Part shown: piece after piece, positions 1 through 64,000 of the stretch
How positions within the stretch are numbered: position 1 is the stretch's first letter
Layout of the letters: every line of letters begins with the position of its first letter
From: Gemmatimonas sp.
GTDB lineage: Bacteria > Gemmatimonadota > Gemmatimonadetes > Gemmatimonadales > Gemmatimonadaceae
DNA: 64,000 bases
Direction: 5' to 3'
NCBI GenBank assembly: GCA_031414535.1
Contig: JANNVQ010000008.1
Span: 1 to 64,000, forward strand
Position numbers and translations under genes: made by a program
The notes under the pieces: model-generated
The model's input: only the letters and a program-made list of their open reading frames with translations
Told to the model about the DNA's origin: nothing
Databases searched by the model: none

Positions 1-266
1 GGGCTACCGTGTTGCCGCGTTGTCACGCACGCTGAACCCGGCGCTTCAGGTTTTCGATGCGTGGGTGGCGCGTAACGCCTGGGGGATTCCTTTTTCTTAA
101 CGCGTGATCTCTCCGCGGGGGCTCTCGCATACTCGTTGGCGAGAGCCGCCGCGGAGAGATCTCGCGTTACGAAATCGGAATCGCCGAGGCGTTCCGCGCC
201 AGCCACGCATCGAAATCCTGAAGCGCCGGGTTCAGCGTGCGTGACATCGCGGCATCACGGTAGCCC
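1..266. repeat. Imperfect fold-back inverted repeat at the window start, mirroring the 3' end of the NmrA-family gene
   Basis: 1-~130 is the reverse complement of ~137-266 (GGGCTACCGTG at 1 vs CACGGTAGCCC at 256-266). It has scattered mismatches and is centred on the hairpin GCTCTCGC-N10-GCGAGAGC. Confidence 0.85.
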
Positions 267-1114
267 TGAAACTCGTCGCCCAAGATTTGCTGAAACTGAA
301 ACATATTCCCGAGGTCTTCAGCACCGGGGAATCCAAGCCCTCGGTATGTGTCAAATGGCACATCGAAGAAGTGGATCGGGCGCCCGAGCGCTTTGGACAT
401 CTTTGACGCAACTTCAGCACCCGTCAGCGACTCGCCGGCAATCCCGATGCGCTGCCCAACCATCGTCAGCCCAGCCTTGAAGATTCCGAAGGCGCAGGCT
501 CCGATATCGCTCGCGGCGATGCCGGGAATCTTGACGCCACCGAGCGGCATGGCCAGTACCAACTCACCGTTCTCACCGGCGCGCGGACCCATGCCGAAGT
601 GAATGAAGTTTTCCCAGTAGAACGCCGCCATGAGATAGGTAGTTGGGGCCGCTTCGTTGGCGAACACATGGTCAATCGCGCCCTTGGCATCGAAGTGAGG
701 GACCTTGTACTGCCCATTGAGCGTGGGGAGGCGCGAGTCGCTCAGCGGGACCCACTTCCGCGTGTCCTCAAGTGTTGACCACACGACGTGCTGGACACCG
801 GCCGCCTTCGTGGCGCGCGCCATTGCACTTGCCTGTGCACCTTCGCGTTCAGCAGAGAAGTGCTCCCAGAAGTTCGTCACACAGAAGGCAGCGTAGGCTC
901 CCCTGAGGGCAGTGGCGAGCGTCTCAGGCTTGTCGGCATCGGCGCCGATGACCTCAGCTCCGAGGGCGGCGAGCGCCTTCGCCTTGTCGGACTCTGGATT
1001 GCGCGTGATGGCGCGGACACGGAAGCCGCTTGCGGGCTCGGCGAGGATGGCACGCACAAGACCGCCACCCTGCGCACCGGTAGCACCGAAGACCGCGATG
1101 ATTTTCTCGGACAT
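167..1114 (-). CDS. NmrA/HSCARG-family NAD(P)-binding protein
   Basis: N-terminal AVFGATGAQGG Rossmann motif, ITRNPES, HVVWSTL and VPHFDAK motifs; 315 aa. Confidence 0.9.
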   Translation of the reverse strand: MSEKIIAVFGATGAQGGGLVRAILAEPASGFRVRAITRNPESDKAKALAALGAEVIGADADKPETLATALRGAYAAFCVTNFWEHFSAEREGAQASAMARATKAAGVQHVVWSTLEDTRKWVPLSDSRLPTLNGQYKVPHFDAKGAIDHVFANEAAPTTYLMAAFYWENFIHFGMGPRAGENGELVLAMPLGGVKIPGIAASDIGACAFGIFKAGLTMVGQRIGIAGESLTGAEVASKMSKALGRPIHFFDVPFDTYRGLGFPGAEDLGNMFQFQQILGDEFQGYRDAAMSRTLNPALQDFDAWLARNASAIPIS

Positions 1115-1316
1115 TGTACCCTCTGGACTGTGACGATGTGAGTGATGATGCTCAGAATCGGGACAGGACCGACGACTGGCAAGCGGGCGCGGAGATGTTC
1201 TGTCTGTTTTGGGCTTTTCCTCGGCGTGCCCTTCCCGACCCCTTGAAAGCCGATACCATTATACGTAGGAATCTCTCTCTACGCCGTTTGCGCGACCGGA
1301 CGGCCGCTCCCGTGCT

Positions 1317-4073
1317 GTGAGTACTCAGTTGTGCCAAGTGCCATCCGAGCCCACTAATCCCGCCGCTGCGGAGTCCGCGGACGAGCAGCACGCCGCTGCG
1401 GGGTTTGACGCGTTCGACGCAATCCCGGCGCACATCGCGGTGCTCGATTCTACGGGCCAGGTGCTCCATGTAAACACCGCGTGGCGCGCCTTTGCGACGG
1501 CCAACGCCATGCTGAGCGCGGGCGCAGGCGTCGGCGACAACTACTTGGCGATTTGCCAGCGAGCCGGCGGAGACTTCGCGGAGGAGGCGCCGATTGTAGC
1601 TCGGGGGTTGCGCGCGGTGCTCGCTGGCGAAATGCCGCAGTTTGTCCTCGACTACCCTTGCCACTCGCCGTCGGAGGCCCGCTGGTTCCGCATGTCCATC
1701 ACACCGCTGCTCGAGGCCGGCCGCCGCGGCGCCGTCGTCATGCACATGAATGTGACGGGCCCGGAAGAGGATGCCCTGACTCGGCGCGCGGCGGAGAGCA
1801 TGGCGCAGGAGAGCGATCGCCGACTCCGCTTTGCGTTGGACGCGGCCCGCATTGGTGAATGGTCACTCGACTTGCGGACCAACGACGCGCACCGCTCGCT
1901 CCTGCACGATCAGTGCTTTGGCTATACGCAACTGCTTCCGACCTGGAGTTACGACACGTTCCTCGCCCACGTCGTACCAGAGGATCGCTCTCACGTAGAT
2001 GCCGGCTTTCAAGCGGCGATGGCCGGCAAGGGGGAGTACGACGACGAATTCCGAACGCGCTGGTCAGACGGGTCACTGCATTGGCTCTGGACGCGCGGGC
2101 GCTTCTACTTCGGCCCTGACGGCAAACCCATCCGTGTCGCGGGCATCGTGATGGACATCTCAGACGGGAAGCGGAGCGAGCGCGACATCGCCCGTGCGCT
2201 TGACCGGCTCACCGCCGCGCAGGGCATCGGGCGCATCGGCGATTGGAAGTGGGACGCCAATACGAACCACATCAGTTGGTCGGCGCAGGTGTTTGAGCTG
2301 ATGGGCCGCGACCCAGCGCTCGGTCCGCCCAAGGACCTTGGTGAATTTGAGGCTTACTTCGATGCGGATAACGTGGAGCGGCTGCGCGCTGGCATTAGCG
2401 CGGCGTTCTCCACGCGCGCCAAGCAAGAATACGAACTGACGTTGACGCGAAGCGATGGCGCTCGTGTGGAGTTGCAGGCGGTGGCGCTACCAGTCCTCAA
2501 CCACGCTGGCGACGTGACGGGACTCGACGGCACCGTCCAGGACATCACCGAACGCAAGCGTGCCGAGGCCGTCTCTGACCGGCTCGCGAGTATCGTTGCG
2601 TCGTCCGGTGACGCCATCATCGGCATGGACCTTCACGGCCGCATTACCAACTGGAACAGCGGAGCGCAAAACACTTTCGGGTATTCCGAGTTCGAGATGC
2701 TTGGCTCATCCATTGCGCGGCTCGTGCCGGATGAGGGGCAGGCCGAAGCGGAACTCCTCTTGGAGCGGATTCGTAGCGGGCAGAGTATGGAACGCTTGGA
2801 GACGGTCCGCCGCCGCAAGGACGGTGCACTGATTGACGTGGCCATGACTGTTTCGCCAATCCGCAACGCGAAGGGCCAGATTGTAGGCATCTCGAAGGTG
2901 TCACGCGACATCTCAGAGCGGAGGAAACTCGAGCAGCAGTTTCTGCGTGCGCAGCGTATGGAGAGCATTGGCACGCTCGCCGGTGGCATCGCGCACGACC
3001 TCAACAACGTGCTGACGCCCATCATGCTCTCGCTCGAGATTCTGCGCGAGTCCTTCCCCGACCCCACGAGCCAGAGTCTCATCGGGAGTATCGAGCGCAG
3101 CGCGGAGCACGGCGCAGCGATGGTGAAGCAGGTGCTGTCGTTCGCCCGCGGCGTTGGCGGTCAGCGGCTCAGCGTGGAGGTGCGGCCGCTCGTCGTAGAC
3201 ATCGCAAACATCGCGGGCGACACCTTCCACAAGAACATCGAGGTGGTCACGAGCGCGCCCGACAATCTCTGGACCGTCGTCGGCGATCAGACACAGCTCC
3301 ATCAAGTCGTTCTGAATCTCTGCGTGAATGCGCGCGACGCGATGCCACAGGGCGGCACGCTCACGTTGACGGCGGAGAACGTGGTGCTCGACGATCAGTA
3401 CGCGGGACTCAGTCCCGACGTCGCAGCGGGGCCCTATGTATGCATTCGCGTCGTGGACACCGGTACGGGGATGACTGCGAGTACGATTGCGCAGATTTTT
3501 GATCCGTTCTTCACGACCAAGGAGGTTGGTCGGGGCACCGGACTCGGTCTGTCCACCTCCGAAGCAATCATTAAGAGCCACGGTGGCTTTATCCGCGTTT
3601 ACAGTGAGCTCGGCCGCGGCTCGACATTCTCGATTTATCTCCCAGCGCAAACGGCGCAGGCCAGCGTCGTCTCGAAGCCAGCGGTGACCCTGCCGCGCGG
3701 CAACGGCGAACTCATTCTCGTTGTTGACGATGAACCGTCGGTGCGGCATGTCACGCAGCAGACGCTGGAGGCCTTCGGCTACCGCGTTGTGACCGCTGGA
3801 GACGGATCAGAGGCGCTCGCCGTCTACGCACGGCAGAGCCGCGAGATTGCAGCCGTCATTACCGACATGACGATGCCAGTCATGGACGGCGCGAGCACCA
3901 TCCGCGTGCTGCGCAAAATGGATCCGCGTCTGCGCATCATCGCCGCGAGCGGCCTCGACGTGAAAGCGCAGGTCGTTGGGCTCGGCGTTGAGCATACGCT
4001 CTCTAAGCCATACGCGGCGGACACGTTGCTCAACCTCCTGCGCGTCGTGCTCAGGCAGCAGGTCTCAATGTAG
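1317..4073 (+). CDS. Cytoplasmic multi-PAS hybrid sensor histidine kinase/response regulator (CckA-like core)
   Basis: Four PAS/PAC repeats, H-box GGIAHDLNN, N-box LNLCVNARDAM, DTGTG, FFTTK, GTGLGL, and a C-terminal receiver domain (LVVDDE...TDMTMP...LSKP). Confidence 0.93.
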   Translation: MSTQLCQVPSEPTNPAAAESADEQHAAAGFDAFDAIPAHIAVLDSTGQVLHVNTAWRAFATANAMLSAGAGVGDNYLAICQRAGGDFAEEAPIVARGLRAVLAGEMPQFVLDYPCHSPSEARWFRMSITPLLEAGRRGAVVMHMNVTGPEEDALTRRAAESMAQESDRRLRFALDAARIGEWSLDLRTNDAHRSLLHDQCFGYTQLLPTWSYDTFLAHVVPEDRSHVDAGFQAAMAGKGEYDDEFRTRWSDGSLHWLWTRGRFYFGPDGKPIRVAGIVMDISDGKRSERDIARALDRLTAAQGIGRIGDWKWDANTNHISWSAQVFELMGRDPALGPPKDLGEFEAYFDADNVERLRAGISAAFSTRAKQEYELTLTRSDGARVELQAVALPVLNHAGDVTGLDGTVQDITERKRAEAVSDRLASIVASSGDAIIGMDLHGRITNWNSGAQNTFGYSEFEMLGSSIARLVPDEGQAEAELLLERIRSGQSMERLETVRRRKDGALIDVAMTVSPIRNAKGQIVGISKVSRDISERRKLEQQFLRAQRMESIGTLAGGIAHDLNNVLTPIMLSLEILRESFPDPTSQSLIGSIERSAEHGAAMVKQVLSFARGVGGQRLSVEVRPLVVDIANIAGDTFHKNIEVVTSAPDNLWTVVGDQTQLHQVVLNLCVNARDAMPQGGTLTLTAENVVLDDQYAGLSPDVAAGPYVCIRVVDTGTGMTASTIAQIFDPFFTTKEVGRGTGLGLSTSEAIIKSHGGFIRVYSELGRGSTFSIYLPAQTAQASVVSKPAVTLPRGNGELILVVDDEPSVRHVTQQTLEAFGYRVVTAGDGSEALAVYARQSREIAAVITDMTMPVMDGASTIRVLRKMDPRLRIIAASGLDVKAQVVGLGVEHTLSKPYAADTLLNLLRVVLRQQVSM

Positions 4074-4193
4074 CGGCGTTCGAAGCGGTTGCCGCTGGGC
4101 GGTGGCCGCAACGTGGTCAATCACGCCGTCTAATCACGTGACTTCGACTAAAATTCCTATCCAGACGCAGCCCGTTCTGTGTCTGGCTGATAA

Positions 4194-5207
<1,014 letters not shown>

Positions 5208-5219
5208 ACCCCGCGCTTC

Positions 5220-6131
5220 ATGTCCATCTCCATTGGCATTCTCGGTACCGGGTGGGTTGGCACGAGCATCGCCATCTCCATTCTGCACGAAGGCTTCGCC
5301 ACCGAATTGCTTCTCGCCGACATCCGCGCCGAGGTGGCGGAGGGCGAAGCCTTGGACCTCGCGCAGGGCGCCGCGTTCTACCCCTCGGCGGAGGTACGCG
5401 CGGTCACGCCCGCAGAGCTTCACCGCACCGATGCGTTGGTGCTCGCGGCGGGACGCAACGGGAAGCCAGACGAATCGCGGCTGGATTTGCTGCGCGACAA
5501 CGCCAAGCTGTTTCGCACGCTCGGCACCTCGCTGCGCGACTATCGCGGCCTCGTAATCGTGGTGACCAATCCGGTGGACGTGCTCACGCGCGTCGTCGCG
5601 GAAAGCTCCGGATTGCCGCCCGAACGCGTGATTGGTACCGGTACCATGCTCGACAGCGCGCGGCTGCGTCAGATGATTGGTGAGGAACTCAACCTCAACC
5701 CAAACTCGGTGCACGCGCAGGTGGTCGGTGAGCACGGCGACTCTGAAGTCGTGCTCTGGGCCAGTGCACAGGTGGGTGGCTTGCCGCTACGTCACTGGCC
5801 AGGATGGCAACCGGAGACCGAGCAACGGCTCGCCGAGCAGGTGCGCCGTGCCGCGTACGAGATTATCCGTCGTAAGGGCGCCACGAATCACGCCATCGGG
5901 CTCGTCACCGCAGCCCTGCTGCGCAGCATCATGCGCGGTGAGCGGCGGGTGCAGACGATCTCGCGTGTGCAGGCCGAGAGTACAGGCTTCGGCGGTGTGG
6001 CCTTGTCGCTACCCACCGTCATCGACCGGCAGGGCGCCGTCGAGACCGTGCTGCCAGAATTCGATGATGCCGAACGCACGGCGCTGGAACACTCGGCTGA
6101 CGTACTGCGTCGCGCCTATGGCACGCTGTGA
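5220..6131 (+). CDS. L-lactate/malate dehydrogenase-family 2-hydroxyacid dehydrogenase
   Basis: GTGWVG, SRLDLL, VTNPVDVL, GTGTMLDSAR, GEHGDS and KGATN motifs. Confidence 0.88.
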   Translation: MSISIGILGTGWVGTSIAISILHEGFATELLLADIRAEVAEGEALDLAQGAAFYPSAEVRAVTPAELHRTDALVLAAGRNGKPDESRLDLLRDNAKLFRTLGTSLRDYRGLVIVVTNPVDVLTRVVAESSGLPPERVIGTGTMLDSARLRQMIGEELNLNPNSVHAQVVGEHGDSEVVLWASAQVGGLPLRHWPGWQPETEQRLAEQVRRAAYEIIRRKGATNHAIGLVTAALLRSIMRGERRVQTISRVQAESTGFGGVALSLPTVIDRQGAVETVLPEFDDAERTALEHSADVLRRAYGTL

Positions 6132-6160
6132 TCTGGAGCAGAAGCGGCGACGCGTAGTGC

Positions 6161-6862
6161 TCAGGCCAGAAAGCCCGACGCCTGCGCGTGTACTTCCTCG
6201 GTCGCGGCGATAATCCCGCGTACTTCACGTGCCGGAACATCGAGCGCGCGTAACCACATGGCCGCGGGCTCAAGGGGGCGCCCCTCGACAGCAAGACCGA
6301 TATCCATTTCCCAGCACATCGCCTGAGCGGCGGCGAGCACCATCGCCAGCTCGGGAGACTCGGCTGGCGCACTGCTCGGATGGTTGTGATGGGTCACTGC
6401 CAAACTGCTCCTCCTCGACGAGCGCCAGCGGTCCGGTATCGTCCCCGCGTAGGGCAAGCAGGCTAGCAAACTCCTCGGGGAAGTGCTGATCGATGATGAG
6501 CAGGCCGACATCGTGCAGGGGGCCGACCACGTACGCGTCTTCGGCGGTAACCTCCGTGGAGTGCCCCACGCGAGACCAGAGGCGGCTCGCGAGTGCGGCG
6601 ACCGTCGCGGAATGCGCCCAGAAGTGGTTGTGATCAATGTGTACCGAGCGTTTGCCGAACGCCTTCACAACCGCGAGCACGAGGCATACCGAGCGCACAT
6701 TGTTGAGTCCGAGTCGCGCCACCGCCGCCGGCACGGACGTTAGGCGCGGCCCGCATTGCGGTTGTCGAGGACCTTGTGCAACTGCAACACAATCGTCCGC
6801 AGGGTCGGAAGATCCTCTCCCTGGCTGATGATTTCCTGCAGTTTAGGGAAGATGAAGCGCAC
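6161..6862 (-). pseudogene. HDOD-domain gene broken into three reading frames by internal deletions
   Basis: N-part VRFIFPKLQEIISQGEDLPTLRTIVLQLHKVLDN (GTG at 6862). Middle part RLTSVPAAVARLG...FWAHS...LHDVG...EEEQFGSD in a second frame. C-part AVTHHNHP...GFLA* in a third frame. Confidence 0.75.
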
Positions 6863-6939
6863 GGTGCCGGGGCATGGGGGCGTCCTTTAAGAGTGTCGGC
6901 TAGCGCCGTGCGCTCCTGCACCCTGCCGCTGCTTCTGGG

Positions 6940-7296
6940 TCACGCCGCCCGCGCAGAGCGCCCCACACCCCGCACCACGCCCGCCGCACTCCCCGCCAAC
7001 AACGCCGGAAACGCAATCGTCAGCACCACGAGCGGCCCAGCCCCAACCTGCATCGCTTCGCCCACCACTCGCGCGACCTCAGCAATCGGCCCCGCCAACG
7101 ACTGCACGGCCAGCAGCACCAGCCAGCTCGACGCGCCAGCCAGTGATGCTAGCACCGGCACCGCTGCATCGTCCCGACGAATCCACGCGAACATCGCCGC
7201 AATCACTGGCACCGAGATCCAATCAAAGGCAAAAGTGCCCAGCGTGAGCGCGAGCAGCAGCGCGAGAAACCACACACCACGTCCCTGAGCGCGCAT
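6940..7296 (-). CDS. Small integral membrane hypothetical protein
   Basis: 118 aa with three to four hydrophobic segments; start overlaps the acylase stop codon. Confidence 0.7.
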   Translation of the reverse strand: MRAQGRGVWFLALLLALTLGTFAFDWISVPVIAAMFAWIRRDDAAVPVLASLAGASSWLVLLAVQSLAGPIAEVARVVGEAMQVGAGPLVVLTIAFPALLAGSAAGVVRGVGRSARAA

Positions 7297-9779
7297 TACT
7301 TGCTTCCTCCAGCCGGGGTGAACGTGAGCGTAGACCGCGTCTGATTCGGCAGTAGGTCATTCGGCGTGCGCGGGAATCGCAGCTCGGCCAACTGGCCCCT
7401 GCGCCAGAGTTCCAAGCGATCTGCGTACCGTGAGGAAATCGGATTGCCCGACTGCCCGCCGGGATACGTGCCCCATCCGCGCACTTCGGGCCCAAGCTCC
7501 ACCACGAAGCGCCACGACGCGCCGTGCGTACCATTGGATTCCGACGGCGAGAGCGTTCCTGGTCCCGACTGCACTTCAAGCCCCGTGCGGCCAAAGCCTG
7601 GCAAACGGAGCAGGTGATTCACATTGATCTGTCGCACAGCACCCCAGCGCCAACTCGCGGGATCGTTGCCGTACGTTGCGCGCGATTCCGTCCACGCCTG
7701 GCGCAGCGCCTTCAGCACAATCGCGTCGCGCGTCTCCACCGCATCGCTCGTGCGACGGTCGTCCCACCACCCATTGCTCCCATCGCGCATCAACATCGCG
7801 AGCACCATTTGTCCCGGCGTCGCAAGGCGACGTTCGTCACCCGGTGGAATGAGTTCGTCCCACGTGAAATTCGTCAGTTGCACCACCGTCGCGGCGAACA
7901 GTACCGCCCAGCGACTCTCCGGCGTGAACTCGGGGCGTTCCGTGGCCAGCAACCTGTATGCCGCCTCATCTTCGAGCGTCCAATTGCCGGTCGCTTCCGC
8001 CGCGGCCTTTGCTTGGCCGAGCGCCGTCATCACGAACGGCGTGAGTTCGCTCTGCGGATCCGTGTGGAAGCGTCGCATGTCATCCACCGTCACCGATGAG
8101 TCGTCGCGCAACAAGTGATTGATGCGCATCGCGCGCCACGGCGAGGGCCAGTTGCTGCCGTGATAGTCGCGCCGCGCGCTCGGATCAATGGGCTGCTGAT
8201 TGGCGCTCGCCAAGTACCCCTGCGCCGGATTGATAGACTGCGGGTACCAGCTCAACGGCTGATCGCCAGTCCAATCATTGGCGCTGCTGCTGCCGTCGAA
8301 CACGACATCCCCGCGCCCCGAGCCCGGACGAATCGGATAGCGTCCCGTGCTACGAATGCCGATGTTTCCTTCGCGGTCGGCCGTCATCATGTTCTGGGCC
8401 GGCGTCTGATACGTCTCCGTGCGGCTATAGAAATCGCGCACGCCCGTCCCGCGCATCCCGAGCCGGAAGTTGTTGCCTTCATCGCTCGGCTCACGCGCCG
8501 TCCAACGCTGAGACGTCCATCCCAGCGCCGTGCGCAGCAGGGGCCCACGATGCGTAGCGTAGAAGGTATCCACCGCCACGACGTGTCCCGACGGATCCGT
8601 GTATGTCTCCAAGCGCGACGTCACCTCGCGCCAGGCGCCGTCCACTTGGTAACGCTTCGGCGACGTGGAGTCGTCCACAACTTCCCGATAAAAGTCCACC
8701 ACGTCGTTGCCCGTGTTCGTCATCGTCCACGCCATATCGCGATTGAAGCCAATCGGGATGATGGGTGACAGCGGCAGAGATACTCCGTACACATCCATCT
8801 GCCCCGGCACCACCAAGTGCGCTTCATACCAGATGCTCGGCAGGGTCAGCTCAAGGTGCGGATCGCCGGCGAGCAGCGCGTGGCCGCTTGCTGAGCGCTT
8901 TGGTGAAACGGACCAATTGTTGCTGCCCACCACCGCCTCGCCGCGCGTGAGCGACTGCGCGAGTTGTCCAAAGGCGCGCGCCTTCGCGACGCGCGTCGAG
9001 TCTGGGGTCTGCGGGGCAGGGAGCGTCCACGCTGTGTTGATCTGCGCCGCGCGACGCCCCGCGACCGGTTCAATCGGCTCTTGGATGGGCGCTTCAGTCG
9101 CATAGATGGCCTCGGCCGCAGCACGGCCCACCAACTGCTCGACGGCGTCGAAGCTCAGCTCGCTCTGCTGAAACGACAAGGTCTGCGACATGCGGATGAG
9201 CAAGTAGTACGTATCCTGCGGATCAAAGCGGCGCGGGCGGCGTCCCAGCAGATGGTACTCAAGCGGGAGGTCCTGCGGACGCATCTGCGCGATGTAGGTG
9301 TTCACGCCTTCCATATACGCCAACACGGTCCGCTTCACGTCGCTGCTGTCAGGAATCGCCGTCCACTTCGCCATCGCACCCTGCGCCAGCGCGAGGCGTC
9401 GCGCCGACTGATCTAACGGCAGTGCACGCGCCCCCACGAGCTCTGTGAGTGTGCCGGCCACGGCGCGCTGTACCAGTTCCATTTGGAACAGGCGATCGCG
9501 AGCATGCACCCAGCCGAGCGCACGGGCGGCATCTGGCTCCGTGGCCGCAAAGATGTGTGGCACGCCGCGATCATCGTAGCGCACCTCTACAGGCGCACTG
9601 AGTCCGCTGAGCTCTAGTAAAGTCTCGCGCGGCAACTCCGCGCTCTGCACCGCAGACCACACGCCCGTCGAGGGGCTCAGCAACTGACCGAGCGGGGGTA
9701 CGGGGCCCATCGGCCGCGCACCCACAAAGAGGGCGGCCGCCAGCGCGAGCGCCGAAATCACTGTGGTGAGGATTCGCAT
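7296..9779 (-). CDS. Penicillin acylase-family (Ntn hydrolase, peptidase S45) protein
   Basis: GVPHIFA, HARDRLFQME, autocleavage nucleophile GSNNW, DPHL, SIWYE and GGQSGNP motifs; N-terminal signal/anchor. Confidence 0.92.
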   Translation of the reverse strand: MRILTTVISALALAAALFVGARPMGPVPPLGQLLSPSTGVWSAVQSAELPRETLLELSGLSAPVEVRYDDRGVPHIFAATEPDAARALGWVHARDRLFQMELVQRAVAGTLTELVGARALPLDQSARRLALAQGAMAKWTAIPDSSDVKRTVLAYMEGVNTYIAQMRPQDLPLEYHLLGRRPRRFDPQDTYYLLIRMSQTLSFQQSELSFDAVEQLVGRAAAEAIYATEAPIQEPIEPVAGRRAAQINTAWTLPAPQTPDSTRVAKARAFGQLAQSLTRGEAVVGSNNWSVSPKRSASGHALLAGDPHLELTLPSIWYEAHLVVPGQMDVYGVSLPLSPIIPIGFNRDMAWTMTNTGNDVVDFYREVVDDSTSPKRYQVDGAWREVTSRLETYTDPSGHVVAVDTFYATHRGPLLRTALGWTSQRWTAREPSDEGNNFRLGMRGTGVRDFYSRTETYQTPAQNMMTADREGNIGIRSTGRYPIRPGSGRGDVVFDGSSSANDWTGDQPLSWYPQSINPAQGYLASANQQPIDPSARRDYHGSNWPSPWRAMRINHLLRDDSSVTVDDMRRFHTDPQSELTPFVMTALGQAKAAAEATGNWTLEDEAAYRLLATERPEFTPESRWAVLFAATVVQLTNFTWDELIPPGDERRLATPGQMVLAMLMRDGSNGWWDDRRTSDAVETRDAIVLKALRQAWTESRATYGNDPASWRWGAVRQINVNHLLRLPGFGRTGLEVQSGPGTLSPSESNGTHGASWRFVVELGPEVRGWGTYPGGQSGNPISSRYADRLELWRRGQLAELRFPRTPNDLLPNQTRSTLTFTPAGGSK

Positions 9780-9792
9780 ATAGCGACGAAAG

Positions 9793-10434
9793 CTACGACG
9801 TATGCCCGGCGGCGGCAGTGCCTTGGACGCTATTGGTCAGCCAGCGATGGTCATAGAGCGTCGAGACGCCACTAGCCGCGAAGTACAGCACCGCAAAGGC
9901 CAGCACACGGTGCGGCTCATCGACCCAAACGCCGCCGCTGTTGCTGCCGATTGGCCCCAGCATCTCCGTGCTCACGCCCAGCCGAGGCAAGGGGATGAAC
10001 AGCGTAGCGAAGACGCCACCGAGGTAACACATGGCGCCAGCTGCCCATCCGCGCCCGGCGTACGCCTTCTCGTCGCCGCTTGGCACCGCACCCAGCAGGA
10101 TGCTGAGCAGGCGATTCAGGATCAGGCCCCAAAAACTCAGCATCGGCCACCACGACTGCGCCGCGAGCGAAAACCCGCCCACAAAAAGAGTGTAGAAGGC
10201 GGCCAGCGCCAGCGTGTGGAGCAACCGCGTGCCGGTTGGCTTGTCGCTAAAGGCCACGGACCCGAGGAAGGCCGCCGAATGGACCACAATGAACTCCAGC
10301 AACATCAGCGTCAGGAACCAGCCGACGTAGCGCTCACCCAGTACCTGCGGATCTATCCATGTGATGAGCGCGATTGCCGCGAGCCCAAAGTCGGGAATCG
10401 CAGAGAGGACGGCGCCGACTCTGCTGCTTGGCAC
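9793..10434 (-). CDS. Integral membrane hypothetical protein
   Basis: 213 aa, about six hydrophobic segments, tightly packed with neighbouring genes. Confidence 0.7.
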   Translation of the reverse strand: MPSSRVGAVLSAIPDFGLAAIALITWIDPQVLGERYVGWFLTLMLLEFIVVHSAAFLGSVAFSDKPTGTRLLHTLALAAFYTLFVGGFSLAAQSWWPMLSFWGLILNRLLSILLGAVPSGDEKAYAGRGWAAGAMCYLGGVFATLFIPLPRLGVSTEMLGPIGSNSGGVWVDEPHRVLAFAVLYFAASGVSTLYDHRWLTNSVQGTAAAGHTS

Positions 10435-10435
10435 G

Positions 10436-10858
10436 CTACTCCAACCAACCTTCGTGGCGCGCCTTGATGCTTGCCCAAAGGCTGAACGCCCCCATCAAAA
10501 AGATGAAGATCGGTACGCCGAGCGCGTTGGCCGCTCCCAGACGCTCAATGGCCCGCATCCCGACGATGGTGTAGCCAAACTGCAGCGTGACCGCCGCGAG
10601 GCTCAGCGTCAACAGCGACACCGCGGCCGTCTTCCGCAGCAACAACGCAATCGCACCCAGCAGCCCAACACCAGTCGCGATGCCAAAAACAATCATCAAC
10701 CAGAGTGGGCGCTCCTCACGAAGCATGCGTTGCACTTCCGGTAGTGCCGCCGCTTGCTCCGGCGTGGTCAGCAGATCTAACACCAGCATCACGACGCCAA
10801 GGATCATCCAGACAAGGATCACGATGGCGGTCGGCTTGAACCACTTGGCGGGAGGCAT
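10436..10858 (-). CDS. Four-TM membrane hypothetical protein
   Basis: Likely start MPPAKWF at 10858. The upstream extension in the ORF track runs through a repeat element. Confidence 0.7.
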   Translation of the reverse strand: MPPAKWFKPTAIVILVWMILGVVMLVLDLLTTPEQAAALPEVQRMLREERPLWLMIVFGIATGVGLLGAIALLLRKTAAVSLLTLSLAAVTLQFGYTIVGMRAIERLGAANALGVPIFIFLMGAFSLWASIKARHEGWLE

Positions 10859-10865
10859 GTTTTGG

Positions 10866-10988
10866 GGACTGATGACGGGTGACGGATGGCGGATGGAAAC
10901 GGCCTCAACAATTCTGCACAAATTCTCGTCACGCCGCCCACGCACTTCCTTCATCCGTCATCCGTCATCCGTCATAAGTCATCCGTCC
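10866..10988. repeat. GACGGAT/ATCCGTC heptamer palindromic element, intergenic copy
   Basis: Degenerate (GACGGAT)n arm at 10871-10896 and (TCATCCG)n arm at 10951-10988. Confidence 0.8.
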
Positions 10989-11157
10989 GTTTTTTGCCAC
11001 ACGAACGTGTCACTTATTCCGGACGCCCCACGTAGGGCATTTCACCTATCCCATTGGAACGCCAAGACTTAGCGGTGTAGCACCATCGGCCCGACAGTTG
11101 CGTACCATTAGTAGGCGTAGCACCCAATCAGGTCCCATTCACCCCTTGGAGTCTCCT

Positions 11158-11766
11158 ATGCTCCGCAGTCGCACCCTCCTCGCCGGCCTCGCTGTCACTG
11201 TCCTCACGGTCAGCGGCTGTTCAATCAAGCGCGTCGAGCGCATTGATCCCAACAGCGTCACGGACCTCTCGGGGCGCTGGAACGACGCCGACTCGCGTCT
11301 GGTCGCCAACGCCTTAATCACACAGTCGCTCGAGGCCACCTGGGCCCGCGAGTATGCGGCGGCCAACGGCGGCACCGCGCCCACGGTCATCGTTGGGCAG
11401 ATTCGCAACCGCACCATGGAGCACATTCCCATCGGCACCTTCGTGCGCGACCTCGAGCGCGCCTACGTGCAGACCGGCGTCGTGCGTCTCGTGGCCAGCG
11501 CCGAAGAGCGCGAGGAAATTCGCGGTGAGCGCGCCGACCAGCAGACCAACGCCTCGGCCGAGACACGGGCGCGAATGGCGCGTGAGATGGGCGCCCGCTT
11601 CATGCTGCAGGGCGACGTCCAAGCCATTGAAGACAGCGAGGGTCGCGAGCGCATCGTGTTCTATCAGGTGGACGTGACGCTCATTGACCTCGAGACCAAC
11701 GTCCGCACGTGGATGGGCCAGCACAAGATCAAGAAGTACATCCAGCGTCGTCGCCTCACGCCGTAA
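11158..11766 (+). CDS. LpoB-like (penicillin-binding protein activator) lipoprotein
   Basis: Lipobox VSGC; VERIDP...DLSGRWND, IRNRTMEHI, YQVDVTLIDLET and KIKKYI fit the LpoB-like family. Confidence 0.75.
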   Translation: MLRSRTLLAGLAVTVLTVSGCSIKRVERIDPNSVTDLSGRWNDADSRLVANALITQSLEATWAREYAAANGGTAPTVIVGQIRNRTMEHIPIGTFVRDLERAYVQTGVVRLVASAEEREEIRGERADQQTNASAETRARMAREMGARFMLQGDVQAIEDSEGRERIVFYQVDVTLIDLETNVRTWMGQHKIKKYIQRRRLTP

Positions 11767-11778
11767 CCGGAGCCTAAC

Positions 11779-12663
11779 ATGCGTCGCCCTGCGAAATCCA
11801 CAGCAAAAACCATAGTCAAGGTCGCCGCGCGCGAGCGCGAACTGCCCTTTGCCCAAATCACGCTCTTCACACTGCTGCTCGGCGTGATACTGCTGGCCGC
11901 GGCCTGCGCCCCGTATCCACAGCGCATTGACCAACCCGTCGCGCTTCCCAACAACGCCAACGTGCCGCAGGTAGACCCCGCCAACGCGGCCATTGGCTCG
12001 CAGACCGCCTATGCCATGATGCGCTACTCGGCAGACAGCGTGTACGCGGTGGCTATTCGCGGTTGCTCCCAGGGTGTCTGTGATGCCATTGGTCGCGGCG
12101 AGATCATCCTTGGCATGACGCCCGAGCAAGTGATGGCCGCATCGCGCACGGGCCCACAGGCTTGGGTGCTACGTCGCTTTGACGGATTCGGCACCATGGT
12201 GCCGGCCTCGCCGAATGCTTCGCCCTATGATCGCGTGGGCCAGGTGATGGTGGTGCAGCTCGAGCGCGGTGCGTCGGCCGTGGTGAGCCGTCGCGGTCCT
12301 CAGGGCATCATGGTCGTGAGCAACCCGCAGGACGAGACCACGCAGGCCCGTGCGCGCGCGCAGGCCGAAGCGCTCGTGCGTGAAGGCGACGATCTCGTAG
12401 CCGCCAACGATATGGCCGGCGCGCTCAATCGCTACGACCGGGCCAGCGTGCTCGACCCCAGCCAGCCGGAGATTGAGTACAAGGCCGCGCGCCTACTCGA
12501 TCTGCAATTGCGCCCGCAGGAGGCGTTAATGCGCTACCAGCGCTTCTTGCTCTCGATGGACCTCGAGCGCATCAAGGCTCAGGGCGAGGCCAGCGCGCGC
12601 ATGGCCGAGGCCATTGCCCTTGCACAGCAGCGCATCGTGGTGCTGCAGCGCGAGGTGCGCTGA
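11779..12663 (+). CDS. Lipoprotein with SmpA-like GMTPEQV motif and C-terminal TPR-like helices
   Basis: Lipobox LAAAC, IILGMTPEQV, and ALNRYDRASVLDP TPR-like segment. Confidence 0.65.
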   Translation: MRRPAKSTAKTIVKVAARERELPFAQITLFTLLLGVILLAAACAPYPQRIDQPVALPNNANVPQVDPANAAIGSQTAYAMMRYSADSVYAVAIRGCSQGVCDAIGRGEIILGMTPEQVMAASRTGPQAWVLRRFDGFGTMVPASPNASPYDRVGQVMVVQLERGASAVVSRRGPQGIMVVSNPQDETTQARARAQAEALVREGDDLVAANDMAGALNRYDRASVLDPSQPEIEYKAARLLDLQLRPQEALMRYQRFLLSMDLERIKAQGEASARMAEAIALAQQRIVVLQREVR

Positions 12664-12670
12664 GCGCGCG

Positions 12671-14083
12671 ATGCGTGCCCACCGCCTGCGCGTCCGTGTG
12701 AGCTTGGCTGCCGTGCTGCCACTCGTCTTCGTGATGAGCGGTTGCGCGGCAGCCAGCGCGGCGTGGCGTGCCGGACCGATGGGAATCGCTGCCGAGTGGA
12801 CGATTCGCGATCACTTGGCGTACGGCCGCCCCGCGCAGGCCTGGGCGGCGATGGGCAACAAGGAGATTGCGCCGCGTGACGCGTTGCTGCGACATATGTA
12901 TCGCGGCGTGATTGCGCTGCACGCAGGCGAGTTCGAGCTCGGTGCCAAGAGCATGGACCGCGCCTGGGCAATCGTGGATGAACGCTACACCAAGCGCCTC
13001 TCGCGTGGTGCGGCTTCGCTGGTGACATCAGACGCGACCTTGCCCTACTACCCGCTGCCCACTGAGCATTTGTTCATTCCCTACTACGGTGCGATGAACT
13101 ATCTCGCGCTGGGGAACATGGACGAGGCCATTGTGGAGACGCGCCGGCTCGCCATGCTTTTGCAATCGGACGCGGGCCCGCGACCCGCGAAGGAGCTCGA
13201 AGGCGCGCTGCGCTATGTGAGCGGCGTGTTGTTCGAGGCGGCCGGTGAGCGTCAGGATGCACAGGTGGCGTATCGCAATGCGGCGGCACTCTTGGGCACG
13301 CTGCCGGGCGACACGCTCGCCGCCGGCGCCGACAGTGGGGACGTCGTCGTCATCGTGGAGGACGGATTCGTGGTGCGCCCGCAGCCGCAATCATTGGCGG
13401 TGTTCACAGACGGCGACGAGTTCACCGCCTTGCGTCGTGGCCGCGATGCCGATCGCATCCTCGTGGCGAATCGCGTGCGTGATCGCGCGCGCGATCCCAA
13501 CTGGCGCGCTCCCGACGTGGGCTTTGCCAGGTACGAGGTGAATTGGGCAACCATCGGCGAAGGGACACCGAGCAACACGCAGCTGGCGGTGCGCACCGAC
13601 CAAGGCGCGTTCTCGGTGCTGAGCGCGGCGGTGAGTCCGTCGGTGGCACAGGACTTCACGGCCTTGGTGCCCGAGAAGTTGGCGCGCGGCATCGCGCGTG
13701 CGGCCGTTCGCGCAGCCGCGCTGAAGGCGGCGGAGCATCAGCTCGACCAAGCCATCTCTGACGACAACGATGATGACGACGACGAGGAGAAGCGCAGCAC
13801 CGCGGGCCGCGTCATCCAAGGCATCTTCGGACTCCTCATCGGCGGCATCGCAGCTGGAAGCACGGTCATTGACCAGCCTGACCTTCGCGCCTGGCAACTG
13901 CTGCCGGACCGTCTCATCATCGCGCGCCTACGCCTGCCGGTGGGCGAGCATCCCATCTATGTGTTGCAGGGTGACAAGCCGGTACTCATTGGCACGGCCA
14001 CGGTGCGCGATGGCACCGTGGCCGTGATGAACTACCGCCTATGGCCGGGACCTGGAGCGCGGCAGTTCATGGCGACAAAGTGA
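12671..14083 (+). CDS. COG3014-like lipoprotein
   Basis: Lipobox MSGC, TLPYY...E...Y..MNYL..G..DEAIVE, DAQVAYRNA and DLRAWQLLP motifs; in an operon with an LpoB-like gene. Confidence 0.72.
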   Translation: MRAHRLRVRVSLAAVLPLVFVMSGCAAASAAWRAGPMGIAAEWTIRDHLAYGRPAQAWAAMGNKEIAPRDALLRHMYRGVIALHAGEFELGAKSMDRAWAIVDERYTKRLSRGAASLVTSDATLPYYPLPTEHLFIPYYGAMNYLALGNMDEAIVETRRLAMLLQSDAGPRPAKELEGALRYVSGVLFEAAGERQDAQVAYRNAAALLGTLPGDTLAAGADSGDVVVIVEDGFVVRPQPQSLAVFTDGDEFTALRRGRDADRILVANRVRDRARDPNWRAPDVGFARYEVNWATIGEGTPSNTQLAVRTDQGAFSVLSAAVSPSVAQDFTALVPEKLARGIARAAVRAAALKAAEHQLDQAISDDNDDDDDEEKRSTAGRVIQGIFGLLIGGIAAGSTVIDQPDLRAWQLLPDRLIIARLRLPVGEHPIYVLQGDKPVLIGTATVRDGTVAVMNYRLWPGPGARQFMATK

Positions 14084-16946
14084 GCGCCGTGTAGGCAATC
14101 GTTGTGTTACGCAAGACACCGTTGAGCGAGTGGCTCACGCCAATACGAGTCCGCACCGCTGGAATGCGCAAAATCGACACGCGGGGCACTGGCAGGCCGA
14201 ACTCCGCACCGACCACACGAAGCGTCGTCCCGAAATTCTCGTTGCCGGCCACAATCCAGTCGTGATACAGACGGAACGGTCCCGAGGTCTCTGCTGTGAG
14301 CATGCCGAAGCGACGGCCGCCGGTCGTGCTGAAGGGAAGGCCGAGGTGCTCCACGCGCTGCGTAATCACCAGCGGATCGATGTACAGCGAGCCGGTCCCG
14401 CCCACGTAAAACCATTCCGCCACTGGCGCCTCGGCGTCTACTTCGCCGCCGCGTGCGCGCAGGTTGATGCCGCCCGGTCCTGCTTGGACGCCGAGGAGCA
14501 GGTCAGCGGTCAGGCGAGTCCACGGCAGTTCGTTGGTGGAGCCGCTCGCGACGCTCGCGGCGTAGCCCACCACGGTGCTGCGGTTGGCCTTTGGCGTGAA
14601 GCGATAGTTGGCCGAGAGCTCCGCAAATGCGAGGCTACGGCTCGCTGAGGGCGTGTTGAGCGTGGGATTGCTCACGGAGCCAATGCTCCCGCCTGCACGA
14701 TACCGCGTGCTCCCGTGTACGCCGGCGCGCGTGAGGTCAAGCGAGAGCACACCACCGGCGTAGGCTTCGTCGGACGATTCGAACAGTGCACCACGCGTGC
14801 GCGGCTGCAGCGACGGGCGGTAGTCCGTGCTGAATCCCTGCAGGCGCAACTCCGGTCGGTAGCGGCGCCACGCGTAATCGGCGCGCACGCCGCTCCAAGC
14901 ACCGTTGCGGCCCACGCCGCCCAACAACAGGCCTTGGCCGCGGCCCAGAGGATCGCCGAAGCTCACGCCCGCGCTCCAAGTACCACCGTCACCGCCTTCG
15001 GTGCCGAGGGCAAAGAACGACGCGCCAAAGGGACCGACCCCATATGACGTTGCCGAATCCACCCGCACCGACGGGAAGGTCACGGACTTCCCCGTGGCGA
15101 TGCGACGCGCTGCGGGGAAGTTTGATTCTGAAATCGGGCTGCCCACGGGGAGGGTGCTGCGGGCTGCGTTGACTCGCAAATCCCATCCGCGGCCGTGCAG
15201 GTCAAGCCACCAGATGCGTCCGTCGGGGCCAACTTCGGGTGAGCCTGCCGCGCCGATGGTGCGCGCGGCCACGGTGATGCCTCGGTCGTAGTTCACCGGA
15301 ATGCGCTCGAGCACCTGCACACCGCTCGCGTCGCTGACGGCAATCACGGTACTGTCGGACTCCCAGGTGGGTGAAAAGCGCGAGAAGGCATCGTCGGGTC
15401 CAATCACGCGTGCGTTGCCGCTGACGATTTCAATGAGAACAGGCACCCAGCGCGCGCCCTGCTGACGCGCTGTTGCCACGAAGCGACCATTCGGTGACAC
15501 ACGCACACCGGCGTAGCCGCGGTCGAGCGTGCCCGTGGCGAGCGGACGAATGTTGCCGTTCTCGAGGTCCACCATCACGAGCGAGCAGGTGCCACTGCCG
15601 CAGGTCAGTGCGGCGGCGGACTTTTGGTCGGGCAGCGGATCCGCCATCTGAATCCCGGCGCCGTGCGTGATGCGACGCACCTTGCCGGTCTTGGAGTTCC
15701 ACATGAACAAATCCGAGCGTACGCGCCCATCAGCCAGCGGCACGGCACGCGTCACAAGCAAGCGTTCGCCGTCGGCGAGGTAACGCGGTGCATCATAGGG
15801 CTCTCCGGCAACCGGTCCCAGCATCGCGACGCGCTTGAGGGCAGGCGGATGCGCGCGGTAGATCGGAAGGTCGAGCGAATCCTTTGCCAGTCGTTTGGCT
15901 TGAGCGGTGGAATCTCGGCGAGCTGCGGCCGTATCGGGTTCTAGCGAAAAAATCATGATGCCACCAGCATCGCCCTGCACGGCGCGACGCACCGCGAGGC
16001 GATCACCATTCGGCGACACATCGGGGCTGCCGGCGCCGCCGCTCCACTTCTGCACCAACTCGCCCCGCTCCAGCCCCTGCGCCTCCAATTCGGTGCGCAC
16101 CGCATACGCCTGCCGGGTGACCTCGGCGCTGAAGCGGCCGTAGAGCAAGTCCGGCGACTCACCAAACGTCGCAGTAAATGCCTTGGGGAAGCTGCGGCCC
16201 ACGCGTGCCGTGGACCGCCGCCAGAGTTGGGGCAGAGCGGAGTCCCCGCGCATGGACTGCAACCATTCGAGGTACGCCGAACCAATCAGGTAGCGCATCG
16301 CACCGCCATTGAAGCGGTTCGTGGCATTGAGCCCCGGGTAGGTCGGCAGATAGCCCTCGAGTGCCAGAGTACGGATGATGGCAGGGCGCATCGTACCGTT
16401 CGGACGGCCCGATCCCGTGACCTCACCTTCGATGAGCGTGGCGTAGCCTTCGGACACCCAGGCCGGCGAACCCGTGATGGGCCCCAGCGGCACGACACTC
16501 AGCAGTGCCAACGGAAACGCGAATGGCTTCCGTGAGGGCCGCATCAGGTGCGCCAAGTGTGCGTACTCGTGCACCGCGAGGATGTCGCCCCACCCGCGCG
16601 AGTTGCCAATCATGCTCGTGGGCGAGGGCGGCGTGGCCCAGAAGCGCATGGCCGGATACGTCAGCGAGGGCCACGCCGAACCGTTTGGCTGATTGAGCGG
16701 ATCCTCCACCAGCACATCAATGATGCGTGGCGGCGTGTAGCCAACTCGCGCGGCCACCACCGTGCGCACGCCTTCGATGCGCGACGCCAACTGCTGGGCC
16801 CATGCTTCAAGGCCCGGCTCGAAATGAATCCGGAAGTGCTCCGTGGTTATGGTCTGCCAACGGAGACTCGGGACCTCGCCCTGCGCCGCAGCGCGAGTGG
16901 GCATAAGTAGCGCGACGGCGAGAGCAAGCAGGAACAGACCACGCAT
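14067..16946 (-). CDS. Secreted/outer-membrane protein: zincin-like domain, TolB-like propeller and C-terminal beta-rich region
   Basis: Signal peptide, HEYAH plus downstream WVSEGYA, SPNG repeats, and amphipathic beta-strands in the C-terminal third. Confidence 0.7.
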   Translation of the reverse strand: MRGLFLLALAVALLMPTRAAAQGEVPSLRWQTITTEHFRIHFEPGLEAWAQQLASRIEGVRTVVAARVGYTPPRIIDVLVEDPLNQPNGSAWPSLTYPAMRFWATPPSPTSMIGNSRGWGDILAVHEYAHLAHLMRPSRKPFAFPLALLSVVPLGPITGSPAWVSEGYATLIEGEVTGSGRPNGTMRPAIIRTLALEGYLPTYPGLNATNRFNGGAMRYLIGSAYLEWLQSMRGDSALPQLWRRSTARVGRSFPKAFTATFGESPDLLYGRFSAEVTRQAYAVRTELEAQGLERGELVQKWSGGAGSPDVSPNGDRLAVRRAVQGDAGGIMIFSLEPDTAAARRDSTAQAKRLAKDSLDLPIYRAHPPALKRVAMLGPVAGEPYDAPRYLADGERLLVTRAVPLADGRVRSDLFMWNSKTGKVRRITHGAGIQMADPLPDQKSAAALTCGSGTCSLVMVDLENGNIRPLATGTLDRGYAGVRVSPNGRFVATARQQGARWVPVLIEIVSGNARVIGPDDAFSRFSPTWESDSTVIAVSDASGVQVLERIPVNYDRGITVAARTIGAAGSPEVGPDGRIWWLDLHGRGWDLRVNAARSTLPVGSPISESNFPAARRIATGKSVTFPSVRVDSATSYGVGPFGASFFALGTEGGDGGTWSAGVSFGDPLGRGQGLLLGGVGRNGAWSGVRADYAWRRYRPELRLQGFSTDYRPSLQPRTRGALFESSDEAYAGGVLSLDLTRAGVHGSTRYRAGGSIGSVSNPTLNTPSASRSLAFAELSANYRFTPKANRSTVVGYAASVASGSTNELPWTRLTADLLLGVQAGPGGINLRARGGEVDAEAPVAEWFYVGGTGSLYIDPLVITQRVEHLGLPFSTTGGRRFGMLTAETSGPFRLYHDWIVAGNENFGTTLRVVGAEFGLPVPRVSILRIPAVRTRIGVSHSLNGVLRNTTIAYTALTLSP

Positions 16947-16951
16947 CTATT

Positions 16952-17923
16952 TCAATCCAAAGCGGCGGCGAACTCCCGCACGATCTCTCCGGCGGGCTTC
17001 ACCTCGTGAATGCCAGCCACGCTGCGGCCGGCTTGCCAGTAATCTCTGCTGACGTCGCTGGTCATCAGCGACTTCTTCAGACGGCGTACGGAGTTGAGCG
17101 CATAAAAGGTTCGCATCCAATGCTTGCGGCGACGGCCGCGCAACATCCACCGTGCAAACCATCCGGTACCGGTACCCAGCTTATCTATGAACGGATTCCG
17201 AATCACGGCCACGGGGACGCCGGTGAGGCGTTCCGTGAGCACGATGTCGTCGGCCTTGGCATCGACAATGGCCTGCTTGTAGGCATCGCTGGCCTTGCAC
17301 TCGGGCGTGGCGATGAAGCGCGTGCCGAGTTGAACGGCGGTGTAGCCCATGCGCAGTTGCCGCGTGAACTCCGCCGCGTCACCCACGCCGCCTGCGGAGA
17401 CCACGGGCAGGCCAAAGGGCGCAAGCTCGGCGAGCAATTCCTCAGGTGAGAGTCGGCCTGCGTGTCCGCCGGCCAGCTTGTTCACGGCTACAAGGCCATC
17501 CACGCCGCCGTCCACGCCTTTTTGCGCCCACTTCTTCTCGGTGACGTCGTGGTAGACCACGCCGCCCGCCGCGTGCACCCGGGCACACACCCACTTTGGA
17601 TTTCCCAGTGAGGTGAGGAAGAAGCGCACGCCTTCTTCGAGCGCGATGTCTATCCACTGCTCCATGCGCTCGCGGTAGAGCTTGTTGTTGCCTTCGATGA
17701 GCGCGTTGAAGCCAATCGGTTTGCTTGTGAGGTCCCGAATGCGGCGCAGGCCGGCGCGGAACTCGAAGCCGTGCACATAGGTGAGCGAGATTGGCTGGAC
17801 GATGCCCAATCCGCCCGCCTCGCTGACGGCAGCGACGAGTTCCGGATTGGAACACGGGTACATCGGTCCGCAAATCAGCGGGACCTGCACGCCGGTGTGC
17901 TTGGTGAACGCCGTTTCCATCAT
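16952..17923 (-). CDS. Nitronate monooxygenase/FabK-like flavin oxidoreductase
   Basis: ELVAAVSEAGGLG, AGGHAG, SAGGVGD, QLGTRFIAT and WQAG motifs. Confidence 0.88.
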   Translation of the reverse strand: MMETAFTKHTGVQVPLICGPMYPCSNPELVAAVSEAGGLGIVQPISLTYVHGFEFRAGLRRIRDLTSKPIGFNALIEGNNKLYRERMEQWIDIALEEGVRFFLTSLGNPKWVCARVHAAGGVVYHDVTEKKWAQKGVDGGVDGLVAVNKLAGGHAGRLSPEELLAELAPFGLPVVSAGGVGDAAEFTRQLRMGYTAVQLGTRFIATPECKASDAYKQAIVDAKADDIVLTERLTGVPVAVIRNPFIDKLGTGTGWFARWMLRGRRRKHWMRTFYALNSVRRLKKSLMTSDVSRDYWQAGRSVAGIHEVKPAGEIVREFAAALD

Positions 17924-18393
17924 CGGACGGGCCCCAATCGCCACGTGACTCGGCCCGTGGCGACGAGCGTCCCGGAGGGATCAAAGCACTCCGCCAAAAC
18001 CTCGAGGCCCTGATCGGAAGTCACGTCCGGGACAGTGACGCGGCTCACGGCGCGAATCGTCCCACGGGCCTTTTTATGATAGGTCATGCGCAAGTCGGTC
18101 ACGATGCCGCGAATGTGGTCGGGAAGGCCGGCCATCATGGCCAGTCCGCTGGTCATCTCGGCCACGTTCATCAGAGCGATCGCGTGCACGGAACCCAAGT
18201 GCTGGCGGTTCGCTCGGATATCGGGTATCTCCACCTCGGCGTGGCCGGGTTCGAGCACGCGGATGCGAGGCTTCACTGAGCCGGAGTAGGGCACAGTGTA
18301 CGAAAAAATGCGCGCAAATATCCACTCGCCGGCCGGCCAATCTTGGAGACGGCGCCATAAGGCGAGCAAACGGGTTCCTGGGGTCTGGGCCAT
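17920..18393 (-). CDS. Hotdog-fold thioesterase (DUF4442/PaaI-like)
   Basis: VPYSGSV, NRQHLGSVHAIALMNVAE and YHKKARG motifs. Confidence 0.8.
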   Translation of the reverse strand: MAQTPGTRLLALWRRLQDWPAGEWIFARIFSYTVPYSGSVKPRIRVLEPGHAEVEIPDIRANRQHLGSVHAIALMNVAEMTSGLAMMAGLPDHIRGIVTDLRMTYHKKARGTIRAVSRVTVPDVTSDQGLEVLAECFDPSGTLVATGRVTWRLGPVR

Positions 18394-18530
18394 GGGCTCA
18401 AAGCTCGCGGACCGATGCAGGGAAGGGAAGGAGATGGTGCATCGGACCCTGTACCCCTTGTGAGGGGAACCGCAGGGTGGGTAGCGTGCTACTATCGTAG
18501 GAGCTGGTCCCCATTCATGGAGAGGTCGCG

Positions 18531-20300
18531 GTGATGGCGATGTGGTCTGCCCGTCGGTCGTTGATGCTGGTCGTGCTTGGTGGTCTTGCTGCCGCCTGCG
18601 AATCGCCCACCAAGGCCCCCGTGCCGGTATCGAGCGTAGTCGTTGGTCCAGGGACGTCTCTCATAGATCCCGGGGCGACGCTGCAGTTCAGCACCATCGT
18701 AACCGATGTGAGCGGCAACCCGTTGGAGGGCCGTGAAGTGGTGTGGAGCGTGGTAGATACCAACGTCGCGCGAATCTCCACGGCCGGACTCCTGACGGCG
18801 AAGCCGCACCCCGACGCCACCAACCGCACAACCTTCGTGCGTGCTGATGTGGGCGGGAAGTTCGGCGTGGCTACGATCTCGGTTCGGCCGGCCGTGGTCA
18901 CGTCCATCACGATTGCGCCCTTCACGGCGACCCTACAGCAGGGCGACGCACCGACGCTCACCGTCCAAGTGCGTGATGCGTTTGGCACGCTGCTCCCGGG
19001 TCGTCCGCCCACATGGACCAGCCGCGATCAAACGACGGCTCGCATCACTGCTGGTGGCGTGCTCACGGGCGTTGGGTTCGTCAGCGCCAGTAACCGCACG
19101 GTTCGCATTGTCGCAAACATTGGAACCGTCTCGGACAGCATCACCGTGACCGTTGCCCCCACTACGGTGGTGGGGCTGCGCATCTACCCCGACGCGCCAT
19201 ACCTCCAGCCCGATTGGACCAAGACTCTGCGAGTGGAAGGCCGTTCTCCGGCCAACACCGCCGTGCTGGGCGTCACGCCGACCTTCAGTTCGTCGAATCC
19301 GGCCATTGCCACGGTCAATTCATCAGGAACCGTTACCGCGCTCTCCGGCGCCAGCGGCACCACGGACGTCATCGCAACCTTCGGCGCCTTCGCCGATACC
19401 GTGACGGTGACGGTGGATGCCTGCGGGGCCGCGCCCGCGGGGACGTATCCGCTAGAAATTCGCTACTTCGGTCCCAATCCGGCGAGTACCACGGTGCAGG
19501 CGGCGTTCACCTGCGCCGTCAACCGCATTCGCGCCATCATCCGCAGTCCCATCTCGCCCACGAACCTCAACGGCGCTTCGCTGCAAAATTGCACCGGCGA
19601 ACCCGTCACGCTCACCGAACAGACCTCTGGCCTCATCATCTACGCCAAGGTGGACTCCATCGACGGGCCGGGCCAGGTCCTCGGCTCCGCCGGTCCTTGC
19701 TTTGTGAACGGTACCACCCGTACACCTGTCGTCGGCATCATGCGCTTTGACGTGGCTGATCTCAATGCCCTCGCCGCGAGCGGGCGCCTCGATGCCGTCA
19801 TCATGCACGAGATGCTCCACGTCGTGGGCATCGGCACCATGTGGCGCGATGCGCAGTTGAATCCGCTGATGTGGACGGGCGCGGTAACTGATCCGGGCTT
19901 CCTTGGGCAGCGCGCCCGCGAGGCCTGCGTGGACTTCCACGGCGGCGCCAACATCTGCGCCACTCAGGTCCCGATCGAGGATTGCGTCGGCATCGCCGGC
20001 TGCGGCGCCGGCACCCTGCACGGCCACTGGCGCGAACTCATCTTCCGACGCGAGTTGATGACGGGCTATGTGTCGGCAGCCGGTGTGCAGAATCCATTCT
20101 CACGCATGACCATCCAGGCGCTTGGCGATCTTGGCTACGTCGTCGATCCCGATCAATCCAATGACTACGTCATTCCCCCAGCGGCGCTGATGGGATTGTT
20201 TGAACAAGGCGGGCGCAGCGGCGAACTCCAACTGCCGGCGCCACACTTGCCCACACACTGGGTTGACCCCATGGGACGTCTGCGCCCGATTATTCGCTGA
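18531..20300 (+). CDS. Lipoprotein with Big_2 Ig-like repeats and a leishmanolysin-like (M8) metallopeptidase domain
   Basis: Lipobox LAAAC, three Ig-like repeats (e.g. FSSSNPAIATVNSSG), IDGPGQVLGSAGP, HEMLHVVG, GHWRE and ELMT Met-turn. Confidence 0.82.
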   Translation: MMAMWSARRSLMLVVLGGLAAACESPTKAPVPVSSVVVGPGTSLIDPGATLQFSTIVTDVSGNPLEGREVVWSVVDTNVARISTAGLLTAKPHPDATNRTTFVRADVGGKFGVATISVRPAVVTSITIAPFTATLQQGDAPTLTVQVRDAFGTLLPGRPPTWTSRDQTTARITAGGVLTGVGFVSASNRTVRIVANIGTVSDSITVTVAPTTVVGLRIYPDAPYLQPDWTKTLRVEGRSPANTAVLGVTPTFSSSNPAIATVNSSGTVTALSGASGTTDVIATFGAFADTVTVTVDACGAAPAGTYPLEIRYFGPNPASTTVQAAFTCAVNRIRAIIRSPISPTNLNGASLQNCTGEPVTLTEQTSGLIIYAKVDSIDGPGQVLGSAGPCFVNGTTRTPVVGIMRFDVADLNALAASGRLDAVIMHEMLHVVGIGTMWRDAQLNPLMWTGAVTDPGFLGQRAREACVDFHGGANICATQVPIEDCVGIAGCGAGTLHGHWRELIFRRELMTGYVSAAGVQNPFSRMTIQALGDLGYVVDPDQSNDYVIPPAALMGLFEQGGRSGELQLPAPHLPTHWVDPMGRLRPIIR

Positions 20301-20325
20301 CTTCACCACCACTCGAGTGCTCACG

Positions 20326-22458
20326 ATGCGCGACCTGCCGCGAACCTTTCTTCTCCGGCCGGTCGCGCTCGTCGCGTTGACCGCCCTACCACTCATGAGC
20401 CAAACACCGCAGACACGTCCGCAGCCACCCGCCGCGGCCCGCATCCCGTCCGAGACCGTCCTGCACGGCGAGCGCCGCTCGGACGAGTACTCGTACTTCC
20501 GCGATCGCGGCCACCCCGAAACCATTCCGTATCTCGAGCGCGAGAACGCCTACACCGATGCGATGACGTCGCACACCAAGGCGCTCGAGAACAGCATCTA
20601 CGAGGAGATCGTCGCCCGCATCAAGGAAGACGACAACTCCGTACCCGTGCGAGACGCCGGGTGGTATTACTACTCGCGGACCGAGCGCGGCAAGCAGTAT
20701 CCCATCCATGCGCGCAAGCGCGGGTCGCTGGATGCGGCCGAGGAAGTCACGCTCGACGAGAACAAGGAGGCGGAGGGTCTCGCGTTTTATGACATTGGCG
20801 GGATGGAATTCTCGCCAGACGGCAACTTCCTCGCCGTGCTCGTGGACACCAACGGCTACGAAGACTTCGCCCTGCGCGTGCGTGACCTGCGCACGGGGCA
20901 ATGGCTGCCCGATCGCTTGGAGAAACTCAGCTGGGGTCTCGCTTGGGCGAATGACAATCGCACGCTCTACTACGTGACCTTCGACTCCGCCAAGCGCGGC
21001 GACAAGGTTTGGCGGCACACCGTGGGCACGCCGCGCGAGCAGGACGTGATGCTGTACCACGAACCCGATGTGACCTTCAACGTCAATCTCACGCGCTCGC
21101 GCAGCGGCGAGTGGATTGTGTTCGGTTCGAGTTCGTTCACGTCGGCGGAACTGTACGTGGTGCCGACCGCCAACCCGTCGGCCATCCCGCGCGTGATTGC
21201 CCGCCGCCGCCCAGACCTCGAGTACGACGTGGTCCCCGGCGAGGGCTACTTCTACATCCACACCAATCAAGGCGCGCGCAACTTCAAGGTGATGCGCGCC
21301 CGCTTCGATGCGCCGGATCGCTGGGAGGAATGGCTGCCGCATCGCGCCGAGGCCTTCGTCGAGGGTGTGATGGCCTTCAGGCAGCACGTGGTGGTGATGG
21401 AACGCCGTGACGGCCTGCGACGCCTCGTGGTGCACGAACTCGCCACCGGCTACTCGCACGACGTGGAATTCCCCGAGGCGGCCTACGGTGTGTCCCCGGG
21501 CAGCAACCCGGAGTTCGACACCAAGACTCTGCGCTTCACCTACAGTTCGCTGGTGACGCCCAACTCGGTGTACGACTACGAGATGGATGCGCGCACCCGC
21601 GAGCTCAAGAAGCGCGATGAAGTGCTGGGCGGATTCGATCCCTCGCTCTACGAAGTGGAACGCACGTACGCCACCGCACGCGATGGCACCCGCGTGCCCG
21701 TCTCGATGATCTATCGCCGTGGCCTTCCTCGCGACGGATCGCGGCCCCTCCTGCTTTACGCCTACGGCTCCTACGGCAGCACCACCGAGCCCACCTTCAG
21801 CAGCATTCGGTTCTCGCTCGTGGACCGCGACGTCACCTTCGCCATTGCGCACATCCGTGGCGGCCAGGAGATGGGTCGTCAGTGGTACGACGACGGCAAG
21901 ATGATGAACAAGATGAACACCTTCACCGATTTTATTGATGTCGCCGATCACTTGGTGAAAGCGGGCTACACCTCGCGCGACCGCTTGGTGGCGCACGGAG
22001 GCAGCGCCGGCGGCCTGCTTATGGGCGTCGTGGCCAACATGCGCCCCGATCTGTTCCGCGCCATCGTCGCCGACGTGCCCTTCGTGGACGTCATTAACAC
22101 GATGATGGACGCGAGCATCCCACTCACGGCCCAGGAATGGCTGCAGTGGGGCAATCCGAATATTCCCGAGCAGTACCGCTACATGCGCAGCTATTCGCCG
22201 TATGACAACGTGGAACGGAAGGCGTACCCAAGCATGCTGGTGGTGAGCGGTCTCTACGATTCGCGCGTCGCCTACTGGGAGCCCACCAAGTGGGTAGCCC
22301 GCCTCCGTGCGATGAAGACGGACAACAATCCCCTCCTGATGCGCATGCAGATGTCAGCCGGCCACGGTGGTGGCTCAGGGCGCTACGAGCGTTACCGAGA
22401 GGTGGCGTTCCGCTACGCCTTCATCGTGGACCAAGTGAAGCCGCGCATCGCGCAGTAA
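20326..22458 (+). CDS. ptrB: Oligopeptidase B (peptidase S9A)
   Basis: YGSYG, HIRGGQEMG, GGSAGG nucleophile, VPFVDV, DSRV and AGHGG catalytic motifs. Confidence 0.92.
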   Translation: MRDLPRTFLLRPVALVALTALPLMSQTPQTRPQPPAAARIPSETVLHGERRSDEYSYFRDRGHPETIPYLERENAYTDAMTSHTKALENSIYEEIVARIKEDDNSVPVRDAGWYYYSRTERGKQYPIHARKRGSLDAAEEVTLDENKEAEGLAFYDIGGMEFSPDGNFLAVLVDTNGYEDFALRVRDLRTGQWLPDRLEKLSWGLAWANDNRTLYYVTFDSAKRGDKVWRHTVGTPREQDVMLYHEPDVTFNVNLTRSRSGEWIVFGSSSFTSAELYVVPTANPSAIPRVIARRRPDLEYDVVPGEGYFYIHTNQGARNFKVMRARFDAPDRWEEWLPHRAEAFVEGVMAFRQHVVVMERRDGLRRLVVHELATGYSHDVEFPEAAYGVSPGSNPEFDTKTLRFTYSSLVTPNSVYDYEMDARTRELKKRDEVLGGFDPSLYEVERTYATARDGTRVPVSMIYRRGLPRDGSRPLLLYAYGSYGSTTEPTFSSIRFSLVDRDVTFAIAHIRGGQEMGRQWYDDGKMMNKMNTFTDFIDVADHLVKAGYTSRDRLVAHGGSAGGLLMGVVANMRPDLFRAIVADVPFVDVINTMMDASIPLTAQEWLQWGNPNIPEQYRYMRSYSPYDNVERKAYPSMLVVSGLYDSRVAYWEPTKWVARLRAMKTDNNPLLMRMQMSAGHGGGSGRYERYREVAFRYAFIVDQVKPRIAQ

Positions 22459-22466
22459 CAGACCGT

Positions 22467-22597
22467 TTCACCACGAAGGCACGAAGGCACGAAGGGAGCC
22501 GCGACAATCTCACGGCCCCGCAATCCCAAGAGGCAATTCCTTTCTGGGGTCGCGGGGCCGTGAGTTTGCAGAGAGCCCTTCGTGCCTTCGTGGTGAA
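22467..22597. repeat. ~130-bp palindromic REP/MITE-like element, copy 1
   Basis: Terminal inverted repeats TTCACCACGAAGGCACGAAGG...CCTTCGTGCCTTCGTGGTGAA and an inner stem CACGGCCCCGC/GCGGGGCCGTG; lies between convergent genes. Confidence 0.88.
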
Positions 22598-22616
22598 CCG
22601 AAGGTCCTGAATGCCG

Positions 22617-24275
22617 TTACGGACTTCTATACGTAGCGCGCCCGCCCAGGAGCGTCAACACGGGCTTGGCGCGCAAGAGCGCCTGCGGATCGCTCACGAG
22701 GATGTCCTCACTGAGCACCACAAGGTCCGCGTAGAAGCCCGTCTTCAGCACGCCAAGTTCATTCTCGCGGAACGCCGCATACGCCGAGCCCCAGGTGTAA
22801 TGCCTAAGCGCGTCTTCCACGGAAATGCGATGCTGCGGCTGCCAGCCTCCCCTCGGCGTGCCATCAGGGAGCTGCCGCGTCACGGCCGTGTAGATGCCAA
22901 GCATCGGGTCCATGGGGAACACCGGATAGTCGGAGCCAAATGCTTGAATGGCTCCTGCGTCGTCGAGCGCCTTAAACGGCATGGCCCGAGCTTCGCGCTC
23001 GGGGCCGAGCAGCGGCACGTAGTTCTTCATGGCCGTGGCGTCAGGCGTGGCGAAGATGGCCTGAGTACTCGCAATCACACCTACAGTCTTGAAGCGGGCG
23101 AGGTCCGCCGGATGCGGGACCTCCAAGTGTTCAATGCGTCCGCGACGGTCGCGTACTCCATTCGCCGCCGCCACGCGCGCAAAGGCATCGAGCGCTAATC
23201 GGATGGTGCGGTCGCCGATGGCGTGTAGTTGCACCTGTATTCCCGCGCGATCGTAGCGGGCCAATGTACGCACTAGGGGATCGAGCTCCCACATGGGCAA
23301 GCCCGTATTCGCGCTGCCGGTGTACGGCTCGAGCATGCCTGCCGTGCCCGCGTCCACCGTGCCATCGAGCATGCCTTTCGCAATGCCAAAGCGCAGATAC
23401 GGACCCGTGGCCTCGCGCGCCTGCGCCGCATAGGACGCAAGTGCGGAGTCTGTGACCGATGCATTGAACGGCACGGCGATGCGAAAACGCAGCAGCAAGG
23501 AGTCGTCGGTGATGGCTTGGGCGAACGCGCTCGTCTCGGCGGCACCGATGCCATTCGCCACCTGCACCGCAGTCAGTCCAAGCGCCGCCGCCTTATGCAT
23601 CTGCTCGCGGAGCGCGATGGACACTTCGCGCTCGTCCGGAGACGGGAGCAGACGGCGCACGAGCCCCATCGCTCCTTCTTGCAGCAGACCCGTGGGGCGC
23701 CCGCGCGCGTCGCGCACAATGAGGCCGTCCGACGGCGCCCGTGTCTCTTCACTCACGGCTGCCAGCCGCAGCGCGGTGGAGTTCGCGAGCGCTTGGTGTC
23801 CGTCGCGGTCGGTGATGAGTACCGGACGATTTGGGAATGCGGCATCCAAGGCCTGTCCATTGACCGCGCCCGGCGGGAACATGTCTGGCGTCCATCCACG
23901 GCCCGTGAGCCAACCGTCCTGCGGCAGGTCTCGCTCAAAGACGCGAAGTCGATTCACCACATCGTCCACGTTCGCAGCGCCCGCCAAGTCTGCCGTGCGG
24001 CGTGTGGGCAAGTGCCAGTGTGCGTCGTGCAGGCCGGGAATCACGCGACGGCCCTGCAAATCCTCCGTCAGGGTAGCCGAGCCAGCGAGGGCGAGTATCT
24101 CCTGATCGCTGCCGACCGCAACGAGACGATCACCACGAATGGCCACTGCCGACGCACTCGGGTTGGCAGTGTCGCCTGTCCAAATCACACCGTTGTGCAA
24201 AATGAGTGTTGGCACAGACTCGCGGCCGCAGGCCGCGAGTCCAAGCGCCAGAAGCAATGCGACCGCGAACCTCAC
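22617..24275 (-). CDS. Amidohydrolase 3 (YtcJ-like) lipoprotein
   Basis: PGLHDAHWH, KGMLDG, HAIGD, RIEH and GSDYP motifs; lipobox LAAC. Confidence 0.88.
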   Translation of the reverse strand: MRFAVALLLALGLAACGRESVPTLILHNGVIWTGDTANPSASAVAIRGDRLVAVGSDQEILALAGSATLTEDLQGRRVIPGLHDAHWHLPTRRTADLAGAANVDDVVNRLRVFERDLPQDGWLTGRGWTPDMFPPGAVNGQALDAAFPNRPVLITDRDGHQALANSTALRLAAVSEETRAPSDGLIVRDARGRPTGLLQEGAMGLVRRLLPSPDEREVSIALREQMHKAAALGLTAVQVANGIGAAETSAFAQAITDDSLLLRFRIAVPFNASVTDSALASYAAQAREATGPYLRFGIAKGMLDGTVDAGTAGMLEPYTGSANTGLPMWELDPLVRTLARYDRAGIQVQLHAIGDRTIRLALDAFARVAAANGVRDRRGRIEHLEVPHPADLARFKTVGVIASTQAIFATPDATAMKNYVPLLGPEREARAMPFKALDDAGAIQAFGSDYPVFPMDPMLGIYTAVTRQLPDGTPRGGWQPQHRISVEDALRHYTWGSAYAAFRENELGVLKTGFYADLVVLSEDILVSDPQALLRAKPVLTLLGGRATYRSP

Positions 24276-27200
24276 ATGATTGGGGCAGGGCGCTTCGGTG
24301 CCGGCACAATCACGTGTGGCAGACCGTTGCGTTGCAAGAAGGCATTGAGGGCCGCCAGTTGCGTGGCCTCAAAGCTCTCGAGTTCCGCGCGAAGGGTAGA
24401 CCAGAGCACCTCCACATCGCCCAAACGTTCGCGCACCGGCTGTGTGAGCTCCGGATGTTCTTCCACCTGACCCAGCAAGAATCCGAACTGGCCATTGAGC
24501 CCGTTGGCGAAATTAATGATGTCCTGTCCGTTCCCGGCCTTCGTCGTGAGTTCGGGTTCCAAGCGATCAGTGCCACTCGTCACGCGCCCGCCGAGCAGCT
24601 TCACCGAATCCGCCTGCGCGTGGTCTGCCGTGCGTTGAACGATGCCGTTCACCTGCGTGCGGATGTCTCGCAGGCGTAGCACGTAGTCGTGCATCTCTCC
24701 AATGCGCGTGTTCAACAAGCGGGCAATCGAGTCACGCTCGGCGAGCACCCGTGCATCCGTGGGCGCCAAGCGAGGATCGCGTGTCACGTCGAAGCTGGCG
24801 GTCTGCACTTCGCTGCCCACCGTGAGTTTTGCGGTGTAGCGGCCAGGGAGCACCCGCGGACCACCGTTGCCCGGCGGTGCGCCGAAGAGCACCACGTTCT
24901 GCAGCGTGGTGGGGCCCTCGTAACGCAGGTCCCAGACTACGCGATTGAGTCCCGTGCGCGTGGCAAGACGGCTACGACCCATTCCCATACTGGTGAAGCT
25001 GCGCACCACGTCGCCGCGCGCATTCATGATTTCCAGCGTGGCGCGCGTGCTCGAATCCGCACGGGCGAGACGGAAGTGAATGGTCGCGCCGTACTCAGGA
25101 TTGCGTCCCACGCGATTCGCGCCCGCAGCGCCTCCGAATCCACCACCGGCGTTGGTGAGCACGGCGCCACGCGAGCCGAGCAACTGCACGCCGCTTGCTG
25201 GCATGGCTGTGCCCGCGGCCCGCAGCGGTGTGACATCATCGAGAATCCAGAAGGCGCGTCCCTCTGTGGACAGCACGAGGTCATCGTGCCGCACATCGAT
25301 GTCCGTCACCGGGACCTTCGGGAATGTGGTGAACGCCTGCCAGCGCGCCCCGTTGTCCGTCGAGAAGTAGATACCCGTCTCCGTGCCTGCGTAGAGCAGT
25401 CCGCGACGTACGGGATCTTCCCGCACCACACGCACCGGCTCGGTCGCTCGCAAGCCGTCCACGATTCGTGTCCATGTGCGGCCGGCGTCTGCGGAATGGA
25501 AGACGTGCGGCGTCGGGTCGCCCACGCGGTCTTTGCGGAACGCGAGGTACACCGTGTTCGCATCGTGCGGCGACACTTCAATTTCATTCACCAAACCATC
25601 GCCCACGCCCGCTGGCGTCACGTTGGTCCAGCTCGCGCCGCCATCCGTGCTGCGTTGGATGAGTCCGTCGTCCGAACCCGTATAGATGGTGTTCTTGTCG
25701 TGCGGCGACTCGGCGATCACGACAATCGTGCCGTAGACCTCGCCTCCCGCGCCTTCATTGGTGATCGGTCCGCCACCCCAGCCCTGTCGTGCCCGGTCGT
25801 TGCGCGTGAGGTCTGGCGAAATCGCCGCCCAACTCGAGCCGCGGTCCGTGGTGCGAAACAGCGCGTTGCCGCCGTAGTAAATGACGCGCGCGTCGTGCTG
25901 CGACACGCGAATGGGCGCCGTCCAGTTAAAGCGATACTTCGTGCTGTCGGTCCGCTCGGTGAGATTCATGGCCGGATACACCATGATGGCGCGCGTGAGT
26001 CCGGTCTCCTGGTCGAGTTCGTCGAGAATGCCCTGATAGCAGCCACCGTACACGTAGCGTGACTCGCGCGCACTCACGCCGATGTTGGCGCTCTCGCAGC
26101 CCGCCGTGTTATCCCAATCACGTATGCCGATGCTGCCGCCATCGCCGCGGCTCTTGATGACGACCGCCGAGTTGTCTTGCTGGCCCGAGTAGAGCCGGTA
26201 AGGGAAGGCGTCATCCACGGTCACGTGATAGAACTGCGCGGTGGGCTGATTGTCCTGCGAGCTCCAGCTCTTGCCCCCGTCGAGCGAGATGCTGGCGCCA
26301 CCGTCATTGCCGTTGATGAGGCGATGCGGAGCGTCCGGGTCCAGCCACAGCGCATGATTGTCACCGTGCGTGGCCGGCACCGTGGTGAAGTTCGCACCGC
26401 CGTCAATGGAGCGCATGATGGGTGCATTCGTCACCCACACTTCATTTTCGTTCTTGGGATCGGCAAACACCTTCATGTAGTACCACGAGCGCGACTGGAT
26501 GAGCCGATCGCTGGACAGGAGGCGCCAGCTGCGTCCCGCGTCATCGGAGCGATACAGTCCGCCCTTGTCCGCCTCGACGATGGCAAACACTCGCTCCGAG
26601 TTGGCGGGAGACACACTCACGCCAACCTTGCCCATCAGTGCGGGGAGTCCCTGCGTGAGTCGCGTCCAGGTGTCACCGCCGTCCATGGACTTCCAGATAC
26701 CGCTGCCGGCGCCACCGGAGCGCACATACCACGGCTGACGCTGATGATCCCAGAATGACGCATAGAGGATGCGTGGATTGTTGGGATCCATCGAGAGGTC
26801 GCTCGCGCCGCTCGTCGGATTCTGGCCGCGCAAGATCAGCTGCCAGGTCGCTCCGCCGTCGCGCGAACGGTAGATGCCGCGGTCCGCGCTGCCCTGCCAG
26901 CGATCGCCCTGCGCGGCCACGTACACGGTGTTGGGGTCATCTGGGTGCACACGCACCGCGGAGATCTGACGCGTGGTCTGCAGGCCGACGTTCGTCCAGC
27001 TACGGCCAAAGTCCGTGCTCTTGTATACGCCATCGCCGTAGGAGGACGACTGCCCGCGAATCGCGTGCTCGCCCGTGCCCACGTAGATGACGTTGTAATC
27101 CGAATTGGCCACGGCAATGGCGCCGATACTGCCCACGCGGAACTGGCCGTCGGAGATGTTCCGCCACGAAATGCCCGCATCATCGGTGCGCCAGAGCCCG

Positions 27201-27433
27201 CCGCCCGTGTAGCCCGCGAAGTAGGTGAGCGGCATACCGCGTACGCCGCTGACGGCCACGGAGCGCCCGCCCCGTGATGGGCCGATGTTGCGGAACGTGA
27301 GGGCCGCAAACTCCGTGAGCGTGGAGTCCGCCGCCGCGCTCAGCGACGGCCCACGGCCTCGCGTCTGCGCGGTGAGTGGATGAGGCTGGCAGACGAGTGC
27401 CGCGAAGGCGAGGAGCGCGAGGCGCTGGCGCAT
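24272..27433 (-). CDS. Secreted VPS10/sortilin-like BNR-repeat beta-propeller protein (putative glycosyl hydrolase)
   Basis: FRNIGPSRGGRS start, many SxDGGxxW BNR repeats, NDGG and QFYHV motifs. Confidence 0.87.
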   Translation of the reverse strand: MRQRLALLAFAALVCQPHPLTAQTRGRGPSLSAAADSTLTEFAALTFRNIGPSRGGRSVAVSGVRGMPLTYFAGYTGGGLWRTDDAGISWRNISDGQFRVGSIGAIAVANSDYNVIYVGTGEHAIRGQSSSYGDGVYKSTDFGRSWTNVGLQTTRQISAVRVHPDDPNTVYVAAQGDRWQGSADRGIYRSRDGGATWQLILRGQNPTSGASDLSMDPNNPRILYASFWDHQRQPWYVRSGGAGSGIWKSMDGGDTWTRLTQGLPALMGKVGVSVSPANSERVFAIVEADKGGLYRSDDAGRSWRLLSSDRLIQSRSWYYMKVFADPKNENEVWVTNAPIMRSIDGGANFTTVPATHGDNHALWLDPDAPHRLINGNDGGASISLDGGKSWSSQDNQPTAQFYHVTVDDAFPYRLYSGQQDNSAVVIKSRGDGGSIGIRDWDNTAGCESANIGVSARESRYVYGGCYQGILDELDQETGLTRAIMVYPAMNLTERTDSTKYRFNWTAPIRVSQHDARVIYYGGNALFRTTDRGSSWAAISPDLTRNDRARQGWGGGPITNEGAGGEVYGTIVVIAESPHDKNTIYTGSDDGLIQRSTDGGASWTNVTPAGVGDGLVNEIEVSPHDANTVYLAFRKDRVGDPTPHVFHSADAGRTWTRIVDGLRATEPVRVVREDPVRRGLLYAGTETGIYFSTDNGARWQAFTTFPKVPVTDIDVRHDDLVLSTEGRAFWILDDVTPLRAAGTAMPASGVQLLGSRGAVLTNAGGGFGGAAGANRVGRNPEYGATIHFRLARADSSTRATLEIMNARGDVVRSFTSMGMGRSRLATRTGLNRVVWDLRYEGPTTLQNVVLFGAPPGNGGPRVLPGRYTAKLTVGSEVQTASFDVTRDPRLAPTDARVLAERDSIARLLNTRIGEMHDYVLRLRDIRTQVNGIVQRTADHAQADSVKLLGGRVTSGTDRLEPELTTKAGNGQDIINFANGLNGQFGFLLGQVEEHPELTQPVRERLGDVEVLWSTLRAELESFEATQLAALNAFLQRNGLPHVIVPAPKRPAPIM

Positions 27434-27529
27434 GAGATTGCAGTGGGTGAGGGTGACAACAGACATTCACCCCCACGCCCTCGAATCGCAAGGAACTAGC
27501 GCCGTTTTCCTGGCTCGACTACTTCGGAA

Positions 27530-28546
27530 TTATTGGCGTTCCAGCCGTACGCCGCCCGAGCCCGTGGACACGCGGAACCGTCCGCCCGTGCCGGCACCGA
27601 TACGACCGCGCAGTGCGTTGCGGCGCACCTGTTCCATCGTGACCGGAAAGTCCGTGGAGATGCCGCCTGAGCCCGTACGGATGTCGAGGTCGGCGTCGGT
27701 GTTGGCTGGCAGCCGCAAGGTGACGCCGCCCGAGCCGGTGCGGGCGCTCAAGTCAGTCGGGGTGGCTTGAAGATCGAGGCGTACGCTGCCGGAGCCCGTG
27801 CTCGCATCGAGCCGATCCGCCTTGATGCTCCGGCCTTGGATGCTCCCCGACCCCGTGCTGACGCGCAGTTCGCCGCTCGTCACGGAATTGAGCTCGATGC
27901 TGCCGGAGCCTGTGGAGGCAGTCGTGCGCTCGGTGTTCACGTTGTCAAGGAAGATGCGGCCGGAGCCCGTGCGGCCGGTGAAGCGCCCCTGCAAGCCATG
28001 CCCGCGGATGCTCGAGGCGTTCGTGCGTAGCTCAATCTCGCCGTTCACATTGGTGGCTTCAATCTCACCCACCCCCACGTAAATGGCCACGCGCTGGCCC
28101 GGAGGAACCTGAATGCGCAGATCGGCGTGCGCCTCAAGGCCGCCGCCGCTCGAGCGGATGCGCACCGAGCGTCCGCTCCGGTCATCATCCCAGCCGCCGG
28201 TGAACGTGCCGTCGTCGTCCACCCGCAGGCGCGCTTCCCAGCCGCGGGAGTCTGTACGTTCACGATACACGATATCGCGGCTCGGATACTTCACCACCAT
28301 GCGTCCGGCGTTGGCCTCGACGGCAAGCCGAGATCCGTCGTCGCCTCCGCGTGTGAGCTCGACGATGACTTCGCTCCCGGAGCCCGCCACGAGCTCCGTG
28401 CGTCCGGCGAGATTCCAAATGGCCACGCGCTCCCCGCTGAGCACGTGACGCTCCGTGGAAGCCTGAGCGGAAGCCTGAGCGGAAGCCTGAGCGGTAGCCG
28501 CGCTCGAGGCGACTGCGATCAAGAGGGCAGGGAACAAGCGGCGCAT
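27530..28546 (-). CDS. DUF4097-like beta-strand repeat (putative adhesin) protein
   Basis: Signal peptide and repeated TGSGS(I/V) units in the C-terminal half. Confidence 0.8.
   Translation of the reverse strand: MRRLFPALLIAVASSAATAQASAQASAQASTERHVLSGERVAIWNLAGRTELVAGSGSEVIVELTRGGDDGSRLAVEANAGRMVVKYPSRDIVYRERTDSRGWEARLRVDDDGTFTGGWDDDRSGRSVRIRSSGGGLEAHADLRIQVPPGQRVAIYVGVGEIEATNVNGEIELRTNASSIRGHGLQGRFTGRTGSGRIFLDNVNTERTTASTGSGSIELNSVTSGELRVSTGSGSIQGRSIKADRLDASTGSGSVRLDLQATPTDLSARTGSGGVTLRLPANTDADLDIRTGSGGISTDFPVTMEQVRRNALRGRIGAGTGGRFRVSTGSGGVRLERQ
28457..28494. repeat. In-frame 12-bp tandem repeat (x3) encoding ASAQ
   Basis: GGAAGCCTGAGC occurs three times at the signal-peptide/mature junction. 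Confidence 0.85.
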
Positions 28547-28730
28547 ACGGAGATCTCGGCGAGAGTGAGGCGAGGTGAGGCTAAGCCGACCTACGGGCGG
28601 GCCAGGGCGATGGTTGCAGTTCGATCCGATTTCTCAGACAGCGGTCGAGCCCGGTGGGTTTGAACCCGGGTCTCGGTGTAGATTCCCGCCCGCGTGGCGA
28701 TGCCGTCCGCCATTCCTCCGCTCAAACACC

Positions 28731-29882
28731 ATGCTTCTCGCGTTTGCCGTCATCCAGGCCGCCCTTGCACTCGTGCTGCTCCAGCGATTGAGCGGCGGGC
28801 GCACGCGTCGGCCGCCTGAGGCGCCGCTCGAAGCGGGTCTTGAGGGAGACGGGCTCAGCATCGTGGTCGCTACGCTCAACGAAGCGCGGCGCATCGAGCC
28901 ATGTCTGCGCGGACTGCGCGCACAAGGCCGCCCCGTTCGCGAAATTCTCGTCGTGGACTCAGGCTCCACCGATGGTACGCGTGAACTGGTGCAGGCCGCC
29001 TCTCAACTCGATCCGCGTATTCGCCTGCTCACCGACCCGCCGCTGGCCGATGGCTGGATCGGTAAGGCGTGGGCGCTCCAGTACGCAACGGAACAGGCCA
29101 AGCAGCCCTGGGTGCTTGGCATGGATGCAGATACCGAGGCCAACCCCGGCTGCGCCGCGGCCGTCCTCGCCGCAGCCAAGCGAGAAGGATTTGATGTGGT
29201 GTCCTTCGCCCCACGCTTCGCCGCCCAAAGTGCCGCCGAACGATGGCTCCAGCCCGCACTGCTCGTCACACTCATCTACCGTAGTGGCGCTGCCGGCGAT
29301 CCGCGCGTGAAGCCCGAGCGCGTTATCGCCAACGGTCAGTGCTTTCTCGCGCGTCGCGACGTCATCCTTGGCAACGGCGGCTATGAGCCGGTAAAGGATT
29401 CCTTCGCCGAGGACGTAAGTCTCGTCCGGCACTTGGCCAAGCGTGGCGTCCCGGTCGGCTTCCTCGATGGCTCTCGCCTGTACCGGGTGCGCTCGTACAC
29501 CAGTATCACGCAGATGTGGCGCGAATGGGGACGCTCGCTCGATTTGAAGGACGCCACGCATCCGCTACGGCAGGCTTGGGACACAGTGTTCGTCGTGCTC
29601 GCGCAGGGCGCGCAGTTGCCGGCGGCGCTGCTGCTCATGGGCATTTGGTCCTCGCTCGCGGTAGGCCCCGCACGCTCAGCCCTCGCAGTGAGCACGGGCA
29701 TCCTCGTCGGCGTACGCTGGCTACTCCTCTTCGGCATCGCCCCCAGCTACGAGCGCCGCGGCATCACCTGGTGGCTCTCGCCGCTCGCGGATCCCGTTGC
29801 CGCTTTGCGCTTAGTCATCAGCAGTCTCAGCCGGCCGAAGCGCTGGCGCTCGCGCACGTATTCTGTCGCGAAGACAAACTGA
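28731..29882 (+). CDS. cruG: GT2 glycosyltransferase, CruG-like carotenoid 2'-O-glycosyltransferase
   Basis: TLNEA.RI.PCL.GL, GWIGKAWAL, DADT, WLQPALL.TL.YR, ERVIANGQCFL, VGFLDG and EWGRSLDLKDA match the CruG pattern as I recall it. Confidence 0.72.
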   Translation: MLLAFAVIQAALALVLLQRLSGGRTRRPPEAPLEAGLEGDGLSIVVATLNEARRIEPCLRGLRAQGRPVREILVVDSGSTDGTRELVQAASQLDPRIRLLTDPPLADGWIGKAWALQYATEQAKQPWVLGMDADTEANPGCAAAVLAAAKREGFDVVSFAPRFAAQSAAERWLQPALLVTLIYRSGAAGDPRVKPERVIANGQCFLARRDVILGNGGYEPVKDSFAEDVSLVRHLAKRGVPVGFLDGSRLYRVRSYTSITQMWREWGRSLDLKDATHPLRQAWDTVFVVLAQGAQLPAALLLMGIWSSLAVGPARSALAVSTGILVGVRWLLLFGIAPSYERRGITWWLSPLADPVAALRLVISSLSRPKRWRSRTYSVAKTN

Positions 29883-29888
29883 AGAACA

Positions 29889-30008
29889 TTCACCACGAAG
29901 GCACGAAGGGCTCCCTGCAAACTGACGGCCCCGCGACTCCAAGAAGAAATGCTTCTTGGGGTTGCGGGGCCGAAAGATTGTTGCGGCTCCCTTCGTGCCT
30001 TCGTGGTG
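29889..30008. repeat. Palindromic REP/MITE-like element, copy 2 (inverted relative to copy 1)
   Basis: Same terminal repeats; the interior aligns to the reverse complement of 22467-22597; lies between convergent genes. Confidence 0.88.
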
Positions 30009-30015
30009 CGAGGCG

Positions 30016-31407
30016 TTACACCTGCTTCACCTCGGTCACCAGCTTCACGAGCGTATCCTTGGCATTGCCAAAGAGCATCTGTGTCTTCTCAGCGTAGAAC
30101 AGTTCGTTCTCAATGCCCGCAAAGCCTGCGCTCATGCCGCGCTTCATCACGATGCATCGCTTGGCGTAGTCGGCGTTCAAAATGGGCATGCCAAAGATCG
30201 GCGACGAAGCATCCGTGCGCGCTGCGGGATTCACCACGTCGTTGGCACCAATCACGAGGCACACATCCGTGCGCTCAAATTCGCCGTTGATATCATCCAT
30301 GTCCACGAGCTTGTCGTAGGGAATGTTCGCCTCGGCGAGTAGCACATTCATGTGACCAGGCATGCGCCCTGCCACCGGGTGAATGGCGAACTTCACCGTG
30401 CCGCCGCGCTTCTCCACCAACTCCATCAGTTCGCGTACTTGGTGCTGCGCCTGTGCGACGGCGAGGCCGTAGCCCGGCACCACAATCACGGACTGCGCGT
30501 AGGCCAACTGCAGTGCCGCTTCTTCCACGTTGGTCTCGCGCACCGTCAGCCCAGCCGAACTCTTGCCCGCGCCTGCGGTCGTCTGGCCAAATGCCCCGAA
30601 GAGCACGTTTGTGAGTGAGCGGTTCATCGCCTTGCACATGATCTGCGAGAGGATGATTCCTGACGAGCCCACGAGCGCGCCGGCAATCACCAGCACTTCG
30701 CTCTTGATGGCGAAGCCCGTCATGGCCGCGGCAATGCCTGAATACGAATTCAGTAGCGAGATCACTACCGGCATATCCGCGCCACCAATCGGAATCACGA
30801 GCAGCACGCCAAGTAGCAATGCGACCGCGATGAGCGCGAAGAACGCCCACATCGGCGCGTCTGGGGACGCCACCAACCAGCCGGTGAGGCCGACGATGAT
30901 TGCAAACAGCAAACCATTGAAAATCTTCTGGCCGCCGAAGGTGATCGGTTTGCCTGTCATGACTTCTTGTAACTTCGCCCAGGCAATCGCCGAGCCCGTA
31001 AGCGTCACAGCGCCGATAAGCACGCCGAGTTGTGTAGACAGCGACACGTCAATGGTTGGCGATGCACCAATTGCTTCCGCGTGGAGGTGCTCTGTGACTG
31101 CAACAAACAGCGACGACCCGCCGCCAAGTCCGTTGAGCAGTGCCACCATTTGCGGCATCGAGGTCATCTGTACCGCGCGCGCCATCCACAAGCCCAGCGC
31201 GCCACCCACCAGCAGGCCAACCGTAATCGTGCCGTAGGTAATGGTCTTCGTGCTCAACAGCGTGACAATAATGGCCACGAGCATGCCGATGGAGCTCAGG
31301 CGATTACCGCCGCGCGCCGTCTCCGGGCTACCCAACTGCTTGATGCCCATGATGAAGAGTACGGACGCCACGAGGTACAGCAGGCGTTCGATTGCAATCG
31401 ATATCAC
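30016..31407 (-). CDS. pntB: NAD(P) transhydrogenase subunit beta
   Basis: MTSMPQMVA, IGGADMPVVISLLNSYSG, VPGYG, IHPVAGRMPGHMNVLLAEA and GANDVVNPAA; GTG start at 31407 overlaps the upstream stop. Confidence 0.95.
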   Translation of the reverse strand: MISIAIERLLYLVASVLFIMGIKQLGSPETARGGNRLSSIGMLVAIIVTLLSTKTITYGTITVGLLVGGALGLWMARAVQMTSMPQMVALLNGLGGGSSLFVAVTEHLHAEAIGASPTIDVSLSTQLGVLIGAVTLTGSAIAWAKLQEVMTGKPITFGGQKIFNGLLFAIIVGLTGWLVASPDAPMWAFFALIAVALLLGVLLVIPIGGADMPVVISLLNSYSGIAAAMTGFAIKSEVLVIAGALVGSSGIILSQIMCKAMNRSLTNVLFGAFGQTTAGAGKSSAGLTVRETNVEEAALQLAYAQSVIVVPGYGLAVAQAQHQVRELMELVEKRGGTVKFAIHPVAGRMPGHMNVLLAEANIPYDKLVDMDDINGEFERTDVCLVIGANDVVNPAARTDASSPIFGMPILNADYAKRCIVMKRGMSAGFAGIENELFYAEKTQMLFGNAKDTLVKLVTEVKQV

Positions 31408-31700
31408 TTGCGTCCCTCCGTCGGCGACTTCTTGAACATTTCGAGCATGCGGTCGGTCACGGCATAGCCGCCCACCACGTTCATCATCGCGAACACGATG
31501 GCAATGAAGCCGAGCACTCGGCCCAGCGTCCCGTAGTCGGTGTGGCCAGCGATGGCCATCGCACCGACGACCGTGATGCCGGAGACGGCATTGGCGCCGC
31601 TCATGAGCGGCGTGTGCAGCGTCGGCGGCACGCGTCCGATGAGTGATGCGCCGAGGTAGGTCGCCAGGATAAAGACGACGATAAATCCAATGAGATCCAT
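31404..31700 (-). CDS. pntAB: NAD(P) transhydrogenase subunit alpha, membrane part
   Basis: VPPTLHTPLMSGANAVSG and NVVGGYAVTDRMLEMF. Confidence 0.93.
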   Translation of the reverse strand: MDLIGFIVVFILATYLGASLIGRVPPTLHTPLMSGANAVSGITVVGAMAIAGHTDYGTLGRVLGFIAIVFAMMNVVGGYAVTDRMLEMFKKSPTEGRK

Positions 31701-32794
31701 TACGCCGTTCTCCCGGTGACAATCATCGCGCCCGTGATTTCGTCGGCGCGGTCAACTTTGAGTGAGCCGTCCTTCTGCAGCATGTGCTGCACGAAGGTAA
31801 GGATGTTGCGTGAGAGCATCTGCGAAGCGTGCGTGGGCATGGTGGCCGCGATGTTCACAGGGCCAATTACCTGCACGCCGTTCACTTCCACCGTCTCGCC
31901 GGCCTTGGTGGACTCGCAATTGCCGCCGCTCTCGGCGGCCAAGTCTACGATGACAGAACCCGGGGCCATGGTGCGCACGGTGTCAGCGGAGATGAGGCGT
32001 GGTGCCGCCCGTCCGGGAATCTGCGCCGTGGTGATGACGAGATCCATGCCTTTCAGATGATTGCGCAGCGCTTCCTGAATGGCGTCCTGCTGCTCCTTCG
32101 TTTGCTCCTTGGCGTAGCCGCCGGCGGTCTCGCTGTCGGCCGCGATGAGATCCTGCGCGACCACGGTGGCGCCGAGCGAGCGAATCTGCTCCGCCGCTGC
32201 GGCGCGAATGTCAAAGCCGCTCACGACGGCGCCGAGTCGGCGCGCAGTGGCGATGGCTTGCAGCCCCGCGACGCCGGCGCCGAGCACGCAGCACTTGGAG
32301 GGCGCGATGGTGCCGGCAGCCGTGGTGAGCATCGGCAAGAACTTCGGGGACGCCGATGCACCGATGAGCACGGCCTTGTAGCCGGCGACCGTGGCCTGCG
32401 AGGAGAGCACGTCCATTGATTGGGCGCGCGTGATACGCGGCACCAGCTCGAGCGCGAAGGCCGTGACGCCGCGCTGGTCAAGCGCTGAGATTGCGTCGGC
32501 ACTCGTGGACGGAGCGAGCAGTGCAATGAGATGCGCGCCCGACTGCATTGCGCTGACCTCAGTGCCTGCGGGCTTCTGGACTTTACACACCAAATCCGCG
32601 GCCAGTGCGCCGCTTGCGTTGACGAGTTCGGCACCGGCGCCTTCATATGAAGCGTCGGTGATGCCTGCGGCGAGACCAGCGCCCCTCTCGACACGAACGG
32701 TGACGCCTGCCTTTACGAGGCGGGCAACACTTTCTGGGACGAGAGCGACGCGGAACTCACCGACGGCGGATTCCTTAGGAACGCCAAGAATCAC
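31700..32794 (-). CDS. pntAA: NAD(P) transhydrogenase subunit alpha, soluble part
   Basis: GVPKES, PRITRAQSMDVLSSQ, GAGVAGLQAI and DLAAESGGNC; likely GTG start at 32794. Confidence 0.93.
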   Translation of the reverse strand: MILGVPKESAVGEFRVALVPESVARLVKAGVTVRVERGAGLAAGITDASYEGAGAELVNASGALAADLVCKVQKPAGTEVSAMQSGAHLIALLAPSTSADAISALDQRGVTAFALELVPRITRAQSMDVLSSQATVAGYKAVLIGASASPKFLPMLTTAAGTIAPSKCCVLGAGVAGLQAIATARRLGAVVSGFDIRAAAAEQIRSLGATVVAQDLIAADSETAGGYAKEQTKEQQDAIQEALRNHLKGMDLVITTAQIPGRAAPRLISADTVRTMAPGSVIVDLAAESGGNCESTKAGETVEVNGVQVIGPVNIAATMPTHASQMLSRNILTFVQHMLQKDGSLKVDRADEITGAMIVTGRTA

Positions 32795-32808
32795 GGGACA
32801 AATCCGAG

Positions 32809-32856
32809 GTGGATGGAATGTGGATGGCACGTGGATGGCACGTGGTGGCACGTGGG
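32809..32856. repeat. Short tandem repeat GTGGATGGCAC (about 4.5 imperfect copies) upstream of pntAA
   Basis: gtggatggaat-gtggatggcac-gtggatggcac-gtggtggcac-gtggg. Confidence 0.8.
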
Positions 32857-33218
32857 TGTGATCAAGCGGGGCAGGGCGATGCCCCGAAGTGTAACCGGGG
32901 CGAGGCGATGAACGAATCGAGGAATGTCGCGGTGCCAGGATCTCGTGTTCTCGTCCCACAAATCATGGCGGAACGACCCGGGTCGTCTTGGTGTTGCAAT
33001 GGTCATGGCGCAATGCGAGGCGCTCGTTCCGACCCGGGCCGATTCGGAGTGCCTTCGGCCATCACGCTGTGATAGCGCTAATGCGTTTGTTTTCAATGAC
33101 TTACGATTTTACAGTGCGGCTAAGTGGCTTAAGTGTATGCATTGTCGTGATTTAAGACATAAGCATGTGTGCTAGCCCAAAAGTGTGACCTAAGTCATTA
33201 TGATTAAAAGACATACAC

Positions 33219-33234
33219 TGGCATAACACTTGCA
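33219..33234 (+). promoter_or_regulatory. Sigma-54 (-24/-12) promoter for the pilus-like operon
   Basis: TGGCATAACACTTGCA has GG-N10-GC spacing and fits the TGGCAY-N5-TTGCW consensus. It lies in an AT-rich region 200 bp upstream of the first gene, with an IHF-like TTTCAATGACTTA at 33091-33103. Confidence 0.72.
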
Positions 33235-33433
33235 AATGAGCGATATTGTCACGGCAAGACTCCGGTTCGTGACTGTCGCTTGGAAGCCTCGTCTTGACCC
33301 GGGCGGCAAAGCATAAGCAAGGAAGGCGAGAAGATCGCCGATACAGTGTGATAGTGTCGCTTTGTAATTCGCTGTTGTGTTTGTAGTCTACTCGCAGAGT
33401 TCGACCCCCATTACCCACTTTAGGAGAGTTCAG

Positions 33434-34015
33434 ATGTCCCGTACGATCACCCGTTTCTTTGCTGGCTTCGCGCTGGTGGCTGCGGCCGCCACGGTGTCAG
33501 AGGCACAGCTCACGTGCACGCGCATCGCTGGCGTCAACGGCGCTGGCTGCCCGATTGCGGTGAATGCCAACCTCGTCATTCCGAACATCGCGTTCTTGCA
33601 GGTCGCGTCCGGTACCCTGTCGCTCGACGTCATTGCTGACTGGAGCGCGTTCTTCACGGCCGCCGTGGTGGACTCGACGTACACCGCGCTTCCGCTCACC
33701 ATCCGCTCCAATGTTGGCAACGTTGCCATCAACGTGACCGCCTCGGCGCTCACCGGCACCGCGACCGCAGTGGCCGGCAACACCCGCGCAATTGCGGATT
33801 ACGGCTTCAAGGTGTTGGCGGCCGGCTCGTGCACCGCTGACGGCTACACCGTGTTCAGCGGCGCCGCTCAGGCGCTCAGCAGCATCCCGACTGGTCCACT
33901 GAACGCGCCGACGCTCTCGCTCTGCGTCGCCTCGGTCTTCGATCCTTCGGACCTCACCAAGTTGCGCGCCGGCACGTACACCTTGCCGCTCGCGCTTACG
34001 CTCACCGCGCCGTAA
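33434..34015 (+). CDS. Secreted pilin-like subunit 1 (putative major subunit)
   Basis: RBS AGGAG, signal peptide ending SEA-Q, N-terminal Cys pair, Ala/Thr-rich beta sequence, C-terminus AGTYTLPLALTLTAP. Confidence 0.68.
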   Translation: MSRTITRFFAGFALVAAAATVSEAQLTCTRIAGVNGAGCPIAVNANLVIPNIAFLQVASGTLSLDVIADWSAFFTAAVVDSTYTALPLTIRSNVGNVAINVTASALTGTATAVAGNTRAIADYGFKVLAAGSCTADGYTVFSGAAQALSSIPTGPLNAPTLSLCVASVFDPSDLTKLRAGTYTLPLALTLTAP

Positions 34016-34039
34016 TTAGACGCAAGGGTAACGGGGACG

Positions 34040-34900
34040 ATGTCGATGCAGCAGTGCTTCGGCTCGTGGCGAGTAGTTCGTCGGTCGCTTTGCCTTTTGG
34101 CAGCGACCGCCGGGCTGCTCGCGCTCCCGGCCTCCTCGGCACGGGCGCAGATCGCCGTGGACGAGTTGGAAACGCACCTCAAGCTTGGGCGTGATTCACT
34201 CGCCCGTGCTATCGCAATCCGGAACGAGAGCGATTCGGTGCAGCAGGTTCGCGTCACCGTGAAGGATTGGTTCCGCGATTCCTCGGGCACCAATGTATTT
34301 GTTGACTTGGGTACGCATCCCTCGAGTTGTGCCGATCGTCTCCAGGTGTTTCCGCTGACCTTGCAGCTACCCCCTCGCGCGACCGAGTTCGTGCGCCTCA
34401 ACTACACGAGCAAGGGGCAGGCCGACGAAGGGTGTTGGAGCATTGTGCTCATTGAGCCGGTGCGCCCGCCCATCACCATCGCTGGCGCTCAAGCCACGGC
34501 TGAACTCACCATTCTCAATGGCGTGAAGGTCTATGTGCACCGCGCCGAAGAAATGGCGAGTGCTGAGGTTGTCTACGCGGACGTCGAGGTGTACTTCGAG
34601 CCCGTGCAGCAAGGGAACCCGCAGAGTGACTCGATTCGCGTCCGCGATGTCGCGGTGCGCCTCGAGAACACCGGCACCTCGCACCTCATCGTCAGCTCGG
34701 TCGTGGAGATTCGCGACGAGACGACGCAGCTGATTCGCCGCATCGAAGGCCCCACCGGCTACATCACACCCGCGGCGTTCCGCGACTTTCTCGTGCGCGT
34801 TCCCCAGGACCTGCCGCGCGGGCGCTACGCCGCCATCATCCTGCTCGACTTCGGCGCCGATGAGGTTCAAGCGGCGCAGGTCGAATTCGAGATCCCGTGA
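34040..34900 (+). CDS. Periplasmic two-Ig-domain chaperone-like protein (PapD/DUF916-like)
   Basis: Signal peptide; IRNES, DW, P..LQLPP....VRL, WSIVLIE, ENTGTSH and LPRGRY motifs. Confidence 0.65.
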   Translation: MSMQQCFGSWRVVRRSLCLLAATAGLLALPASSARAQIAVDELETHLKLGRDSLARAIAIRNESDSVQQVRVTVKDWFRDSSGTNVFVDLGTHPSSCADRLQVFPLTLQLPPRATEFVRLNYTSKGQADEGCWSIVLIEPVRPPITIAGAQATAELTILNGVKVYVHRAEEMASAEVVYADVEVYFEPVQQGNPQSDSIRVRDVAVRLENTGTSHLIVSSVVEIRDETTQLIRRIEGPTGYITPAAFRDFLVRVPQDLPRGRYAAIILLDFGADEVQAAQVEFEIP

Positions 34901-35397
34901 CCGCCCGCGCAATGAGTCTCTGCGGGCGCGGATTCATTATCGCGGTCGCCATCCTGTGGACTAGCTCCGCGGCCGAGGCGCAGGGCCGCCGGACCGTTCT
35001 GTCGGTCACCGGTCTGCCGCTCTCGCTGACGACCACCTCGACGACGGATTTCGACGCCGGCAGCGCCACCGTCGGCACCGTGAATTTTTCCGTCGAACTG
35101 ACGACCAACAGCGGCGGTGGCTTCTCGCCTCGCGTCACTGCGGTGCAAGTGCGCTGCGGCGCGATTTGCACCGGCGCCTTCGATCGCCTGCAGTGGCGCC
35201 GCAATGACCTCGCGGTATGGAACACGCTGAGCACGACCTTTGCGACGATCGAGACGCGCACGGCGACGTTTGGCGGGACGAACGACCCCTGGAGCAACTC
35301 GATCATCTTCCGCCACCTGCTCGACTACGTCACTGATGCGCCGAGCGGCCCAACGGCGTACACGTTGGAGTTCCAGCTCGTGGTCACCGCGCCCTGA
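34897..35397 (+). CDS. Secreted pilin-like subunit 2
   Basis: Signal peptide ending AEA-Q, Cys pair, DRLQW motif, C-terminus AYTLEFQLVVTAP. Confidence 0.62.
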   Translation: MTARAMSLCGRGFIIAVAILWTSSAAEAQGRRTVLSVTGLPLSLTTTSTTDFDAGSATVGTVNFSVELTTNSGGGFSPRVTAVQVRCGAICTGAFDRLQWRRNDLAVWNTLSTTFATIETRTATFGGTNDPWSNSIIFRHLLDYVTDAPSGPTAYTLEFQLVVTAP

Positions 35398-38201
35398 TGC
35401 GGCTCCGCCGCGCACTTCTTGCGTTTGCGCTCGTCGGCGCGAGTTCGCTGCCGGCGACTGCGCACGCGCACGCGCGTCCCGATGCTGCGGCCGCGGTGCG
35501 CCGCTTGCCGCCGGTGTCCATCGCCGGCGCGCCGCGTTCGCTCGTGACCTTCTCCGTCGCGCTGCCCGCTGAGCTCGAAGACGCGGGAGTGGTGCAGTTC
35601 TCCGTTGAGATGCGCGGCAGCACTGAAGTGCTGGGTCGCCTCGATGGCGAAGTCGGCGGTGTCGGACGCCGTCAGGTGCTGCTGACTCTGCGCGTCCCAT
35701 CGGATGCGCGCGTCGGCCTGCTCGATGTCGCGGATGTGTTGTTTCGCACAGCCGACGGCCGAAACGTAATCGTACCGATCATCCTGCGCGTGCCTTCCGT
35801 ACGCGTGATTCGCGTCATCGCGCCGCCGATGTTTCAGCAATTGCGTCAAGGCGACCGCCTTGAAGTCACCTACCGTGTGCAGAATCTCGGCAACGCGGTG
35901 GAGCGCGTGAAGGTAATCGTCGATCCGCCCTCGGGCTGGGTGCTTCGCTCTTCCCGCAGCACGACAATTTCCGTTGAGCCGTTCACCACGCAGGACGTGA
36001 CCTTCCGCGTCGCGATTCCCGCGATTGCCGATGGTGGCGAGTACCTCGTGGGGACCACCGCGCTCCGTGCAGGCGAGGGAGATAGCACGGTGCTTGCCAC
36101 GGCATCGGCGCGTTTGCAGGTCGAGCCGCGCGAACTGACGGGTCCCGGCCTCGAACTGCGCCCCTTCATCGCGGCGGCCGCGACGCGTGGCGCCCAAGGC
36201 GTCGCGACCGGCTTCTCCATGTCGGGCCCGATTGCCGATAGCACTTCGCTCTTTCTCACGGTGATGCCCATCTCCACGCAGAACGGTGGTGCGGGACTTG
36301 GTCTCGCCGGTATCGGCGCGGCGGGCGTGCCGGTGCAGGCGTCCATCACGGGGCGCGGATGGAACACCAACCTCGGCACGACCTCCGCGAGCATCAGTGA
36401 TCTCACGGGACTTTATGTGGTAGGCGTCGGTGCTCAGGCTTCGTACAACCGCGATGGCCGCGAGGCTCGCTTGCTGGTGTCGAAGCCTTTCGGCGCAGAC
36501 GACCGCGGCGGCAGTCACCTCGCCGGCGGTTACTGGATGCGCACCGCGTACGGCAAGGTGGGCGGATCCATTTCTAGCCTCCGCGAGACGGATATGGGCC
36601 GTACGCTTCGTGATCTCACCGCCGTCGGCGTCGACTGGCAGTCCAACGAGTGGAAGTCCTGGGTGTTTGATGCCGGTGTCGCCGCACGGTCGGCCTTCGG
36701 TGAGTCCGGCTTGGGCGTGCGCGGTCAGGTCATGCGCGAGACCGAGAGGGATTTCGTTCGGGTGCGCTACGCGCATGCGCCGGGCGGCGGCCGCGCGTTC
36801 GCGAATGGCACCAACAACATCGAAGCCGAAGCGAGCCGCGACCTCACGGACCGCCTGAGCCTGAACGGCAATCTGTTCGCAACGCAGGACGAGAGCCCTG
36901 CCATCGGCGACAATCGCAATTTTTCGGCCTCGCTCGCGCAGCAGTTCCGCCTGAACGACGTGACCTTGCTGCGGGCCCAAGTCCAGTCCTTCTCGTTCAG
37001 CACGCGCCCACCGGGCGCCTTGCTGGGTGCGTTTGGTTCATCGCAAACGACGTTCGGCGTCGGAGCGGGGTATCCGCTGCGCAACTGGACCATGACCTCC
37101 GACGCGCGCATTGGCGTTCTGTCCCGCGAAGCCGAACTCTTCAGCGGCGCGGTGGACAAGCAGAGCGTCTTGCAGCAGGAACTCGAGGTTAGTGGTTCTC
37201 GCGGCGTGCTCGGCGTGGCCCAGCTCTCCATCGGCGGCACGCTCTCGCTGACGGGCGCGGGTCTGGGTATTCCGCAGCAGTCGCGCAACGGATTTGTCTC
37301 GCTGGGTGGCATACGGGTGCCAATGGGCGCCGAACGCTCCATCGCGCTCTTTGGGCGCGTGGGCTATTCGTCGAGCGAATTGCAGACCTCGCTCATCTCG
37401 TCCTTGGTGTCGGCCAGCACGAGGCTCCCCGGCGGCTTCGACCTTATCGCGACGGTCGAGCGCAATCCGTTCTTCCGGGATCGCGAGGGCCGCCCGCAGG
37501 TGATTGCGGCACTGCGCCTGAGCACCTCCACCACCGTGTTCGTGCCGCAACGCCTGCAGCGTGTGGCCGGCGTGGTGTTTGAAGACATGAATGGCAACGG
37601 CAAGCGCGACGAAGGCGAGCGCGGCGTGCCTGGCGTGGTGTTGCGCCAAGCTGGCATCCGTCTCGTGACGGAAGCGGACGGCGTGTACCGGGTGCCCGCC
37701 AATGTGCGCGGTCGCCTCAGTGTGGACCCGCTTGGATTGCCCAGCGGCTTCGTGGCAAGCCCCCGCGCCACCCAGAACCTCGCCGAGATCCGAGACATTC
37801 CTCTCGTGCAGACGGGAACGCTTCGCGTGAGCCTGGCGCTCGCTGCGGATGCCGATGGGCGCGTGCCGGATGTGGTGCTCTCGCGCACGAGCGTGTGGCT
37901 GGTGGATGCCGAAGGCTTGGAGTGGGTTGGCCGCGTTGGTGACGACAACGTGGTGCACTTTGAGAATGTGCCGACGGGTCGCTATGGCTTCCGCTTCGAT
38001 TTCTCGAGGCTCAGCGAGCCCCTGCGTCCCGAGGAAGGCGTCCTGGTCGAGGTTGCTCCACGTACCGTGCGCGAGGTTACGGTGACCCTCAGGGGCCGCA
38101 ACGTGCGCCTGATTGCGCCGCCCAATCGCAATGAAGGTGGGCGCGGGAATGGTCGTGGTGGGGCTGGTGGACGCGGTGGTCTGGGCGGGGTAAGCGAGTG
38201 A
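35397..38201 (+). CDS. Large outer-membrane usher-like protein with N-terminal Ig-like domains and a C-terminal SdrD-B-like domain
   Basis: Signal peptide, TYRVQNLGN Ig motif, long amphipathic beta-strand core, GVVFEDMNGNGKRDEGERGVPGV, and a terminal FENVPTGRY domain. Confidence 0.62.
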   Translation: MRLRRALLAFALVGASSLPATAHAHARPDAAAAVRRLPPVSIAGAPRSLVTFSVALPAELEDAGVVQFSVEMRGSTEVLGRLDGEVGGVGRRQVLLTLRVPSDARVGLLDVADVLFRTADGRNVIVPIILRVPSVRVIRVIAPPMFQQLRQGDRLEVTYRVQNLGNAVERVKVIVDPPSGWVLRSSRSTTISVEPFTTQDVTFRVAIPAIADGGEYLVGTTALRAGEGDSTVLATASARLQVEPRELTGPGLELRPFIAAAATRGAQGVATGFSMSGPIADSTSLFLTVMPISTQNGGAGLGLAGIGAAGVPVQASITGRGWNTNLGTTSASISDLTGLYVVGVGAQASYNRDGREARLLVSKPFGADDRGGSHLAGGYWMRTAYGKVGGSISSLRETDMGRTLRDLTAVGVDWQSNEWKSWVFDAGVAARSAFGESGLGVRGQVMRETERDFVRVRYAHAPGGGRAFANGTNNIEAEASRDLTDRLSLNGNLFATQDESPAIGDNRNFSASLAQQFRLNDVTLLRAQVQSFSFSTRPPGALLGAFGSSQTTFGVGAGYPLRNWTMTSDARIGVLSREAELFSGAVDKQSVLQQELEVSGSRGVLGVAQLSIGGTLSLTGAGLGIPQQSRNGFVSLGGIRVPMGAERSIALFGRVGYSSSELQTSLISSLVSASTRLPGGFDLIATVERNPFFRDREGRPQVIAALRLSTSTTVFVPQRLQRVAGVVFEDMNGNGKRDEGERGVPGVVLRQAGIRLVTEADGVYRVPANVRGRLSVDPLGLPSGFVASPRATQNLAEIRDIPLVQTGTLRVSLALAADADGRVPDVVLSRTSVWLVDAEGLEWVGRVGDDNVVHFENVPTGRYGFRFDFSRLSEPLRPEEGVLVEVAPRTVREVTVTLRGRNVRLIAPPNRNEGGRGNGRGGAGGRGGLGGVSE

Positions 38202-38617
38202 TACCTGCGCCTAGACGGTTCGCTGGAGCCGTGTGCTCGGTCCTCTTGCTTGGCGCCTGCGAGCTTGGCTCCCCTGACCGCGATGCCGCCAACGTGCGAG
38301 GCACCTGGGCGTTCACGGGCAGCCAAACGGCGCCTGACATAGACCTCGACGGTACCTTCGTGATCTCGACGCAAGACGGCCAGTCTATCGCGGGCACGGC
38401 CACTTGGGAGGAGACCGGAGTGGGGGGCATCGTGATTGTCGGTGGCGCCTTGGCGGGCCGTGCGATTGGACAGGTGGACGTGGATTTTGACGTGACGCTG
38501 GCCGCCGGTACGCGGCGCTTCGTGGCGCGGCTTGCGGCCGATACTATGTCCGGGGCCTGGGTGCAGGTGTCCAACAGCACCAACGGAACCTTTCGCGCGG
38601 TACGGTCCACTCCATGA
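38198..38617 (+). CDS. Small beta-rich lipoprotein
   Basis: Lipobox LLGAC, VRGTW and MSGAW...GTFRA; overlaps both neighbours by 4 nt. Confidence 0.7.
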   Translation: MIPAPRRFAGAVCSVLLLGACELGSPDRDAANVRGTWAFTGSQTAPDIDLDGTFVISTQDGQSIAGTATWEETGVGGIVIVGGALAGRAIGQVDVDFDVTLAAGTRRFVARLAADTMSGAWVQVSNSTNGTFRAVRSTP

Positions 38618-39162
38618 CTTTCCGACACTCATTCTGGTTGGCTGCGACTGCGGTCGCGCTGTGCTGCCTCCCCGCTCGCCGAATTGGGGCCCAGCTCAGT
38701 TGCACGGTCAACGGCGTGGCTACCTGCCTCGTGGGCGGGACGGCTAGCGCGGCGCTCAACATCACCATCCAGCAGGCCACGCGCGTCACCGTGGCCTCCA
38801 GCACGGTCACGATTCCCCAGCCCACGGACGCCTCCTACACGGCGGGCTTCGGTTCCCCAGGCACGGTAGCCTTCGAGGTTCGGTCCAACGCTGCTTGGCG
38901 TGTCTCGATCTCGTCCAGCTCTACGACGTGGTCATTTAGCCCGCCCACCGCGCGTACGGACAAGCCTCGGGCCGACCTCCAGTGGGCACTCGCACCCGCG
39001 GGTCCTTACACGGATTTAAGCGCGGCCATTACGTCCATCTTGACGGGAACGGCGACGAACTCGACCATCCAGACACTCTACTTGCGGTCCAAGTATGACT
39101 GGACGCTCGACCGGCCGGGTACGTACTCAATCCCCGTGCAAGTGACGCTTACGGCCCCATAG
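38614..39162 (+). CDS. Secreted pilin-like subunit 3
   Basis: Signal peptide ending IGA-Q, QLSC...C, VRSN..W, DLQW, C-terminus PGTYSIPVQVTLTAP. Confidence 0.68.
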   Translation: MTFRHSFWLAATAVALCCLPARRIGAQLSCTVNGVATCLVGGTASAALNITIQQATRVTVASSTVTIPQPTDASYTAGFGSPGTVAFEVRSNAAWRVSISSSSTTWSFSPPTARTDKPRADLQWALAPAGPYTDLSAAITSILTGTATNSTIQTLYLRSKYDWTLDRPGTYSIPVQVTLTAP

Positions 39163-39419
39163 GGTCGGCCGTCAACTCCGCGGAGTTGCGCGGGATCTCG
39201 CCCTTGAGAATCTGGGGCCGCTGTCCAAACCTGAATGCACTCAGCCGACATTGATGCCATTAAGGCGGATATTGTCCGATGGCTATCTTGTGCTTTCGCC
39301 CGGACAGGGTAGGGCCCCATGGCCCCTCCCGAGTCGCGGCGAAAAGCGAAGAGCATCCCACAACACTTGCACGCATACCGAGGCGTCAGATGCAGACGGC
39401 TGCTGGCTATATATTGGCC

Positions 39420-39690
39420 TCGTTCTGCAGACTACCCACAACAATCGCGAGAAATGTGGAAAAAGCAGCGAAACGGACGAAGTGTATTACATTTTAAATT
39501 ATATCAAACATCTTAAAGTCTTATAAAATGGGAATTTATAAGCAATATATAAAGCAAAACCTAAATTGCATAACATGTCAATTCTATGCATCGGCGGATG
39601 CATACTCTTAGGTGGCGGTATTTGGAAGTCGGCATAATCACAATTCTCATAATCCACAGGCGGGCCGCTTCGGGATCCACACAGTGCCGT
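39420..39690. other. AT-rich non-coding element with DnaA-box-like motifs (candidate replication origin)
   Basis: Very AT-rich core at ~39485-39590; TGTGGAAAA 39455-39463 (reverse complement TTTTCCACA), TAATCCACA 39650-39658 and GGATCCACA 39673-39681; lies between convergent genes. Confidence 0.4.
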
Positions 39691-39819
39691 CAATCCCCCG
39701 GGAGGCACCCCGCGTCAGTGCTGGCAACCAGGATTCCTCAGGATTCGGCGTTCCGCTCGCACCGCTGCCGCTTCAGTATCAAGAAGACGCGCAAATCCAA
39801 CTTCTGTCAAAATGTCGCG

Positions 39820-40839
39820 CTAAGAGCCATCGCGCTTGGAGGCCTGAAAAGCCATCGCCCGCAGGCGCGACACCCGGATGGCCATCGGCGGGTGCGTCGC
39901 AAAAATGTCCGACCAGCGCCCCTGTCGCTCGTTCGCGATCCGCCCGGTTGGGTCCACGATGCACAGGTGGGCGACCCCATTCGAGATCGAGGTGGTGGGC
40001 GCGTGGTGGGACTCGATCTTGGCGAGGGCGTCGGCCAAAGCAGCCGGGTTCCTCGTGAACTGGGCGGCCATGGCGTCCGCCAAATATTCCCGCCCTCGGC
40101 TCACCGCCATCGCCATCAGCCGGATGATGACGGGCGCTAAAATCCAGGACAGAACCCAGACAACCAGGACAATGACCACAAGCGGGTTGCCGCCCTTTCC
40201 CTCCCGCCGGGATCCCCCGCGGCGGTGGAACGTGGTGCGAATCATCAGGTCCCTGACCAGCAAAATGGCTCCGCCGAGCCCCGCGATAATGGTCATCAGG
40301 CGGGTGTCTTCGTTCTTCACATGACCCATTTCGTGGGCCACGACGGCCTGTAATTCGTCGCGGTTGAGGACTTCAAGGAGGCCCGTGGTCACCGCCAAAT
40401 GGGCCTCGCCCGGCTTGGTGCCGGTCACGAAGGCGTTGGGGTCCGCCTCGGGCACCACATACACGGTGGGCATGGGCAGGCCCGCCGCAATGCTCATCTC
40501 CTCCACCACGTTCAGGAGTTGGCGCTCCTGATCCGTCTGCGGATTGATCAGGGGCTCCGCCCCCACCTGCTTCACCACACGTCGCCCGCCGTTGCGCAGG
40601 ACGTCCATCGTCAAGAAAAAAGCCGCGAGCCCCAGCACGGTCCCGCCCCAAGGAAAGCTGTGCCGGTACACAGCCTCCCCAGCGGGAGCGACCATGTCCT
40701 TGGTGGCCAGCCAGAGCGCGAGGTCGCCTCCTAAGCCCAGCCACAGGAAAAACAGGAGAAAGCCCGCCACCAACCACCAAGTTTTGCGGCGGTTAGCAGC
40801 TTGCTGTTCAAACAGGTTGAGCGTGGGTTTTGAAGTCAT
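39820..40839 (-). CDS. htpX: HtpX-like M48 zinc metalloprotease
   Basis: PNAF, AVVAHEMGH, SRGREYLADA and FATHPP motifs; paired with lemA. Confidence 0.88.
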   Translation of the reverse strand: MTSKPTLNLFEQQAANRRKTWWLVAGFLLFFLWLGLGGDLALWLATKDMVAPAGEAVYRHSFPWGGTVLGLAAFFLTMDVLRNGGRRVVKQVGAEPLINPQTDQERQLLNVVEEMSIAAGLPMPTVYVVPEADPNAFVTGTKPGEAHLAVTTGLLEVLNRDELQAVVAHEMGHVKNEDTRLMTIIAGLGGAILLVRDLMIRTTFHRRGGSRREGKGGNPLVVIVLVVWVLSWILAPVIIRLMAMAVSRGREYLADAMAAQFTRNPAALADALAKIESHHAPTTSISNGVAHLCIVDPTGRIANERQGRWSDIFATHPPMAIRVSRLRAMAFQASKRDGS

Positions 40840-40844
40840 AGTCG

Positions 40845-40890
40845 GGACGGATGACGGATGACGGACGCGGTGCGCATCCGTCATCCGTCC
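40845..40890. repeat. GACGGAT heptamer palindromic element, intergenic copy between lemA and htpX
   Basis: GGACGGATGACGGATGACGG-spacer-CATCCGTCATCCGTCC. Confidence 0.88.
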
Positions 40891-40899
40891 AGTCCGCTG

Positions 40900-41475
40900 C
40901 TACGCTCCTCGCCGAAATTCCACTTTCGGCACCGCCCGCTCCGCCGCGTCCTCAATCTCCCAAAGCTCAGCGATCGACGCCCCCGCCATTCCCGCCACGA
41001 GATTGGTGGGGAACTGCTGCTGCTTGGTGTTGTAAAGGGTGGCCGTGTCGTTGTAGAGCTGGCGTGCGAAGCCCACCTTGTTCTCGGTGGACGAGAGCTC
41101 TTCCTGCAGACTCTTCACGTTGGCCGTGGCCTTGAGGTCCGGGTACGCCTCGACGACCGCCATGAACTTGCCAAGTGCGCCCGTGAGCTGTGTCTCGGCG
41201 GCGGCCACCTGCTTCACGTGCTGCGGGTCAAACCCGGCCGAGGCCTGAATGGCGCTGTTGCGCGCGGCAATCACGGCCTGCAGGGTGTCCTTTTCGAAAT
41301 CCATCGCCGCCTGAACGGAGCTGATCAGGTTCGGGATGAGGTCGTGACGGCGCTTGAGCTGCACATCAATCTGCTTGAGCGCGTTGGCGGCCTGGTTCCG
41401 TAGGGCGATGAGCCCGTTGTACGCGGACATGAGCCATACGCCGACGACGACCAGGATGATGGCGGGAACAATCAC
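40900..41475 (-). CDS. lemA: LemA family protein
   Basis: YNGL...IDVQLKRRHDLIPNL, EAYPDLKA and TENKVGFARQLYND; GTG start with GGAG RBS. Confidence 0.92.
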   Translation of the reverse strand: MIVPAIILVVVGVWLMSAYNGLIALRNQAANALKQIDVQLKRRHDLIPNLISSVQAAMDFEKDTLQAVIAARNSAIQASAGFDPQHVKQVAAAETQLTGALGKFMAVVEAYPDLKATANVKSLQEELSSTENKVGFARQLYNDTATLYNTKQQQFPTNLVAGMAGASIAELWEIEDAAERAVPKVEFRRGA

Positions 41476-41568
41476 TGCATTCTCCGGATGGGGGACAGTG
41501 AAAAGGTACGGGGGGCGACGCCAATCGGCATCGCCCCCCATTCACTACGCCCAAGTGGGGCGTCCGTG

Positions 41569-41745
41569 TCAGTTTCCGGCCTTCTTTTTGGCCAAGTGGT
41601 CCTGCACCCAAGTGACCGGGACGAGGAACAGCGGAGTGAGGAAGAAGCCGAGTAGGATGTTAATCCACGTCAGGCCCAAGTAGTACGCGCCCATTCCGAG
41701 TCCAGCCCAGAGGGTGCCAAGGGGTCCGCCAAATGCCTGTTCCAC
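41569..41745 (-). CDS. Small membrane protein (58 aa)
   Basis: GTG start with upstream GGAG; hydrophobic hairpin followed by a basic tail KKKAGN. Confidence 0.55.
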   Translation of the reverse strand: MEQAFGGPLGTLWAGLGMGAYYLGLTWINILLGFFLTPLFLVPVTWVQDHLAKKKAGN

Positions 41746-41772
41746 GTCGTCGCTCCGAAAATCAGAAACGGG

Positions 41773-42786
41773 GTGAAGACCATCGTCGGCGAGTATGTTA
41801 GCAAGGTGCCGACGCAAAGTGAAGCGGTAGAACAAGTTCAGGGTTCCATCGGGCGCCTGCCTGCGGGGCGGTGGTTGCTGGCGGTGAGCGGGGGGCGCGA
41901 CTCTATGGTATTGCTCGAGGCATTCGCGAGCGTACGCCCACGCGAGATTGCCGCGGTGGGGACCTTCAATCACGGCACGGGGGCCGCAGCGACGAAGGCG
42001 GCCAAACTGGTTGAGCGCCGCGCACTCCAGCTGGCGCTCCCGGTAGTGTCCGGCAGTCTGCCTCCAGGCACAGCCAACGATGAGGCGGCTTGGCGTGCAG
42101 CGCGCTGGAAGTTTCTGCGCGGCTGGGCCGCCGAGTTGAATGCGCAGGTAGTGACGGCGCATACCTGGAACGATCAAGTGGAGACGGTGCTGCTGCGTCT
42201 GCTGCGGGACGCGGGTGCGCGCGGTCTCGCGGGGATGCTCGCGGATGTGCACCCGAGCGCGGCGCCGGTCGTCGTGCGGCCATTCCTTGGGCTCGAGCGC
42301 GCGAGCATCGAGGGCTACGCCAGCGGTGGGCGCGTGAAGTTCATCGAGGACCCGAGCAATCAATCGCTCGAGTTCGCGCGCAACCGCGTCCGGCACGAAA
42401 TCCTCCCGGCGCTGGAGCGGGCCTCACCGGGGTTCGCCGCGTGGAGCTACGCGCTCTCGCGGCGCGCGGCGGGCCTGCGACGCGACCTCGCGGATTGGGT
42501 GGATGCGGTGCTCACGCCAAGCGTGTCCGGTGGGGGTGATGTGTCCCTTGGCCGCCAGCGGAGTGTTGGCGTGCGCGCCGAACCGCTCGCCGCGCTTGAT
42601 CCGCCGGCTGCGAGCGTCGTCTGGCCGGAGGTCGCGTCCCGCGTGGGGATCGTCATGGACCGCCGCGGAATCGCTCGCGTGACGGAGTGGGCGCCTGGTT
42701 CCCTCGCCGGCAGTCGGATCCAGCTTTCCGGTGGCGCAGAAATTCTTCGCACCCACAGCGCATTTGTACTGCGTCTCTTATATTGA
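41773..42786 (+). CDS. tilS: tRNA(Ile)-lysidine synthetase (short form)
   Basis: AVSGGRDS PP-loop, TAHTWNDQVET, EDPSN and RNRVRH; lies upstream of hpt-ftsH. The start may be 41806. Confidence 0.9.
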   Translation: MKTIVGEYVSKVPTQSEAVEQVQGSIGRLPAGRWLLAVSGGRDSMVLLEAFASVRPREIAAVGTFNHGTGAAATKAAKLVERRALQLALPVVSGSLPPGTANDEAAWRAARWKFLRGWAAELNAQVVTAHTWNDQVETVLLRLLRDAGARGLAGMLADVHPSAAPVVVRPFLGLERASIEGYASGGRVKFIEDPSNQSLEFARNRVRHEILPALERASPGFAAWSYALSRRAAGLRRDLADWVDAVLTPSVSGGGDVSLGRQRSVGVRAEPLAALDPPAASVVWPEVASRVGIVMDRRGIARVTEWAPGSLAGSRIQLSGGAEILRTHSAFVLRLLY

Positions 42787-42791
42787 AGAGA

Positions 42792-43349
42792 ATGACCAGT
42801 ATCCCCGTCACTGGCGATCCGCGCCTCCGCGGCCGCGCCGTCAAGCGCATCGCCTTCGATGAGCAGACCATCGCCACCCGCGTACGGGAACTCGGCGCCG
42901 AAATCACTGCTTCCTATCCAGAAGGCGAGTTGCTCGTGCTCGGCTTGCTGAAGGGCAGCTTCGTATTTCTCGCCGACCTTGTTCGGGAAATCAAACGCCC
43001 GCTGCACGTGGACTTCTTGGTCGCCTCGTCCTACGGGGCAGGGACCATCTCGTCCGGGAACGTGCAGATGGTGTATGACCCGAAGACGGAACTGGAAGGC
43101 AAGCACATTCTGTTAGTAGAAGACATCGTGGACTCCGGCCGCACGCTGCAGGTGCTGATGGACCTGTTGGCGGAGCGGAAACCGAAGTCAATCGAAATTT
43201 GCGCCCTGTTGCATAAGCACATCGCGGAGCACCTGCATCATCCGGTGCAGTTTGTCGGTTTCGATGCTCCGCATGAATTCCTTGTCGGCTACGGACTGGA
43301 CCATGCGGAGGATTTCCGCCACGTCCCGTACGTTGCGAGTCTGGAGTAG
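42792..43349 (+). CDS. hpt: Hypoxanthine phosphoribosyltransferase
   Basis: LLKGSFVFLADL, LVEDIVDSGRTL and FLVGYGLD. Confidence 0.95.
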   Translation: MTSIPVTGDPRLRGRAVKRIAFDEQTIATRVRELGAEITASYPEGELLVLGLLKGSFVFLADLVREIKRPLHVDFLVASSYGAGTISSGNVQMVYDPKTELEGKHILLVEDIVDSGRTLQVLMDLLAERKPKSIEICALLHKHIAEHLHHPVQFVGFDAPHEFLVGYGLDHAEDFRHVPYVASLE

Positions 43350-43351
43350 AA

Positions 43352-45331
<1,980 letters not shown>

Positions 45332-45335
45332 CAAG

Positions 45336-45513
45336 GGGAGAGGAGCGAGGAGCGAAAAGCGACAACGGAAGAGCGAAGTATTGAAGAGTGAAGGGTGAAG
45401 GGACGAAGGTTGGAGGGAGAGGATTGAACCTTCTCCTTCGGCCCTTCGTCCCTTTTCCCTTTCCCCTCACTACTTCGATTTTCAACCTCGCTCTTCGCTC
45501 CTCGCTCTTCCTC
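45336..45513. repeat. Long purine-arm/pyrimidine-arm hairpin built of heptamer repeats downstream of ftsH
   Basis: The GAGGAGCGAGGAGCGAAAAGCGA...GAAGGGTGAAGGGACGAAGG arm is mirrored by CCCTTCGTCCCTTTTCCCTT...TCGCTCTTCGCTCCTCGCTCTTC. Confidence 0.75.
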
Positions 45514-45553
45514 ACTACCGCCTCTCTGTAAACCCCAGTATTTTCATAAGGTT

Positions 45554-46249
45554 ATGGAATTTCTGGGCTTAGGCGAGCGGGTGGCATCAATTCGCGACGA
45601 AATCGCGGAGGCCGTCCGACGCGGTGGGCATGGGCAGGCGGTGCGGCTCGTTGCCGTCACCAAGATGCACGGCCCAGAAGTGGTGACGGCGGCGTGGGAT
45701 GCCGGCATCACCGATGTGGGCGAGAACAAGGTCCAGGAAGCTCTTCGGAAGCAGGAGGCGCTGTCGAGCGCTGGCGTGTTGCCACCCGTGCGGTGGCATC
45801 TGATTGGTCACCTGCAAACCAATAAGGTGAAGGCCCTGCCGCATTTCGGTCTGTTTCACGCGTTGGATCGTGAAAAGTTGGCGGACGAGGCGGCGGCGAT
45901 GGCGGCGGGGCGGGGCATCACGCTCGACGTTCTGCTGCAAGTGAACGTGGCAGAAGAAGCATCGAAGGGCGGGTACGCGCTCGACGCGGTGGCGGCGGAA
46001 GCGGAACGTCTGCGTGGGATGCCGTCCTTACGGGTGACCGGTGTGATGACGATGGCGCCGTTCGATGCGGACGAGCGGGTGTTGCGGACGGTGTTTGCTG
46101 GGGCGCGGAACGCGAGGGAGCAGTTGCGGGCGGCTGGGCATCCCGCGCAGGAACTGTCGATGGGGATGAGCGGGGACTTTTTGATCGCCGTTGAGGAAGG
46201 GGCCACCTTGGTCCGCCTTGGCACGATCCTCTTCGGAGCGAGGGGCTGA
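45554..46249 (+). CDS. yggS: PLP homeostasis protein YggS
   Basis: LVAVTK, GENKVQE, WHLIGHLQTNK and LSMGMSGD. Confidence 0.95.
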   Translation: MEFLGLGERVASIRDEIAEAVRRGGHGQAVRLVAVTKMHGPEVVTAAWDAGITDVGENKVQEALRKQEALSSAGVLPPVRWHLIGHLQTNKVKALPHFGLFHALDREKLADEAAAMAAGRGITLDVLLQVNVAEEASKGGYALDAVAAEAERLRGMPSLRVTGVMTMAPFDADERVLRTVFAGARNAREQLRAAGHPAQELSMGMSGDFLIAVEEGATLVRLGTILFGARG

Positions 46250-46746
46250 TGACGGAGCATCTCGAGGGTGGCGACGACATTTTCCACCTGACACCGGTGG
46301 ATGTACGCCGCTACGACTTTGGCAGCGCCATGCGCGGCTACGACAGGGCGCGCGTGGATCAGTTCCGTACGCAGGTGGCGGAAGAGTTGGAGCGCCTGAC
46401 GCGCCAGAACGCCGAATTCGAGTCCAAGGCCCGTAACTTCCACGAGCAGCTCAAACACTATCGCGAGCGTGACAAGGCAATCAACGAGGCCTTGATCTCG
46501 GCGCAGCAGTTGCGTGAAGACGTGAAGGAACAGGCCGCGCGCGAAGCGGACTTGATGCGCCGCGAGGCGGAGTCCGCCGCGCAGCATCTCGTGGAAGGCG
46601 CTCGTCAGCAGGTGCAGTCGCTGCAGGCCGAAATCGAAGGTCTTGATCGCACGCGTCGCGCCTACCTCGCGCAGCTAAAGGCGATTGCCGAGCGGCACAT
46701 CGCTGAGGCCGACGCCTTGTTGCAGTATCCTGCCACGCAGGGCTGA
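46249..46746 (+). CDS. divIVA: DivIVA domain protein
   Basis: LTPVDV...F...MRGYD...VD.F N-terminal motif followed by a coiled coil. Confidence 0.88.
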
Positions 46747-46804
46747 GCCACAGGTGCCCGCCGCAGCCGCAGACGCAGCGTCGCGTGAGCGCGAGGGCAG
46801 AGCC

Positions 46805-47641
46805 GTGAGCACGGCGGCCGTTCAGCCGACGCCGGCGGATGTGGCGCGCGCGGTAGCGGCCCTGCGTGCGCGCACATCCGTAACGCCCGAGGTCGCCATC
46901 ATCCTCGGCACCGGCCTTGGAGGACTCGCTGCTGCCCTCGAGGTGAGCGCCTCGATTCCTTACGAGGAGATTCCGGGCTTCCCCGTCTCCACGGTGGAAT
47001 CGCACAGCGGGCGGCTGCTCCTCGGAACGCTTGGCGGTAAGCGCGTGCTCGCCATGCAGGGGCGGTTTCACCGCTACGAGGGATACTCGCTGCAACAGGT
47101 GACCTTGCCTGTGCGCGTCTTGCAGGCCCTGGGTGCGCACACGCTGGTGGTCTCCAACGCTTGCGGCGGCATTCGTGCGGACTGGGCGCCCGGGGACCTG
47201 ATGGCGATCGCCGACCACATCAATCTGCTGGGTGACAATCCACTCGTAGGGCCGCACCACGCGGAGTGGGGCGCGCGTTTCCCTGATATGTCGGCACCTT
47301 ATGATGCGGGGCTGCGCGCGCTGGCCGGAGAGATTGCTGCGGCTCAGGGCACGACGCTACGCGAGGGTGTGTACGCGGCGGTGACGGGGCCAAACCTCGA
47401 GACGCGCGCCGAGTATGCGATGCTGCGCACACTGGGCGCTGATGTGGTAGGCATGAGCACCGTGCCTGAGGTGATTGTGGCACGACAACTGCAAATGCGG
47501 GTGCTGGGTCTGTCCATCATCACGGATGCCTGCGTGCCCGAGACATTGGAAGAAGCGTCACTCGAGAAGATTCTCGCTGTGGCGGCCATCGCCGAGCCTA
47601 AGCTCACCTCGCTGGTGCGCGGGCTGGTGGAGCGCCTCTGA
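46805..47641 (+). CDS. punA: Purine-nucleoside phosphorylase (trimeric family)
   Basis: [33 protein letters not shown] and VGMSTVPE. Confidence 0.92.
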
Positions 47642-47643
47642 CT

Positions 47644-50600
47644 GTGACAACGAGCGGAATGAACTTTAGAACGATGCCGGCGGACCTGACCGCTGACGCA
47701 CTGGAGCAGGAAGTGATGGCCCGCTGGACCCGTGACGGTGTGTTTGCCGCCTCGCAGGCCGCGCGCGCCGATGCTCCGGCTTGGGTTTTTTACGAAGGCC
47801 CTCCTACCGCGAACGGGAAGCCGGGCATTCATCACGTATTCGCGCGCACGGTGAAGGATCTGTTCTGCCGTCATCGCGCCATGCTGGGGCACCATGTGCC
47901 GCGGAAGGCCGGCTGGGACACGCACGGCCTCCCGGTCGAGATTGAAGTCGAAAAACAGCTCGGTCTCAGCGGCAAGCAGGACATCGAGCGCATCGGTGTG
48001 GCGGAGTTCAATCGCCGGTGCCGCGAGAGCGTGTGGACGTACAAGGGTGATTGGGAGGAGGTCAGCGCCCGCATGGGCTACTGGCTCGACTACGACGACC
48101 CGTACGTGACCTACACGAATGAGTATGTGGAAAGCGTGTGGTGGGCGCTGAAGACGCTGCACACGAAGAATCTGCTGTATCAAGGGCACAAGATTTTGCC
48201 GTACTGTGCGAGGTGTGGGACGGCACTGTCGTCGCACGAACTGGCGCAGGGGTACGAGGATGTTGAGGATCCGAGCGTGTATGTGGCGCTCGATTTGGAG
48301 ACGGGACGGATGACGGATGACGGAAGCTTGAAGCATCCGTCATCCGTCATCCGTCGAAGAATTATCGTGTGGACCACCACCCCGTGGACCCTCGTCTCCA
48401 ACGTCGCCCTCGCAGTGAATCCCGAGCTCAGCTACGTGGAGCTGCGGAAGAAGAGCGTTTCCGATTGGACCATCATTCTCGCTGAGGCGCGGGCGTCGGC
48501 GGTGTTGGGCGCCGACTATCGTGATCGTTGGGATGAGGTGGCGCTCGTGAAGGGCACTGCGCTCGTTGGCATGAAGTACAAGCGACCCTTGGATTGGGTG
48601 GAGTATCCCGACGAGGGCAACACCGAGTTGATCGTGGGCGAGGAGTTCGTCTCGGCTGACGATGGCTCGGGTGTCGTACATATGGCACCGGCCTTCGGTG
48701 CTGATGACTACGCGGCGGGGCAGCGGCACAAGCTGGCGTTCGTAAATCCGGTAAACGCGCGCGGCGAGTTCCCCGCGGCGATGCCGTTGGTGGGCGGACT
48801 GTTCGTGAAGAAGGCCGACCCGCTCATCATCGAAGAGCTCGAGCGGCGCGACCAGCTCTGGAAGTCGCAGCAGTTCGTGCACTCGTATCCGCACTGCTGG
48901 CGCTGCCGCACGCCGCTCCTGTACTACGCGCGTGGCTCGTGGTTCGTGCGCACCACGGCGTACAAGGACCGGATGATGGCGCGCAACGCCGCCGTCAATT
49001 GGAATCCGCCGGAAGTGGGTGCGGGTCGCTTTGGTTCTTGGCTCGAGAACAACATTGACTGGGCCATCTCGCGCGATCGCTACTGGGGCACGCCATTGCC
49101 CGTGTGGGTGAACGACGAAGACACCGATGAGATTGAAGTCATCGGATCATTCGCCGAGCTCGCCGCAAAGGTGGGGCGCGCGTTGCCGGACGACTTTGAT
49201 CCGCACAAGCCGCACATCGATACGTACACGTGGCCTGCGCCAAGTGGGAAGGGCACGATGCGTCGTGTGCCGGAAGTCATTGATACGTGGTTCGATTCGG
49301 GCTCGATGCCGTTTGCCCAGTGGGGATATCCCCACCAGGCGGGCAGCGCGGAGAAGGTGGCGCGCTACTTTCCGGCGGATTTTATCGCCGAAGGCGTGGA
49401 CCAGACGCGAGGGTGGTTTTACTCGTTGCTCGCCATCGCAACTGGTTTGGGTGATGCCTTGCCCGGAAATGCGGCGGACACTGGACGGATGACGGATGAC
49501 GGAAGCGGACCAGCGTCCGTCATCCGTCATCCGTCCCCGTTGGCGTCCCCCTACCGCGCCGTGGTCGTCAACGATTTGGTGTTGGACGCCAACGGGCAAA
49601 AGATGTCCAAGTCGCGTGGCAATACCGTGGATCCGCGGCAAGTGATGTCGCGACACGGGGCTGATGCCGTGCGGCTATTCCTGATGGCGAGTTCGCAGGT
49701 GTGGGTGCCGCGCCGCTTTGATGAGTCGGTGATTCGCGAGACGGCGGGGCGCTTCCTCGTGACGTTGCGGAACGTGTACTCGGGCATTTTTGCCCAGTAC
49801 GCCAACTTTGGGTGGACGCCGAGTGCCGAGGATCCGGCGCCGAGTGCGCGTCCGGTGTTGGATCGCTGGGTGCTGTCGCGTCTCGCCTCGGTAGAGCATG
49901 AAGTCGATGCGGCGTTGCTGCGCTTCGACGCGACAGCCGCGTCGCGGCTGCTCATGGAGTTTGTCACGGAAGACGTCGCCAATTGGTACGTGCGTCTGTC
50001 ACGCTCACGCTTTTACGACGTGACGAGCGAGGACAATCGGGCCGCCTTCGCGACGCTGCACGAGGTGCTCGTGGTAGTGTCGCGCTTGCTGGCGCCCTTC
50101 GCGCCGTTTGTGTCGGATTGGATGCACGTGGAGCTCACGGGGCAATCCGTACACTTGGCCGATTTTCGTCGTCACGCGGCGTCTGCCTCCGTGCTGCCGC
50201 GCGACGAAGGGCTCGAGCGCGCGATGTCTGCCGCGCGCACGCTCTCCACGCTCGGCCGTGCCGCGCGAGAGTCGGCGGGCATCAAGGTGCGGCAGCCGCT
50301 CGGCACGCTCACCTGTGTCACGCCGGGTATTGAGGCGACATGGCACGCGATGATTGCGCCGCTCGTTGCGGCGGAACTGAACATCAAGTCCGTGCGCTTT
50401 GAGGATTCCGCCGCGGACTGGGTGCGCCTCGAAGGCAAGGCGAACTTTCCTGTGTTGGGGAAGGTTGTCGGCGCCGCGATGAAGGCGACGAAGCCGGTGG
50501 TGGAGAATCTCGACCAAGCGCAGTTGAGGACTATCGAAGGCGGCGGTATGGTGACGGTAGACGTGCCGGGCCACGGACCACTCGAGTTGGATGCGACGCG

Positions 50601-50967
50601 GGTGACGATTGCTGCCAAGGCCTCAACGACGTTAGTCGTGCAGCAGGGCGAGGGCATGTCCGTCGCATTGGATCCGGCGTTGACGCCGGAGTTGCGCGCG
50701 GAGGGTATGGCCCGTGAAGTGGTGAGCCGTGTGCAGCGCCTGCGAAAGGAAAGCGGGCTCGCCGTCAGTGATCGGATTCGCCTGGTGGTGGCGGCGACGA
50801 TTGAGGTGCAGCAAGCCCTGCGTGTGCACGCGCAGTGGGTTGCATCAGAAGTGTTGGCCCGGGACTGCGTCATCGCCGATGCGCTCCCGACCCCCGCGTG
50901 GCCCGCGACCGCCGAGCTTGAACTCGACGGTACGATGGCGCGCATCGCCCTTTGCAAGGACAGTTGA
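47644..50967 (+). CDS. ileS: Isoleucine--tRNA ligase, type 2, with GIHH signature and two repeat insertions
   Basis: EGPPTANG, GWDTHGLPVE, WTTTPWTL, DWAISRDRYWG, EGVDQTRGWF and KMSKS; type-2 C-terminal REVVSRVQRLRK. Confidence 0.97.
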   Translation: MTTSGMNFRTMPADLTADALEQEVMARWTRDGVFAASQAARADAPAWVFYEGPPTANGKPGIHHVFARTVKDLFCRHRAMLGHHVPRKAGWDTHGLPVEIEVEKQLGLSGKQDIERIGVAEFNRRCRESVWTYKGDWEEVSARMGYWLDYDDPYVTYTNEYVESVWWALKTLHTKNLLYQGHKILPYCARCGTALSSHELAQGYEDVEDPSVYVALDLETGRMTDDGSLKHPSSVIRRRIIVWTTTPWTLVSNVALAVNPELSYVELRKKSVSDWTIILAEARASAVLGADYRDRWDEVALVKGTALVGMKYKRPLDWVEYPDEGNTELIVGEEFVSADDGSGVVHMAPAFGADDYAAGQRHKLAFVNPVNARGEFPAAMPLVGGLFVKKADPLIIEELERRDQLWKSQQFVHSYPHCWRCRTPLLYYARGSWFVRTTAYKDRMMARNAAVNWNPPEVGAGRFGSWLENNIDWAISRDRYWGTPLPVWVNDEDTDEIEVIGSFAELAAKVGRALPDDFDPHKPHIDTYTWPAPSGKGTMRRVPEVIDTWFDSGSMPFAQWGYPHQAGSAEKVARYFPADFIAEGVDQTRGWFYSLLAIATGLGDALPGNAADTGRMTDDGSGPASVIRHPSPLASPYRAVVVNDLVLDANGQKMSKSRGNTVDPRQVMSRHGADAVRLFLMASSQVWVPRRFDESVIRETAGRFLVTLRNVYSGIFAQYANFGWTPSAEDPAPSARPVLDRWVLSRLASVEHEVDAALLRFDATAASRLLMEFVTEDVANWYVRLSRSRFYDVTSEDNRAAFATLHEVLVVVSRLLAPFAPFVSDWMHVELTGQSVHLADFRRHAASASVLPRDEGLERAMSAARTLSTLGRAARESAGIKVRQPLGTLTCVTPGIEATWHAMIAPLVAAELNIKSVRFEDSAADWVRLEGKANFPVLGKVVGAAMKATKPVVENLDQAQLRTIEGGGMVTVDVPGHGPLELDATRVTIAAKASTTLVVQQGEGMSVALDPALTPELRAEGMAREVVSRVQRLRKESGLAVSDRIRLVVAATIEVQQALRVHAQWVASEVLARDCVIADALPTPAWPATAELELDGTMARIALCKDS
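48304..48355. repeat. GACGGAT palindromic element inserted in frame in ileS (copy 1)
   Basis: GGACGGATGACGGATGACGGAAGC...CATCCGTCATCCGTCATCCGTC, read as GRMTDDGSLKHPSSVIR. Confidence 0.92.
49483..49536. repeat. GACGGAT palindromic element inserted in frame in ileS (copy 2)
   Basis: GGACGGATGACGGATGACGGAAGC...TCCGTCATCCGTCATCCGTCC, read as GRMTDDGSGPASVIRHPS. Confidence 0.92.
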
Positions 50968-50969
50968 TT

Positions 50970-51392
50970 ATGGCGACCCCGGCTCCTAGCGGTGAGAAGA
51001 AGTACAAGCCGTTTCCGAAGAAGCAGATCCAGTACTTCGAGAAGCGTTTGCTCGACGAGCGTAAGCGCGTGCTCAAGGAGCTCGGTCACTACGACGAAAC
51101 CTTCGGCAACACGCCGCAGGGCGCGGACGGCGACCTGAGCGCCTATTCGTTCCATATGGCGGATCAAGGCACCGACGCGATGGAGCGCGAGAAAGCCTTC
51201 CTGTTCGCCTCTAAAGAAGGGCGCTTCCTCTGGCACGTAGATCAGGCGCTGCGCCGCTTGTACCGCACGCCCGATGAGTTCGGGAAGTGCCACAACTGCG
51301 GTGGCGAAGTGGGCTTTGACCGACTCGATGCACTACCGCACGCGCGGTATTGCATTGACTGCAAGCAGCGTGAGGAAGATGGCAAGAAGTGA
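50970..51392 (+). CDS. dksA: TraR/DksA-family C4 zinc-finger regulator
   Basis: HMADQGTD coiled-coil tip; CHNC...RLDALP.ARYCIDC. Confidence 0.85.
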   Translation: MATPAPSGEKKYKPFPKKQIQYFEKRLLDERKRVLKELGHYDETFGNTPQGADGDLSAYSFHMADQGTDAMEREKAFLFASKEGRFLWHVDQALRRLYRTPDEFGKCHNCGGEVGFDRLDALPHARYCIDCKQREEDGKK

Positions 51393-51960
51393 GCCCGGGG
51401 GCTTCGGCCCCGCGTCAGTGTTGGGCATCGTCGGTGGAATTGTTCTCGCCGACGCGTTCACCAAATTGCTGGCCGTCGATCGGCTGATGCCCATCCATAC
51501 GCCGCACCCGGTGATTGGGGAGTGGCTGCGCTGGACGCTGGTCTACAATCCCGGTGCGGCCTTTGGGTTGCATTTGGGCCCTTGGTCGCGGTGGATTTTC
51601 GTGGTGCTCACCTTCGTGGCACTCGGCGTGCTGTGGAACATGTATCGCACCAGTGTGCCGGACGCGCGCATCAAAGTGTTGGCGCTGTCCAGCATCGCCG
51701 GTGGCGCGATTGGCAATCTCGTAGATCGCCTTCGCTCGTCGCGCGGTGTGGTGGATTTCATTGACGTTGGCGTGCGCGACTGGCGCTGGCCCACGTTCAA
51801 CATTGCGGATATCGCGGTGAGCTGCGGGGCGATTGCGCTGGCAATCGTGCTGTGGCGCGAGGACGCCGAGATGGCGCGCCAGCACAAGGCGCATAGTGAG
51901 CGAGCGTCGGGCGATCCCGACGCGGCGAACGGCAGTACGTCCCGCACGACGCAGAGATGA
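51379..51960 (+). CDS. lspA: Lipoprotein signal peptidase II
   Basis: NPGAAFG, GGAIGNLVDR, VVDFI and FNIAD. Confidence 0.95.
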   Translation: MARSEPGGFGPASVLGIVGGIVLADAFTKLLAVDRLMPIHTPHPVIGEWLRWTLVYNPGAAFGLHLGPWSRWIFVVLTFVALGVLWNMYRTSVPDARIKVLALSSIAGGAIGNLVDRLRSSRGVVDFIDVGVRDWRWPTFNIADIAVSCGAIALAIVLWREDAEMARQHKAHSERASGDPDAANGSTSRTTQR

Positions 51961-51961
51961 T

Positions 51962-52960
51962 ATGACGGAGCCGCTTGGACCTGGGCGGCACAGCTTCAGC
52001 ATCGCCGACGAGGACGTCGGCGAACGGCTGGACTTGGTGATTGCGCGCCGCGCGGGCTGTTCGCGTACGCAGGCCGCCACGCACATCGCGACGGGGCGCG
52101 CGACGGTGGATGGTGTGGTTGAGCGCGCGTCGTTCCGGCCGGAAGGGGGCGAGACCATCGAATTGGAGATCCCCGCGCCGCAGGGCCGCGCGGTGGTGCC
52201 GGAGCAGATTCCCATCAGCGTGGTCTTTGAGGACGAAGACCTCGTGGTGGTGGATAAGCCGGCGGGTATGGTGGTGCATCCGGCGCCCGGCAACTGGACT
52301 GGTACCTTGGTGAACGCGTTGCTTGGGCGCGGTCAGGAGCTCGCGGACGGTGGCGGTCCCGAGCGCGCCGGCCTCGTGCATCGCCTCGACAAGGAAACGA
52401 GCGGATTGTTGGTCGTCGCCAAGACCGACCGCGCGCTCAAGTCGCTGTCGGGGCAAATTGCGGCGCGCACGGTGAAGCGACGCTACGCCGCGCTCTCATG
52501 GGGGCATCTGGACGCCGACAAAATGACGGTGGACAAGCCCATCGGCCGCGATCCCAACGACCGCACGCGGATGTCCATTCAGACGGACGGGCGGCAAGCG
52601 CGCACGGATTTTACCCGTTTGGGACGCTTCGATTCGGTGGATTTGCTCCGTGCGGAGCTCCATACCGGACGGACGCACCAGATTCGCGTGCATTTGGCCA
52701 GTATCGGGCACCCGGTGGTCGGCGACGACACCTACGGGGGTGGCGGGGGACGCCGTCTGGTGGAATTGCCTCCCAAACGGCATTTCCTTCATGCCGCCTG
52801 GCTCGTCTTTACTCACCCGGTGTCGGGGGCGCGGATGGAAATGCGCTCCCCGTTGCCAGAGGACCTCCGGCGCTCGTTGGCGAGAGTGGCAGGGGACCAG
52901 GCTTTGATTGCTCACCCCGACGCCCTGGAGTACTTTGGCTACTATAGAGCGTCCGAGTGA
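51962..52960 (+). CDS. rluD: RluA/RluD-family pseudouridine synthase
   Basis: S4 domain (RLD), KPAGMVVHP, HRLDKETSG and TGRTHQIRVH. Confidence 0.93.
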   Translation: MTEPLGPGRHSFSIADEDVGERLDLVIARRAGCSRTQAATHIATGRATVDGVVERASFRPEGGETIELEIPAPQGRAVVPEQIPISVVFEDEDLVVVDKPAGMVVHPAPGNWTGTLVNALLGRGQELADGGGPERAGLVHRLDKETSGLLVVAKTDRALKSLSGQIAARTVKRRYAALSWGHLDADKMTVDKPIGRDPNDRTRMSIQTDGRQARTDFTRLGRFDSVDLLRAELHTGRTHQIRVHLASIGHPVVGDDTYGGGGGRRLVELPPKRHFLHAAWLVFTHPVSGARMEMRSPLPEDLRRSLARVAGDQALIAHPDALEYFGYYRASE

Positions 52961-53417
52961 CCTGACCGGCTTACCGACCCTCGAGGGGGGTGAGGCGGCT
53001 GGCGATGAGCATCGGTACTTGGTGGCGAAGGCCGCTGGCCAACGGCTGGCGATTCCCTTGCTGTCATGTCGTGAGATACTGACGGTCCGTGTCGTGACGC
53101 GCCTCCCAGGCGCACCGTCTTGGATTGCCGGGCTCGTGAATGTGCGGGGAGCGGTGCTGACGGTTCTGGATCTGAGTGCGCGCTTAGGATCAGCGGCTGC
53201 CGCGGGGCCGGTGGTGATTGTGGATGTGGATGGCCGTCGTCTTGGAATTCGCGTGGACGCGGTGGATGGGGTCGAGCGTGCCGCAGGTGTGGAGGAGTCG
53301 GTGGATGCAGCGCGGTCGGCGGCGGGAGCCTTGAAAGGGCTCGCAGTCCTGCCGCTCGGTGCCGCGTTGGTGGTGGATGTGGTGGCCCTGCAGCGCGCGG
53401 CAATCGCCGACGTGTGA
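52935..53417 (+). CDS. cheW: CheW coupling protein
   Basis: TRLPGAPSWIAGLVNVRGAVLTVLDL and GIRVDAV; likely TTG start after GGAG. Confidence 0.88.
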   Translation: MATIERPSDLTGLPTLEGGEAAGDEHRYLVAKAAGQRLAIPLLSCREILTVRVVTRLPGAPSWIAGLVNVRGAVLTVLDLSARLGSAAAAGPVVIVDVDGRRLGIRVDAVDGVERAAGVEESVDAARSAAGALKGLAVLPLGAALVVDVVALQRAAIADV

Positions 53418-53460
53418 GCGCGGGGCCCGACAGGCCTAACTGGATTGGGGAGGGGAACGC

Positions 53461-53823
53461 GTGGCTCCGACGGTACTCATCTGCGACGATGCGATTTTCA
53501 TGCGGACGATGGTTGGCGACATCCTGACGCAGGCGGGCTTCGAGATCGTGGGCGAAGCCGAGACGGGTACACAGGCTGTGGAGCGCTATAAGGCGCTCCG
53601 CCCTGATCTCGTCACCATGGACATCGTGAGGCCCGATATGGGCGGCATTGACGCCGTCCGCGAGATTACAAAGTTCGATCCGAACGCCAAGGTGCTGATG
53701 TGCAGCGCAATGGGACAGCAGTCGCTGGTGGTGGAAGCGATCCAGGCCGGGGCCAAGGACTTCGTGGTGAAGCCCTTCCAGCCGAGCCGCGTGCTGGAGG
53801 CGGTGCAGCGCGTCCTGGGCTAA
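53461..53823 (+). CDS. cheY: CheY response regulator (Bacillus/Thermotoga-like)
   Basis: DDAIFMR, PDLVTMDI, MCSAMGQQ and DFVVKPF. Confidence 0.93.
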   Translation: MAPTVLICDDAIFMRTMVGDILTQAGFEIVGEAETGTQAVERYKALRPDLVTMDIVRPDMGGIDAVREITKFDPNAKVLMCSAMGQQSLVVEAIQAGAKDFVVKPFQPSRVLEAVQRVLG

Positions 53824-53853
53824 GGGCCCGCTCGCGCCCCGTCGTCTCGCCAC

Positions 53854-55851
53854 GTGGATCCCTCGCGCTACGCTGACCTGTTTCGCACCGAGAGCCGTGA
53901 ACAGCTCTCGACGGTGAATCGCGCCCTGCTCTCCATCGAGCAGGGGGACGATCCCGCGGAGCCGGTGGCGGCGATTTTTCGCGGTGTTCACACCATTAAG
54001 GGCATGAGCGCCACGATGGGGTACACGGCTGTTGCGGAGTTCTCGCACGAGCTGGAGTCGTTGCTCTCGAAGGTGCGTGATGGCGACCAAACTGTCAGCG
54101 CGGAGTTGATGGACGCGCTGTTCGCTGCGGCCGACGCGCTCGAGGACGGGGTGGAGCACTCGCGCGAAGGCAGCACGCTGACCCCAGGCATGCAGCAAGC
54201 GCTTGAGCGCTTGCACGACATTGCCGGTGGGCGCTCCACCGCGGAGTTCCGCGTGGTGCGGCCGAGTGGCGTGGTGAAGATGCCCGCTGAGGACCTCGAT
54301 CCGCTTGATGGAGAAGGCACGCTGGTGCACGTGGTGCAGGAGCCCACAGTGGTCCTGCCCGGCGTGCGCGCTTTCATGGCGGTGCAGCGACTGGGGGACT
54401 TGGGCGAGATTCTCGCCTGCGTCCCTTCGGTGGAGAAACTGCAGGCTGCGACGACGCCGCAAACTTTCAGTGTGCGTCTGCGCACCGCGGCCGGTGAGGC
54501 GGAGTTGGCACACGCGGTGCGGAGCGCGGGCGATGTGGCCGGCGTGCGCGTCGAAGAGCGCGCGGCAGTGTCGGTGATTGCGCCCGCATCCGCTACCATC
54601 GCAATCGCGTCCTCAACGCTTGATGAAGTCACTAACGCCGCGCATCCCTTGCGTCGCGCCAGTGATGCCTTTGGCGTTGCCGACACACTCGGGCCCGCAG
54701 AGCGCGGCAGCAGCCCGCGCGCCCGGCACGTGCGCATCGAACTCTCGCGCTTGGACGCCTTGCTCGACCTCGTGGGCGAGTTGGTCATTGTGCGCGGCCG
54801 CCTGCGGGCGCTCACCCGCGCCAAGGCCGACGCGCCGCTGCAAGACGCGATGGACGACGCGACACGGCTCATCTCCGACTTGCAGGCGGAGATCATGACG
54901 AGCCGCCTTGTCCCAGTGGGACAGGTGTTCGATCGCTTCCCGCGCTTGGTGCGCGACGTGGCGCGTGCGCTGGGCAAGGATGTGCTGTTCAGCATCGAAG
55001 GAAAGGACATCGAGATGGACCGCTCGGTGCTCGACGAGATCGGCGAGCCGGTGGTGCATCTGCTGCGCAACGCGGTGGACCACGGACTGGAGATGCCGGC
55101 GGTACGCGAGGCGGCGGGCAAGGCGCGAGCGGGTCGGCTCGTGCTCTCTGCACAGCGAGACCGCAACTCCGTTGTGATCACGGTCAAGGACGACGGCAAA
55201 GGCATCGATCGCGCGCGGGTGATGGCGCGCGCGGTGGCCAGTGGACTGCTGCCGGCCGGCACCGAGCGCCTCGACGATGATGATTTGCTGCGCTGCATCG
55301 CGCAGCCGGGATTCTCGACGTCGGAGCGGGTGACAGAGGTGTCTGGCCGCGGCGTGGGCGTGGACGCGGTGATTTCGCGCGTGCGCGCACTCGGTGGATC
55401 GGTGGAGTTGCAGACCCAGCCCGGCCGCGGTACCAGCGTGACGCTACGCTTGCCGGTGACGCTGGCCATTGTGCGCGCGCTGCTGGCGCGCATCGGCGCC
55501 GAGCGCTACGCGCTGCCGCTCACGCATGTACGCGAGACGCTTGAGCGGGGGACGGCCGTACTGCGCCAGGTACAGGGGCGCGAGATGCTCATCCTGCGCG
55601 ATGAGGTGCTGCCCGTCTTGCGCCTGCGCGACGTGGTACTTCTGCCGGGGCAGGTGGCGGGTGAGGAGATTGTCGTGATTGAACGTGGCGAGCGGCGGGC
55701 GGCCTTGGTGGTGGACGAGCTCACCGCGCAGGAAGACATCGTAGTGAAGTCCTTCGACGGAGCTCGGGACGGGCTCGCGCTGTTCAGTGGCGCGACCATC
55801 CTTGCGGACGGGGCGCCGGCACTCATCGTGGACGTGGGGAGCTTGCTATGA
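53854..55851 (+). CDS. cheA: CheA histidine kinase
   Basis: Hpt FRGVHTIKG, P2-like region, LVGELVI, HLLRNAVDHG, DDGKG, SGRGVG and a C-terminal CheW domain. Confidence 0.95.
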   Translation: MDPSRYADLFRTESREQLSTVNRALLSIEQGDDPAEPVAAIFRGVHTIKGMSATMGYTAVAEFSHELESLLSKVRDGDQTVSAELMDALFAAADALEDGVEHSREGSTLTPGMQQALERLHDIAGGRSTAEFRVVRPSGVVKMPAEDLDPLDGEGTLVHVVQEPTVVLPGVRAFMAVQRLGDLGEILACVPSVEKLQAATTPQTFSVRLRTAAGEAELAHAVRSAGDVAGVRVEERAAVSVIAPASATIAIASSTLDEVTNAAHPLRRASDAFGVADTLGPAERGSSPRARHVRIELSRLDALLDLVGELVIVRGRLRALTRAKADAPLQDAMDDATRLISDLQAEIMTSRLVPVGQVFDRFPRLVRDVARALGKDVLFSIEGKDIEMDRSVLDEIGEPVVHLLRNAVDHGLEMPAVREAAGKARAGRLVLSAQRDRNSVVITVKDDGKGIDRARVMARAVASGLLPAGTERLDDDDLLRCIAQPGFSTSERVTEVSGRGVGVDAVISRVRALGGSVELQTQPGRGTSVTLRLPVTLAIVRALLARIGAERYALPLTHVRETLERGTAVLRQVQGREMLILRDEVLPVLRLRDVVLLPGQVAGEEIVVIERGERRAALVVDELTAQEDIVVKSFDGARDGLALFSGATILADGAPALIVDVGSLL

Positions 55852-56474
55852 CGATTCCATTGGACGACGTCCGGAACCTTTCGCGCGCTGCGCTCGACGC
55901 ACTGCGTGAAGTGGCCAACATCGGCGCGGGGCACGCTGCGACGGCGCTCTCGCAGATTACCGGGCAGCGCATCATGATCTCGGTGCCGCAAATCAATGTG
56001 GCGGCTATCGAGGATGTGCCGAATCAGATCGCCTCGGGCGAGGAACCAGTGGCCGGCATCGCCATCAAAGTCGAGGGCGATCTCACGGGCCTCACGCTAC
56101 TCGTGTTCCCGAAGCCGATCGCCTATCGCATCGCGAGCCTGATGATGGGCGGCCGGCCGGTGACGCAGCTCGGGGCCATCGAGGAAAGCGCACTCAAGGA
56201 GGCGGGGAACATTCTCTCGGCGGCGTATCTCAATGCGCTGGCGGAGTTTCTTGGCATGCGCATTCTCAACTCACCGCCTCTGCTTGCGGTGGACATGAGC
56301 GATGCCATTCTGAGCTCCACCTATGTGGAGACCTCGCAAGGTGCCTCGCACGTGTTCTGCGTGGAGAGCGAGTTCCAGCTCGCCAACGATACGCTTCCGT
56401 TGCGAGGTTTCTTCCTGCTGCTGCCTGACCCGCCATCGCTGCGGGCCATGCTCACGGCCATCAAGGTTTCGTGA
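55848..56474 (+). CDS. cheC: CheC phosphatase
   Basis: Two ExxN sites: DALREVANIGAGHAATALS and SALKEAGNIL. Confidence 0.9.
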   Translation: MTIPLDDVRNLSRAALDALREVANIGAGHAATALSQITGQRIMISVPQINVAAIEDVPNQIASGEEPVAGIAIKVEGDLTGLTLLVFPKPIAYRIASLMMGGRPVTQLGAIEESALKEAGNILSAAYLNALAEFLGMRILNSPPLLAVDMSDAILSSTYVETSQGASHVFCVESEFQLANDTLPLRGFFLLLPDPPSLRAMLTAIKVS

Positions 56475-59179
56475 CCCGTCCGTCCATCGCCGTGTCAACG
56501 CGGGACCGCGAGGTCCTGCGTGGCTTTGCGCGCCGCATTGATGCGGCGGACGCCGGCGCGCACAATAACCTGGGTGTGTTGTATTACACGAAGGGATTGT
56601 ACGAAGAAGCGGTAGAGGCCTTCACGAAGGCGCTCGACCTGGACCCCAAGATGCAGGTGGCGCAGCGCAATCTCGAAGTCGCCTACTTCAACACGGGCTA
56701 CTACGATTCGCGCGTCGCGGAGCTGCGTGAGCGCTTGCGCCACAAGCCCGATGATCGCGATGCTCGTTGGGAGCTCGGCCGCGCCTTCGCCTTGCTCGGT
56801 CAGCCAGAAGACGCCATCCCGGAATTTCAGGCGCTCCTCGCGCTGCGTCCGGGCGACGTGGGCACGATGATCCAGCTGGGACTCGCCGAGAAGGCGGCGG
56901 GGCGCCTGGGCGTGGGACTGAGTTGGTTCCGCACCGCCTTGGGTCGCGATCCGCAGAGTGGATTGCTGCATTTCTACGTGGGCGAGGTGCTGTACAATCA
57001 AGGCGCGTTCGATGATGCGCTGAGCTCCTTGCATCGCGCCATCCAGTTGAATCCTGATCATCCGGACTCGCATTTCCTGCTCTCCTTCGTACTCGGCGAC
57101 ATGGGCCGCCACGATGAAGCGCAGGCCGCCTCCAAGCGCGCCATCCAGTTGAACCCGGCGCTTTCGCGGGCCCAAGCCAACCTCTCGCTCGACGAGTATG
57201 ACCAAAAGAAGTACGAGCAGTTGGTGCCGGGACGTCAGGCAAGAAAGTCGCAGGCGCAAATGCGCATTGCCGAAGGCGAGCCCTTGGCGCACTACACGCT
57301 AGGGCAGGCGTTCCGCCAGCAGGGATTGCTTTCCGAGGCAAGTCGCGAGTACGACACCGCGCTGCTGCGGGGTGAGGATCGTGCGCTGGTGGTGCAGGCG
57401 ATGGCCGAACTGCACTTGCTGCGCAAGGAACCGCAGCCGGCCATCGCGTTGTACGACGAGTTGCTGGCGCAGCAGTCTGATTCACCCAAGCTGTGGAACG
57501 AACGCGGCGTGGCCTTGCATCAAACTGGTGACCATGCGGCGGCGGCAGAGAGTTATGGCAAGGCGCTGCAGGTGGACCCGACCTACGTCATCGCGCGGAA
57601 CAATCTCGCGGTGGCACTGTTCCACGACAATTCGCCCGAAGACTCGATTGACGAGTTCCGCGAGGCATTGCGTTCGAACCCGATGTTCATCAAGGCGCGG
57701 CTCAATCTCGCGCTCTTGCTCGTGCGCGGGAAGCGTTTTCAGCTTGCGCTTGAGGCGTATCGGCAGGTGTTGGAGCACGACGCCGAAGCCCCGTTGGCCT
57801 GGAATGGCGTGGGCTTGGTGCTCAGTGAGATGCGCCGGTTCGACGAGGCGCGCACGGCCTACGCCCGCGCCATTCAGTCCAAGCCGGATTTCGCCGAAGC
57901 GCATTACAACTTGAGCTTCACGCTCTCCAATCTTGGCGACTACGCTGGGGCGCTGCGCGAAACCAAGCGTGCGCTGGAGATGGATCCGTACTACACGCCT
58001 CAGACCTTCCAACTCGCCATTGACCTCGAGTTTGAGGACGTAGACCTAACGGTTGTGCCGGATTTGGGCGGCGAGAAGCGGATAAGCGGCGGGGTGGAGA
58101 CCTTCAGCTTCGATAACTCGATCCTCGACTCCATCTTCAAGCAGCTTGATCCCGTGGTGGCGCCAGAACAGGCGCCAGCGGAGGAAGGTGATCCCTACGC
58201 CCTCGCGGAGGACTTCCTCTCAAAGGGGTTGGTCGATCGTGCGATGGCGGAGGTGAGGCGTGCTCTGGGGCGCGGCGCGGAACCAGCGCGGGGCGATGCT
58301 TTGCTCGGAGAGGCGTTTGGACGTCAGGGTGCCTGGGGCGATGCGCTCGAGCGCTTTGAAGCCGCTCGCCGAGTGGACGCGCGCAACACCGAGGCGCTAC
58401 GCGGCGAGACCCAAGCCTTGCTCATGCTGGGGCGCGGCGCGGAAGCTGCGGCGCCCGCGGCCATCTTGCTTGAACTGCTTCCAACCGACGTGGATGCCTT
58501 GTTACTCGTGGCGACGGCGCGCTTTGAGAGCGGTGACGCCCAAGGTGCGCTCGCAGTACTCGACGACGCACGGCGCGCCGATCCCACGCGCGCCGAGGTG
58601 CTGCGTGGCGTGGGCAACGTCCTGCGCGCGATGGAGAACATTGACGCCGCCATCTCCGCGTATCGTCATGCGCTTACGATTGACGGCGACTTTGCGGCCG
58701 TGCGCTACGACTTGGCGCAGTTGCTGATCACGCGTGGCGATTTCTCCGAGGCCGAGCGCGAGTTGCTGCTCGCGCTCGACGCCGTGCCCACCTACGCCGA
58801 TGCAACGCTGTCGCTGGCATCCTTGCACCGGCAGCGCGAGGAAACGGGGAAGGCACTGGCCTTGCTCGTGGACTTCCTCGAGCGCGATCCGTACTCGTTT
58901 GACGGGCTCGTGGCGCTGGGTGAACTGCTCCTCGACATGGGCCGCAATGAGGATGCTGCCTTTGCCTTCCAACGCGTGCTGCGCTTTGATCCCGCGCACG
59001 TGGGTGCCGTGTTCCATCAGGGTTTGCTCCTCTCACGCCAGCAGCGCTTTCGTGAGGCGGTAGCCTGCTTCCGACGCGTGGCCGAATTGGAGCCGCAGGG
59101 TGAGTTCGCCCGCCGAGCCTTCCGCGAAGCGCGCGCAATCGCGCAGCGCGTGGATGGCTTGGACGAGGAGGCGGGCTAA
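56471..59179 (+). CDS. Large cytoplasmic TPR-repeat protein
   Basis: Many TPR units (AHNNLGVLY...ALDLDP; AHYNL...ALEMDP); no signal peptide. Confidence 0.9.
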   Translation: MTRPSIAVSTRDREVLRGFARRIDAADAGAHNNLGVLYYTKGLYEEAVEAFTKALDLDPKMQVAQRNLEVAYFNTGYYDSRVAELRERLRHKPDDRDARWELGRAFALLGQPEDAIPEFQALLALRPGDVGTMIQLGLAEKAAGRLGVGLSWFRTALGRDPQSGLLHFYVGEVLYNQGAFDDALSSLHRAIQLNPDHPDSHFLLSFVLGDMGRHDEAQAASKRAIQLNPALSRAQANLSLDEYDQKKYEQLVPGRQARKSQAQMRIAEGEPLAHYTLGQAFRQQGLLSEASREYDTALLRGEDRALVVQAMAELHLLRKEPQPAIALYDELLAQQSDSPKLWNERGVALHQTGDHAAAAESYGKALQVDPTYVIARNNLAVALFHDNSPEDSIDEFREALRSNPMFIKARLNLALLLVRGKRFQLALEAYRQVLEHDAEAPLAWNGVGLVLSEMRRFDEARTAYARAIQSKPDFAEAHYNLSFTLSNLGDYAGALRETKRALEMDPYYTPQTFQLAIDLEFEDVDLTVVPDLGGEKRISGGVETFSFDNSILDSIFKQLDPVVAPEQAPAEEGDPYALAEDFLSKGLVDRAMAEVRRALGRGAEPARGDALLGEAFGRQGAWGDALERFEAARRVDARNTEALRGETQALLMLGRGAEAAAPAAILLELLPTDVDALLLVATARFESGDAQGALAVLDDARRADPTRAEVLRGVGNVLRAMENIDAAISAYRHALTIDGDFAAVRYDLAQLLITRGDFSEAERELLLALDAVPTYADATLSLASLHRQREETGKALALLVDFLERDPYSFDGLVALGELLLDMGRNEDAAFAFQRVLRFDPAHVGAVFHQGLLLSRQQRFREAVACFRRVAELEPQGEFARRAFREARAIAQRVDGLDEEAG

Positions 59180-60159
59180 TGGCCATTGAAGGCCCGCTGA
59201 AGGAGCTCGGCATCCACGACGTCTTCCAACTGCTCGATCTGAGCCGGAAGACGGGGGTGCTCATCGTCACCTCGCAGCTTCGTGACAACGAAGGCGAGGT
59301 GCTGTTCGAGAATGGCAAGGTCATTTCGGCGAGCATCAAGTCCAATCCGCACCGCATCGGCGACCTACTCGTGCGCACAGGGCGGCTGACGGATGCGGAT
59401 CTCGCACGCGTGCGCGATTCGCAGGCTGCTGGCGACAAGCGCCGCTTCGGGGAAATCCTTATCGCCCTCGGCTTGGTCACGGCGCGCGAGATTGAGCGGC
59501 AGATGCGCTTGCAGATTGAAGCTGTGGTGTTTGAATTGATGGCGTGGTCCGAAGGAAACTTCCGGTTCACCGAAGGACTGGATGATGACGCCTTTCGCGA
59601 TGCTTCGGCGCCCTTGGGCACAGAGTCGCTCCTGATGGAAGGCGCGCGGCGCATTGACGAATGGTCACGCATCGCGGATCGCGTACCCAACCTGTCGGTG
59701 ATTCCTGACCTCGCGCCCGGCGACGCTGATCATCCAGCGCTGCTCGATCTGTTGCCGCAGGAGTGGAAGGTGTTGGCCATGATTGACGGCGCAACAGATC
59801 TGCGCACCATCGCCGCGACGGTCTCGATGAGCGAGTTCGATGTGGCGCGCGTCATGTACGGACTCGTGAGCACGGGCGTCGTGATATTGCGGCAACCGAC
59901 GCGCAACAGTTCCACCATCGCGCTGCCGAGTGAACTCCGGAAGGCCTCGAAGCTCACGCCGCACGGTGTGGTGCCTTCGGCGCTGGTGCGTGGGGCGGAG
60001 TATTTCCGTCGCGGCGCACTCTCCGATGGAATCGCCACCTGGTCTGCGTTCATCGAGAGCACGCCGAAGTATCCGTCGGCTACAGACCTCCGCGACGCCG
60101 TGCGGGGCGCGACGAAGCTCGTGGAAGTGCTCGACCGGGAGGTGCCGCGTGAGCGGTGA
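59179..60159 (+). CDS. DUF4388 (PatA-N-like) domain protein with MshEN-like repeats and a wHTH-like segment
   Basis: IEGPL....DVFQLL..SRKTGVL, RIGDLLV / RFGEILI, WSEGNFRF, LLMEGARRIDEW and EWKVL..IDG. Confidence 0.85.
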   Translation: MAIEGPLKELGIHDVFQLLDLSRKTGVLIVTSQLRDNEGEVLFENGKVISASIKSNPHRIGDLLVRTGRLTDADLARVRDSQAAGDKRRFGEILIALGLVTAREIERQMRLQIEAVVFELMAWSEGNFRFTEGLDDDAFRDASAPLGTESLLMEGARRIDEWSRIADRVPNLSVIPDLAPGDADHPALLDLLPQEWKVLAMIDGATDLRTIAATVSMSEFDVARVMYGLVSTGVVILRQPTRNSSTIALPSELRKASKLTPHGVVPSALVRGAEYFRRGALSDGIATWSAFIESTPKYPSATDLRDAVRGATKLVEVLDREVPRER

Positions 60160-60961
60160 CATTCGGTCCATGAGCGAGCAGCTCGCCGCGGATCCGGCGA
60201 GCTTGGTGTTCTTGCCGCTCGCCGAGCAGCTGCTCGGACGCGGGGAGCTGGCGCACGCATCACGTGTGGCGCGGAAGGGTGCCGAGCGGCACGCGCATCG
60301 CGCTGATGTGCACGACTTGGTGGCGCGCATCGCGCTCGCGCAGGGCGAGGAGACCGCGGCCGAGCGCGCCTGGATTTCGTCACTGGCCATTGCGCCGGAC
60401 TTTGGCGCCGCGCATCGTGGACTGGGCTTCCTCTGCTATCGTCAGGGGCGCTGGGACGACGCGCAGACGCACCTGGCCAAGGCGCGCACGATGACGCCCG
60501 GTGATCCGGCGCTCGAGGCCGCGTGGGAAGCGCTCCACGTGGCGCGCACGGAAGACTTACGTACGGCACAGGCCGCTCCCGAACTTTCCGCCGCCGAGTC
60601 AGCTGGTGCGTTGTTTGCGGGACAGATCGGCGAGACGGGACAGGTGGCGCTTTTGCTCGACTCCGATGGTTTGGTGGTGGCAGGGCAGTACATGACAGCT
60701 CAGGGCGAGGATCTGGGCGCCATCATCGGCGCGCACTTGTCTGGCGTCAGTGACGAAGCGGCGCGCGCTATGCGGCACTTTGGGCTTGGCACCTGGACGC
60801 GCATCGCGATTGAAACGGAAGCCGCCACCGTAGTGATGGCGCCCACGGGAGAGAGCGTCACTCTCGTGGCGGCGCCGCGCGATGTTCCCTTGGGCTTGGT
60901 GCGACGGACGCTTGATCACTGCGTGCAGGCCGCCGCCGCGTGGTTGGGAGGTGGCGTATGA
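60149..60961 (+). CDS. TPR + roadblock/LC7 fusion protein
   Basis: N-terminal DPASLVFLPLAE and TPR units; C-terminal ALLLDSDGLVVA roadblock signature. Confidence 0.78.
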   Translation: MSGDIRSMSEQLAADPASLVFLPLAEQLLGRGELAHASRVARKGAERHAHRADVHDLVARIALAQGEETAAERAWISSLAIAPDFGAAHRGLGFLCYRQGRWDDAQTHLAKARTMTPGDPALEAAWEALHVARTEDLRTAQAAPELSAAESAGALFAGQIGETGQVALLLDSDGLVVAGQYMTAQGEDLGAIIGAHLSGVSDEAARAMRHFGLGTWTRIAIETEAATVVMAPTGESVTLVAAPRDVPLGLVRRTLDHCVQAAAAWLGGGV

Positions 60962-61299
60962 GTAGCTTTGCCCCGCTACTCGCCACCGTGACGCGGCACC
61001 GCGGCGTGATGGCCTGTCTGGTTGTGGCCGAGGAAGATGGCATCGTCGTGGAGGGCACGGCGCAGATGGGCGTGGACACTGCGGCGTTCGCCGCGCTCAC
61101 GGCTTCGCTCTACCGGAAGGCCGCACGGGCCGCGGCGAGTGCTGGATTCGGCGGCACCAGCTTCTGCGATTTGGAGGCCCAACAGGGTCGGGTGCTCGCA
61201 GCGGGCCGCAACGGTCTCGTGCTGGTGGCAGTGGCTGAGCCGCGGGCGAATCTCGGTTTGCTGCGCGTGGAACTGCTGAAGGCGGCGGCGGCCCTGTGA
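60958..61299 (+). CDS. Roadblock/LC7 (MglB-like) protein
   Basis: GVMACLVV.EEDGIVV, LEAQQGRV and NLGLLR. Confidence 0.85.
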   Translation: MSSFAPLLATVTRHRGVMACLVVAEEDGIVVEGTAQMGVDTAAFAALTASLYRKAARAAASAGFGGTSFCDLEAQQGRVLAAGRNGLVLVAVAEPRANLGLLRVELLKAAAAL

Positions 61300-61769
61300 T
61301 TCGTCACTCCATCACTATTGGTTGGGCCGATGCGCCACTCAAGCGCTTTGTGGATGACGCGCGTTTGGAACACGCCATCTTGATGCACACGAGTGGCCAA
61401 GTGCTCGCACAGGTTGGATTTCAACGCTCGATTGACGTGCAGACCGCCTGCGCGCTCTCGGCGGCCATCAACGCGTCGGCCGATCACTTGGGGAAGATGG
61501 TGGACGGGCGCCCGTTCACCGGTCTGCATTATGGTGGGAAGGCGCGACAGATTTATCTTGGCTTACTGCAGACATCGAGCGGTCCGCTGCTGCTGCTGGC
61601 CGTGTTCGACACCGAAAGTTCGCTGGGCATCGTGCAGCTCTATCTCAAGGAGCTGCAGGCGCACGTAGCGGCAGCCGCTCCGGCGGCGGAAGACGAATCG
61701 CCGGCCTTGGCTGAGAACTTTGAGTCGGATCTCAACCGCAACCTCGCCCAACTCTTCGGGAGGGGCTGA
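61296..61769 (+). CDS. mglB: MglB-like GTPase-activating roadblock protein
   Basis: SGQVLAQ.G, ALSAA...A, F..L.Y.G, VFD.ESSLG.V.L and an acidic C-terminal helix; immediately upstream of mglA. Confidence 0.75.
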   Translation: MIRHSITIGWADAPLKRFVDDARLEHAILMHTSGQVLAQVGFQRSIDVQTACALSAAINASADHLGKMVDGRPFTGLHYGGKARQIYLGLLQTSSGPLLLLAVFDTESSLGIVQLYLKELQAHVAAAAPAAEDESPALAENFESDLNRNLAQLFGRG

Positions 61770-61803
61770 TGCGAGACTCCATCCATCACCGCGAGACCGT
61801 CCA

Positions 61804-62403
61804 GTGAGCCTCGTTAACTACGCCACGCGCGAGATCACCTGCAAGATTGTCTACTACGGACCAGGTCGGTCCGGCAAGACGACCAATCTGCATTACATCC
61901 ACGGTCAGGTGCCGACGGATCGTAAGGGGCAGATGGTGTCGCTCGCCACGCAGACCGACCGCACGCTGTTCTTTGACTTCCTGCCGATTGATCTCGGAAC
62001 CATCTCCGGCTTCTCGACGAGATTCCAGCTGTACACGGTGCCCGGGCAGGTCTACTACCAGACCACGCGCAAGCTTGTGCTGCAAGGCGCGGACGGGGTG
62101 GTGTTTGTGGCGGATTCGCAGTCGCGGCAGCTGCAGGAGAACATCGAAAGTTTTCAGGACCTGCACGAGAATTTGGCGGAGCAGGGCGTGGACGCGCGCA
62201 GCATGCCGCTGGTGGTGCAGTACAACAAAATTGATTTGCCCGACGAATTACGCACGCCGGTGCCCGAGCTCGAGGACGCCATCAATTTCCGCGGCGTCCC
62301 ATCGTTCTCCGCGGACGCGCTGCACGGCCCGGGGGTGTTTGAGACGCTACGCGGCATCTCGGAACAGGTGTTGCGTAAGCTGAGCGCTGGGCGGAACGGC
62401 TAG
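61804..62403 (+). CDS. mglA: MglA-family small Ras-like GTPase
   Basis: KIVYYGPGRSGKTTNL, DRTLFFDF, YTVPGQV, GADGVVFVADS and QYNKID. Confidence 0.93.
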   Translation: MSLVNYATREITCKIVYYGPGRSGKTTNLHYIHGQVPTDRKGQMVSLATQTDRTLFFDFLPIDLGTISGFSTRFQLYTVPGQVYYQTTRKLVLQGADGVVFVADSQSRQLQENIESFQDLHENLAEQGVDARSMPLVVQYNKIDLPDELRTPVPELEDAINFRGVPSFSADALHGPGVFETLRGISEQVLRKLSAGRNG

Positions 62404-62404
62404 G

Positions 62405-64000
62405 ATGCGTCTCGACCCTCGCTTCACCTTTGAACGCTTGGTGGTCGGCGCGGCGAATCGTCTCGCGGCCGCGGCGGCGCGGGCCGTGGCCGAAGCGCCG
62501 GGCACGACCTACAACCCGCTCTTCATCTACGGCGGCTCCGGGCTCGGGAAGACGCATCTGCTCACCGCCACGGCGCATCTGCTTCAGCACCTGCAGCCGA
62601 AGGCCGAAGTGCTCGCGCTTTCGCTGGACGAGTTCTCGGAGCAGTATCACGCCGCCGTGAGCGCGGGCGAGACATCGGCCTTTGGGCATCGCATTGCCGG
62701 GGTGGACCTGCTGCTGCTCGACGATTTGCAGTTTGTGACTGGGCGGCGGGAGATGCAGGCGGAATTGTTGCGCCTCTTCTCCGTGATGCAGGACAGCAAT
62801 CGGCAAATTGTCTGCGCCAGCGACCGTCCACCGTCAGAGATTGCCGACGTGGATGAGCGTTTGATTTCGCGGATGGCGGGTGGCCTCGTGGTGGATGTGG
62901 GGCTGCCGGAGTATGAGGCTCGCGTGGCCATTCTTCGCTCGGCCATCGCTGAGCGCGAGATTAGTGTGCCCGATGGCGCGGTGGAGCGCCTCGCCGAGCG
63001 CGGCATCTCCAGTGTGCGCGAGTTGCAGGGCTTGCTGAATCAGTGGATTGCACAGGAGTCCATGGGCGCCAGTGCTCGCAAGATGCCAACGCCGATGCCC
63101 GGCGGTGTGGATGCGTTACGGCCCTCCGGCGAGTTCCTCTCCTTTCTCTCCGATGTGGCCGCTGTGGTGCAGGAGCAGGTGGAGACATGGCAGGTGCGTC
63201 TGCGCGAGGTGATTGCGTACTGGAAGGGCGAGGGCTATCGCACGGCGGTGCTCGAGCGCGCCCTCGCCCTGCCAAGCGAACCCGATGTGCAGGGACTGCT
63301 TGCCATTTATGTGCAGGCGGTGGATCACTTGCGGGTGCTGGAGCGCGAGGCCACGGCGGTGGACGGATCCCTTGGCGGTCACGAACTGTTTCGCGATCCC
63401 GAGCGCCTACAAGAAGCCGAAGAGTTCGTGGACAAGGCACTCGCTGGTGAGTTCCCCCCGGGTGGGCCCAATCCGTCGTTTACGCGCGAAGGCTTTGACG
63501 TTGGCTCGGCAAATCAGCTCGCCGTGCACGCTGCCGACGCCGTGATTGCCCAGCCGGGTACCCGCTACAACCCCTTGCTCATCACGGGGCCGAGCGGCGT
63601 GGGCAAGACGCACCTCGTGCACGCTATCGGTAACGCCATTGCCGCGCGCAGCGAGGGGCAGGTGCTGGCGGCCTGCGTGCATGCGCAGGCGCTGGTGGAT
63701 GAATTGATCGCGGCCATTCAACAGGGCACGGTGGAGCGGTGGAGAGCGCGCTACCGTGCGGCCGGTATCCTGGTGATTGACGACATCCAGTTCCTCGCGG
63801 GTAAGGAGCGCACGCAGGACGAGTTCTTCTTCGTATTCAATGCGCTCATCGAGGACGGCAAACAGATTATCCTCTCGTCGGATCGCGTGCCGTCCGAGAT
63901 ACCCGACCTTGCCGCGCGCCTGCGGTCGCGCTTCGAGGGCGGACTCATAGCGGAGATTCAGTCGCCGGACCGTCCGTTGCGCGAGAAGCTTGCGGCGCGA
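62405..64000 (+). CDS. Protein with two tandem DnaA/Hda-type AAA+ domains (runs off the window; absent from the ORF track)
   Basis: Hand translation from ATG 62405 is open to the window end. Domain 1: YNPLFIYGGSGLGKTHL, LLDDLQF, SDRPP, RLISR, SVRELQG. Domain 2: YNPLLITGPSGVGKTHL, IDDIQFL, SSDR, RLRSRFEGG. Confidence 0.9.
   Translation, partial: MRLDPRFTFERLVVGAANRLAAAAARAVAEAPGTTYNPLFIYGGSGLGKTHLLTATAHLLQHLQPKAEVLALSLDEFSEQYHAAVSAGETSAFGHRIAGVDLLLLDDLQFVTGRREMQAELLRLFSVMQDSNRQIVCASDRPPSEIADVDERLISRMAGGLVVDVGLPEYEARVAILRSAIAEREISVPDGAVERLAERGISSVRELQGLLNQWIAQESMGASARKMPTPMPGGVDALRPSGEFLSFLSDVAAVVQEQVETWQVRLREVIAYWKGEGYRTAVLERALALPSEPDVQGLLAIYVQAVDHLRVLEREATAVDGSLGGHELFRDPERLQEAEEFVDKALAGEFPPGGPNPSFTREGFDVGSANQLAVHAADAVIAQPGTRYNPLLITGPSGVGKTHLVHAIGNAIAARSEGQVLAACVHAQALVDELIAAIQQGTVERWRARYRAAGILVIDDIQFLAGKERTQDEFFFVFNALIEDGKQIILSSDRVPSEIPDLAARLRSRFEGGLIAEIQSPDRPLREKLAAR

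Follow-up and report, generated by a model that had tools for sequence, protein, structure and literature searches.

How did two hairpin-forming inserts come to lie, in frame, inside the gene for isoleucyl-tRNA synthetase (IleRS), and to what kind of repeat do they belong? The gene is located in the window, by which we mean the whole stretch of 64,000 nt analysed here, taken from the Gemmatimonas sp. genome under study (G000; 3.70 Mb, 58 contigs, 98% complete). The features concerned are listed below, the elements without strand.

47644-50967, plus strand: ileS, isoleucyl-tRNA synthetase, an open reading frame with the Pfam domain tRNA-synt_1; host gene of both elements.
48304-48355: element 1, at the first insert site (S1); 52 bp, formed by a purine arm of three GACGGAW units, a short spacer and the complementary arm.
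49483-49535: element 2, at the second insert site (S2); 53 bp, with the left arm of element 1 and a different spacer.

Alternative start codons of ileS are possible at 47659 or 47674. Since there is no second IleRS-level match in G000 apart from the gene at 47644-50967, we infer that ileS is essential. Element 1 is located directly before the WTTTPWTL motif of IleRS and element 2 in a genus-specific loop between QTRGWFYSL and KMSKS; the translation confirms both positions, which an earlier note on this DNA had assigned from the letters alone. That note had also described the pair as in-frame palindromes with an identical 24-nt left arm, and this is what we find: the same 24-mer opens both elements, and there are 19 copies of it in the genome. 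The observation that both inserts are read in one frame is true as well, but, because the 24-nt arm contains TGA in each of its two other frames, the common frame is forced and is not independent evidence. The predicted peptides are GRMTDDGSLKHPSSVIR for element 1 and GRMTDDGSGPASVIRHPS for element 2, and GRMTDDGSLK and TGRMTDDGSGPASVIR are peptides predicted for translated hairpins in IleRS. Folding energies are -44.5 and -47.7 kcal/mol for elements 1 and 2 (z of -9.6 and -7.9, respectively).

Support for the inserts from sequencing runs consists of assembled contigs. Both inserts are bridged without differences by contigs of run X1, a possible source of this DNA; run X3, which comes from another study and represents a strain about 92% alike, has a contig that crosses element 2 without gaps. 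Among the contigs of this related strain no empty alleles are seen at the ileS elements. In the alignment to solved IleRS structures both inserts fall in gaps, at about residues 213-217 and 566-572 of 8c8w; given these gaps and the length variation in relatives, the inserts would sit in surface-exposed loops. The inserted peptides are most likely neutral passengers. In the comparison with solved structures, the enzyme is nearer to the 8c8w/1ile group and the eukaryote-type enzymes than to the 1ffy group, and we take it to belong to the type-2 branch.

The ileS elements are members of a dispersed family. A 13-mer of the family has 16 matches in the window, where 0.12 are expected, and the two intergenic copies that the earlier note had placed at 10866-10988 and 40845-40890 were both located, with repeat sequence at 10874-10973 and 40846-40889, the second element with a slightly longer extent:

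10866-10988: family member with a long unique spacer, intergenic.
40845-40896: family member between two minus-strand genes, overlapping a possible upstream start of the open reading frame at 39820-40884.

A genome-wide search for GACGGAT-type repeats, as that note had proposed, gave 308 arms, which were grouped into 212 elements: 92 convergent pairs, 46 elements with a degenerate partner and 74 single arms. A second, slightly different definition gave 310 arms, 256 of which have three units; the arm is thus typically a run of three GACGGAW heptamers. By our own gene calls (3216 genes, 91.6% coding), 170 elements lie between genes, a further 27 run over a gene end and 15 are inside genes, one of these last being a 13-base match that is probably due to chance. 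With an intragenic share of 15/212 (7%) in a genome that is 91.6% coding, the family is depleted in genes. The idea of a dispersed, heptamer-built family that puts peptides into proteins is borne out: the 12 host genes scanned with Pfam encode IleRS, AlaRS, MetH, FtsK, a DNA polymerase III alpha-type (DnaE-like) protein, an aldehyde dehydrogenase, an E2 acyltransferase, NAD synthase (NadE), a spermidine-synthase-domain protein, an ABC transporter, a PF03602 protein and a TPR protein, with IleRS and FtsK hosting two elements each. When an arm faces a gene end, it generally lies close to the stop codon (112 of 157 such arms between -25 and +10 nt). Spacers are mostly unique, the 69 spacers of at least 20 nt giving 11 matches among themselves, and target-site duplications are not above chance (seen in 6 of 91 pairs, where shuffling gives 2.9 on average and 9 at most). 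No Y1 transposase or RAYT (PF01797) was found in G000, the transposase search covering the Y1 family. Reverse transcriptase PF00078 is found in one of 46 genus genomes, namely in G000, on another contig than the window; a reverse transcriptase was rejected as driver on this distribution. This only reverse transcriptase of G000 (L062, 1288-2154), with its adjoining helix-turn-helix gene (2161-2463), was not found in the 45 other genus genomes; from its motifs we take it to be retron-like.

When the same loops are compared in relatives (Gemmatimonadaceae, where named), the sites are conserved and the units are not. The S1 loop of ileS has a length of 8-38 residues in 45 genomes and is periodic in 22 of them, and the S2 loop is periodic in 7 of 50 genomes. 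At least six unit types occur at S1; the ileS units include GACGGAW, GTGAGAC, GATGAAG, GGTGTGA, GATGGGA and GGGAGTT. The earlier note's expectation that relatives would lack the inserts is not supported, many of them having a different heptamer in the same loop. The net gain is about 12 residues at S1 (a loop of 20 residues, where the shortest has 8) and reaches at most 20 residues at S2 (28 compared with 8), many relatives having a non-periodic S2 loop of 20-23 residues. That loops are being added, as the same note supposed, holds for ileS but not for MetH and AlaRS, where residues of the loop have given way to the arm and the length is almost unchanged; MetH of G000 is no longer than that of G067 or G008. 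At one position of MetH, GACGGAW is present in G000, G017 and G023, GTGAGAC in G012 and another unit in G067, and the linker of aldehyde dehydrogenase is bracketed by four unit types across five genomes.

Site reuse extends beyond genes. The closed genome G067 contains no GACGGAW dimer in the 800 kb compared with G000. Among 152 syntenic gaps, 10 were dropped for another periodic signal in G000, leaving 33 with a G000 element and 109 controls; G067 has a period-7 array of another unit in 12 of the 33 element gaps and in 4 of the 109 control gaps (Fisher p 4e-6), and the excess holds in three length classes. One of the 12 reused gaps is the site of the gene FHB1, described below. At one site both arms differ between G000 and G067 around a conserved host terminator, and at the FHB1 site of a cassette-less genome the terminator is still present, so spacers can be host DNA.

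Small genes are found inside some of the arm pairs. FHB1 and FHB2 are the two four-helix-bundle (PF05635) genes of G000. FHB1 (PF05635/TIGR02436, contig C27; solved relative 2gsc) is enclosed by GACGGAT arms, which form one of the few long-spaced arm pairs. FHB2 (contig C29) is bracketed by a second family, with GAGCGAA-type arms, and the single GxxExxY gene of G000 (contig C24, locus L061) by a third family, with octamer arms that have 132 matches genome-wide. Both PF05635 cassettes lie between protein genes. In all, 6 of 797 small genes of G000 are bracketed by repeats, and FHB1, FHB2 and the GxxExxY gene are three of these six. Arms of the second and third families are also present in the window:

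45340-45511: second-family arm pair; composite GAGCGAA-type arms of about 80 nt that match the FHB2 cassette arms.
22467-22597: third-family octamer arm pair, of the type that brackets the GxxExxY gene.
29889-30008: third-family arm pair, octamer-type.

The two FHB2 arms have a length of about 80 nt and a position-specific sequence. For matches of 50 nt or more, each finds 33-34 loci, a count that includes the cassette arms, and the interior of the cassette is single copy in G000. The FHB2 arm of G067 has 25 matching loci in 800 kb of that genome and none in G000. The spread of arms is thus block copying and not local slippage. The bracketing is not confined to G000: an automatic bracket test was passed by 19 of the 30 four-helix-bundle loci fetched from the order and by 0 of 52 shifted control windows, and for cyanobacterial plasmids, where 21 records matched and 12 were fetched, 7 of the 12 are bracketed. 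Three such plasmid genes (L175, L177, L179) are located inside cas operons with heptamer runs alongside, two between cas6 and cas4 and one between cas10 and cmr3. Octamer arms bracket some four-helix-bundle genes in G038 (L039) and G029 (L044), so that a given gene family does not always go with one repeat period.

FHB1 occupies one conserved position in the genus, between what we take to be hppA and ychF, and its arm unit differs between genomes. Close FHB1 orthologues, 67-70% identical, carry different units, and for this reason rewriting may affect the cassette arms just as it affects other sites. Among the 310 arms, those of FHB1 rank 22 and 105 in centrality, and their candidacy as the most central copies is not supported. 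Another candidate, that the spacers are deletion products of the FHB1 interior, was rejected, with one 11-nt match. Immediately interior to the cassette arm, L055 and its orthologous loci L115-L134 have a short conserved motif that survives unit changes; it resembles a candidate -10 box for the neighbour gene on the opposite strand. Genome G024 contains two copies of the FHB1 locus (L068, L069) with identical neighbours, possibly two strains in one bin.

Does the unit in ileS follow the cassette of its own genome? Of 35 genomes with both an FHB1 site and an S1 loop, 26 have a loop of at least 14 residues. Summed over these 26, S1 and the genome's own FHB1 arms have 390 7-mers in common, where permutation gives 101 on average and 268 at most, in a test that ignores kinship and overstates significance, since kin are not independent. 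Per genome, at least 18 7-mers are common in 13 of the 26, 10 in one and at most 6 in 12; the concordance is thus partial. Matches are found for six unit types and on separate branches, and between sister taxa the S1 loop and the FHB1 arms change together (G000 against G012, G047 against G050). The trees, quick IQ-TREE and FastTree runs, served for sister pairs alone and give no direction to the unit changes.

Across genomes, the GACGGAW/GTGAGAC match counts form a gradient, with 239/3, 94/0, 117/23, 156/79, 52/112 and 8/196; those with a GTGAGAC cassette range from 117/23 to 8/196. Both GTGAGAC loci of G000 are within about 20 nt of a GACGGAT arm. Mixed genomes and adjoining units of this kind fit a progressive replacement through stacking, in a direction that the trees leave open. 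Orphan units also occur. G017 has 117 GACGGAW matches, and neither of its two four-helix-bundle genes carries GACGGAW; the GGGAGTT arrays of G067 match neither of its cassettes. A PF05635 match is missing in 8 of 46 genomes, and the expectation of no arrays without a cassette meets with a mixed result: four of the five PF05635-less genomes tested hold 13-99 array matches (G046 20, G048 49, G057 99, G016 13) and the fifth, G014, has 2. In G046 the cassette site is truly empty; in G057 the gene neighbouring the cassette site is missing as well. Because of the orphan units, the arrays without PF05635, the non-central FHB1 arms and the unlike units that accompany similar proteins, the cassette may be a favoured passenger, not the driver.

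We consider it about evenly balanced whether the ileS hairpins are gene-less copies of the arms that bracket a PF05635 gene, pasted into tolerant loops by re-seeding of sites. Underlying this reading are direct observations of the arms, the cassette, the genome-wide copies, block copying, site reuse, unit turnover and the partial concordance between cassette and arms. The mechanism can be pictured as follows. PF05635 resembles Avd, the helper protein of diversity-generating retroelements, according to the part of PMC10053308 covered. An Avd-like four-helix-bundle protein would bind the arm hairpin as single-stranded nucleic acid and would help host repair to copy an arm of 20-80 nt beside or over an older arm, a pasting that would proceed without transposase or target duplication. 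The same sites would be re-seeded repeatedly with the currently active unit, arms flanking host terminators and gene gaps would be retained, and intragenic copies would survive only in frame and in tolerant loops. No catalytic partner for the protein was found. The wider claim, that Avd-like cassettes drive template-directed rewriting without reverse transcriptase or transposase and overwrite hundreds of fixed 20-80-nt sites per genome from the cassette arms, among them loops in essential enzymes, is put forward tentatively, as a possibility with the greater weight against it.

The two families of small genes could instead be passengers between arms that a host process or an unrecognised enzyme writes and turns over at permissive sites, the arms around these genes being rewritten in the same way. 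Arrays that persist where no cassette is detectable, the orphan units of G017 and G067, the switching of unit by orthologous cassettes and the bracketing of ordinary host genes (3/797) all point this way; on the other hand, bracketing is far commoner at four-helix-bundle and GxxExxY genes than at controls, in two phyla, each G000 repeat family has its own gene, and cassette-less arrays may be relics or assembly gaps, the neighbour gene also being missing in G057. We regard this alternative as rather unlikely. An old regulatory function, in which the arms are binding sites for the four-helix-bundle protein that drift by mutation, slippage and hairpin correction while selection keeps the match, would account for the position of arms near stop codons (112/157), for the persistence of sites across species and for units that are a few changes apart, and a regulatory role has been proposed for TAACTGA repeats in the part of PMC4679880 covered. 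It is made improbable by the copying of composite arms of about 80 nt as blocks, by old and new units stacked side by side, by unlike units accompanying similar proteins, and by the several parallel changes that would be needed at each of hundreds of sites.

Still more improbable is a classical cut-and-paste element of fixed sequence, like a MITE or a Rickettsia palindromic element (RPE), with loop reuse reflecting only a scarcity of tolerant sites. Terminal inverted arms, many copies and depletion in genes (15/212 in a 91.6% coding genome) are what such an element would show, and scarce tolerant sites do contribute to reuse. However, target duplication is absent (6/91 against a shuffled mean of 2.9 and maximum of 9), spacers are mostly unique and can be host terminators, 74 of the 212 elements consist of one arm, an arm takes the place of residues in MetH and AlaRS, and no transposase of the Y1 family, which the search covered, is present in G000. 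An assembly artefact in ileS, which might be feared in a 58-contig genome with arms that break some assemblies, has practically no probability left, since independent contigs bridge the inserts and relatives, with in-frame inserts at the same sites, have already refuted it.

To our knowledge, dispersed heptamer arrays occur in several bacterial groups with no mechanism known, and PF05635 proteins have no known function outside diversity-generating retroelements. Re-seeding from cassette arms is the preferred reading. The genus makes the origin of such repeats testable with one small gene and a 25-base hairpin, and shows how essential enzymes can have their short loops rewritten repeatedly. Cassette-driven rewriting, if true, would be the source of the unexplained heptamer repeats in many bacterial phyla and would give PF05635 its function.

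Intervening sequences in 23S rRNA that bear an S23p gene are excised from the RNA by RNase III. Rickettsia palindromic elements have a length of about 150 bp and a conserved peptide, and nearly half of them are in open reading frames. The likeness to the latter, as far as the part of PMC10969869 covered describes them, is that palindromic repeats lie in frame in unrelated housekeeping genes and add peptides; the earlier note had taken the ileS inserts for their analogue. This does not hold: only 7% of the G000 elements (15/212) are inside genes, just the arms of 20-24 nt are common, with no common body, and the unit varies between relatives. In the Coxiella 23S intervening sequence, three GACAGAT units precede the S23p gene (Warrier et al. 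2016, PMC4990558, in part); G000 is alike in having a PF05635 gene with adjacent heptamers in a hairpin-bounded cassette, and GACAGAT is one base from its unit, but its cassettes are not in rRNA and gene-less arms are found genome-wide, extending into proteins.

MITEs have in common with the G000 elements the terminal inverted repeats and many non-coding copies, and differ in their target-site duplication; the element ends here are common to cassettes that encode PF05635 or GxxExxY proteins, with a transposase search that covered Y1 only. REP/REPIN-RAYT systems and TIRtrons, in the part of Di Nocera et al. 2013 (PMC3733652) covered, also have a single-copy gene flanked by a dispersed repeat, one gene per family. 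In contrast to REP/REPIN-RAYT, the bracketed gene of G000 encodes a four-helix-bundle or GxxExxY protein and no Y1 transposase, and the arms are tandem heptamers or octamers. Diversity-generating retroelements may be comparable through FHB1, a PF05635 protein with a match to 2gsc, its Avd likeness being taken from the part of PMC10053308 covered; unlike in those elements, no reverse transcriptase is common to the genus (PF00078 in 1/46). The TAACTGA repeats of Beggiatoaceae (MacGregor 2015, PMC4679880, in part) likewise form abundant heptamer sets at gene boundaries, with stop codons in one orientation limiting their coding use; there, most copies internal to open reading frames fall at the ends of the protein and few pairs are inverted, whereas G000 has such pairs in abundance, also within enzyme domains and linkers.

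The closest anatomy is that of the GGGAATC arrays of Xanthomonas and the GGGGA(C/T)T arrays of Nostoc, as given in the parts of Rehm et al. 2015 (PMC4692102) covered: about 185 are dispersed, about 70 form convergent pairs and 89-93% are intergenic, with few heptamers each, a position nearer the upstream gene and an intragenic minority. G000 has the same genome-wide short heptamer arrays, 92 convergent pairs and a mostly intergenic placement near the upstream stop, but its GACGGAW unit is without a G4 tract. The main text of that paper, in the parts covered, names no seeding gene, mentions neither 'four helix' nor XCC0516 and does not report unit turnover at fixed sites. In the literature covered, open main texts with few subscription papers and no supplements, PF05635 is linked to genome-wide heptamer families nowhere beyond the Coxiella locus, and there is no report of heptamer unit turnover at fixed sites. 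The anatomy is thus known already from the Xanthomonas and Nostoc arrays, and by their defining tests the G000 feature belongs neither to the Rickettsia palindromic elements nor to REP-RAYT systems; the genus is a natural experiment that ties heptamer arrays to PF05635, with fixed sites, changing units, mixed genomes and one gene per family.

What the first reader, a model, noticed from the sequence alone, without database searches (positions are those of the whole stretch)
52935..64000. Candidate undescribed system: Che core + TPR + DUF4388 + three roadblocks + MglA + double-DnaA ATPase in one coupled gene run
Seen: eleven same-strand genes with overlapping stop/start codons or gaps under 45 nt: cheW-cheY-cheA-cheC-TPR-DUF4388-TPR/roadblock-roadblock-mglB-mglA-tandem DnaA-like. 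Known: MglA/MglB is the polarity GTPase/GAP pair of Myxococcus xanthus and Thermus thermophilus, and in Myxococcus it is switched by the Frz chemosensory pathway. Inference: a dedicated chemosensory core controls an MglAB polarity switch and is wired to a replication-initiator-derived ATPase, possibly linking polarity or motility to the cell cycle. I know of no characterised system with this composition.
Basis: partly seen in the sequence, partly recalled or inferred. Interest (0 to 1): 0.88.

Follow-up and report, generated by a model that had tools for sequence, protein, structure and literature searches.

The report
Chemotaxis–MglA cluster with DnaA-derived adaptor
Gemmatimonadota bacteria keep chemotaxis genes, a polarity GTPase and a doubled DnaA-type ATPase in one conserved 18-gene string; that ATPase lacks DnaA's origin-binding domain and shrinks to two short motifs in ten relatives, so it likely acts as an adaptor for a neighbouring PATAN–TPR protein that is predicted to steer type IV pili, rather than as a link to DNA replication.

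Summary
Observation confirmed, but it is part of an 18-gene string that runs on past the window (PATAN–TPR, cheR, cheD, cheB, 2 cheW, TPR). The order holds across six families of the class and partly in a WOR-3-like contig. The scan found this string before on other DNA. The Che part is F1/Dif-type, not Frz; the MglA is a second paralogue. New here: natural deletions show the wiring. Che and Mgl halves are each lost independently. The tandem DnaA protein lacks domains I and IV, loses one or both ATPase domains in several lineages, and survives in 10 genomes as a 60–75-residue protein of two motifs. Its one constant neighbour is the downstream PATAN–TPR gene (42 of 42 and 80 of 80 loci), and one natural fusion exists. 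Best reading (0.5, inferred): adaptor plus PATAN–TPR form a hub where CheY, MglA and c-di-GMP converge on the type IV pilus motor; this genome has PilB/PilT but no FliG or flagellin. No interaction or transcript was shown. A cell-cycle link is unsupported but not excluded.

The parts
52935..53417 (+). cheW (first of three in the string)
   Evidence: Pfam CheW E 5e-23; TTG start overlaps rluD by 26 nt
53461..53823 (+). cheY, single receiver domain, F1/Dif type; the most conserved Che gene (76-98% identity in the carriers)
   Evidence: nearest solved chains are CheY proteins, best 1tmy at 174 bits; carries the five primary specificity residues listed for DifD in PMC4671073
53854..55851 (+). cheA, Hpt-P2-dimer-HATPase-CheW, no receiver domain; the only CheA found in the genome
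55848..56474 (+). cheC, CheY-P phosphatase family
   Evidence: Pfam CheC, two stretches; NCBIfam CheC_Thtogales E 3e-46, below cut-off
56471..59179 (+). TPR scaffold, 902 aa
59179..60159 (+). PATAN (DUF4388) protein 1 with a degenerate c-di-GMP-type alpha-clip
   Evidence: Pfam DUF4388 E 3e-30; NF053729 32 bits, cut-off 38
60170..60961 (+). TPR + roadblock protein
60958..61299 (+). roadblock protein 2
   Evidence: Pfam Robl_LC7 E 5e-5
61296..61769 (+). MglB-like roadblock protein
   Evidence: phmmer to Myxococcus MglB 6izw_B E 6e-8
61804..62403 (+). MglA paralogue of the cluster clade (P-loop GPGRSGKT)
   Evidence: 49% to the second MglA at C54:75547-76224
62405..64000 (+). Tandem DnaA-domain-III protein, 633 aa, cut by the window end (gene ends at contig C8 position 64306): ATPase 1 (about aa 3-220), motif 1 helix (aa 240-261), helical linker (262-346), ATPase 2 (356-587), C-terminal motif 2 (610-633). 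Beyond the window on C8 follow PATAN-TPR with two MshEN-type motifs (64307-65923, proposed hub), cheR, cheD, cheB, cheW, cheW and a TPR gene (to 70107)
   Evidence: (NF053729 51.7 bits, cut-off 38, for PATAN-TPR)
63122..63187 (+). Motif 1 of the tandem DnaA protein (aa 240-261), an acidic-aromatic helix kept in the minimal forms

Best explanation
The string encodes a complete F1/Dif-type chemosensory pathway, a second MglA switch with three roadblock proteins and two PATAN proteins, and these likely converge on one hub, the PATAN-TPR protein, which the DnaA-derived protein likely binds through two short motifs and which is predicted to act on the type IV pilus motor. Steps: (1) receptors encoded elsewhere signal through CheW-CheA to CheY, with CheC as phosphatase and CheR/B/D for adaptation (composition and motifs shown; flow from established chemotaxis knowledge). 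(2) MglA cycles GTP under its roadblock partners (motifs shown; activity inferred from Myxococcus). (3) c-di-GMP binds the alpha-clip of PATAN-TPR (motif shown; binding inferred). (4) The tandem DnaA protein docks on PATAN-TPR by motif 1 and motif 2 (inferred from gene adjacency, minimal forms and one fusion); its ATPase domains are an optional add-on that would cluster the hub in an ATP-dependent oligomer (inferred). (5) PATAN domains engage PilB/PilC to set where and when pili extend (inferred from Synechocystis).
For: Conserved order: 20 of 20 loci's first set and 72 of 72 loci long enough have mglA, the DnaA-like gene and PATAN-TPR in this order. A motif-bearing gene lies directly upstream of PATAN-TPR in 42 of 42 handle loci that show PATAN-TPR and 80 of 80 loci (the sets may overlap). 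It stays there without MglA (5 of 5 family-f7 loci, G202, G070, G072, G182, G050), without CheA (f7, G202, G112, G166), and when the string breaks between mglA and the DnaA-like gene (G271). Minimal forms: both motifs score 17-30 and 8-37 bits in 10 of 10 mini-ORFs against HMMs built from full-length proteins only, best of 1020 shuffles 6.2 and 6.7; the minis arose at least twice on the tree. In-frame fusion of both proteins: P0247, four equal-length members from three sources. Other DnaA-domain proteins are fused to an MshEN/PilB-type N-terminus (P0191, P0193). Receptors track the pathway: 34 of 35 genomes with the cluster's cheA have an MCP, against 5 of 20 without. Output: no FliG or flagellin in this 98% complete genome, pilB-pilT-pilC present; 23 of 34 cheA carriers lack FliG, 34 of 34 have PilM. 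The strict MshEN pattern occurs in only two proteins of the genome, PATAN-TPR and PilB; 7 GGDEF domains. PATAN domains bind PilB1 and PilC in Synechocystis (10.1101/2021.06.11.447907, passages).
Against: The pilus output rests on analogy: PilM is almost universal in the phylum (76 of 80 genomes; 17 of 20 that lack the cluster's cheA), so it does not discriminate. The second PilB (with receiver domain) does not track the cluster. In 5 flagellated carriers (G029, G125, G182, G027, G264) the cluster's CheA is the only one found, so a flagellar output is possible there. The two motifs have low model confidence in the monomer (pLDDT about 51 and 61-73), which fits docking motifs but shows no partner. 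Nine of the ten minis form one clade, so they are two events, not ten. ATPase 2 of this protein keeps the residues that Bacillus DnaA needs for single-strand binding and filament formation.
Confidence: 0.5

Rival explanations
1. Dif-like control of exopolysaccharide or biofilm: the Che core works as Myxococcus Dif does, CheY as phosphate sink and the kinase feeding another regulator, with the PATAN/MglA part reporting pilus state upstream rather than steering pili.
For: [quoted passage not shown] CheY has all five primary DifD specificity residues. c-di-GMP motif present.
Against: Those CheY residues are shared by F1-type CheY generally (recalled), so they do not single out Dif. No receptor in the string, unlike the Dif-like clusters. 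No polysaccharide gene recognised next to it. EpsW model scores 62 bits against a cut-off of 200.
Confidence: 0.18
2. Cell-cycle coupling: the tandem ATPase co-assembles with DnaA or binds unwound origin DNA and so ties polarity or piliation to replication initiation.
For: ATPase 2 of this protein keeps the equivalents of Bacillus I190, R202, R206, F218, K222, the arginine finger and R321; across 28 homologues I190 is I/V in 22 and R202 in 26. Fold matches DnaA domain III at 1.3 A. The string sits between divIVA-ileS-lspA and the dcw cluster.
Against: No domain I or IV. ATPase 1, the only domain with invariant catalytic residues, has I at the I190 position in 0 of 28. ATPase 2 is degenerate in distant families (Walker A Lys 22 of 28, sensor I Asp 12 of 28, K222 11 of 28) and is deleted in G104, G047, G202 and P0071. 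Both domains are gone in 10 genomes that keep other parts of the string. No DnaA box in C8:45000-72000.
Confidence: 0.12
3. Linear Frz-like relay: CheY-P acts on the MglA/roadblock switch, which reverses a motility machine other than pili (for example an unrecognised gliding motor); the PATAN and DnaA-like proteins are accessories.
For: MglA, three roadblocks and Che genes are together in most carriers; MglA catalytic motifs are kept.
Against: Each half survives without the other; all three roadblocks are missing in G065 and G092; no GltG over its cut-off in this genome; PATAN-TPR plus the motif protein is the last pair retained in most reductions.
Confidence: 0.12
4. Ordinary flagellar chemotaxis operon with unrelated passengers, or mere genomic hitch-hiking.
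For: F1-type parts; 11 of 34 carriers have FliG and in 5 the cluster's CheA is the only one found. Spacing is no tighter than in the housekeeping run upstream.
Against: 23 of 34 carriers tested, and this genome, have no FliG. Interleaved order is kept over six families and partly in a WOR-3-like contig. The whole block is cleanly absent at the rluD site in G089 and G087.
Confidence: 0.08

Closest known systems
Cyanobacterial PatA-type (PATAN-REC) regulators of chemosensory systems, Synechocystis PCC 6803 (10.1101/2021.06.11.447907)
   Same: PATAN/DUF4388 domains with an alpha-clip, tied to a chemosensory pathway, in organisms with type IV pili
   Different: Here CheY is separate, PATAN is fused to TPRs, the pathway is F1/Dif type, and MglA, roadblocks and a DnaA-derived protein are added
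Myxococcus xanthus Dif system and Geobacter Dif-like clusters (PMC4671073, PMC2577667)
   Same: CheW, CheY, CheA, CheC (+CheD, CheR), 44H-length membrane receptors; order cheW-cheY-cheA-cheC (dif order recalled)
   Different: No receptor in the string; three CheW, CheB; eight non-Che genes nested between cheC and cheR and one more at the end; output to exopolysaccharide untested
Myxococcus MglA/MglB polarity module under Frz control; Group 1 MglA near PATAN genes (PMC4316618)
   Same: Group-1-like MglA with MglB-like partner and TPR scaffolds; supplement file 3 already lists a Gemmatimonas MglA as PATAN>MglA>-PATAN>
   Different: The cluster MglA is a second paralogue with its own P-loop; the plain mglB-mglA pair lies at dnaX-recR on C54; kinase is not FrzE-like; the Che link and the DnaA-like gene are not named in that table
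DnaA and Hda
   Same: Two copies of DnaA domain III with Walker A/B, sensor I/II and arginine finger; scores over the TIGR00362 DnaA cut-off with two matched stretches (467.9 vs 343.9 bits), which fits its database names
   Different: No domain I or IV, below the Hda cut-off, own linker and C-terminal motif, ATPase domains dispensable

Membership tests
DnaA initiator | Domain III AAA+ fold with catalytic motifs | tested here: met
DnaA initiator | Domain I (DnaA_N) | tested here: not met
   no hit; protein starts at domain III; control DnaA at C57 hits it
DnaA initiator | Domain IV helix-turn-helix (Bac_DnaA_C) | tested here: not met
   no hit; linker does not align to domain IV; control hits it
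DnaA initiator | Single-strand binding residues (Bacillus I190, K222) | tested here: inconclusive
   I190 absent in ATPase 1, both present in ATPase 2 of this protein, variable in homologues
Hda | Family score and N-terminal clamp-binding segment | tested here: not met
   TIGR03420 148.8 bits vs cut-off 194.8; no segment before domain III; the clamp motif itself is recalled
MglA (Group 1) GTPase | G1, switch-I arginine motif, PGQ motif, G4 | tested here: met
   matching blocks to Myxococcus MglA; G1 kept in 32 of 33 cluster copies, the commonest forms of the other motifs shown; roles of the residues recalled
MglA (Group 1) GTPase | Adjacent MglB-like roadblock | tested here: met
   absent in G065, G092, G112, G166
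Myxococcus-type mglBA polarity locus | Being the genome's plain mglB-mglA pair | tested here: not met
   a separate mglB-mglA lies behind dnaX-ybaB-recR on C54 and forms its own clade, support 0.955
MglA (Group 1) GTPase | GTPase activity, GAP action, polar localisation | not testable with these tools
   needs experiment
Frz chemosensory system | CheA-receiver hybrid kinase and soluble receptor (features recalled) | tested here: not met
   CheA has P2 and no REC; all three receptors have membrane-like segments
F1/Dif-like chemosensory system | CheC and CheD present, CheA without REC | tested here: met
F1/Dif-like chemosensory system | 44H-class receptors | tested here: met
   155-156 residues after the hairpin tip in 3 of 3 receptors, about 22 heptads; class rule recalled, no class HMM run
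F1/Dif-like chemosensory system | Receptor gene inside the cluster | tested here: not met
   3 receptors on other contigs
F1/Dif-like chemosensory system | Placement by CheA phylogeny among the defined classes | not tested
   no reference set on hand; the classification paper was not held under the id tried
PatA-type regulator | PATAN domain | tested here: met
PatA-type regulator | Fused receiver domain | tested here: not met
PatA-type regulator | Binding to PilB/PilC | not testable with these tools
MshEN-type c-di-GMP receptor | Two tandem 24-residue motifs (PMC5013675) | tested here: met
   PATAN-TPR: both motifs, 6-residue spacer, NF053729 over cut-off; PATAN 1 below cut-off

The most novel reading that the evidence does not exclude
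The replication initiator's ATPase has been duplicated and recruited as a signalling scaffold: it builds an ATP-dependent DnaA-like oligomer that gathers CheY, MglA and c-di-GMP inputs on a PATAN-TPR hub at the pole, and its second ATPase domain still reads DnaA or unwound origin DNA, so pilus polarity is gated by the replication cycle.
Probability: 0.13. Interest if true: 0.92.

Novelty: new variant of a known kind. Interest (0 to 1): 0.7.

Why it matters
How chemosensory pathways reach an MglA switch or a pilus motor is still argued in Myxococcus, where the genes are scattered. Here all candidate parts sit in one string in a common soil and water phylum, and natural deletions name the likely hub and a 60-75-residue minimal adaptor that can be tested in vitro at once. 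It would also be a clear case of the DnaA ATPase domain reused outside replication, in a family that databases now label as DnaA or Hda.

Tried and rejected
RNA runs: no RNA holder listed; co-transcription untested. Terminator scan 14 found vs 14.0 by chance, promoter scan 1 vs 1.8: uninformative. ESM Atlas on the linker: no usable hit. P0109 looked like a DnaA-DUF4388 fusion but reads out of frame before the junction and again inside the second part: rejected. A joint alignment for the true fusion P0247 misaligned the ATPase rows, so it was not folded. The genome scan with the PATAN-TPR alignment was saturated: 572 relatives, best 80 shown, all titled Gemmatimonadota or unnamed bacterium, so it says nothing on other phyla. 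Profiling of PilM and of the PilB-receiver protein did not single out an output. GltG search: 5 weak hits, none over cut-off. The linker query misses true carriers: of 15 family-f1 negatives, 10 have the mini form, 1 has ATPase 1 only and 4 lost or decayed the string; G076 was a contig end; G261 and G293 were not resolved. Dropped from the 28-row motif count: proteins under 520 aa, among them the split genes of L013, L020 and L054 (frameshift or stop; real or assembly error unknown) and the natural short forms of L035 and L039.


Full report
1. Observation. The eleven genes are in the sequence as described, with gaps of -4 to 43 nt. The window is G000:C8:1-64000 and cuts the string: the DnaA-like gene ends at 64306 and is followed, at gaps of -8 to 23 nt, by PATAN-TPR, cheR, cheD, cheB, two cheW and a TPR gene. 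That makes 18 genes. The housekeeping genes upstream are spaced just as tightly, so spacing is not the argument. Named homologues place the organism in the Gemmatimonadaceae.

2. The Che part. CheA is Hpt-P2-dimer-HATPase-CheW without a receiver domain and is the only CheA found in the genome. CheC and CheD are present. Three receptors lie on other contigs; each has membrane-like segments and 155-156 residues after the hairpin tip, the 44-heptad length (class rule recalled). These are the parts of F1-type and Dif-like systems (PMC2577667, PMC4671073, passages), not of Frz. Receptors track the pathway: 34 of 35 genomes with the cluster's cheA have one (the miss, G037, has a shortened cheA and no cheR/D/B), against 5 of 20 whose rluD site lacks cheA (5 further genomes were left out because their locus was not checked or was cut by a contig end). 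Kin are not independent, so this is a pattern, not a statistic.

3. The Mgl part. MglA aligns to Myxococcus MglA at 243 bits with the nucleotide motifs intact and the third roadblock to MglB. The genome also has a plain mglB-mglA pair behind dnaX-ybaB-recR. Cluster copies share the P-loop GPGRSGKT (32 of 33) and the plain copies form a separate clade. So the cluster holds a second, specialised switch.

4. The tandem DnaA protein. Two domain-III copies, fold 1.3 A from Bacillus domain III, no domain I or IV, whereas the real DnaA beside dnaN on C57 has both. In 28 full-length homologues ATPase 1 has invariant Walker A, Walker B and sensor I and 26 of 28 arginine fingers and sensor II residues, but never the isoleucine that Bacillus DnaA needs for single-strand binding; ATPase 2 keeps that position (I/V in 22) and the filament arginine R202 (26) but decays catalytically in distant families (residue roles from PMC6669920, passages).

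5. Distribution. The linker is found in 198 of 301 genomes drawn from the phylum: f1 55/70, f2 121/125, f3 3/3, f4 4/6, f5 1/1, f7 9/48, f8 4/4, none in f6 or f9-f12 (the tally includes the unpublished G155, on which nothing else rests). I fetched the locus from 20 of the listed carriers, chosen for long contigs, then from f4, f5, f7, f8 carriers and from all 15 f1 negatives. The full or nearly full order holds in f1, f2, f3, f4, f5 and f8 and in the 80 loci as far as their contigs reach. The PATAN-TPR tree follows the families, which points to vertical descent and repeated loss. A divergent relative is named as WOR-3; a contig 69% identical to it carries mglA-mglB-tandem DnaA-PATAN/TPR-cheR-cheD-cheB-TPR.

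6. Natural deletions. Roadblocks and cheR gone: G065, G092. cheR/B (and D) gone: G037, G036, G023, and three loci. Che kept, MglA gone: G070, G072, G182, G050. MglA kept, CheA gone: G112, G166. Both gone, leaving the DnaA-like gene and PATAN-TPR: 5 of 5 f7 loci, and G202 (with the last TPR gene). String broken between mglA and the DnaA-like gene: G271. All gone: G089, G087. ATPase 2 is deleted in G104, G047, G202 and P0071; G202 shows only the C-terminal motif. In 10 genomes of four genera both ATPase domains and the linker are gone and an ORF of about 60-75 codons remains, made of the motif-1 helix and the C-terminal motif; both motifs score above all 1020 shuffles in 10 of 10. These minis fall in two places on the tree: a clade of nine (100/99) and G112 among full-length carriers. 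In every locus that shows PATAN-TPR, a motif-bearing gene lies directly upstream (42 of 42; 80 of 80). P0247 fuses the two in frame; one fusion is modest evidence.

7. Mechanism. Shown: composition, motifs, order, losses. Inferred: the two motifs dock on PATAN-TPR; CheY-P, MglA-GTP and c-di-GMP are parallel inputs to that hub, since each can be lost alone; the ATPase domains add ATP-dependent clustering. Output: not the flagellum here (no FliG, no flagellin; 23 of 34 carriers lack FliG). Pili are the best candidate because PATAN domains bind PilB1 and PilC in Synechocystis and that paper notes MglAB near PATAN genes (10.1101/2021.06.11.447907, passages), the hub shares the strict c-di-GMP motif only with PilB in this genome (motif from PMC5013675, passages), and all 34 carriers tested have PilM. 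Against: PilM is nearly universal in the phylum, and five flagellated carriers have no other CheA found. No binding, transcript or phenotype was shown. I give this 0.5; Dif-like exopolysaccharide control 0.18; cell-cycle coupling 0.12; a linear Frz-like relay 0.12; flagellar or chance grouping 0.08.

8. Prior knowledge. PMC4316618 (passages and supplement file 3; file 1 could not be searched) reports Group 1 MglA in Gemmatimonadetes, notes PATAN neighbours, and tabulates one Gemmatimonas MglA as PATAN>MglA>-PATAN>: the core neighbourhood is on record, without the Che genes or the identity of the middle gene. Searches (listings and abstract starts only) showed no description of the whole system or of the tandem protein; PMC11580455 (passages) added nothing on it. 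Subscription journals are largely not held, and the chemosensory classification paper could not be opened; its supplements may list this cheA. Seven earlier notes of this scan report the same string on other DNA; a word search for the minimal form or the fusion returned nothing. I had the extension, the c-di-GMP motif and the missing domains before reading them; the hint of candidate phyla was a lead I tested in part.

9. Verdict. A real, conserved, uncharacterised system built from known kinds of parts, with one new element: a DnaA-derived protein that behaves in evolution like an adaptor. New variant of a known kind; interest 0.7.

Noticed in passing
window 45554-52960: yggS-divIVA-pnp-ileS-dksA-lspA-rluD run, tightly coupled into cheW; a DivIVA gene (Pfam E 5e-33) in a Gram-negative lineage. 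Where the loci reach far enough, the string sits between rluD and, downstream, mostly a peptidase-MA gene, a 628-aa unknown and rsmH/dcw.
   Followed up: partly
G000:C54:75547-79661: Second, plain mglB-mglA pair behind dnaX-ybaB-recR, followed by pgsA-cinA (gene names read from the translations); a matching MglA is present also in genomes that lost the cluster.
   Followed up: partly
G000:C31:18219-20537 (L156:2220-4538): Second PilB-type ATPase with an MshEN domain and a C-terminal receiver domain; widespread in the order, does not track the cluster.
   Followed up: partly
L030, L031, L033, L140, L141, L144, L145, L154, L155: In 9 of the 10 genomes with the mini-protein, PATAN-TPR has also lost its c-di-GMP alpha-clip; these nine form one clade; G112 keeps the clip.
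   Followed up: yes
P0191, P0193 (1990 and 1876 aa): MshEN domain + DnaA ATPase + very long helical region + DnaA ATPase; source organisms unnamed.
   Followed up: partly
P0225, P0235, P0236, P0240, P0266: 1084-1420-aa proteins with 7-9 stretches matching the profile (apparently repeats of the linker), one DnaA ATPase domain and, in four, C-terminal zinc ribbons; a wider family of DnaA-domain proteins without a domain IV hit.
   Followed up: partly
P0183: Tandem DnaA protein with a C-terminal receiver domain; not checked for artefact.
   Followed up: no
L157:2214-10293: WOR-3-like contig with mglA-mglB-tandem DnaA-PATAN/TPR-cheR-cheD-cheB-TPR, no cheA/cheY in the locus, an integrase-like gene upstream; its MglA has the plain P-loop, not the cluster's.
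   Followed up: yes
G087, G202, G247: FliG present but no CheA dimerisation domain found: flagella apparently without chemotaxis.
   Followed up: no
G000:C14:30673-32067: A second CheR/CheB match outside the cluster, probably a CheB-CheR fusion.
   Followed up: no
L138 (G273), L146 (G041), L139 (G083): Decaying remnants of the string between rluD and the peptidase gene.
   Followed up: partly

Follow-up and report, generated by a model that had tools for sequence, protein, structure and literature searches.

The window, that is, the whole stretch of DNA that was analysed, comprised 64,000 nucleotides of a Gemmatimonas sp. genome (assembly GCA_031414535.1, contig JANNVQ010000008.1, positions 1 to 64,000). 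Its last part carried an operon of Che, TPR, PATAN, Roadblock and MglA genes, within which lay a gene for a protein with two DnaA-type AAA+ modules, designated here as 2xDnaA. The genes up to the end of the window were as follows:

53461..56474, + strand: head of the operon, conserved in synteny, with CheY (53461-53823), CheA (53854-55851) and CheC/CheX (55848-56474).
56471..59179, + strand: TPR protein of 902 aa (synteny).
59179..60159, + strand: PATAN (DUF4388) protein (PF14332, E 3.2e-30; synteny).
59930..60961, + strand: TPR and Roadblock/LC7 protein (Pfam, synteny), given as the longest ORF; the true start is probably later.
60940..61299, + strand: MglB-like Roadblock/LC7 protein (PF03259, 23.5 bits at a cut-off of 23; synteny).
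61296..61769, + strand: syntenic protein of 157 aa that may be a divergent Roadblock/LC7 protein, the third in the operon (Robl_LC7 at 14.7 bits, E 0.026, below the cut-off).
61720..62403, + strand: MglA-type small GTPase with the TVPGQ motif (Arf/Ras/Roc-type matches), given as the longest ORF; the length of its orthologues, about 199-205 aa, suggests a later start.
62405..64000, continuing on the contig to 64306, + strand: tandem AAA+ protein of the DnaA domain III type, 2xDnaA (two PF00308 matches, no Bac_DnaA_C; orthologues of 590-670 aa).

The operon was located between DivIVA and the mraW/dcw cluster. Neither an MCP gene nor a ParA-like gene was found within the che operon. In 18 of the 20 loci compared, the gene order was CheY-CheA-CheC/X-TPR-PATAN-Roadblock(x2-3)-MglA-2xDnaA-PATAN/TPR-(CheR-CheD-CheB-CheW)-TPR-peptidase. 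MglA was directly upstream of 2xDnaA in 18/20 loci, and a PATAN/TPR gene was directly downstream in 20/20, its start often overlapping the 2xDnaA stop. The remaining two loci, from genome group f7, kept only 2xDnaA, PATAN/TPR and peptidase-MA, and were adjoined by an NtrC-like regulator.

The 2xDnaA ORF was open to the window end, and extension along the contig gave a full product of 633 aa. Its ATG (62405) came one base after the mglA stop (TAG, 62401-62403), as a sequence-only reading had claimed. The parts of the protein were located as follows:

62405..63070, + strand: module A1, aa 1-222, a complete domain-III-like AAA+ module with lid (PF00308).
62534-62557, + strand: Walker A of A1 (K49 at 62549-62551).
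62720-62725, + strand: Walker B of A1 (D106-D107).
63071..63178, + strand: flexible connector, aa 223-258 (AlphaFold2 pLDDT <50).
63179..63442, + strand: family-specific helical domain, aa 259-346 (pLDDT 90-96).
63467..64000, to contig position 64174, + strand: module A2, aa 355-590, the second DnaA-type AAA+ module (PF00308).
63587-63613, + strand: Walker A of A2 (K401).
63779-63784, + strand: Walker B of A2 (D459-D460).
Contig 64196-64303, beyond the window, + strand: conserved C-terminal tail, aa about 598-633 (motif conservation).

Pfam analysis placed Bac_DnaA (PF00308) in two stretches of 2xDnaA (whole-protein E 3.2e-102), the two matches that had been expected. In a Bac_DnaA profile search of the genome, module 1 alone (62411-62896) scored 172.8 bits (E 1.4e-50) and module 2 alone (63470-63952) scored 173.4 bits (E 9.3e-51), both above the gathering cut-off of 23 bits and far beyond chance. 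Both covered the full profile (positions 1-162), including the lid. The second copy had been placed from about 63465, and A2 was found to start at about aa 355 (nt about 63467). Walker A, Walker B, sensor I, the arginine finger and sensor II, claimed from the letters, were present in both modules; the motif names and E. coli equivalents are those that we take to apply at these positions. Between the end of A1 (about aa 222) and the start of A2 (about aa 355) there were about 134 aa, within the 130-140 aa that had been estimated. The term helical linker for this stretch was right for aa 259-346, a compact helical domain with conserved W262, G277, L283 and L309 and a FRDPER..EAE motif, and wrong for aa 223-258, a disordered stretch whose length and sequence differed among homologues.

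The Bac_DnaA profile alignment began at the third residue of 2xDnaA, the orthologues began at the same point as the window protein, and Pfam detected no N-terminal DnaA domain in the complete 633 aa; the genome's own DnaA has 118 residues ahead of domain III. No Bac_DnaA_C (PF08299) match was present in the full 633 aa obtained by extending the contig. The description of two DnaA-type AAA+ modules joined covalently in one chain, with no DnaA N-terminus (domain I) and no domain IV, was thus borne out. The gene had also been called unlisted; close homologues are already in public databases, under the names 'DnaA/Hda family protein' and 'DnaA ATPase domain-containing protein', and some are wrongly named 'chromosomal replication initiator protein DnaA'.

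A search for a canonical dnaA elsewhere in the genome revealed a full DnaA of 465 aa on contig C57, which contained the genome's one Bac_DnaA_C match and excluded 2xDnaA as the only dnaA. A fourth, weak Bac_DnaA match in the genome (contig C25) was IstB. A Bac_DnaA_C match was present in 41/41 sampled Gemmatimonadota genomes. A1 shared 42% identity with domain III of its own genome's DnaA and A2 shared 41% with that DnaA, while A1 and A2 shared 35% with each other. Against TIGR00362 (the DnaA equivalog), the summed score of 2xDnaA was 467.9 versus a cut-off of 343.9, which was exceeded only because the scores of the two modules add up, each covering about positions 103-322 of 437. The other NCBIfam models searched with 2xDnaA stayed below their cut-offs: NF001154 (308.7 versus 410), NF009087 (205 versus 657), the Hda models TIGR03420 (148.8 versus 194.8), NF005982 (56.8 versus 268) and NF051883 (50.3 versus 300), and the IstB/DnaC models NF038214 (95.2 versus 200) and NF005931 (24 versus 357).

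Compared with DnaA (PF00308; structures 8bv3, 8btg, 2z4r, 3r8f, 1l8q and 2hcb), both modules of 2xDnaA have the domain III fold, the lid and the catalytic motifs. Unlike DnaA, 2xDnaA has two modules per chain; it lacks domain I, the domain II linker and the helix-turn-helix of domain IV, it has an added family-specific helical domain and a C-terminal tail with a predicted docking role, and its gene lies in a Che/MglA operon away from the origin. Hda/HdaA is likewise a DnaA-type AAA+ protein without a DNA-binding domain, and its principle, an arginine finger acting on the ATP of a neighbour, is likely to apply to 2xDnaA; however, Hda is a single module of about 230 aa, whereas 2xDnaA has two modules in 633 aa and another genomic context. 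By eye, the N-terminus of 2xDnaA was not of what we take to be the clamp-binding type of Hda. DnaC, DnaI and IstB belong to the same initiator AAA+ clade (IstB_IS21 gave a weak Pfam match to 2xDnaA, 65 bits), but each has only one module and works with other partners (a helicase or a transposase). The type II classic AAA+ proteins p97/Cdc48, Rix7 and NVL also have two AAA+ modules per chain. Their likeness to 2xDnaA appears to be that of tandem AAA proteins in general (Foldseek TM 0.22-0.32, rmsd >19 Å, 15-16% identity), although the arrangement of the modules in the 2xDnaA model is itself uncertain (pTM 0.52). The p97/Rix7 type falls into another AAA+ clade and assembles into hexameric double rings, which no feature seen here suggests for 2xDnaA.

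Residue conservation was counted over 67 aligned family members. In A1, Walker A K49 and Walker B D106 were each present in 67/67; in A2, Walker A K401 was present in 58/67. The box VII arginine finger was kept in 57/67 members in A2 (R509) versus 45/67 in A1 (R156). All nine members without K401 had R509, and the arginine finger of A2 was judged to be better conserved than its P-loop. In the window protein and its near relatives all catalytic motifs were intact in both modules, so that, as judged from the motifs, the set of an active ATPase is complete in both.

The AlphaFold2 model of 2xDnaA had a pLDDT of 88.7 but a pTM of only 0.52, so that the position of A1 relative to A2 in the model is uncertain. 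Foldseek showed that the top structural match was domain III of B. subtilis DnaA (8bv3_A; E 1.3e-20, TM(target) 0.89), with an rmsd of 1.4 Å and 41% identity. The helical domain predicted alone had a pLDDT of 84.9. It matched no Pfam family, and a Pfam search with 18 linker sequences gave nothing above noise. When its fold was compared with 48,161 PDB representatives, the matches were all of a generic helical kind, with a best Z of 5.2 and none that reached 8.

Of the 200 Gemmatimonadota genomes sampled, about 128 had a two-module orthologue, and most of these belonged to the window's own order, at a presence cut (best E <= 1e-60) chosen after the table had been seen; the counts are not independent, since the sampled genomes are kin. 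By genome group, presence was 26/38 in f1, 92/96 in f2, 3/3 in f3, 4/4 in f4, 2/23 in f7 and 1/3 in f8, and at the same cut no orthologue was found in groups f5, f6 and f9-f12 of these 200 genomes. All two-module loci in named genomes (33/33) were from Gemmatimonadota, and 2xDnaA is Gemmatimonadota-specific. Full-length relatives extended down to about 31% identity, and the cultured relative Pseudogemmatithrix spongiicola has an orthologue (P0005) with 92% identity.

A misassembly, or two adjacent dnaA-like genes fused by a sequencing error, would also give a tandem ORF, and in two of the 20 loci (L036 and L037) the 2xDnaA gene did appear as two ORFs. Both splits came from frame shifts, located within the variable stretch that separates the modules or close to it, and neither was a clean two-gene form. 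A single ORF for 590-670 aa was present in clearly more than 100 genomes and on numerous metagenome contigs, and the A1 and A2 subtrees were congruent. Since the same single ORF is conserved across many genomes, misassembly was rejected, and an artefact of either kind is barely conceivable.

A tree of both halves was constructed from 103 modules (30 A1, 30 A2, 31 DnaA of the phylum, 11 unnamed representatives and 1 IstB) by a quick method with SH-aLRT support only. With a support of 97, the A2 modules formed a single clade; the subtrees of A1 and A2 were congruent, and neither A1 nor A2 was nested inside the DnaA of the phylum. In this phylogeny, which had been proposed as a check, the root fell on the 3.3-long IstB branch and is unreliable, so that either one duplication or two recruitments may have given rise to the two modules.

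Structure prediction of 2xDnaA with the PATAN/TPR protein encoded directly downstream gave a complex score of 0.80 (runs 0.80, 0.81 and 0.69) versus 0.00 for the best control, with an agreement between runs of at least 48% of contacts and a partner pLDDT of at least 76. The docking mark was reached by 116/157 solved complexes and by 2/215 mismatched pairs, counts that hold only roughly because own alignments were used. The input consisted of residues 240-633 of 2xDnaA, and the model itself picked the tail: the predicted interface joined residues 598-633 to TPR residues 283-494. The tail contact residues were conserved (E615 in 59/67, W621 in 63/67, E630 in 58/67), as was the groove of the partner (N322 and D465 invariant; N428, Q458, K461 and N462 in at least 90%). 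The score may partly reflect likeness, since TPR-peptide complexes are common among solved structures. According to the model, the tail would dock in the TPR groove of the PATAN/TPR neighbour. Known TPR-peptide docking includes that of the EEVD of Hsp70/Hsp90 with TPR co-chaperones. Binding of an acidic C-terminal tail in a groove lined by conserved Asn/Lys, as in such docking, was predicted here likewise. Set beside PatA-type PATAN regulators of Synechocystis, the partner here is a PATAN and TPR protein without a receiver domain, and its predicted client is a tandem AAA+ protein.

We give an about even chance to the reading that 2xDnaA has no part in replication and serves the MglA/PATAN polarity module as a repurposed ATP switch or scaffold, probably with an action on type IV pili. 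A repurposed scaffold had been one of the roles suggested from the letters, and it fitted best, with the gene fixed in an MglA/Roadblock/PATAN/TPR/Che operon and docking of the tail predicted. With two DnaA modules and no DNA-binding domain in a chemosensory and polarity operon, and with the apparent docking, it seems that the engine of a replication initiator has been put to use in signalling. 2xDnaA would be a subunit of an MglA/MglB-PATAN-TPR polarity module wired to the Che pathway, and would be co-produced with the PATAN/TPR protein encoded directly downstream. Its tail (E-K-x-V-W-x-W-P...R-x-I-E-E) would lie in the concave TPR groove and tether the ATPase to the PATAN output domain. A1, with its invariant Walker A and B, would be the nucleotide sensor, and A2 would mainly give the box VII arginine finger; given this proposed division, either binding or hydrolysis of ATP at a composite A2-to-A1 site, within one chain (in cis) or across molecules, would switch between an open and an assembled complex. 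Such an ATP-dependent switch or scaffold would set the timing or place at which the polarity module acts. From these features we infer that assembly is driven by ATP, that A1 and A2 divide the work in this way and that pili are the output.

Type IV pili, and not flagella, would be the most likely output, a link drawn from analogy and from the missing FliG. FliG_C had no match in the window's genome (98.4% complete), in which seven T2SSE-family ATPase matches were above the cut-off; in group f2, FliG was present in 22/96 genomes versus about 92/96 for 2xDnaA. No pilus gene was found in the operon. In Synechocystis the PATAN domain, an output domain that engages the pilus motor, binds PilB1 and PilC (bioRxiv 10.1101/2021.06.11.447907), MglA together with the TPR protein SgmX is reported to stimulate type IV pili in Myxococcus (PMC7519303, PMC7668184), and MglA neighbourhoods with PATAN proteins have been noted (PMC4316618). 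The MglA/MglB-SgmX-Frz system of Myxococcus xanthus has the same parts list as the operon (TVPGQ GTPase, Roadblock, TPR, Che); its genes are scattered and not gathered in a single operon as they are here. In literature searches that covered papers outside subscription-only access, no publication was found that connects a DnaA-like ATPase with MglA, with Roadblock or with PATAN.

Since the modules are 41-42% identical to their own DnaA, and since what we take to be the single-strand-DNA contacts of DnaA ('KER' and hydrophobic positions) are still present in A2, an activity linked to DNA or to DnaA may persist. The modules could join DnaA filaments, to cap them, nucleate them or, as Hda does, promote ATP hydrolysis through an arginine finger, and so couple polarity and chemosensing to initiation. 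The modules being closer to their own DnaA domain III (41-42%) than to each other (35%), the box VII arginines and sensor II, the DnaA domain III fold (rmsd 1.4 Å) and the position of the operon between DivIVA and the mraW/dcw cluster are all consistent with such replication control. The genomic context argues against capping or nucleation of DnaA filaments as the main role: 2xDnaA never adjoined dnaA or dnaN in the loci examined and was fixed to MglA (18/20) and PATAN/TPR (20/20), and most genomes of the other orders and classes of the phylum were without it while all those sampled had DnaA. The best Hda score was below the cut-off (TIGR03420, 148.8 versus 194.8), an N-terminus of the clamp-binding type, a motif assumed by us, was not seen by eye, and the A1 arginine finger was missing in 22/67 members. 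Replication control is regarded as unlikely. A variant in which 2xDnaA is a DnaA mimic, its modules being recruited or released by MglA/PATAN and then co-polymerising with or capping the DnaA filament, is quite improbable; if it were true, polarity or surface-motility signalling would directly gate replication initiation in Gemmatimonadales.

ParA-type ATPases (PpfA, ParC) are encoded in some che operons, which offers a functional parallel for 2xDnaA as a nucleoid-anchored positioner. Its ATP-bound modules would bind DNA non-specifically via A2 pore residues and place or partition the Che/MglA complex. The G-K-E-R-T-Q after the A2 Walker B was kept (E468 in 45/67, R469 in 45/67), A2 has a hydrophobic residue at what is presumably the DnaA H-motif position, the che operon has no MCP or ParA-like gene of its own, and the tail is predicted to tether 2xDnaA to an adaptor. 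Against these stand the absence of DNA-binding domain IV and the A1 equivalents, which are R-R-E and a histidine; moreover, the only setting in which DnaA domain III is known to us to bind DNA is that of filaments formed on single strands. We hold such a positioner to be rather improbable. The AAA+ modules might instead be kept for shape or nucleotide binding, so that 2xDnaA would bridge PATAN/TPR to other proteins as an inert scaffold with no ATPase cycle. Divergent members (among them P0141, P0154, P0178, P0191 and P0226) that have lost both arginine fingers and sensor I but kept the P-loops fit this, as does A2 sensor I D493 in only 35/67; A1 K49 and D106 in 67/67, and every catalytic motif of both modules intact in the window protein and its near relatives, do not, and an inert scaffold is considered very unlikely.

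Mislabelling as DnaA is widespread in the 2xDnaA family, and the joint score of the two modules passes the TIGR00362 cut-off; in Gemmatimonadota genomes this may distort both the prediction of origins and the counting of dnaA genes. To our knowledge, the DnaA AAA+ module has been described either as a replication engine (DnaA) or as a direct regulator of DnaA (Hda), and in no other role. Here, a tandem DnaA-module protein has been kept across a whole bacterial order, with the DNA-targeting domains gone and a predicted docking tail gained. If the reading as a repurposed switch or scaffold of the polarity module is true, 2xDnaA would be a clear case of an initiator-clade AAA+ reused in signalling, and polarity systems of the MglA/MglB-PATAN type would gain a new, as yet unexplained component.

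The ORF starting with the ATG at 62405, one base past the TAG that ends an MglA-type GTPase gene as the sequence-only reading had placed it, was open to the window end (the window being G000:C8:1-64000, from a contig of 88,105 bases). It stopped at contig position 64306 and encoded a protein of 633 aa, designated as 2xDnaA. Pfam analysis of the complete protein detected two Bac_DnaA domains (PF00308; whole-protein E 5.5e-102); neither Bac_DnaA_C nor an N-terminal DnaA domain was found. In the genome search the two modules, A1 and A2, each scored about 173 bits alone against Bac_DnaA. The proposed architecture of two tandem DnaA-type AAA+ modules without a DnaA N-terminus was therefore upheld, no helix-turn-helix domain followed on the extended contig, and a misassembly joining two genes was dismissed. 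The Walker A and B motifs, sensors I and II and a pair of box VII arginines were present in both modules; the sequence-only reading had also noted Walker A/B, sensor I, Arg-finger and sensor II motifs. A1 and A2 were 35% identical to each other, and 42% and 41% identical, respectively, to domain III of the genome's own DnaA. The AlphaFold2 model, built from a 67-row alignment (mean pLDDT 88.7, pTM 0.52; the placement of A1 relative to A2 not fixed by the model), divided the protein as follows:

aa 1-222: module A1
aa 223-258: disordered connector
aa 259-346: helical domain, confidently modelled
aa 355-590: module A2
aa 592-633: C-terminal tail, low confidence

The helical domain matched no Pfam family and had no specific structural relative among 48,161 chains compared (best Z 5.2).

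By structure, the closest PDB match to 2xDnaA was domain III of B. subtilis DnaA (8bv3_A; E 1.3e-20, TM on target 0.89), which superposed at an rmsd of 1.4 A with 41% identity; p97 and other classic AAA+ proteins with tandem modules matched loosely, with rmsd above 19 A. Searched by sequence, the PDB gave no hits other than DnaA, with 5 distinct sequences at E <= 1e-10. Although 2xDnaA has AAA+ parts in common with DnaA, it lacks domains I and IV and was rejected as an initiator. Hda was rejected because its models scored below cut-off and 2xDnaA has two modules; membership of IstB/DnaC was likewise rejected. 2xDnaA was not the genome's only dnaA, since contig C57 carried a canonical gene (ATG at 140014, product of 465 aa with domain IV). 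Bac_DnaA_C was matched in 41/41 sampled genomes, so the tandem protein was always an extra. A weak fourth Bac_DnaA match in the host genome was an IS21-type helper ATPase, IstB (contig C25, 662-1438, -), which lies on a 3.1-kb contig and probably belongs to an insertion sequence. Four very long proteins, P0170, P0181, P0184 and P0216 (1990, 1876, 897 and 815 aa), had their DnaA-type AAA+ match away from the canonical position (in the 1990-aa protein at residues 186-397, for instance), which suggests that the DnaA module also occurs in other architectures that are not initiators.

2xDnaA represents a genuine family, conserved within Gemmatimonadota and confined to that phylum. A word-indexed search revealed at least 120 relatives of 576-673 aa (59-96% identity); among those listed, every one with an organism name came from Pseudogemmatithrix spongiicola (92%) or was labelled Gemmatimonas sp., Gemmatimonadaceae, Gemmatimonadales or Gemmatimonadetes. 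Among the matches listed in an exhaustive search of 1.84 billion representatives, full-length relatives reached down to about 32% identity, and one of 33% clustered with records named Gemmatimonadota. ESM Atlas look-alikes of 593-663 aa fell in clusters with Gemmatimonadota as the commonest phylum. A scan of named genomes, which detects only sequences with one of two short patterns, kept 76 distinct loci from 599 confirmed stretches; 33 were two-module or contig-truncated family matches, all in Gemmatimonadota, and the other 43 were single-module DnaA genes of other phyla. Presence was scored in 200 other genomes across the phylum at a best E of at most 1e-60, a cut set after the table was seen, DnaA-only genomes having 1e-32 to 1e-54. 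By this cut 128 genomes were positive, distributed over families f1 (26/38), f2 (92/96), f3 (3/3), f4 (4/4), f7 (2/23) and f8 (1/3); none was positive in f5 (0/1), f6 (0/11), f9 (0/2), f10 (0/13), f11 (0/3) or f12 (0/3). These tallies include four unpublished genomes (G157, G182, G057 and G097, the last being the sole f8 positive).

A maximum-likelihood tree of 103 modules, built by a quick method, recovered A2 as one clade (SH-aLRT 97). Its A1 and A2 subtrees mirrored each other, the same five and the same four sequences grouping in both, and neither module was nested among the DnaA proteins of the phylum. The mirroring and the lack of nesting indicate that the tandem predates the family's radiation. 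Because the root fell on a very long IstB branch and is unreliable, one duplication and two recruitments are both compatible with the tree.

The neighbours were typed by Pfam, and the window's operon proteins were searched with phmmer in the ORFs of 20 loci, one from each of 20 further genomes; together these showed one conserved gene order in 18/20 loci:

first part: CheY, CheA, CheC/X, 900-aa TPR, PATAN (DUF4388), TPR-Roadblock, Roadblock
middle: 157-aa protein, MglA, 2xDnaA, PATAN/TPR
last part: CheR, CheD, CheB, 1-2 CheW, TPR, peptidase-MA-like, TPR, mraW

The corresponding features were located as follows:

window 46249-52960: flank, DivIVA-PNP-IleRS-LspA-RluD
window 53461-62403 and contig C8 64307-71102: che operon with CheY, CheA, CheC/X, CheR, CheD, CheB and two CheW
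window 61296-61769: conserved 157-aa protein, flanked by the Roadblock gene and mglA
contig C8 73543-74529: flank, mraW, with which the division and cell-wall cluster begins

Against Roadblock/LC7 the 157-aa protein scored below threshold (14.7 bits, E 0.026), and it may represent a divergent Roadblock subunit of MglC-like type, the operon's third. Some of CheR, CheD, CheB and CheW were absent from a few loci. No MCP was found in the che operon, and the genome's three MCPsignal matches sit on contigs C37, C38 and C55. The PATAN/TPR gene directly followed 2xDnaA in 20/20 loci, often with stop/start overlap. Two f7 loci retained, of these genes, 2xDnaA, PATAN/TPR and peptidase-MA alone, had an NtrC-type regulator next in line, and still shared the window's DivIVA-IleRS neighbourhood; the constant core is therefore the 2xDnaA and PATAN/TPR pair with the peptidase-like gene. 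In two others of the 20 loci, both in assemblies of few contigs, the tandem gene was interrupted by a frame shift, just past the A1 lid in L036 (10100-10400, -) and inside the variable connector in L037 (9600-10300, +); these breaks may be sequencing error, or a real split or pseudogene.

The Walker A Lys and Walker B Asp of A1 were present in 67/67 members, and the A2 Lys in 58/67. The box VII arginine was retained more often in A2 (R509, 57/67) than in A1 (R156, 45/67); all nine members without the A2 Lys kept R509, and all 22 without R156 kept the A2 Lys. These patterns are most simply read as a pair working asymmetrically: the ATP that matters would be held by A1, the arginine finger would come from A2, either within one chain or from one molecule to another, and A2's own site would be dispensable for turnover. 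In a subfamily made up of family f7 and similar metagenome sequences (P0179, P0188, P0177, P0203, P0232, and loci L034 and L035), the A2 P-loop was degenerate (Lys replaced, Walker B Asp to His), the A2 arginine finger and A1 ATP site were retained, and Che and MglA genes were absent nearby. After Walker B, A2 had KER where A1 had RRE, and a hydrophobic residue where A1 had His. As KER and the hydrophobic position presumably correspond to the single-strand-DNA contacts of DnaA, A2 may, judging from these residues, bind DNA.

The C-terminal consensus EKxVWxWPDxxxRxIEE was well conserved in the alignment (W621 63/67, E615 59/67, E630 58/67). Because of this motif and the many TPR proteins of the operon, the PATAN/TPR protein (20-row alignment) was chosen as partner of residues 240-633 in complex prediction, with three controls. 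The complex scored 0.80 (runs 0.80, 0.81 and 0.69) versus 0.00 for the best control, with contact agreement of at least 48% and partner pLDDT of at least 76. The score mark was met by 116/157 solved complexes and 2/215 mismatched pairs, counts that are only a rough guide here because own alignments were used. The confident predicted interface placed the tail (598-633) along the TPR groove (283-494), with predicted contacts at N322, N428, Q458, K461, N462 and D465 of the partner, all invariant or nearly so. Peptides bound to TPR domains are frequent among solved structures, and part of the pass may come from this likeness; the prediction supports binding of the tail in the groove.

FliG_C had no match in the window's genome (98.4% complete), in which seven matches to T2SSE-family ATPases passed the cut-off, including two long ones of PilB/GspE-like type. 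FliG occurred in 54/201 genomes of the phylum sample; in f2 it occurred in 22/96 versus about 92/96 for the tandem protein, and genus g9 and family f10 had FliG without it. The system is therefore not flagellar. The PATAN domain of Synechocystis is the output that binds PilB1 and PilC (bioRxiv 10.1101/2021.06.11.447907), and Myxococcus type IV pili are stimulated by MglA with the TPR protein SgmX (PMC7519303, PMC7668184).

The surroundings of 2xDnaA match MglA/MglB polarity systems. PMC4316618 records MglA genes close to PATAN proteins and counts Gemmatimonadetes as one of the phyla carrying group 1 MglA; in the sections seen it mentions no DnaA-like neighbour. Our literature search found no published link of a DnaA-like ATPase to MglA/MglB polarity or PATAN systems. 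Control of DnaA itself by 2xDnaA, whose modules resemble DnaA domain III, is unlikely; the gene lies among polarity and chemotaxis genes. Nucleoid-based positioning, with A2 as the putative DNA-binding module, is a somewhat slimmer prospect, and an inert scaffold, in a protein whose A1 Walker residues are invariant, appears improbable enough to rank last.

The finding is real and unusual. Its consequence for genome annotation is a trap for dnaA counts and origin prediction: A1 and A2 together scored 467.9 bits on the DnaA equivalog TIGR00362 (cut-off 343.9), and many members carry the JGI name 'chromosomal replication initiator protein (DnaA)'. For the biology of these bacteria, we give about an even chance that 2xDnaA is a tandem ATPase of DnaA type that has been repurposed and docks on a PATAN/TPR adaptor, within a Che-MglA polarity operon of non-flagellated Gemmatimonadales.
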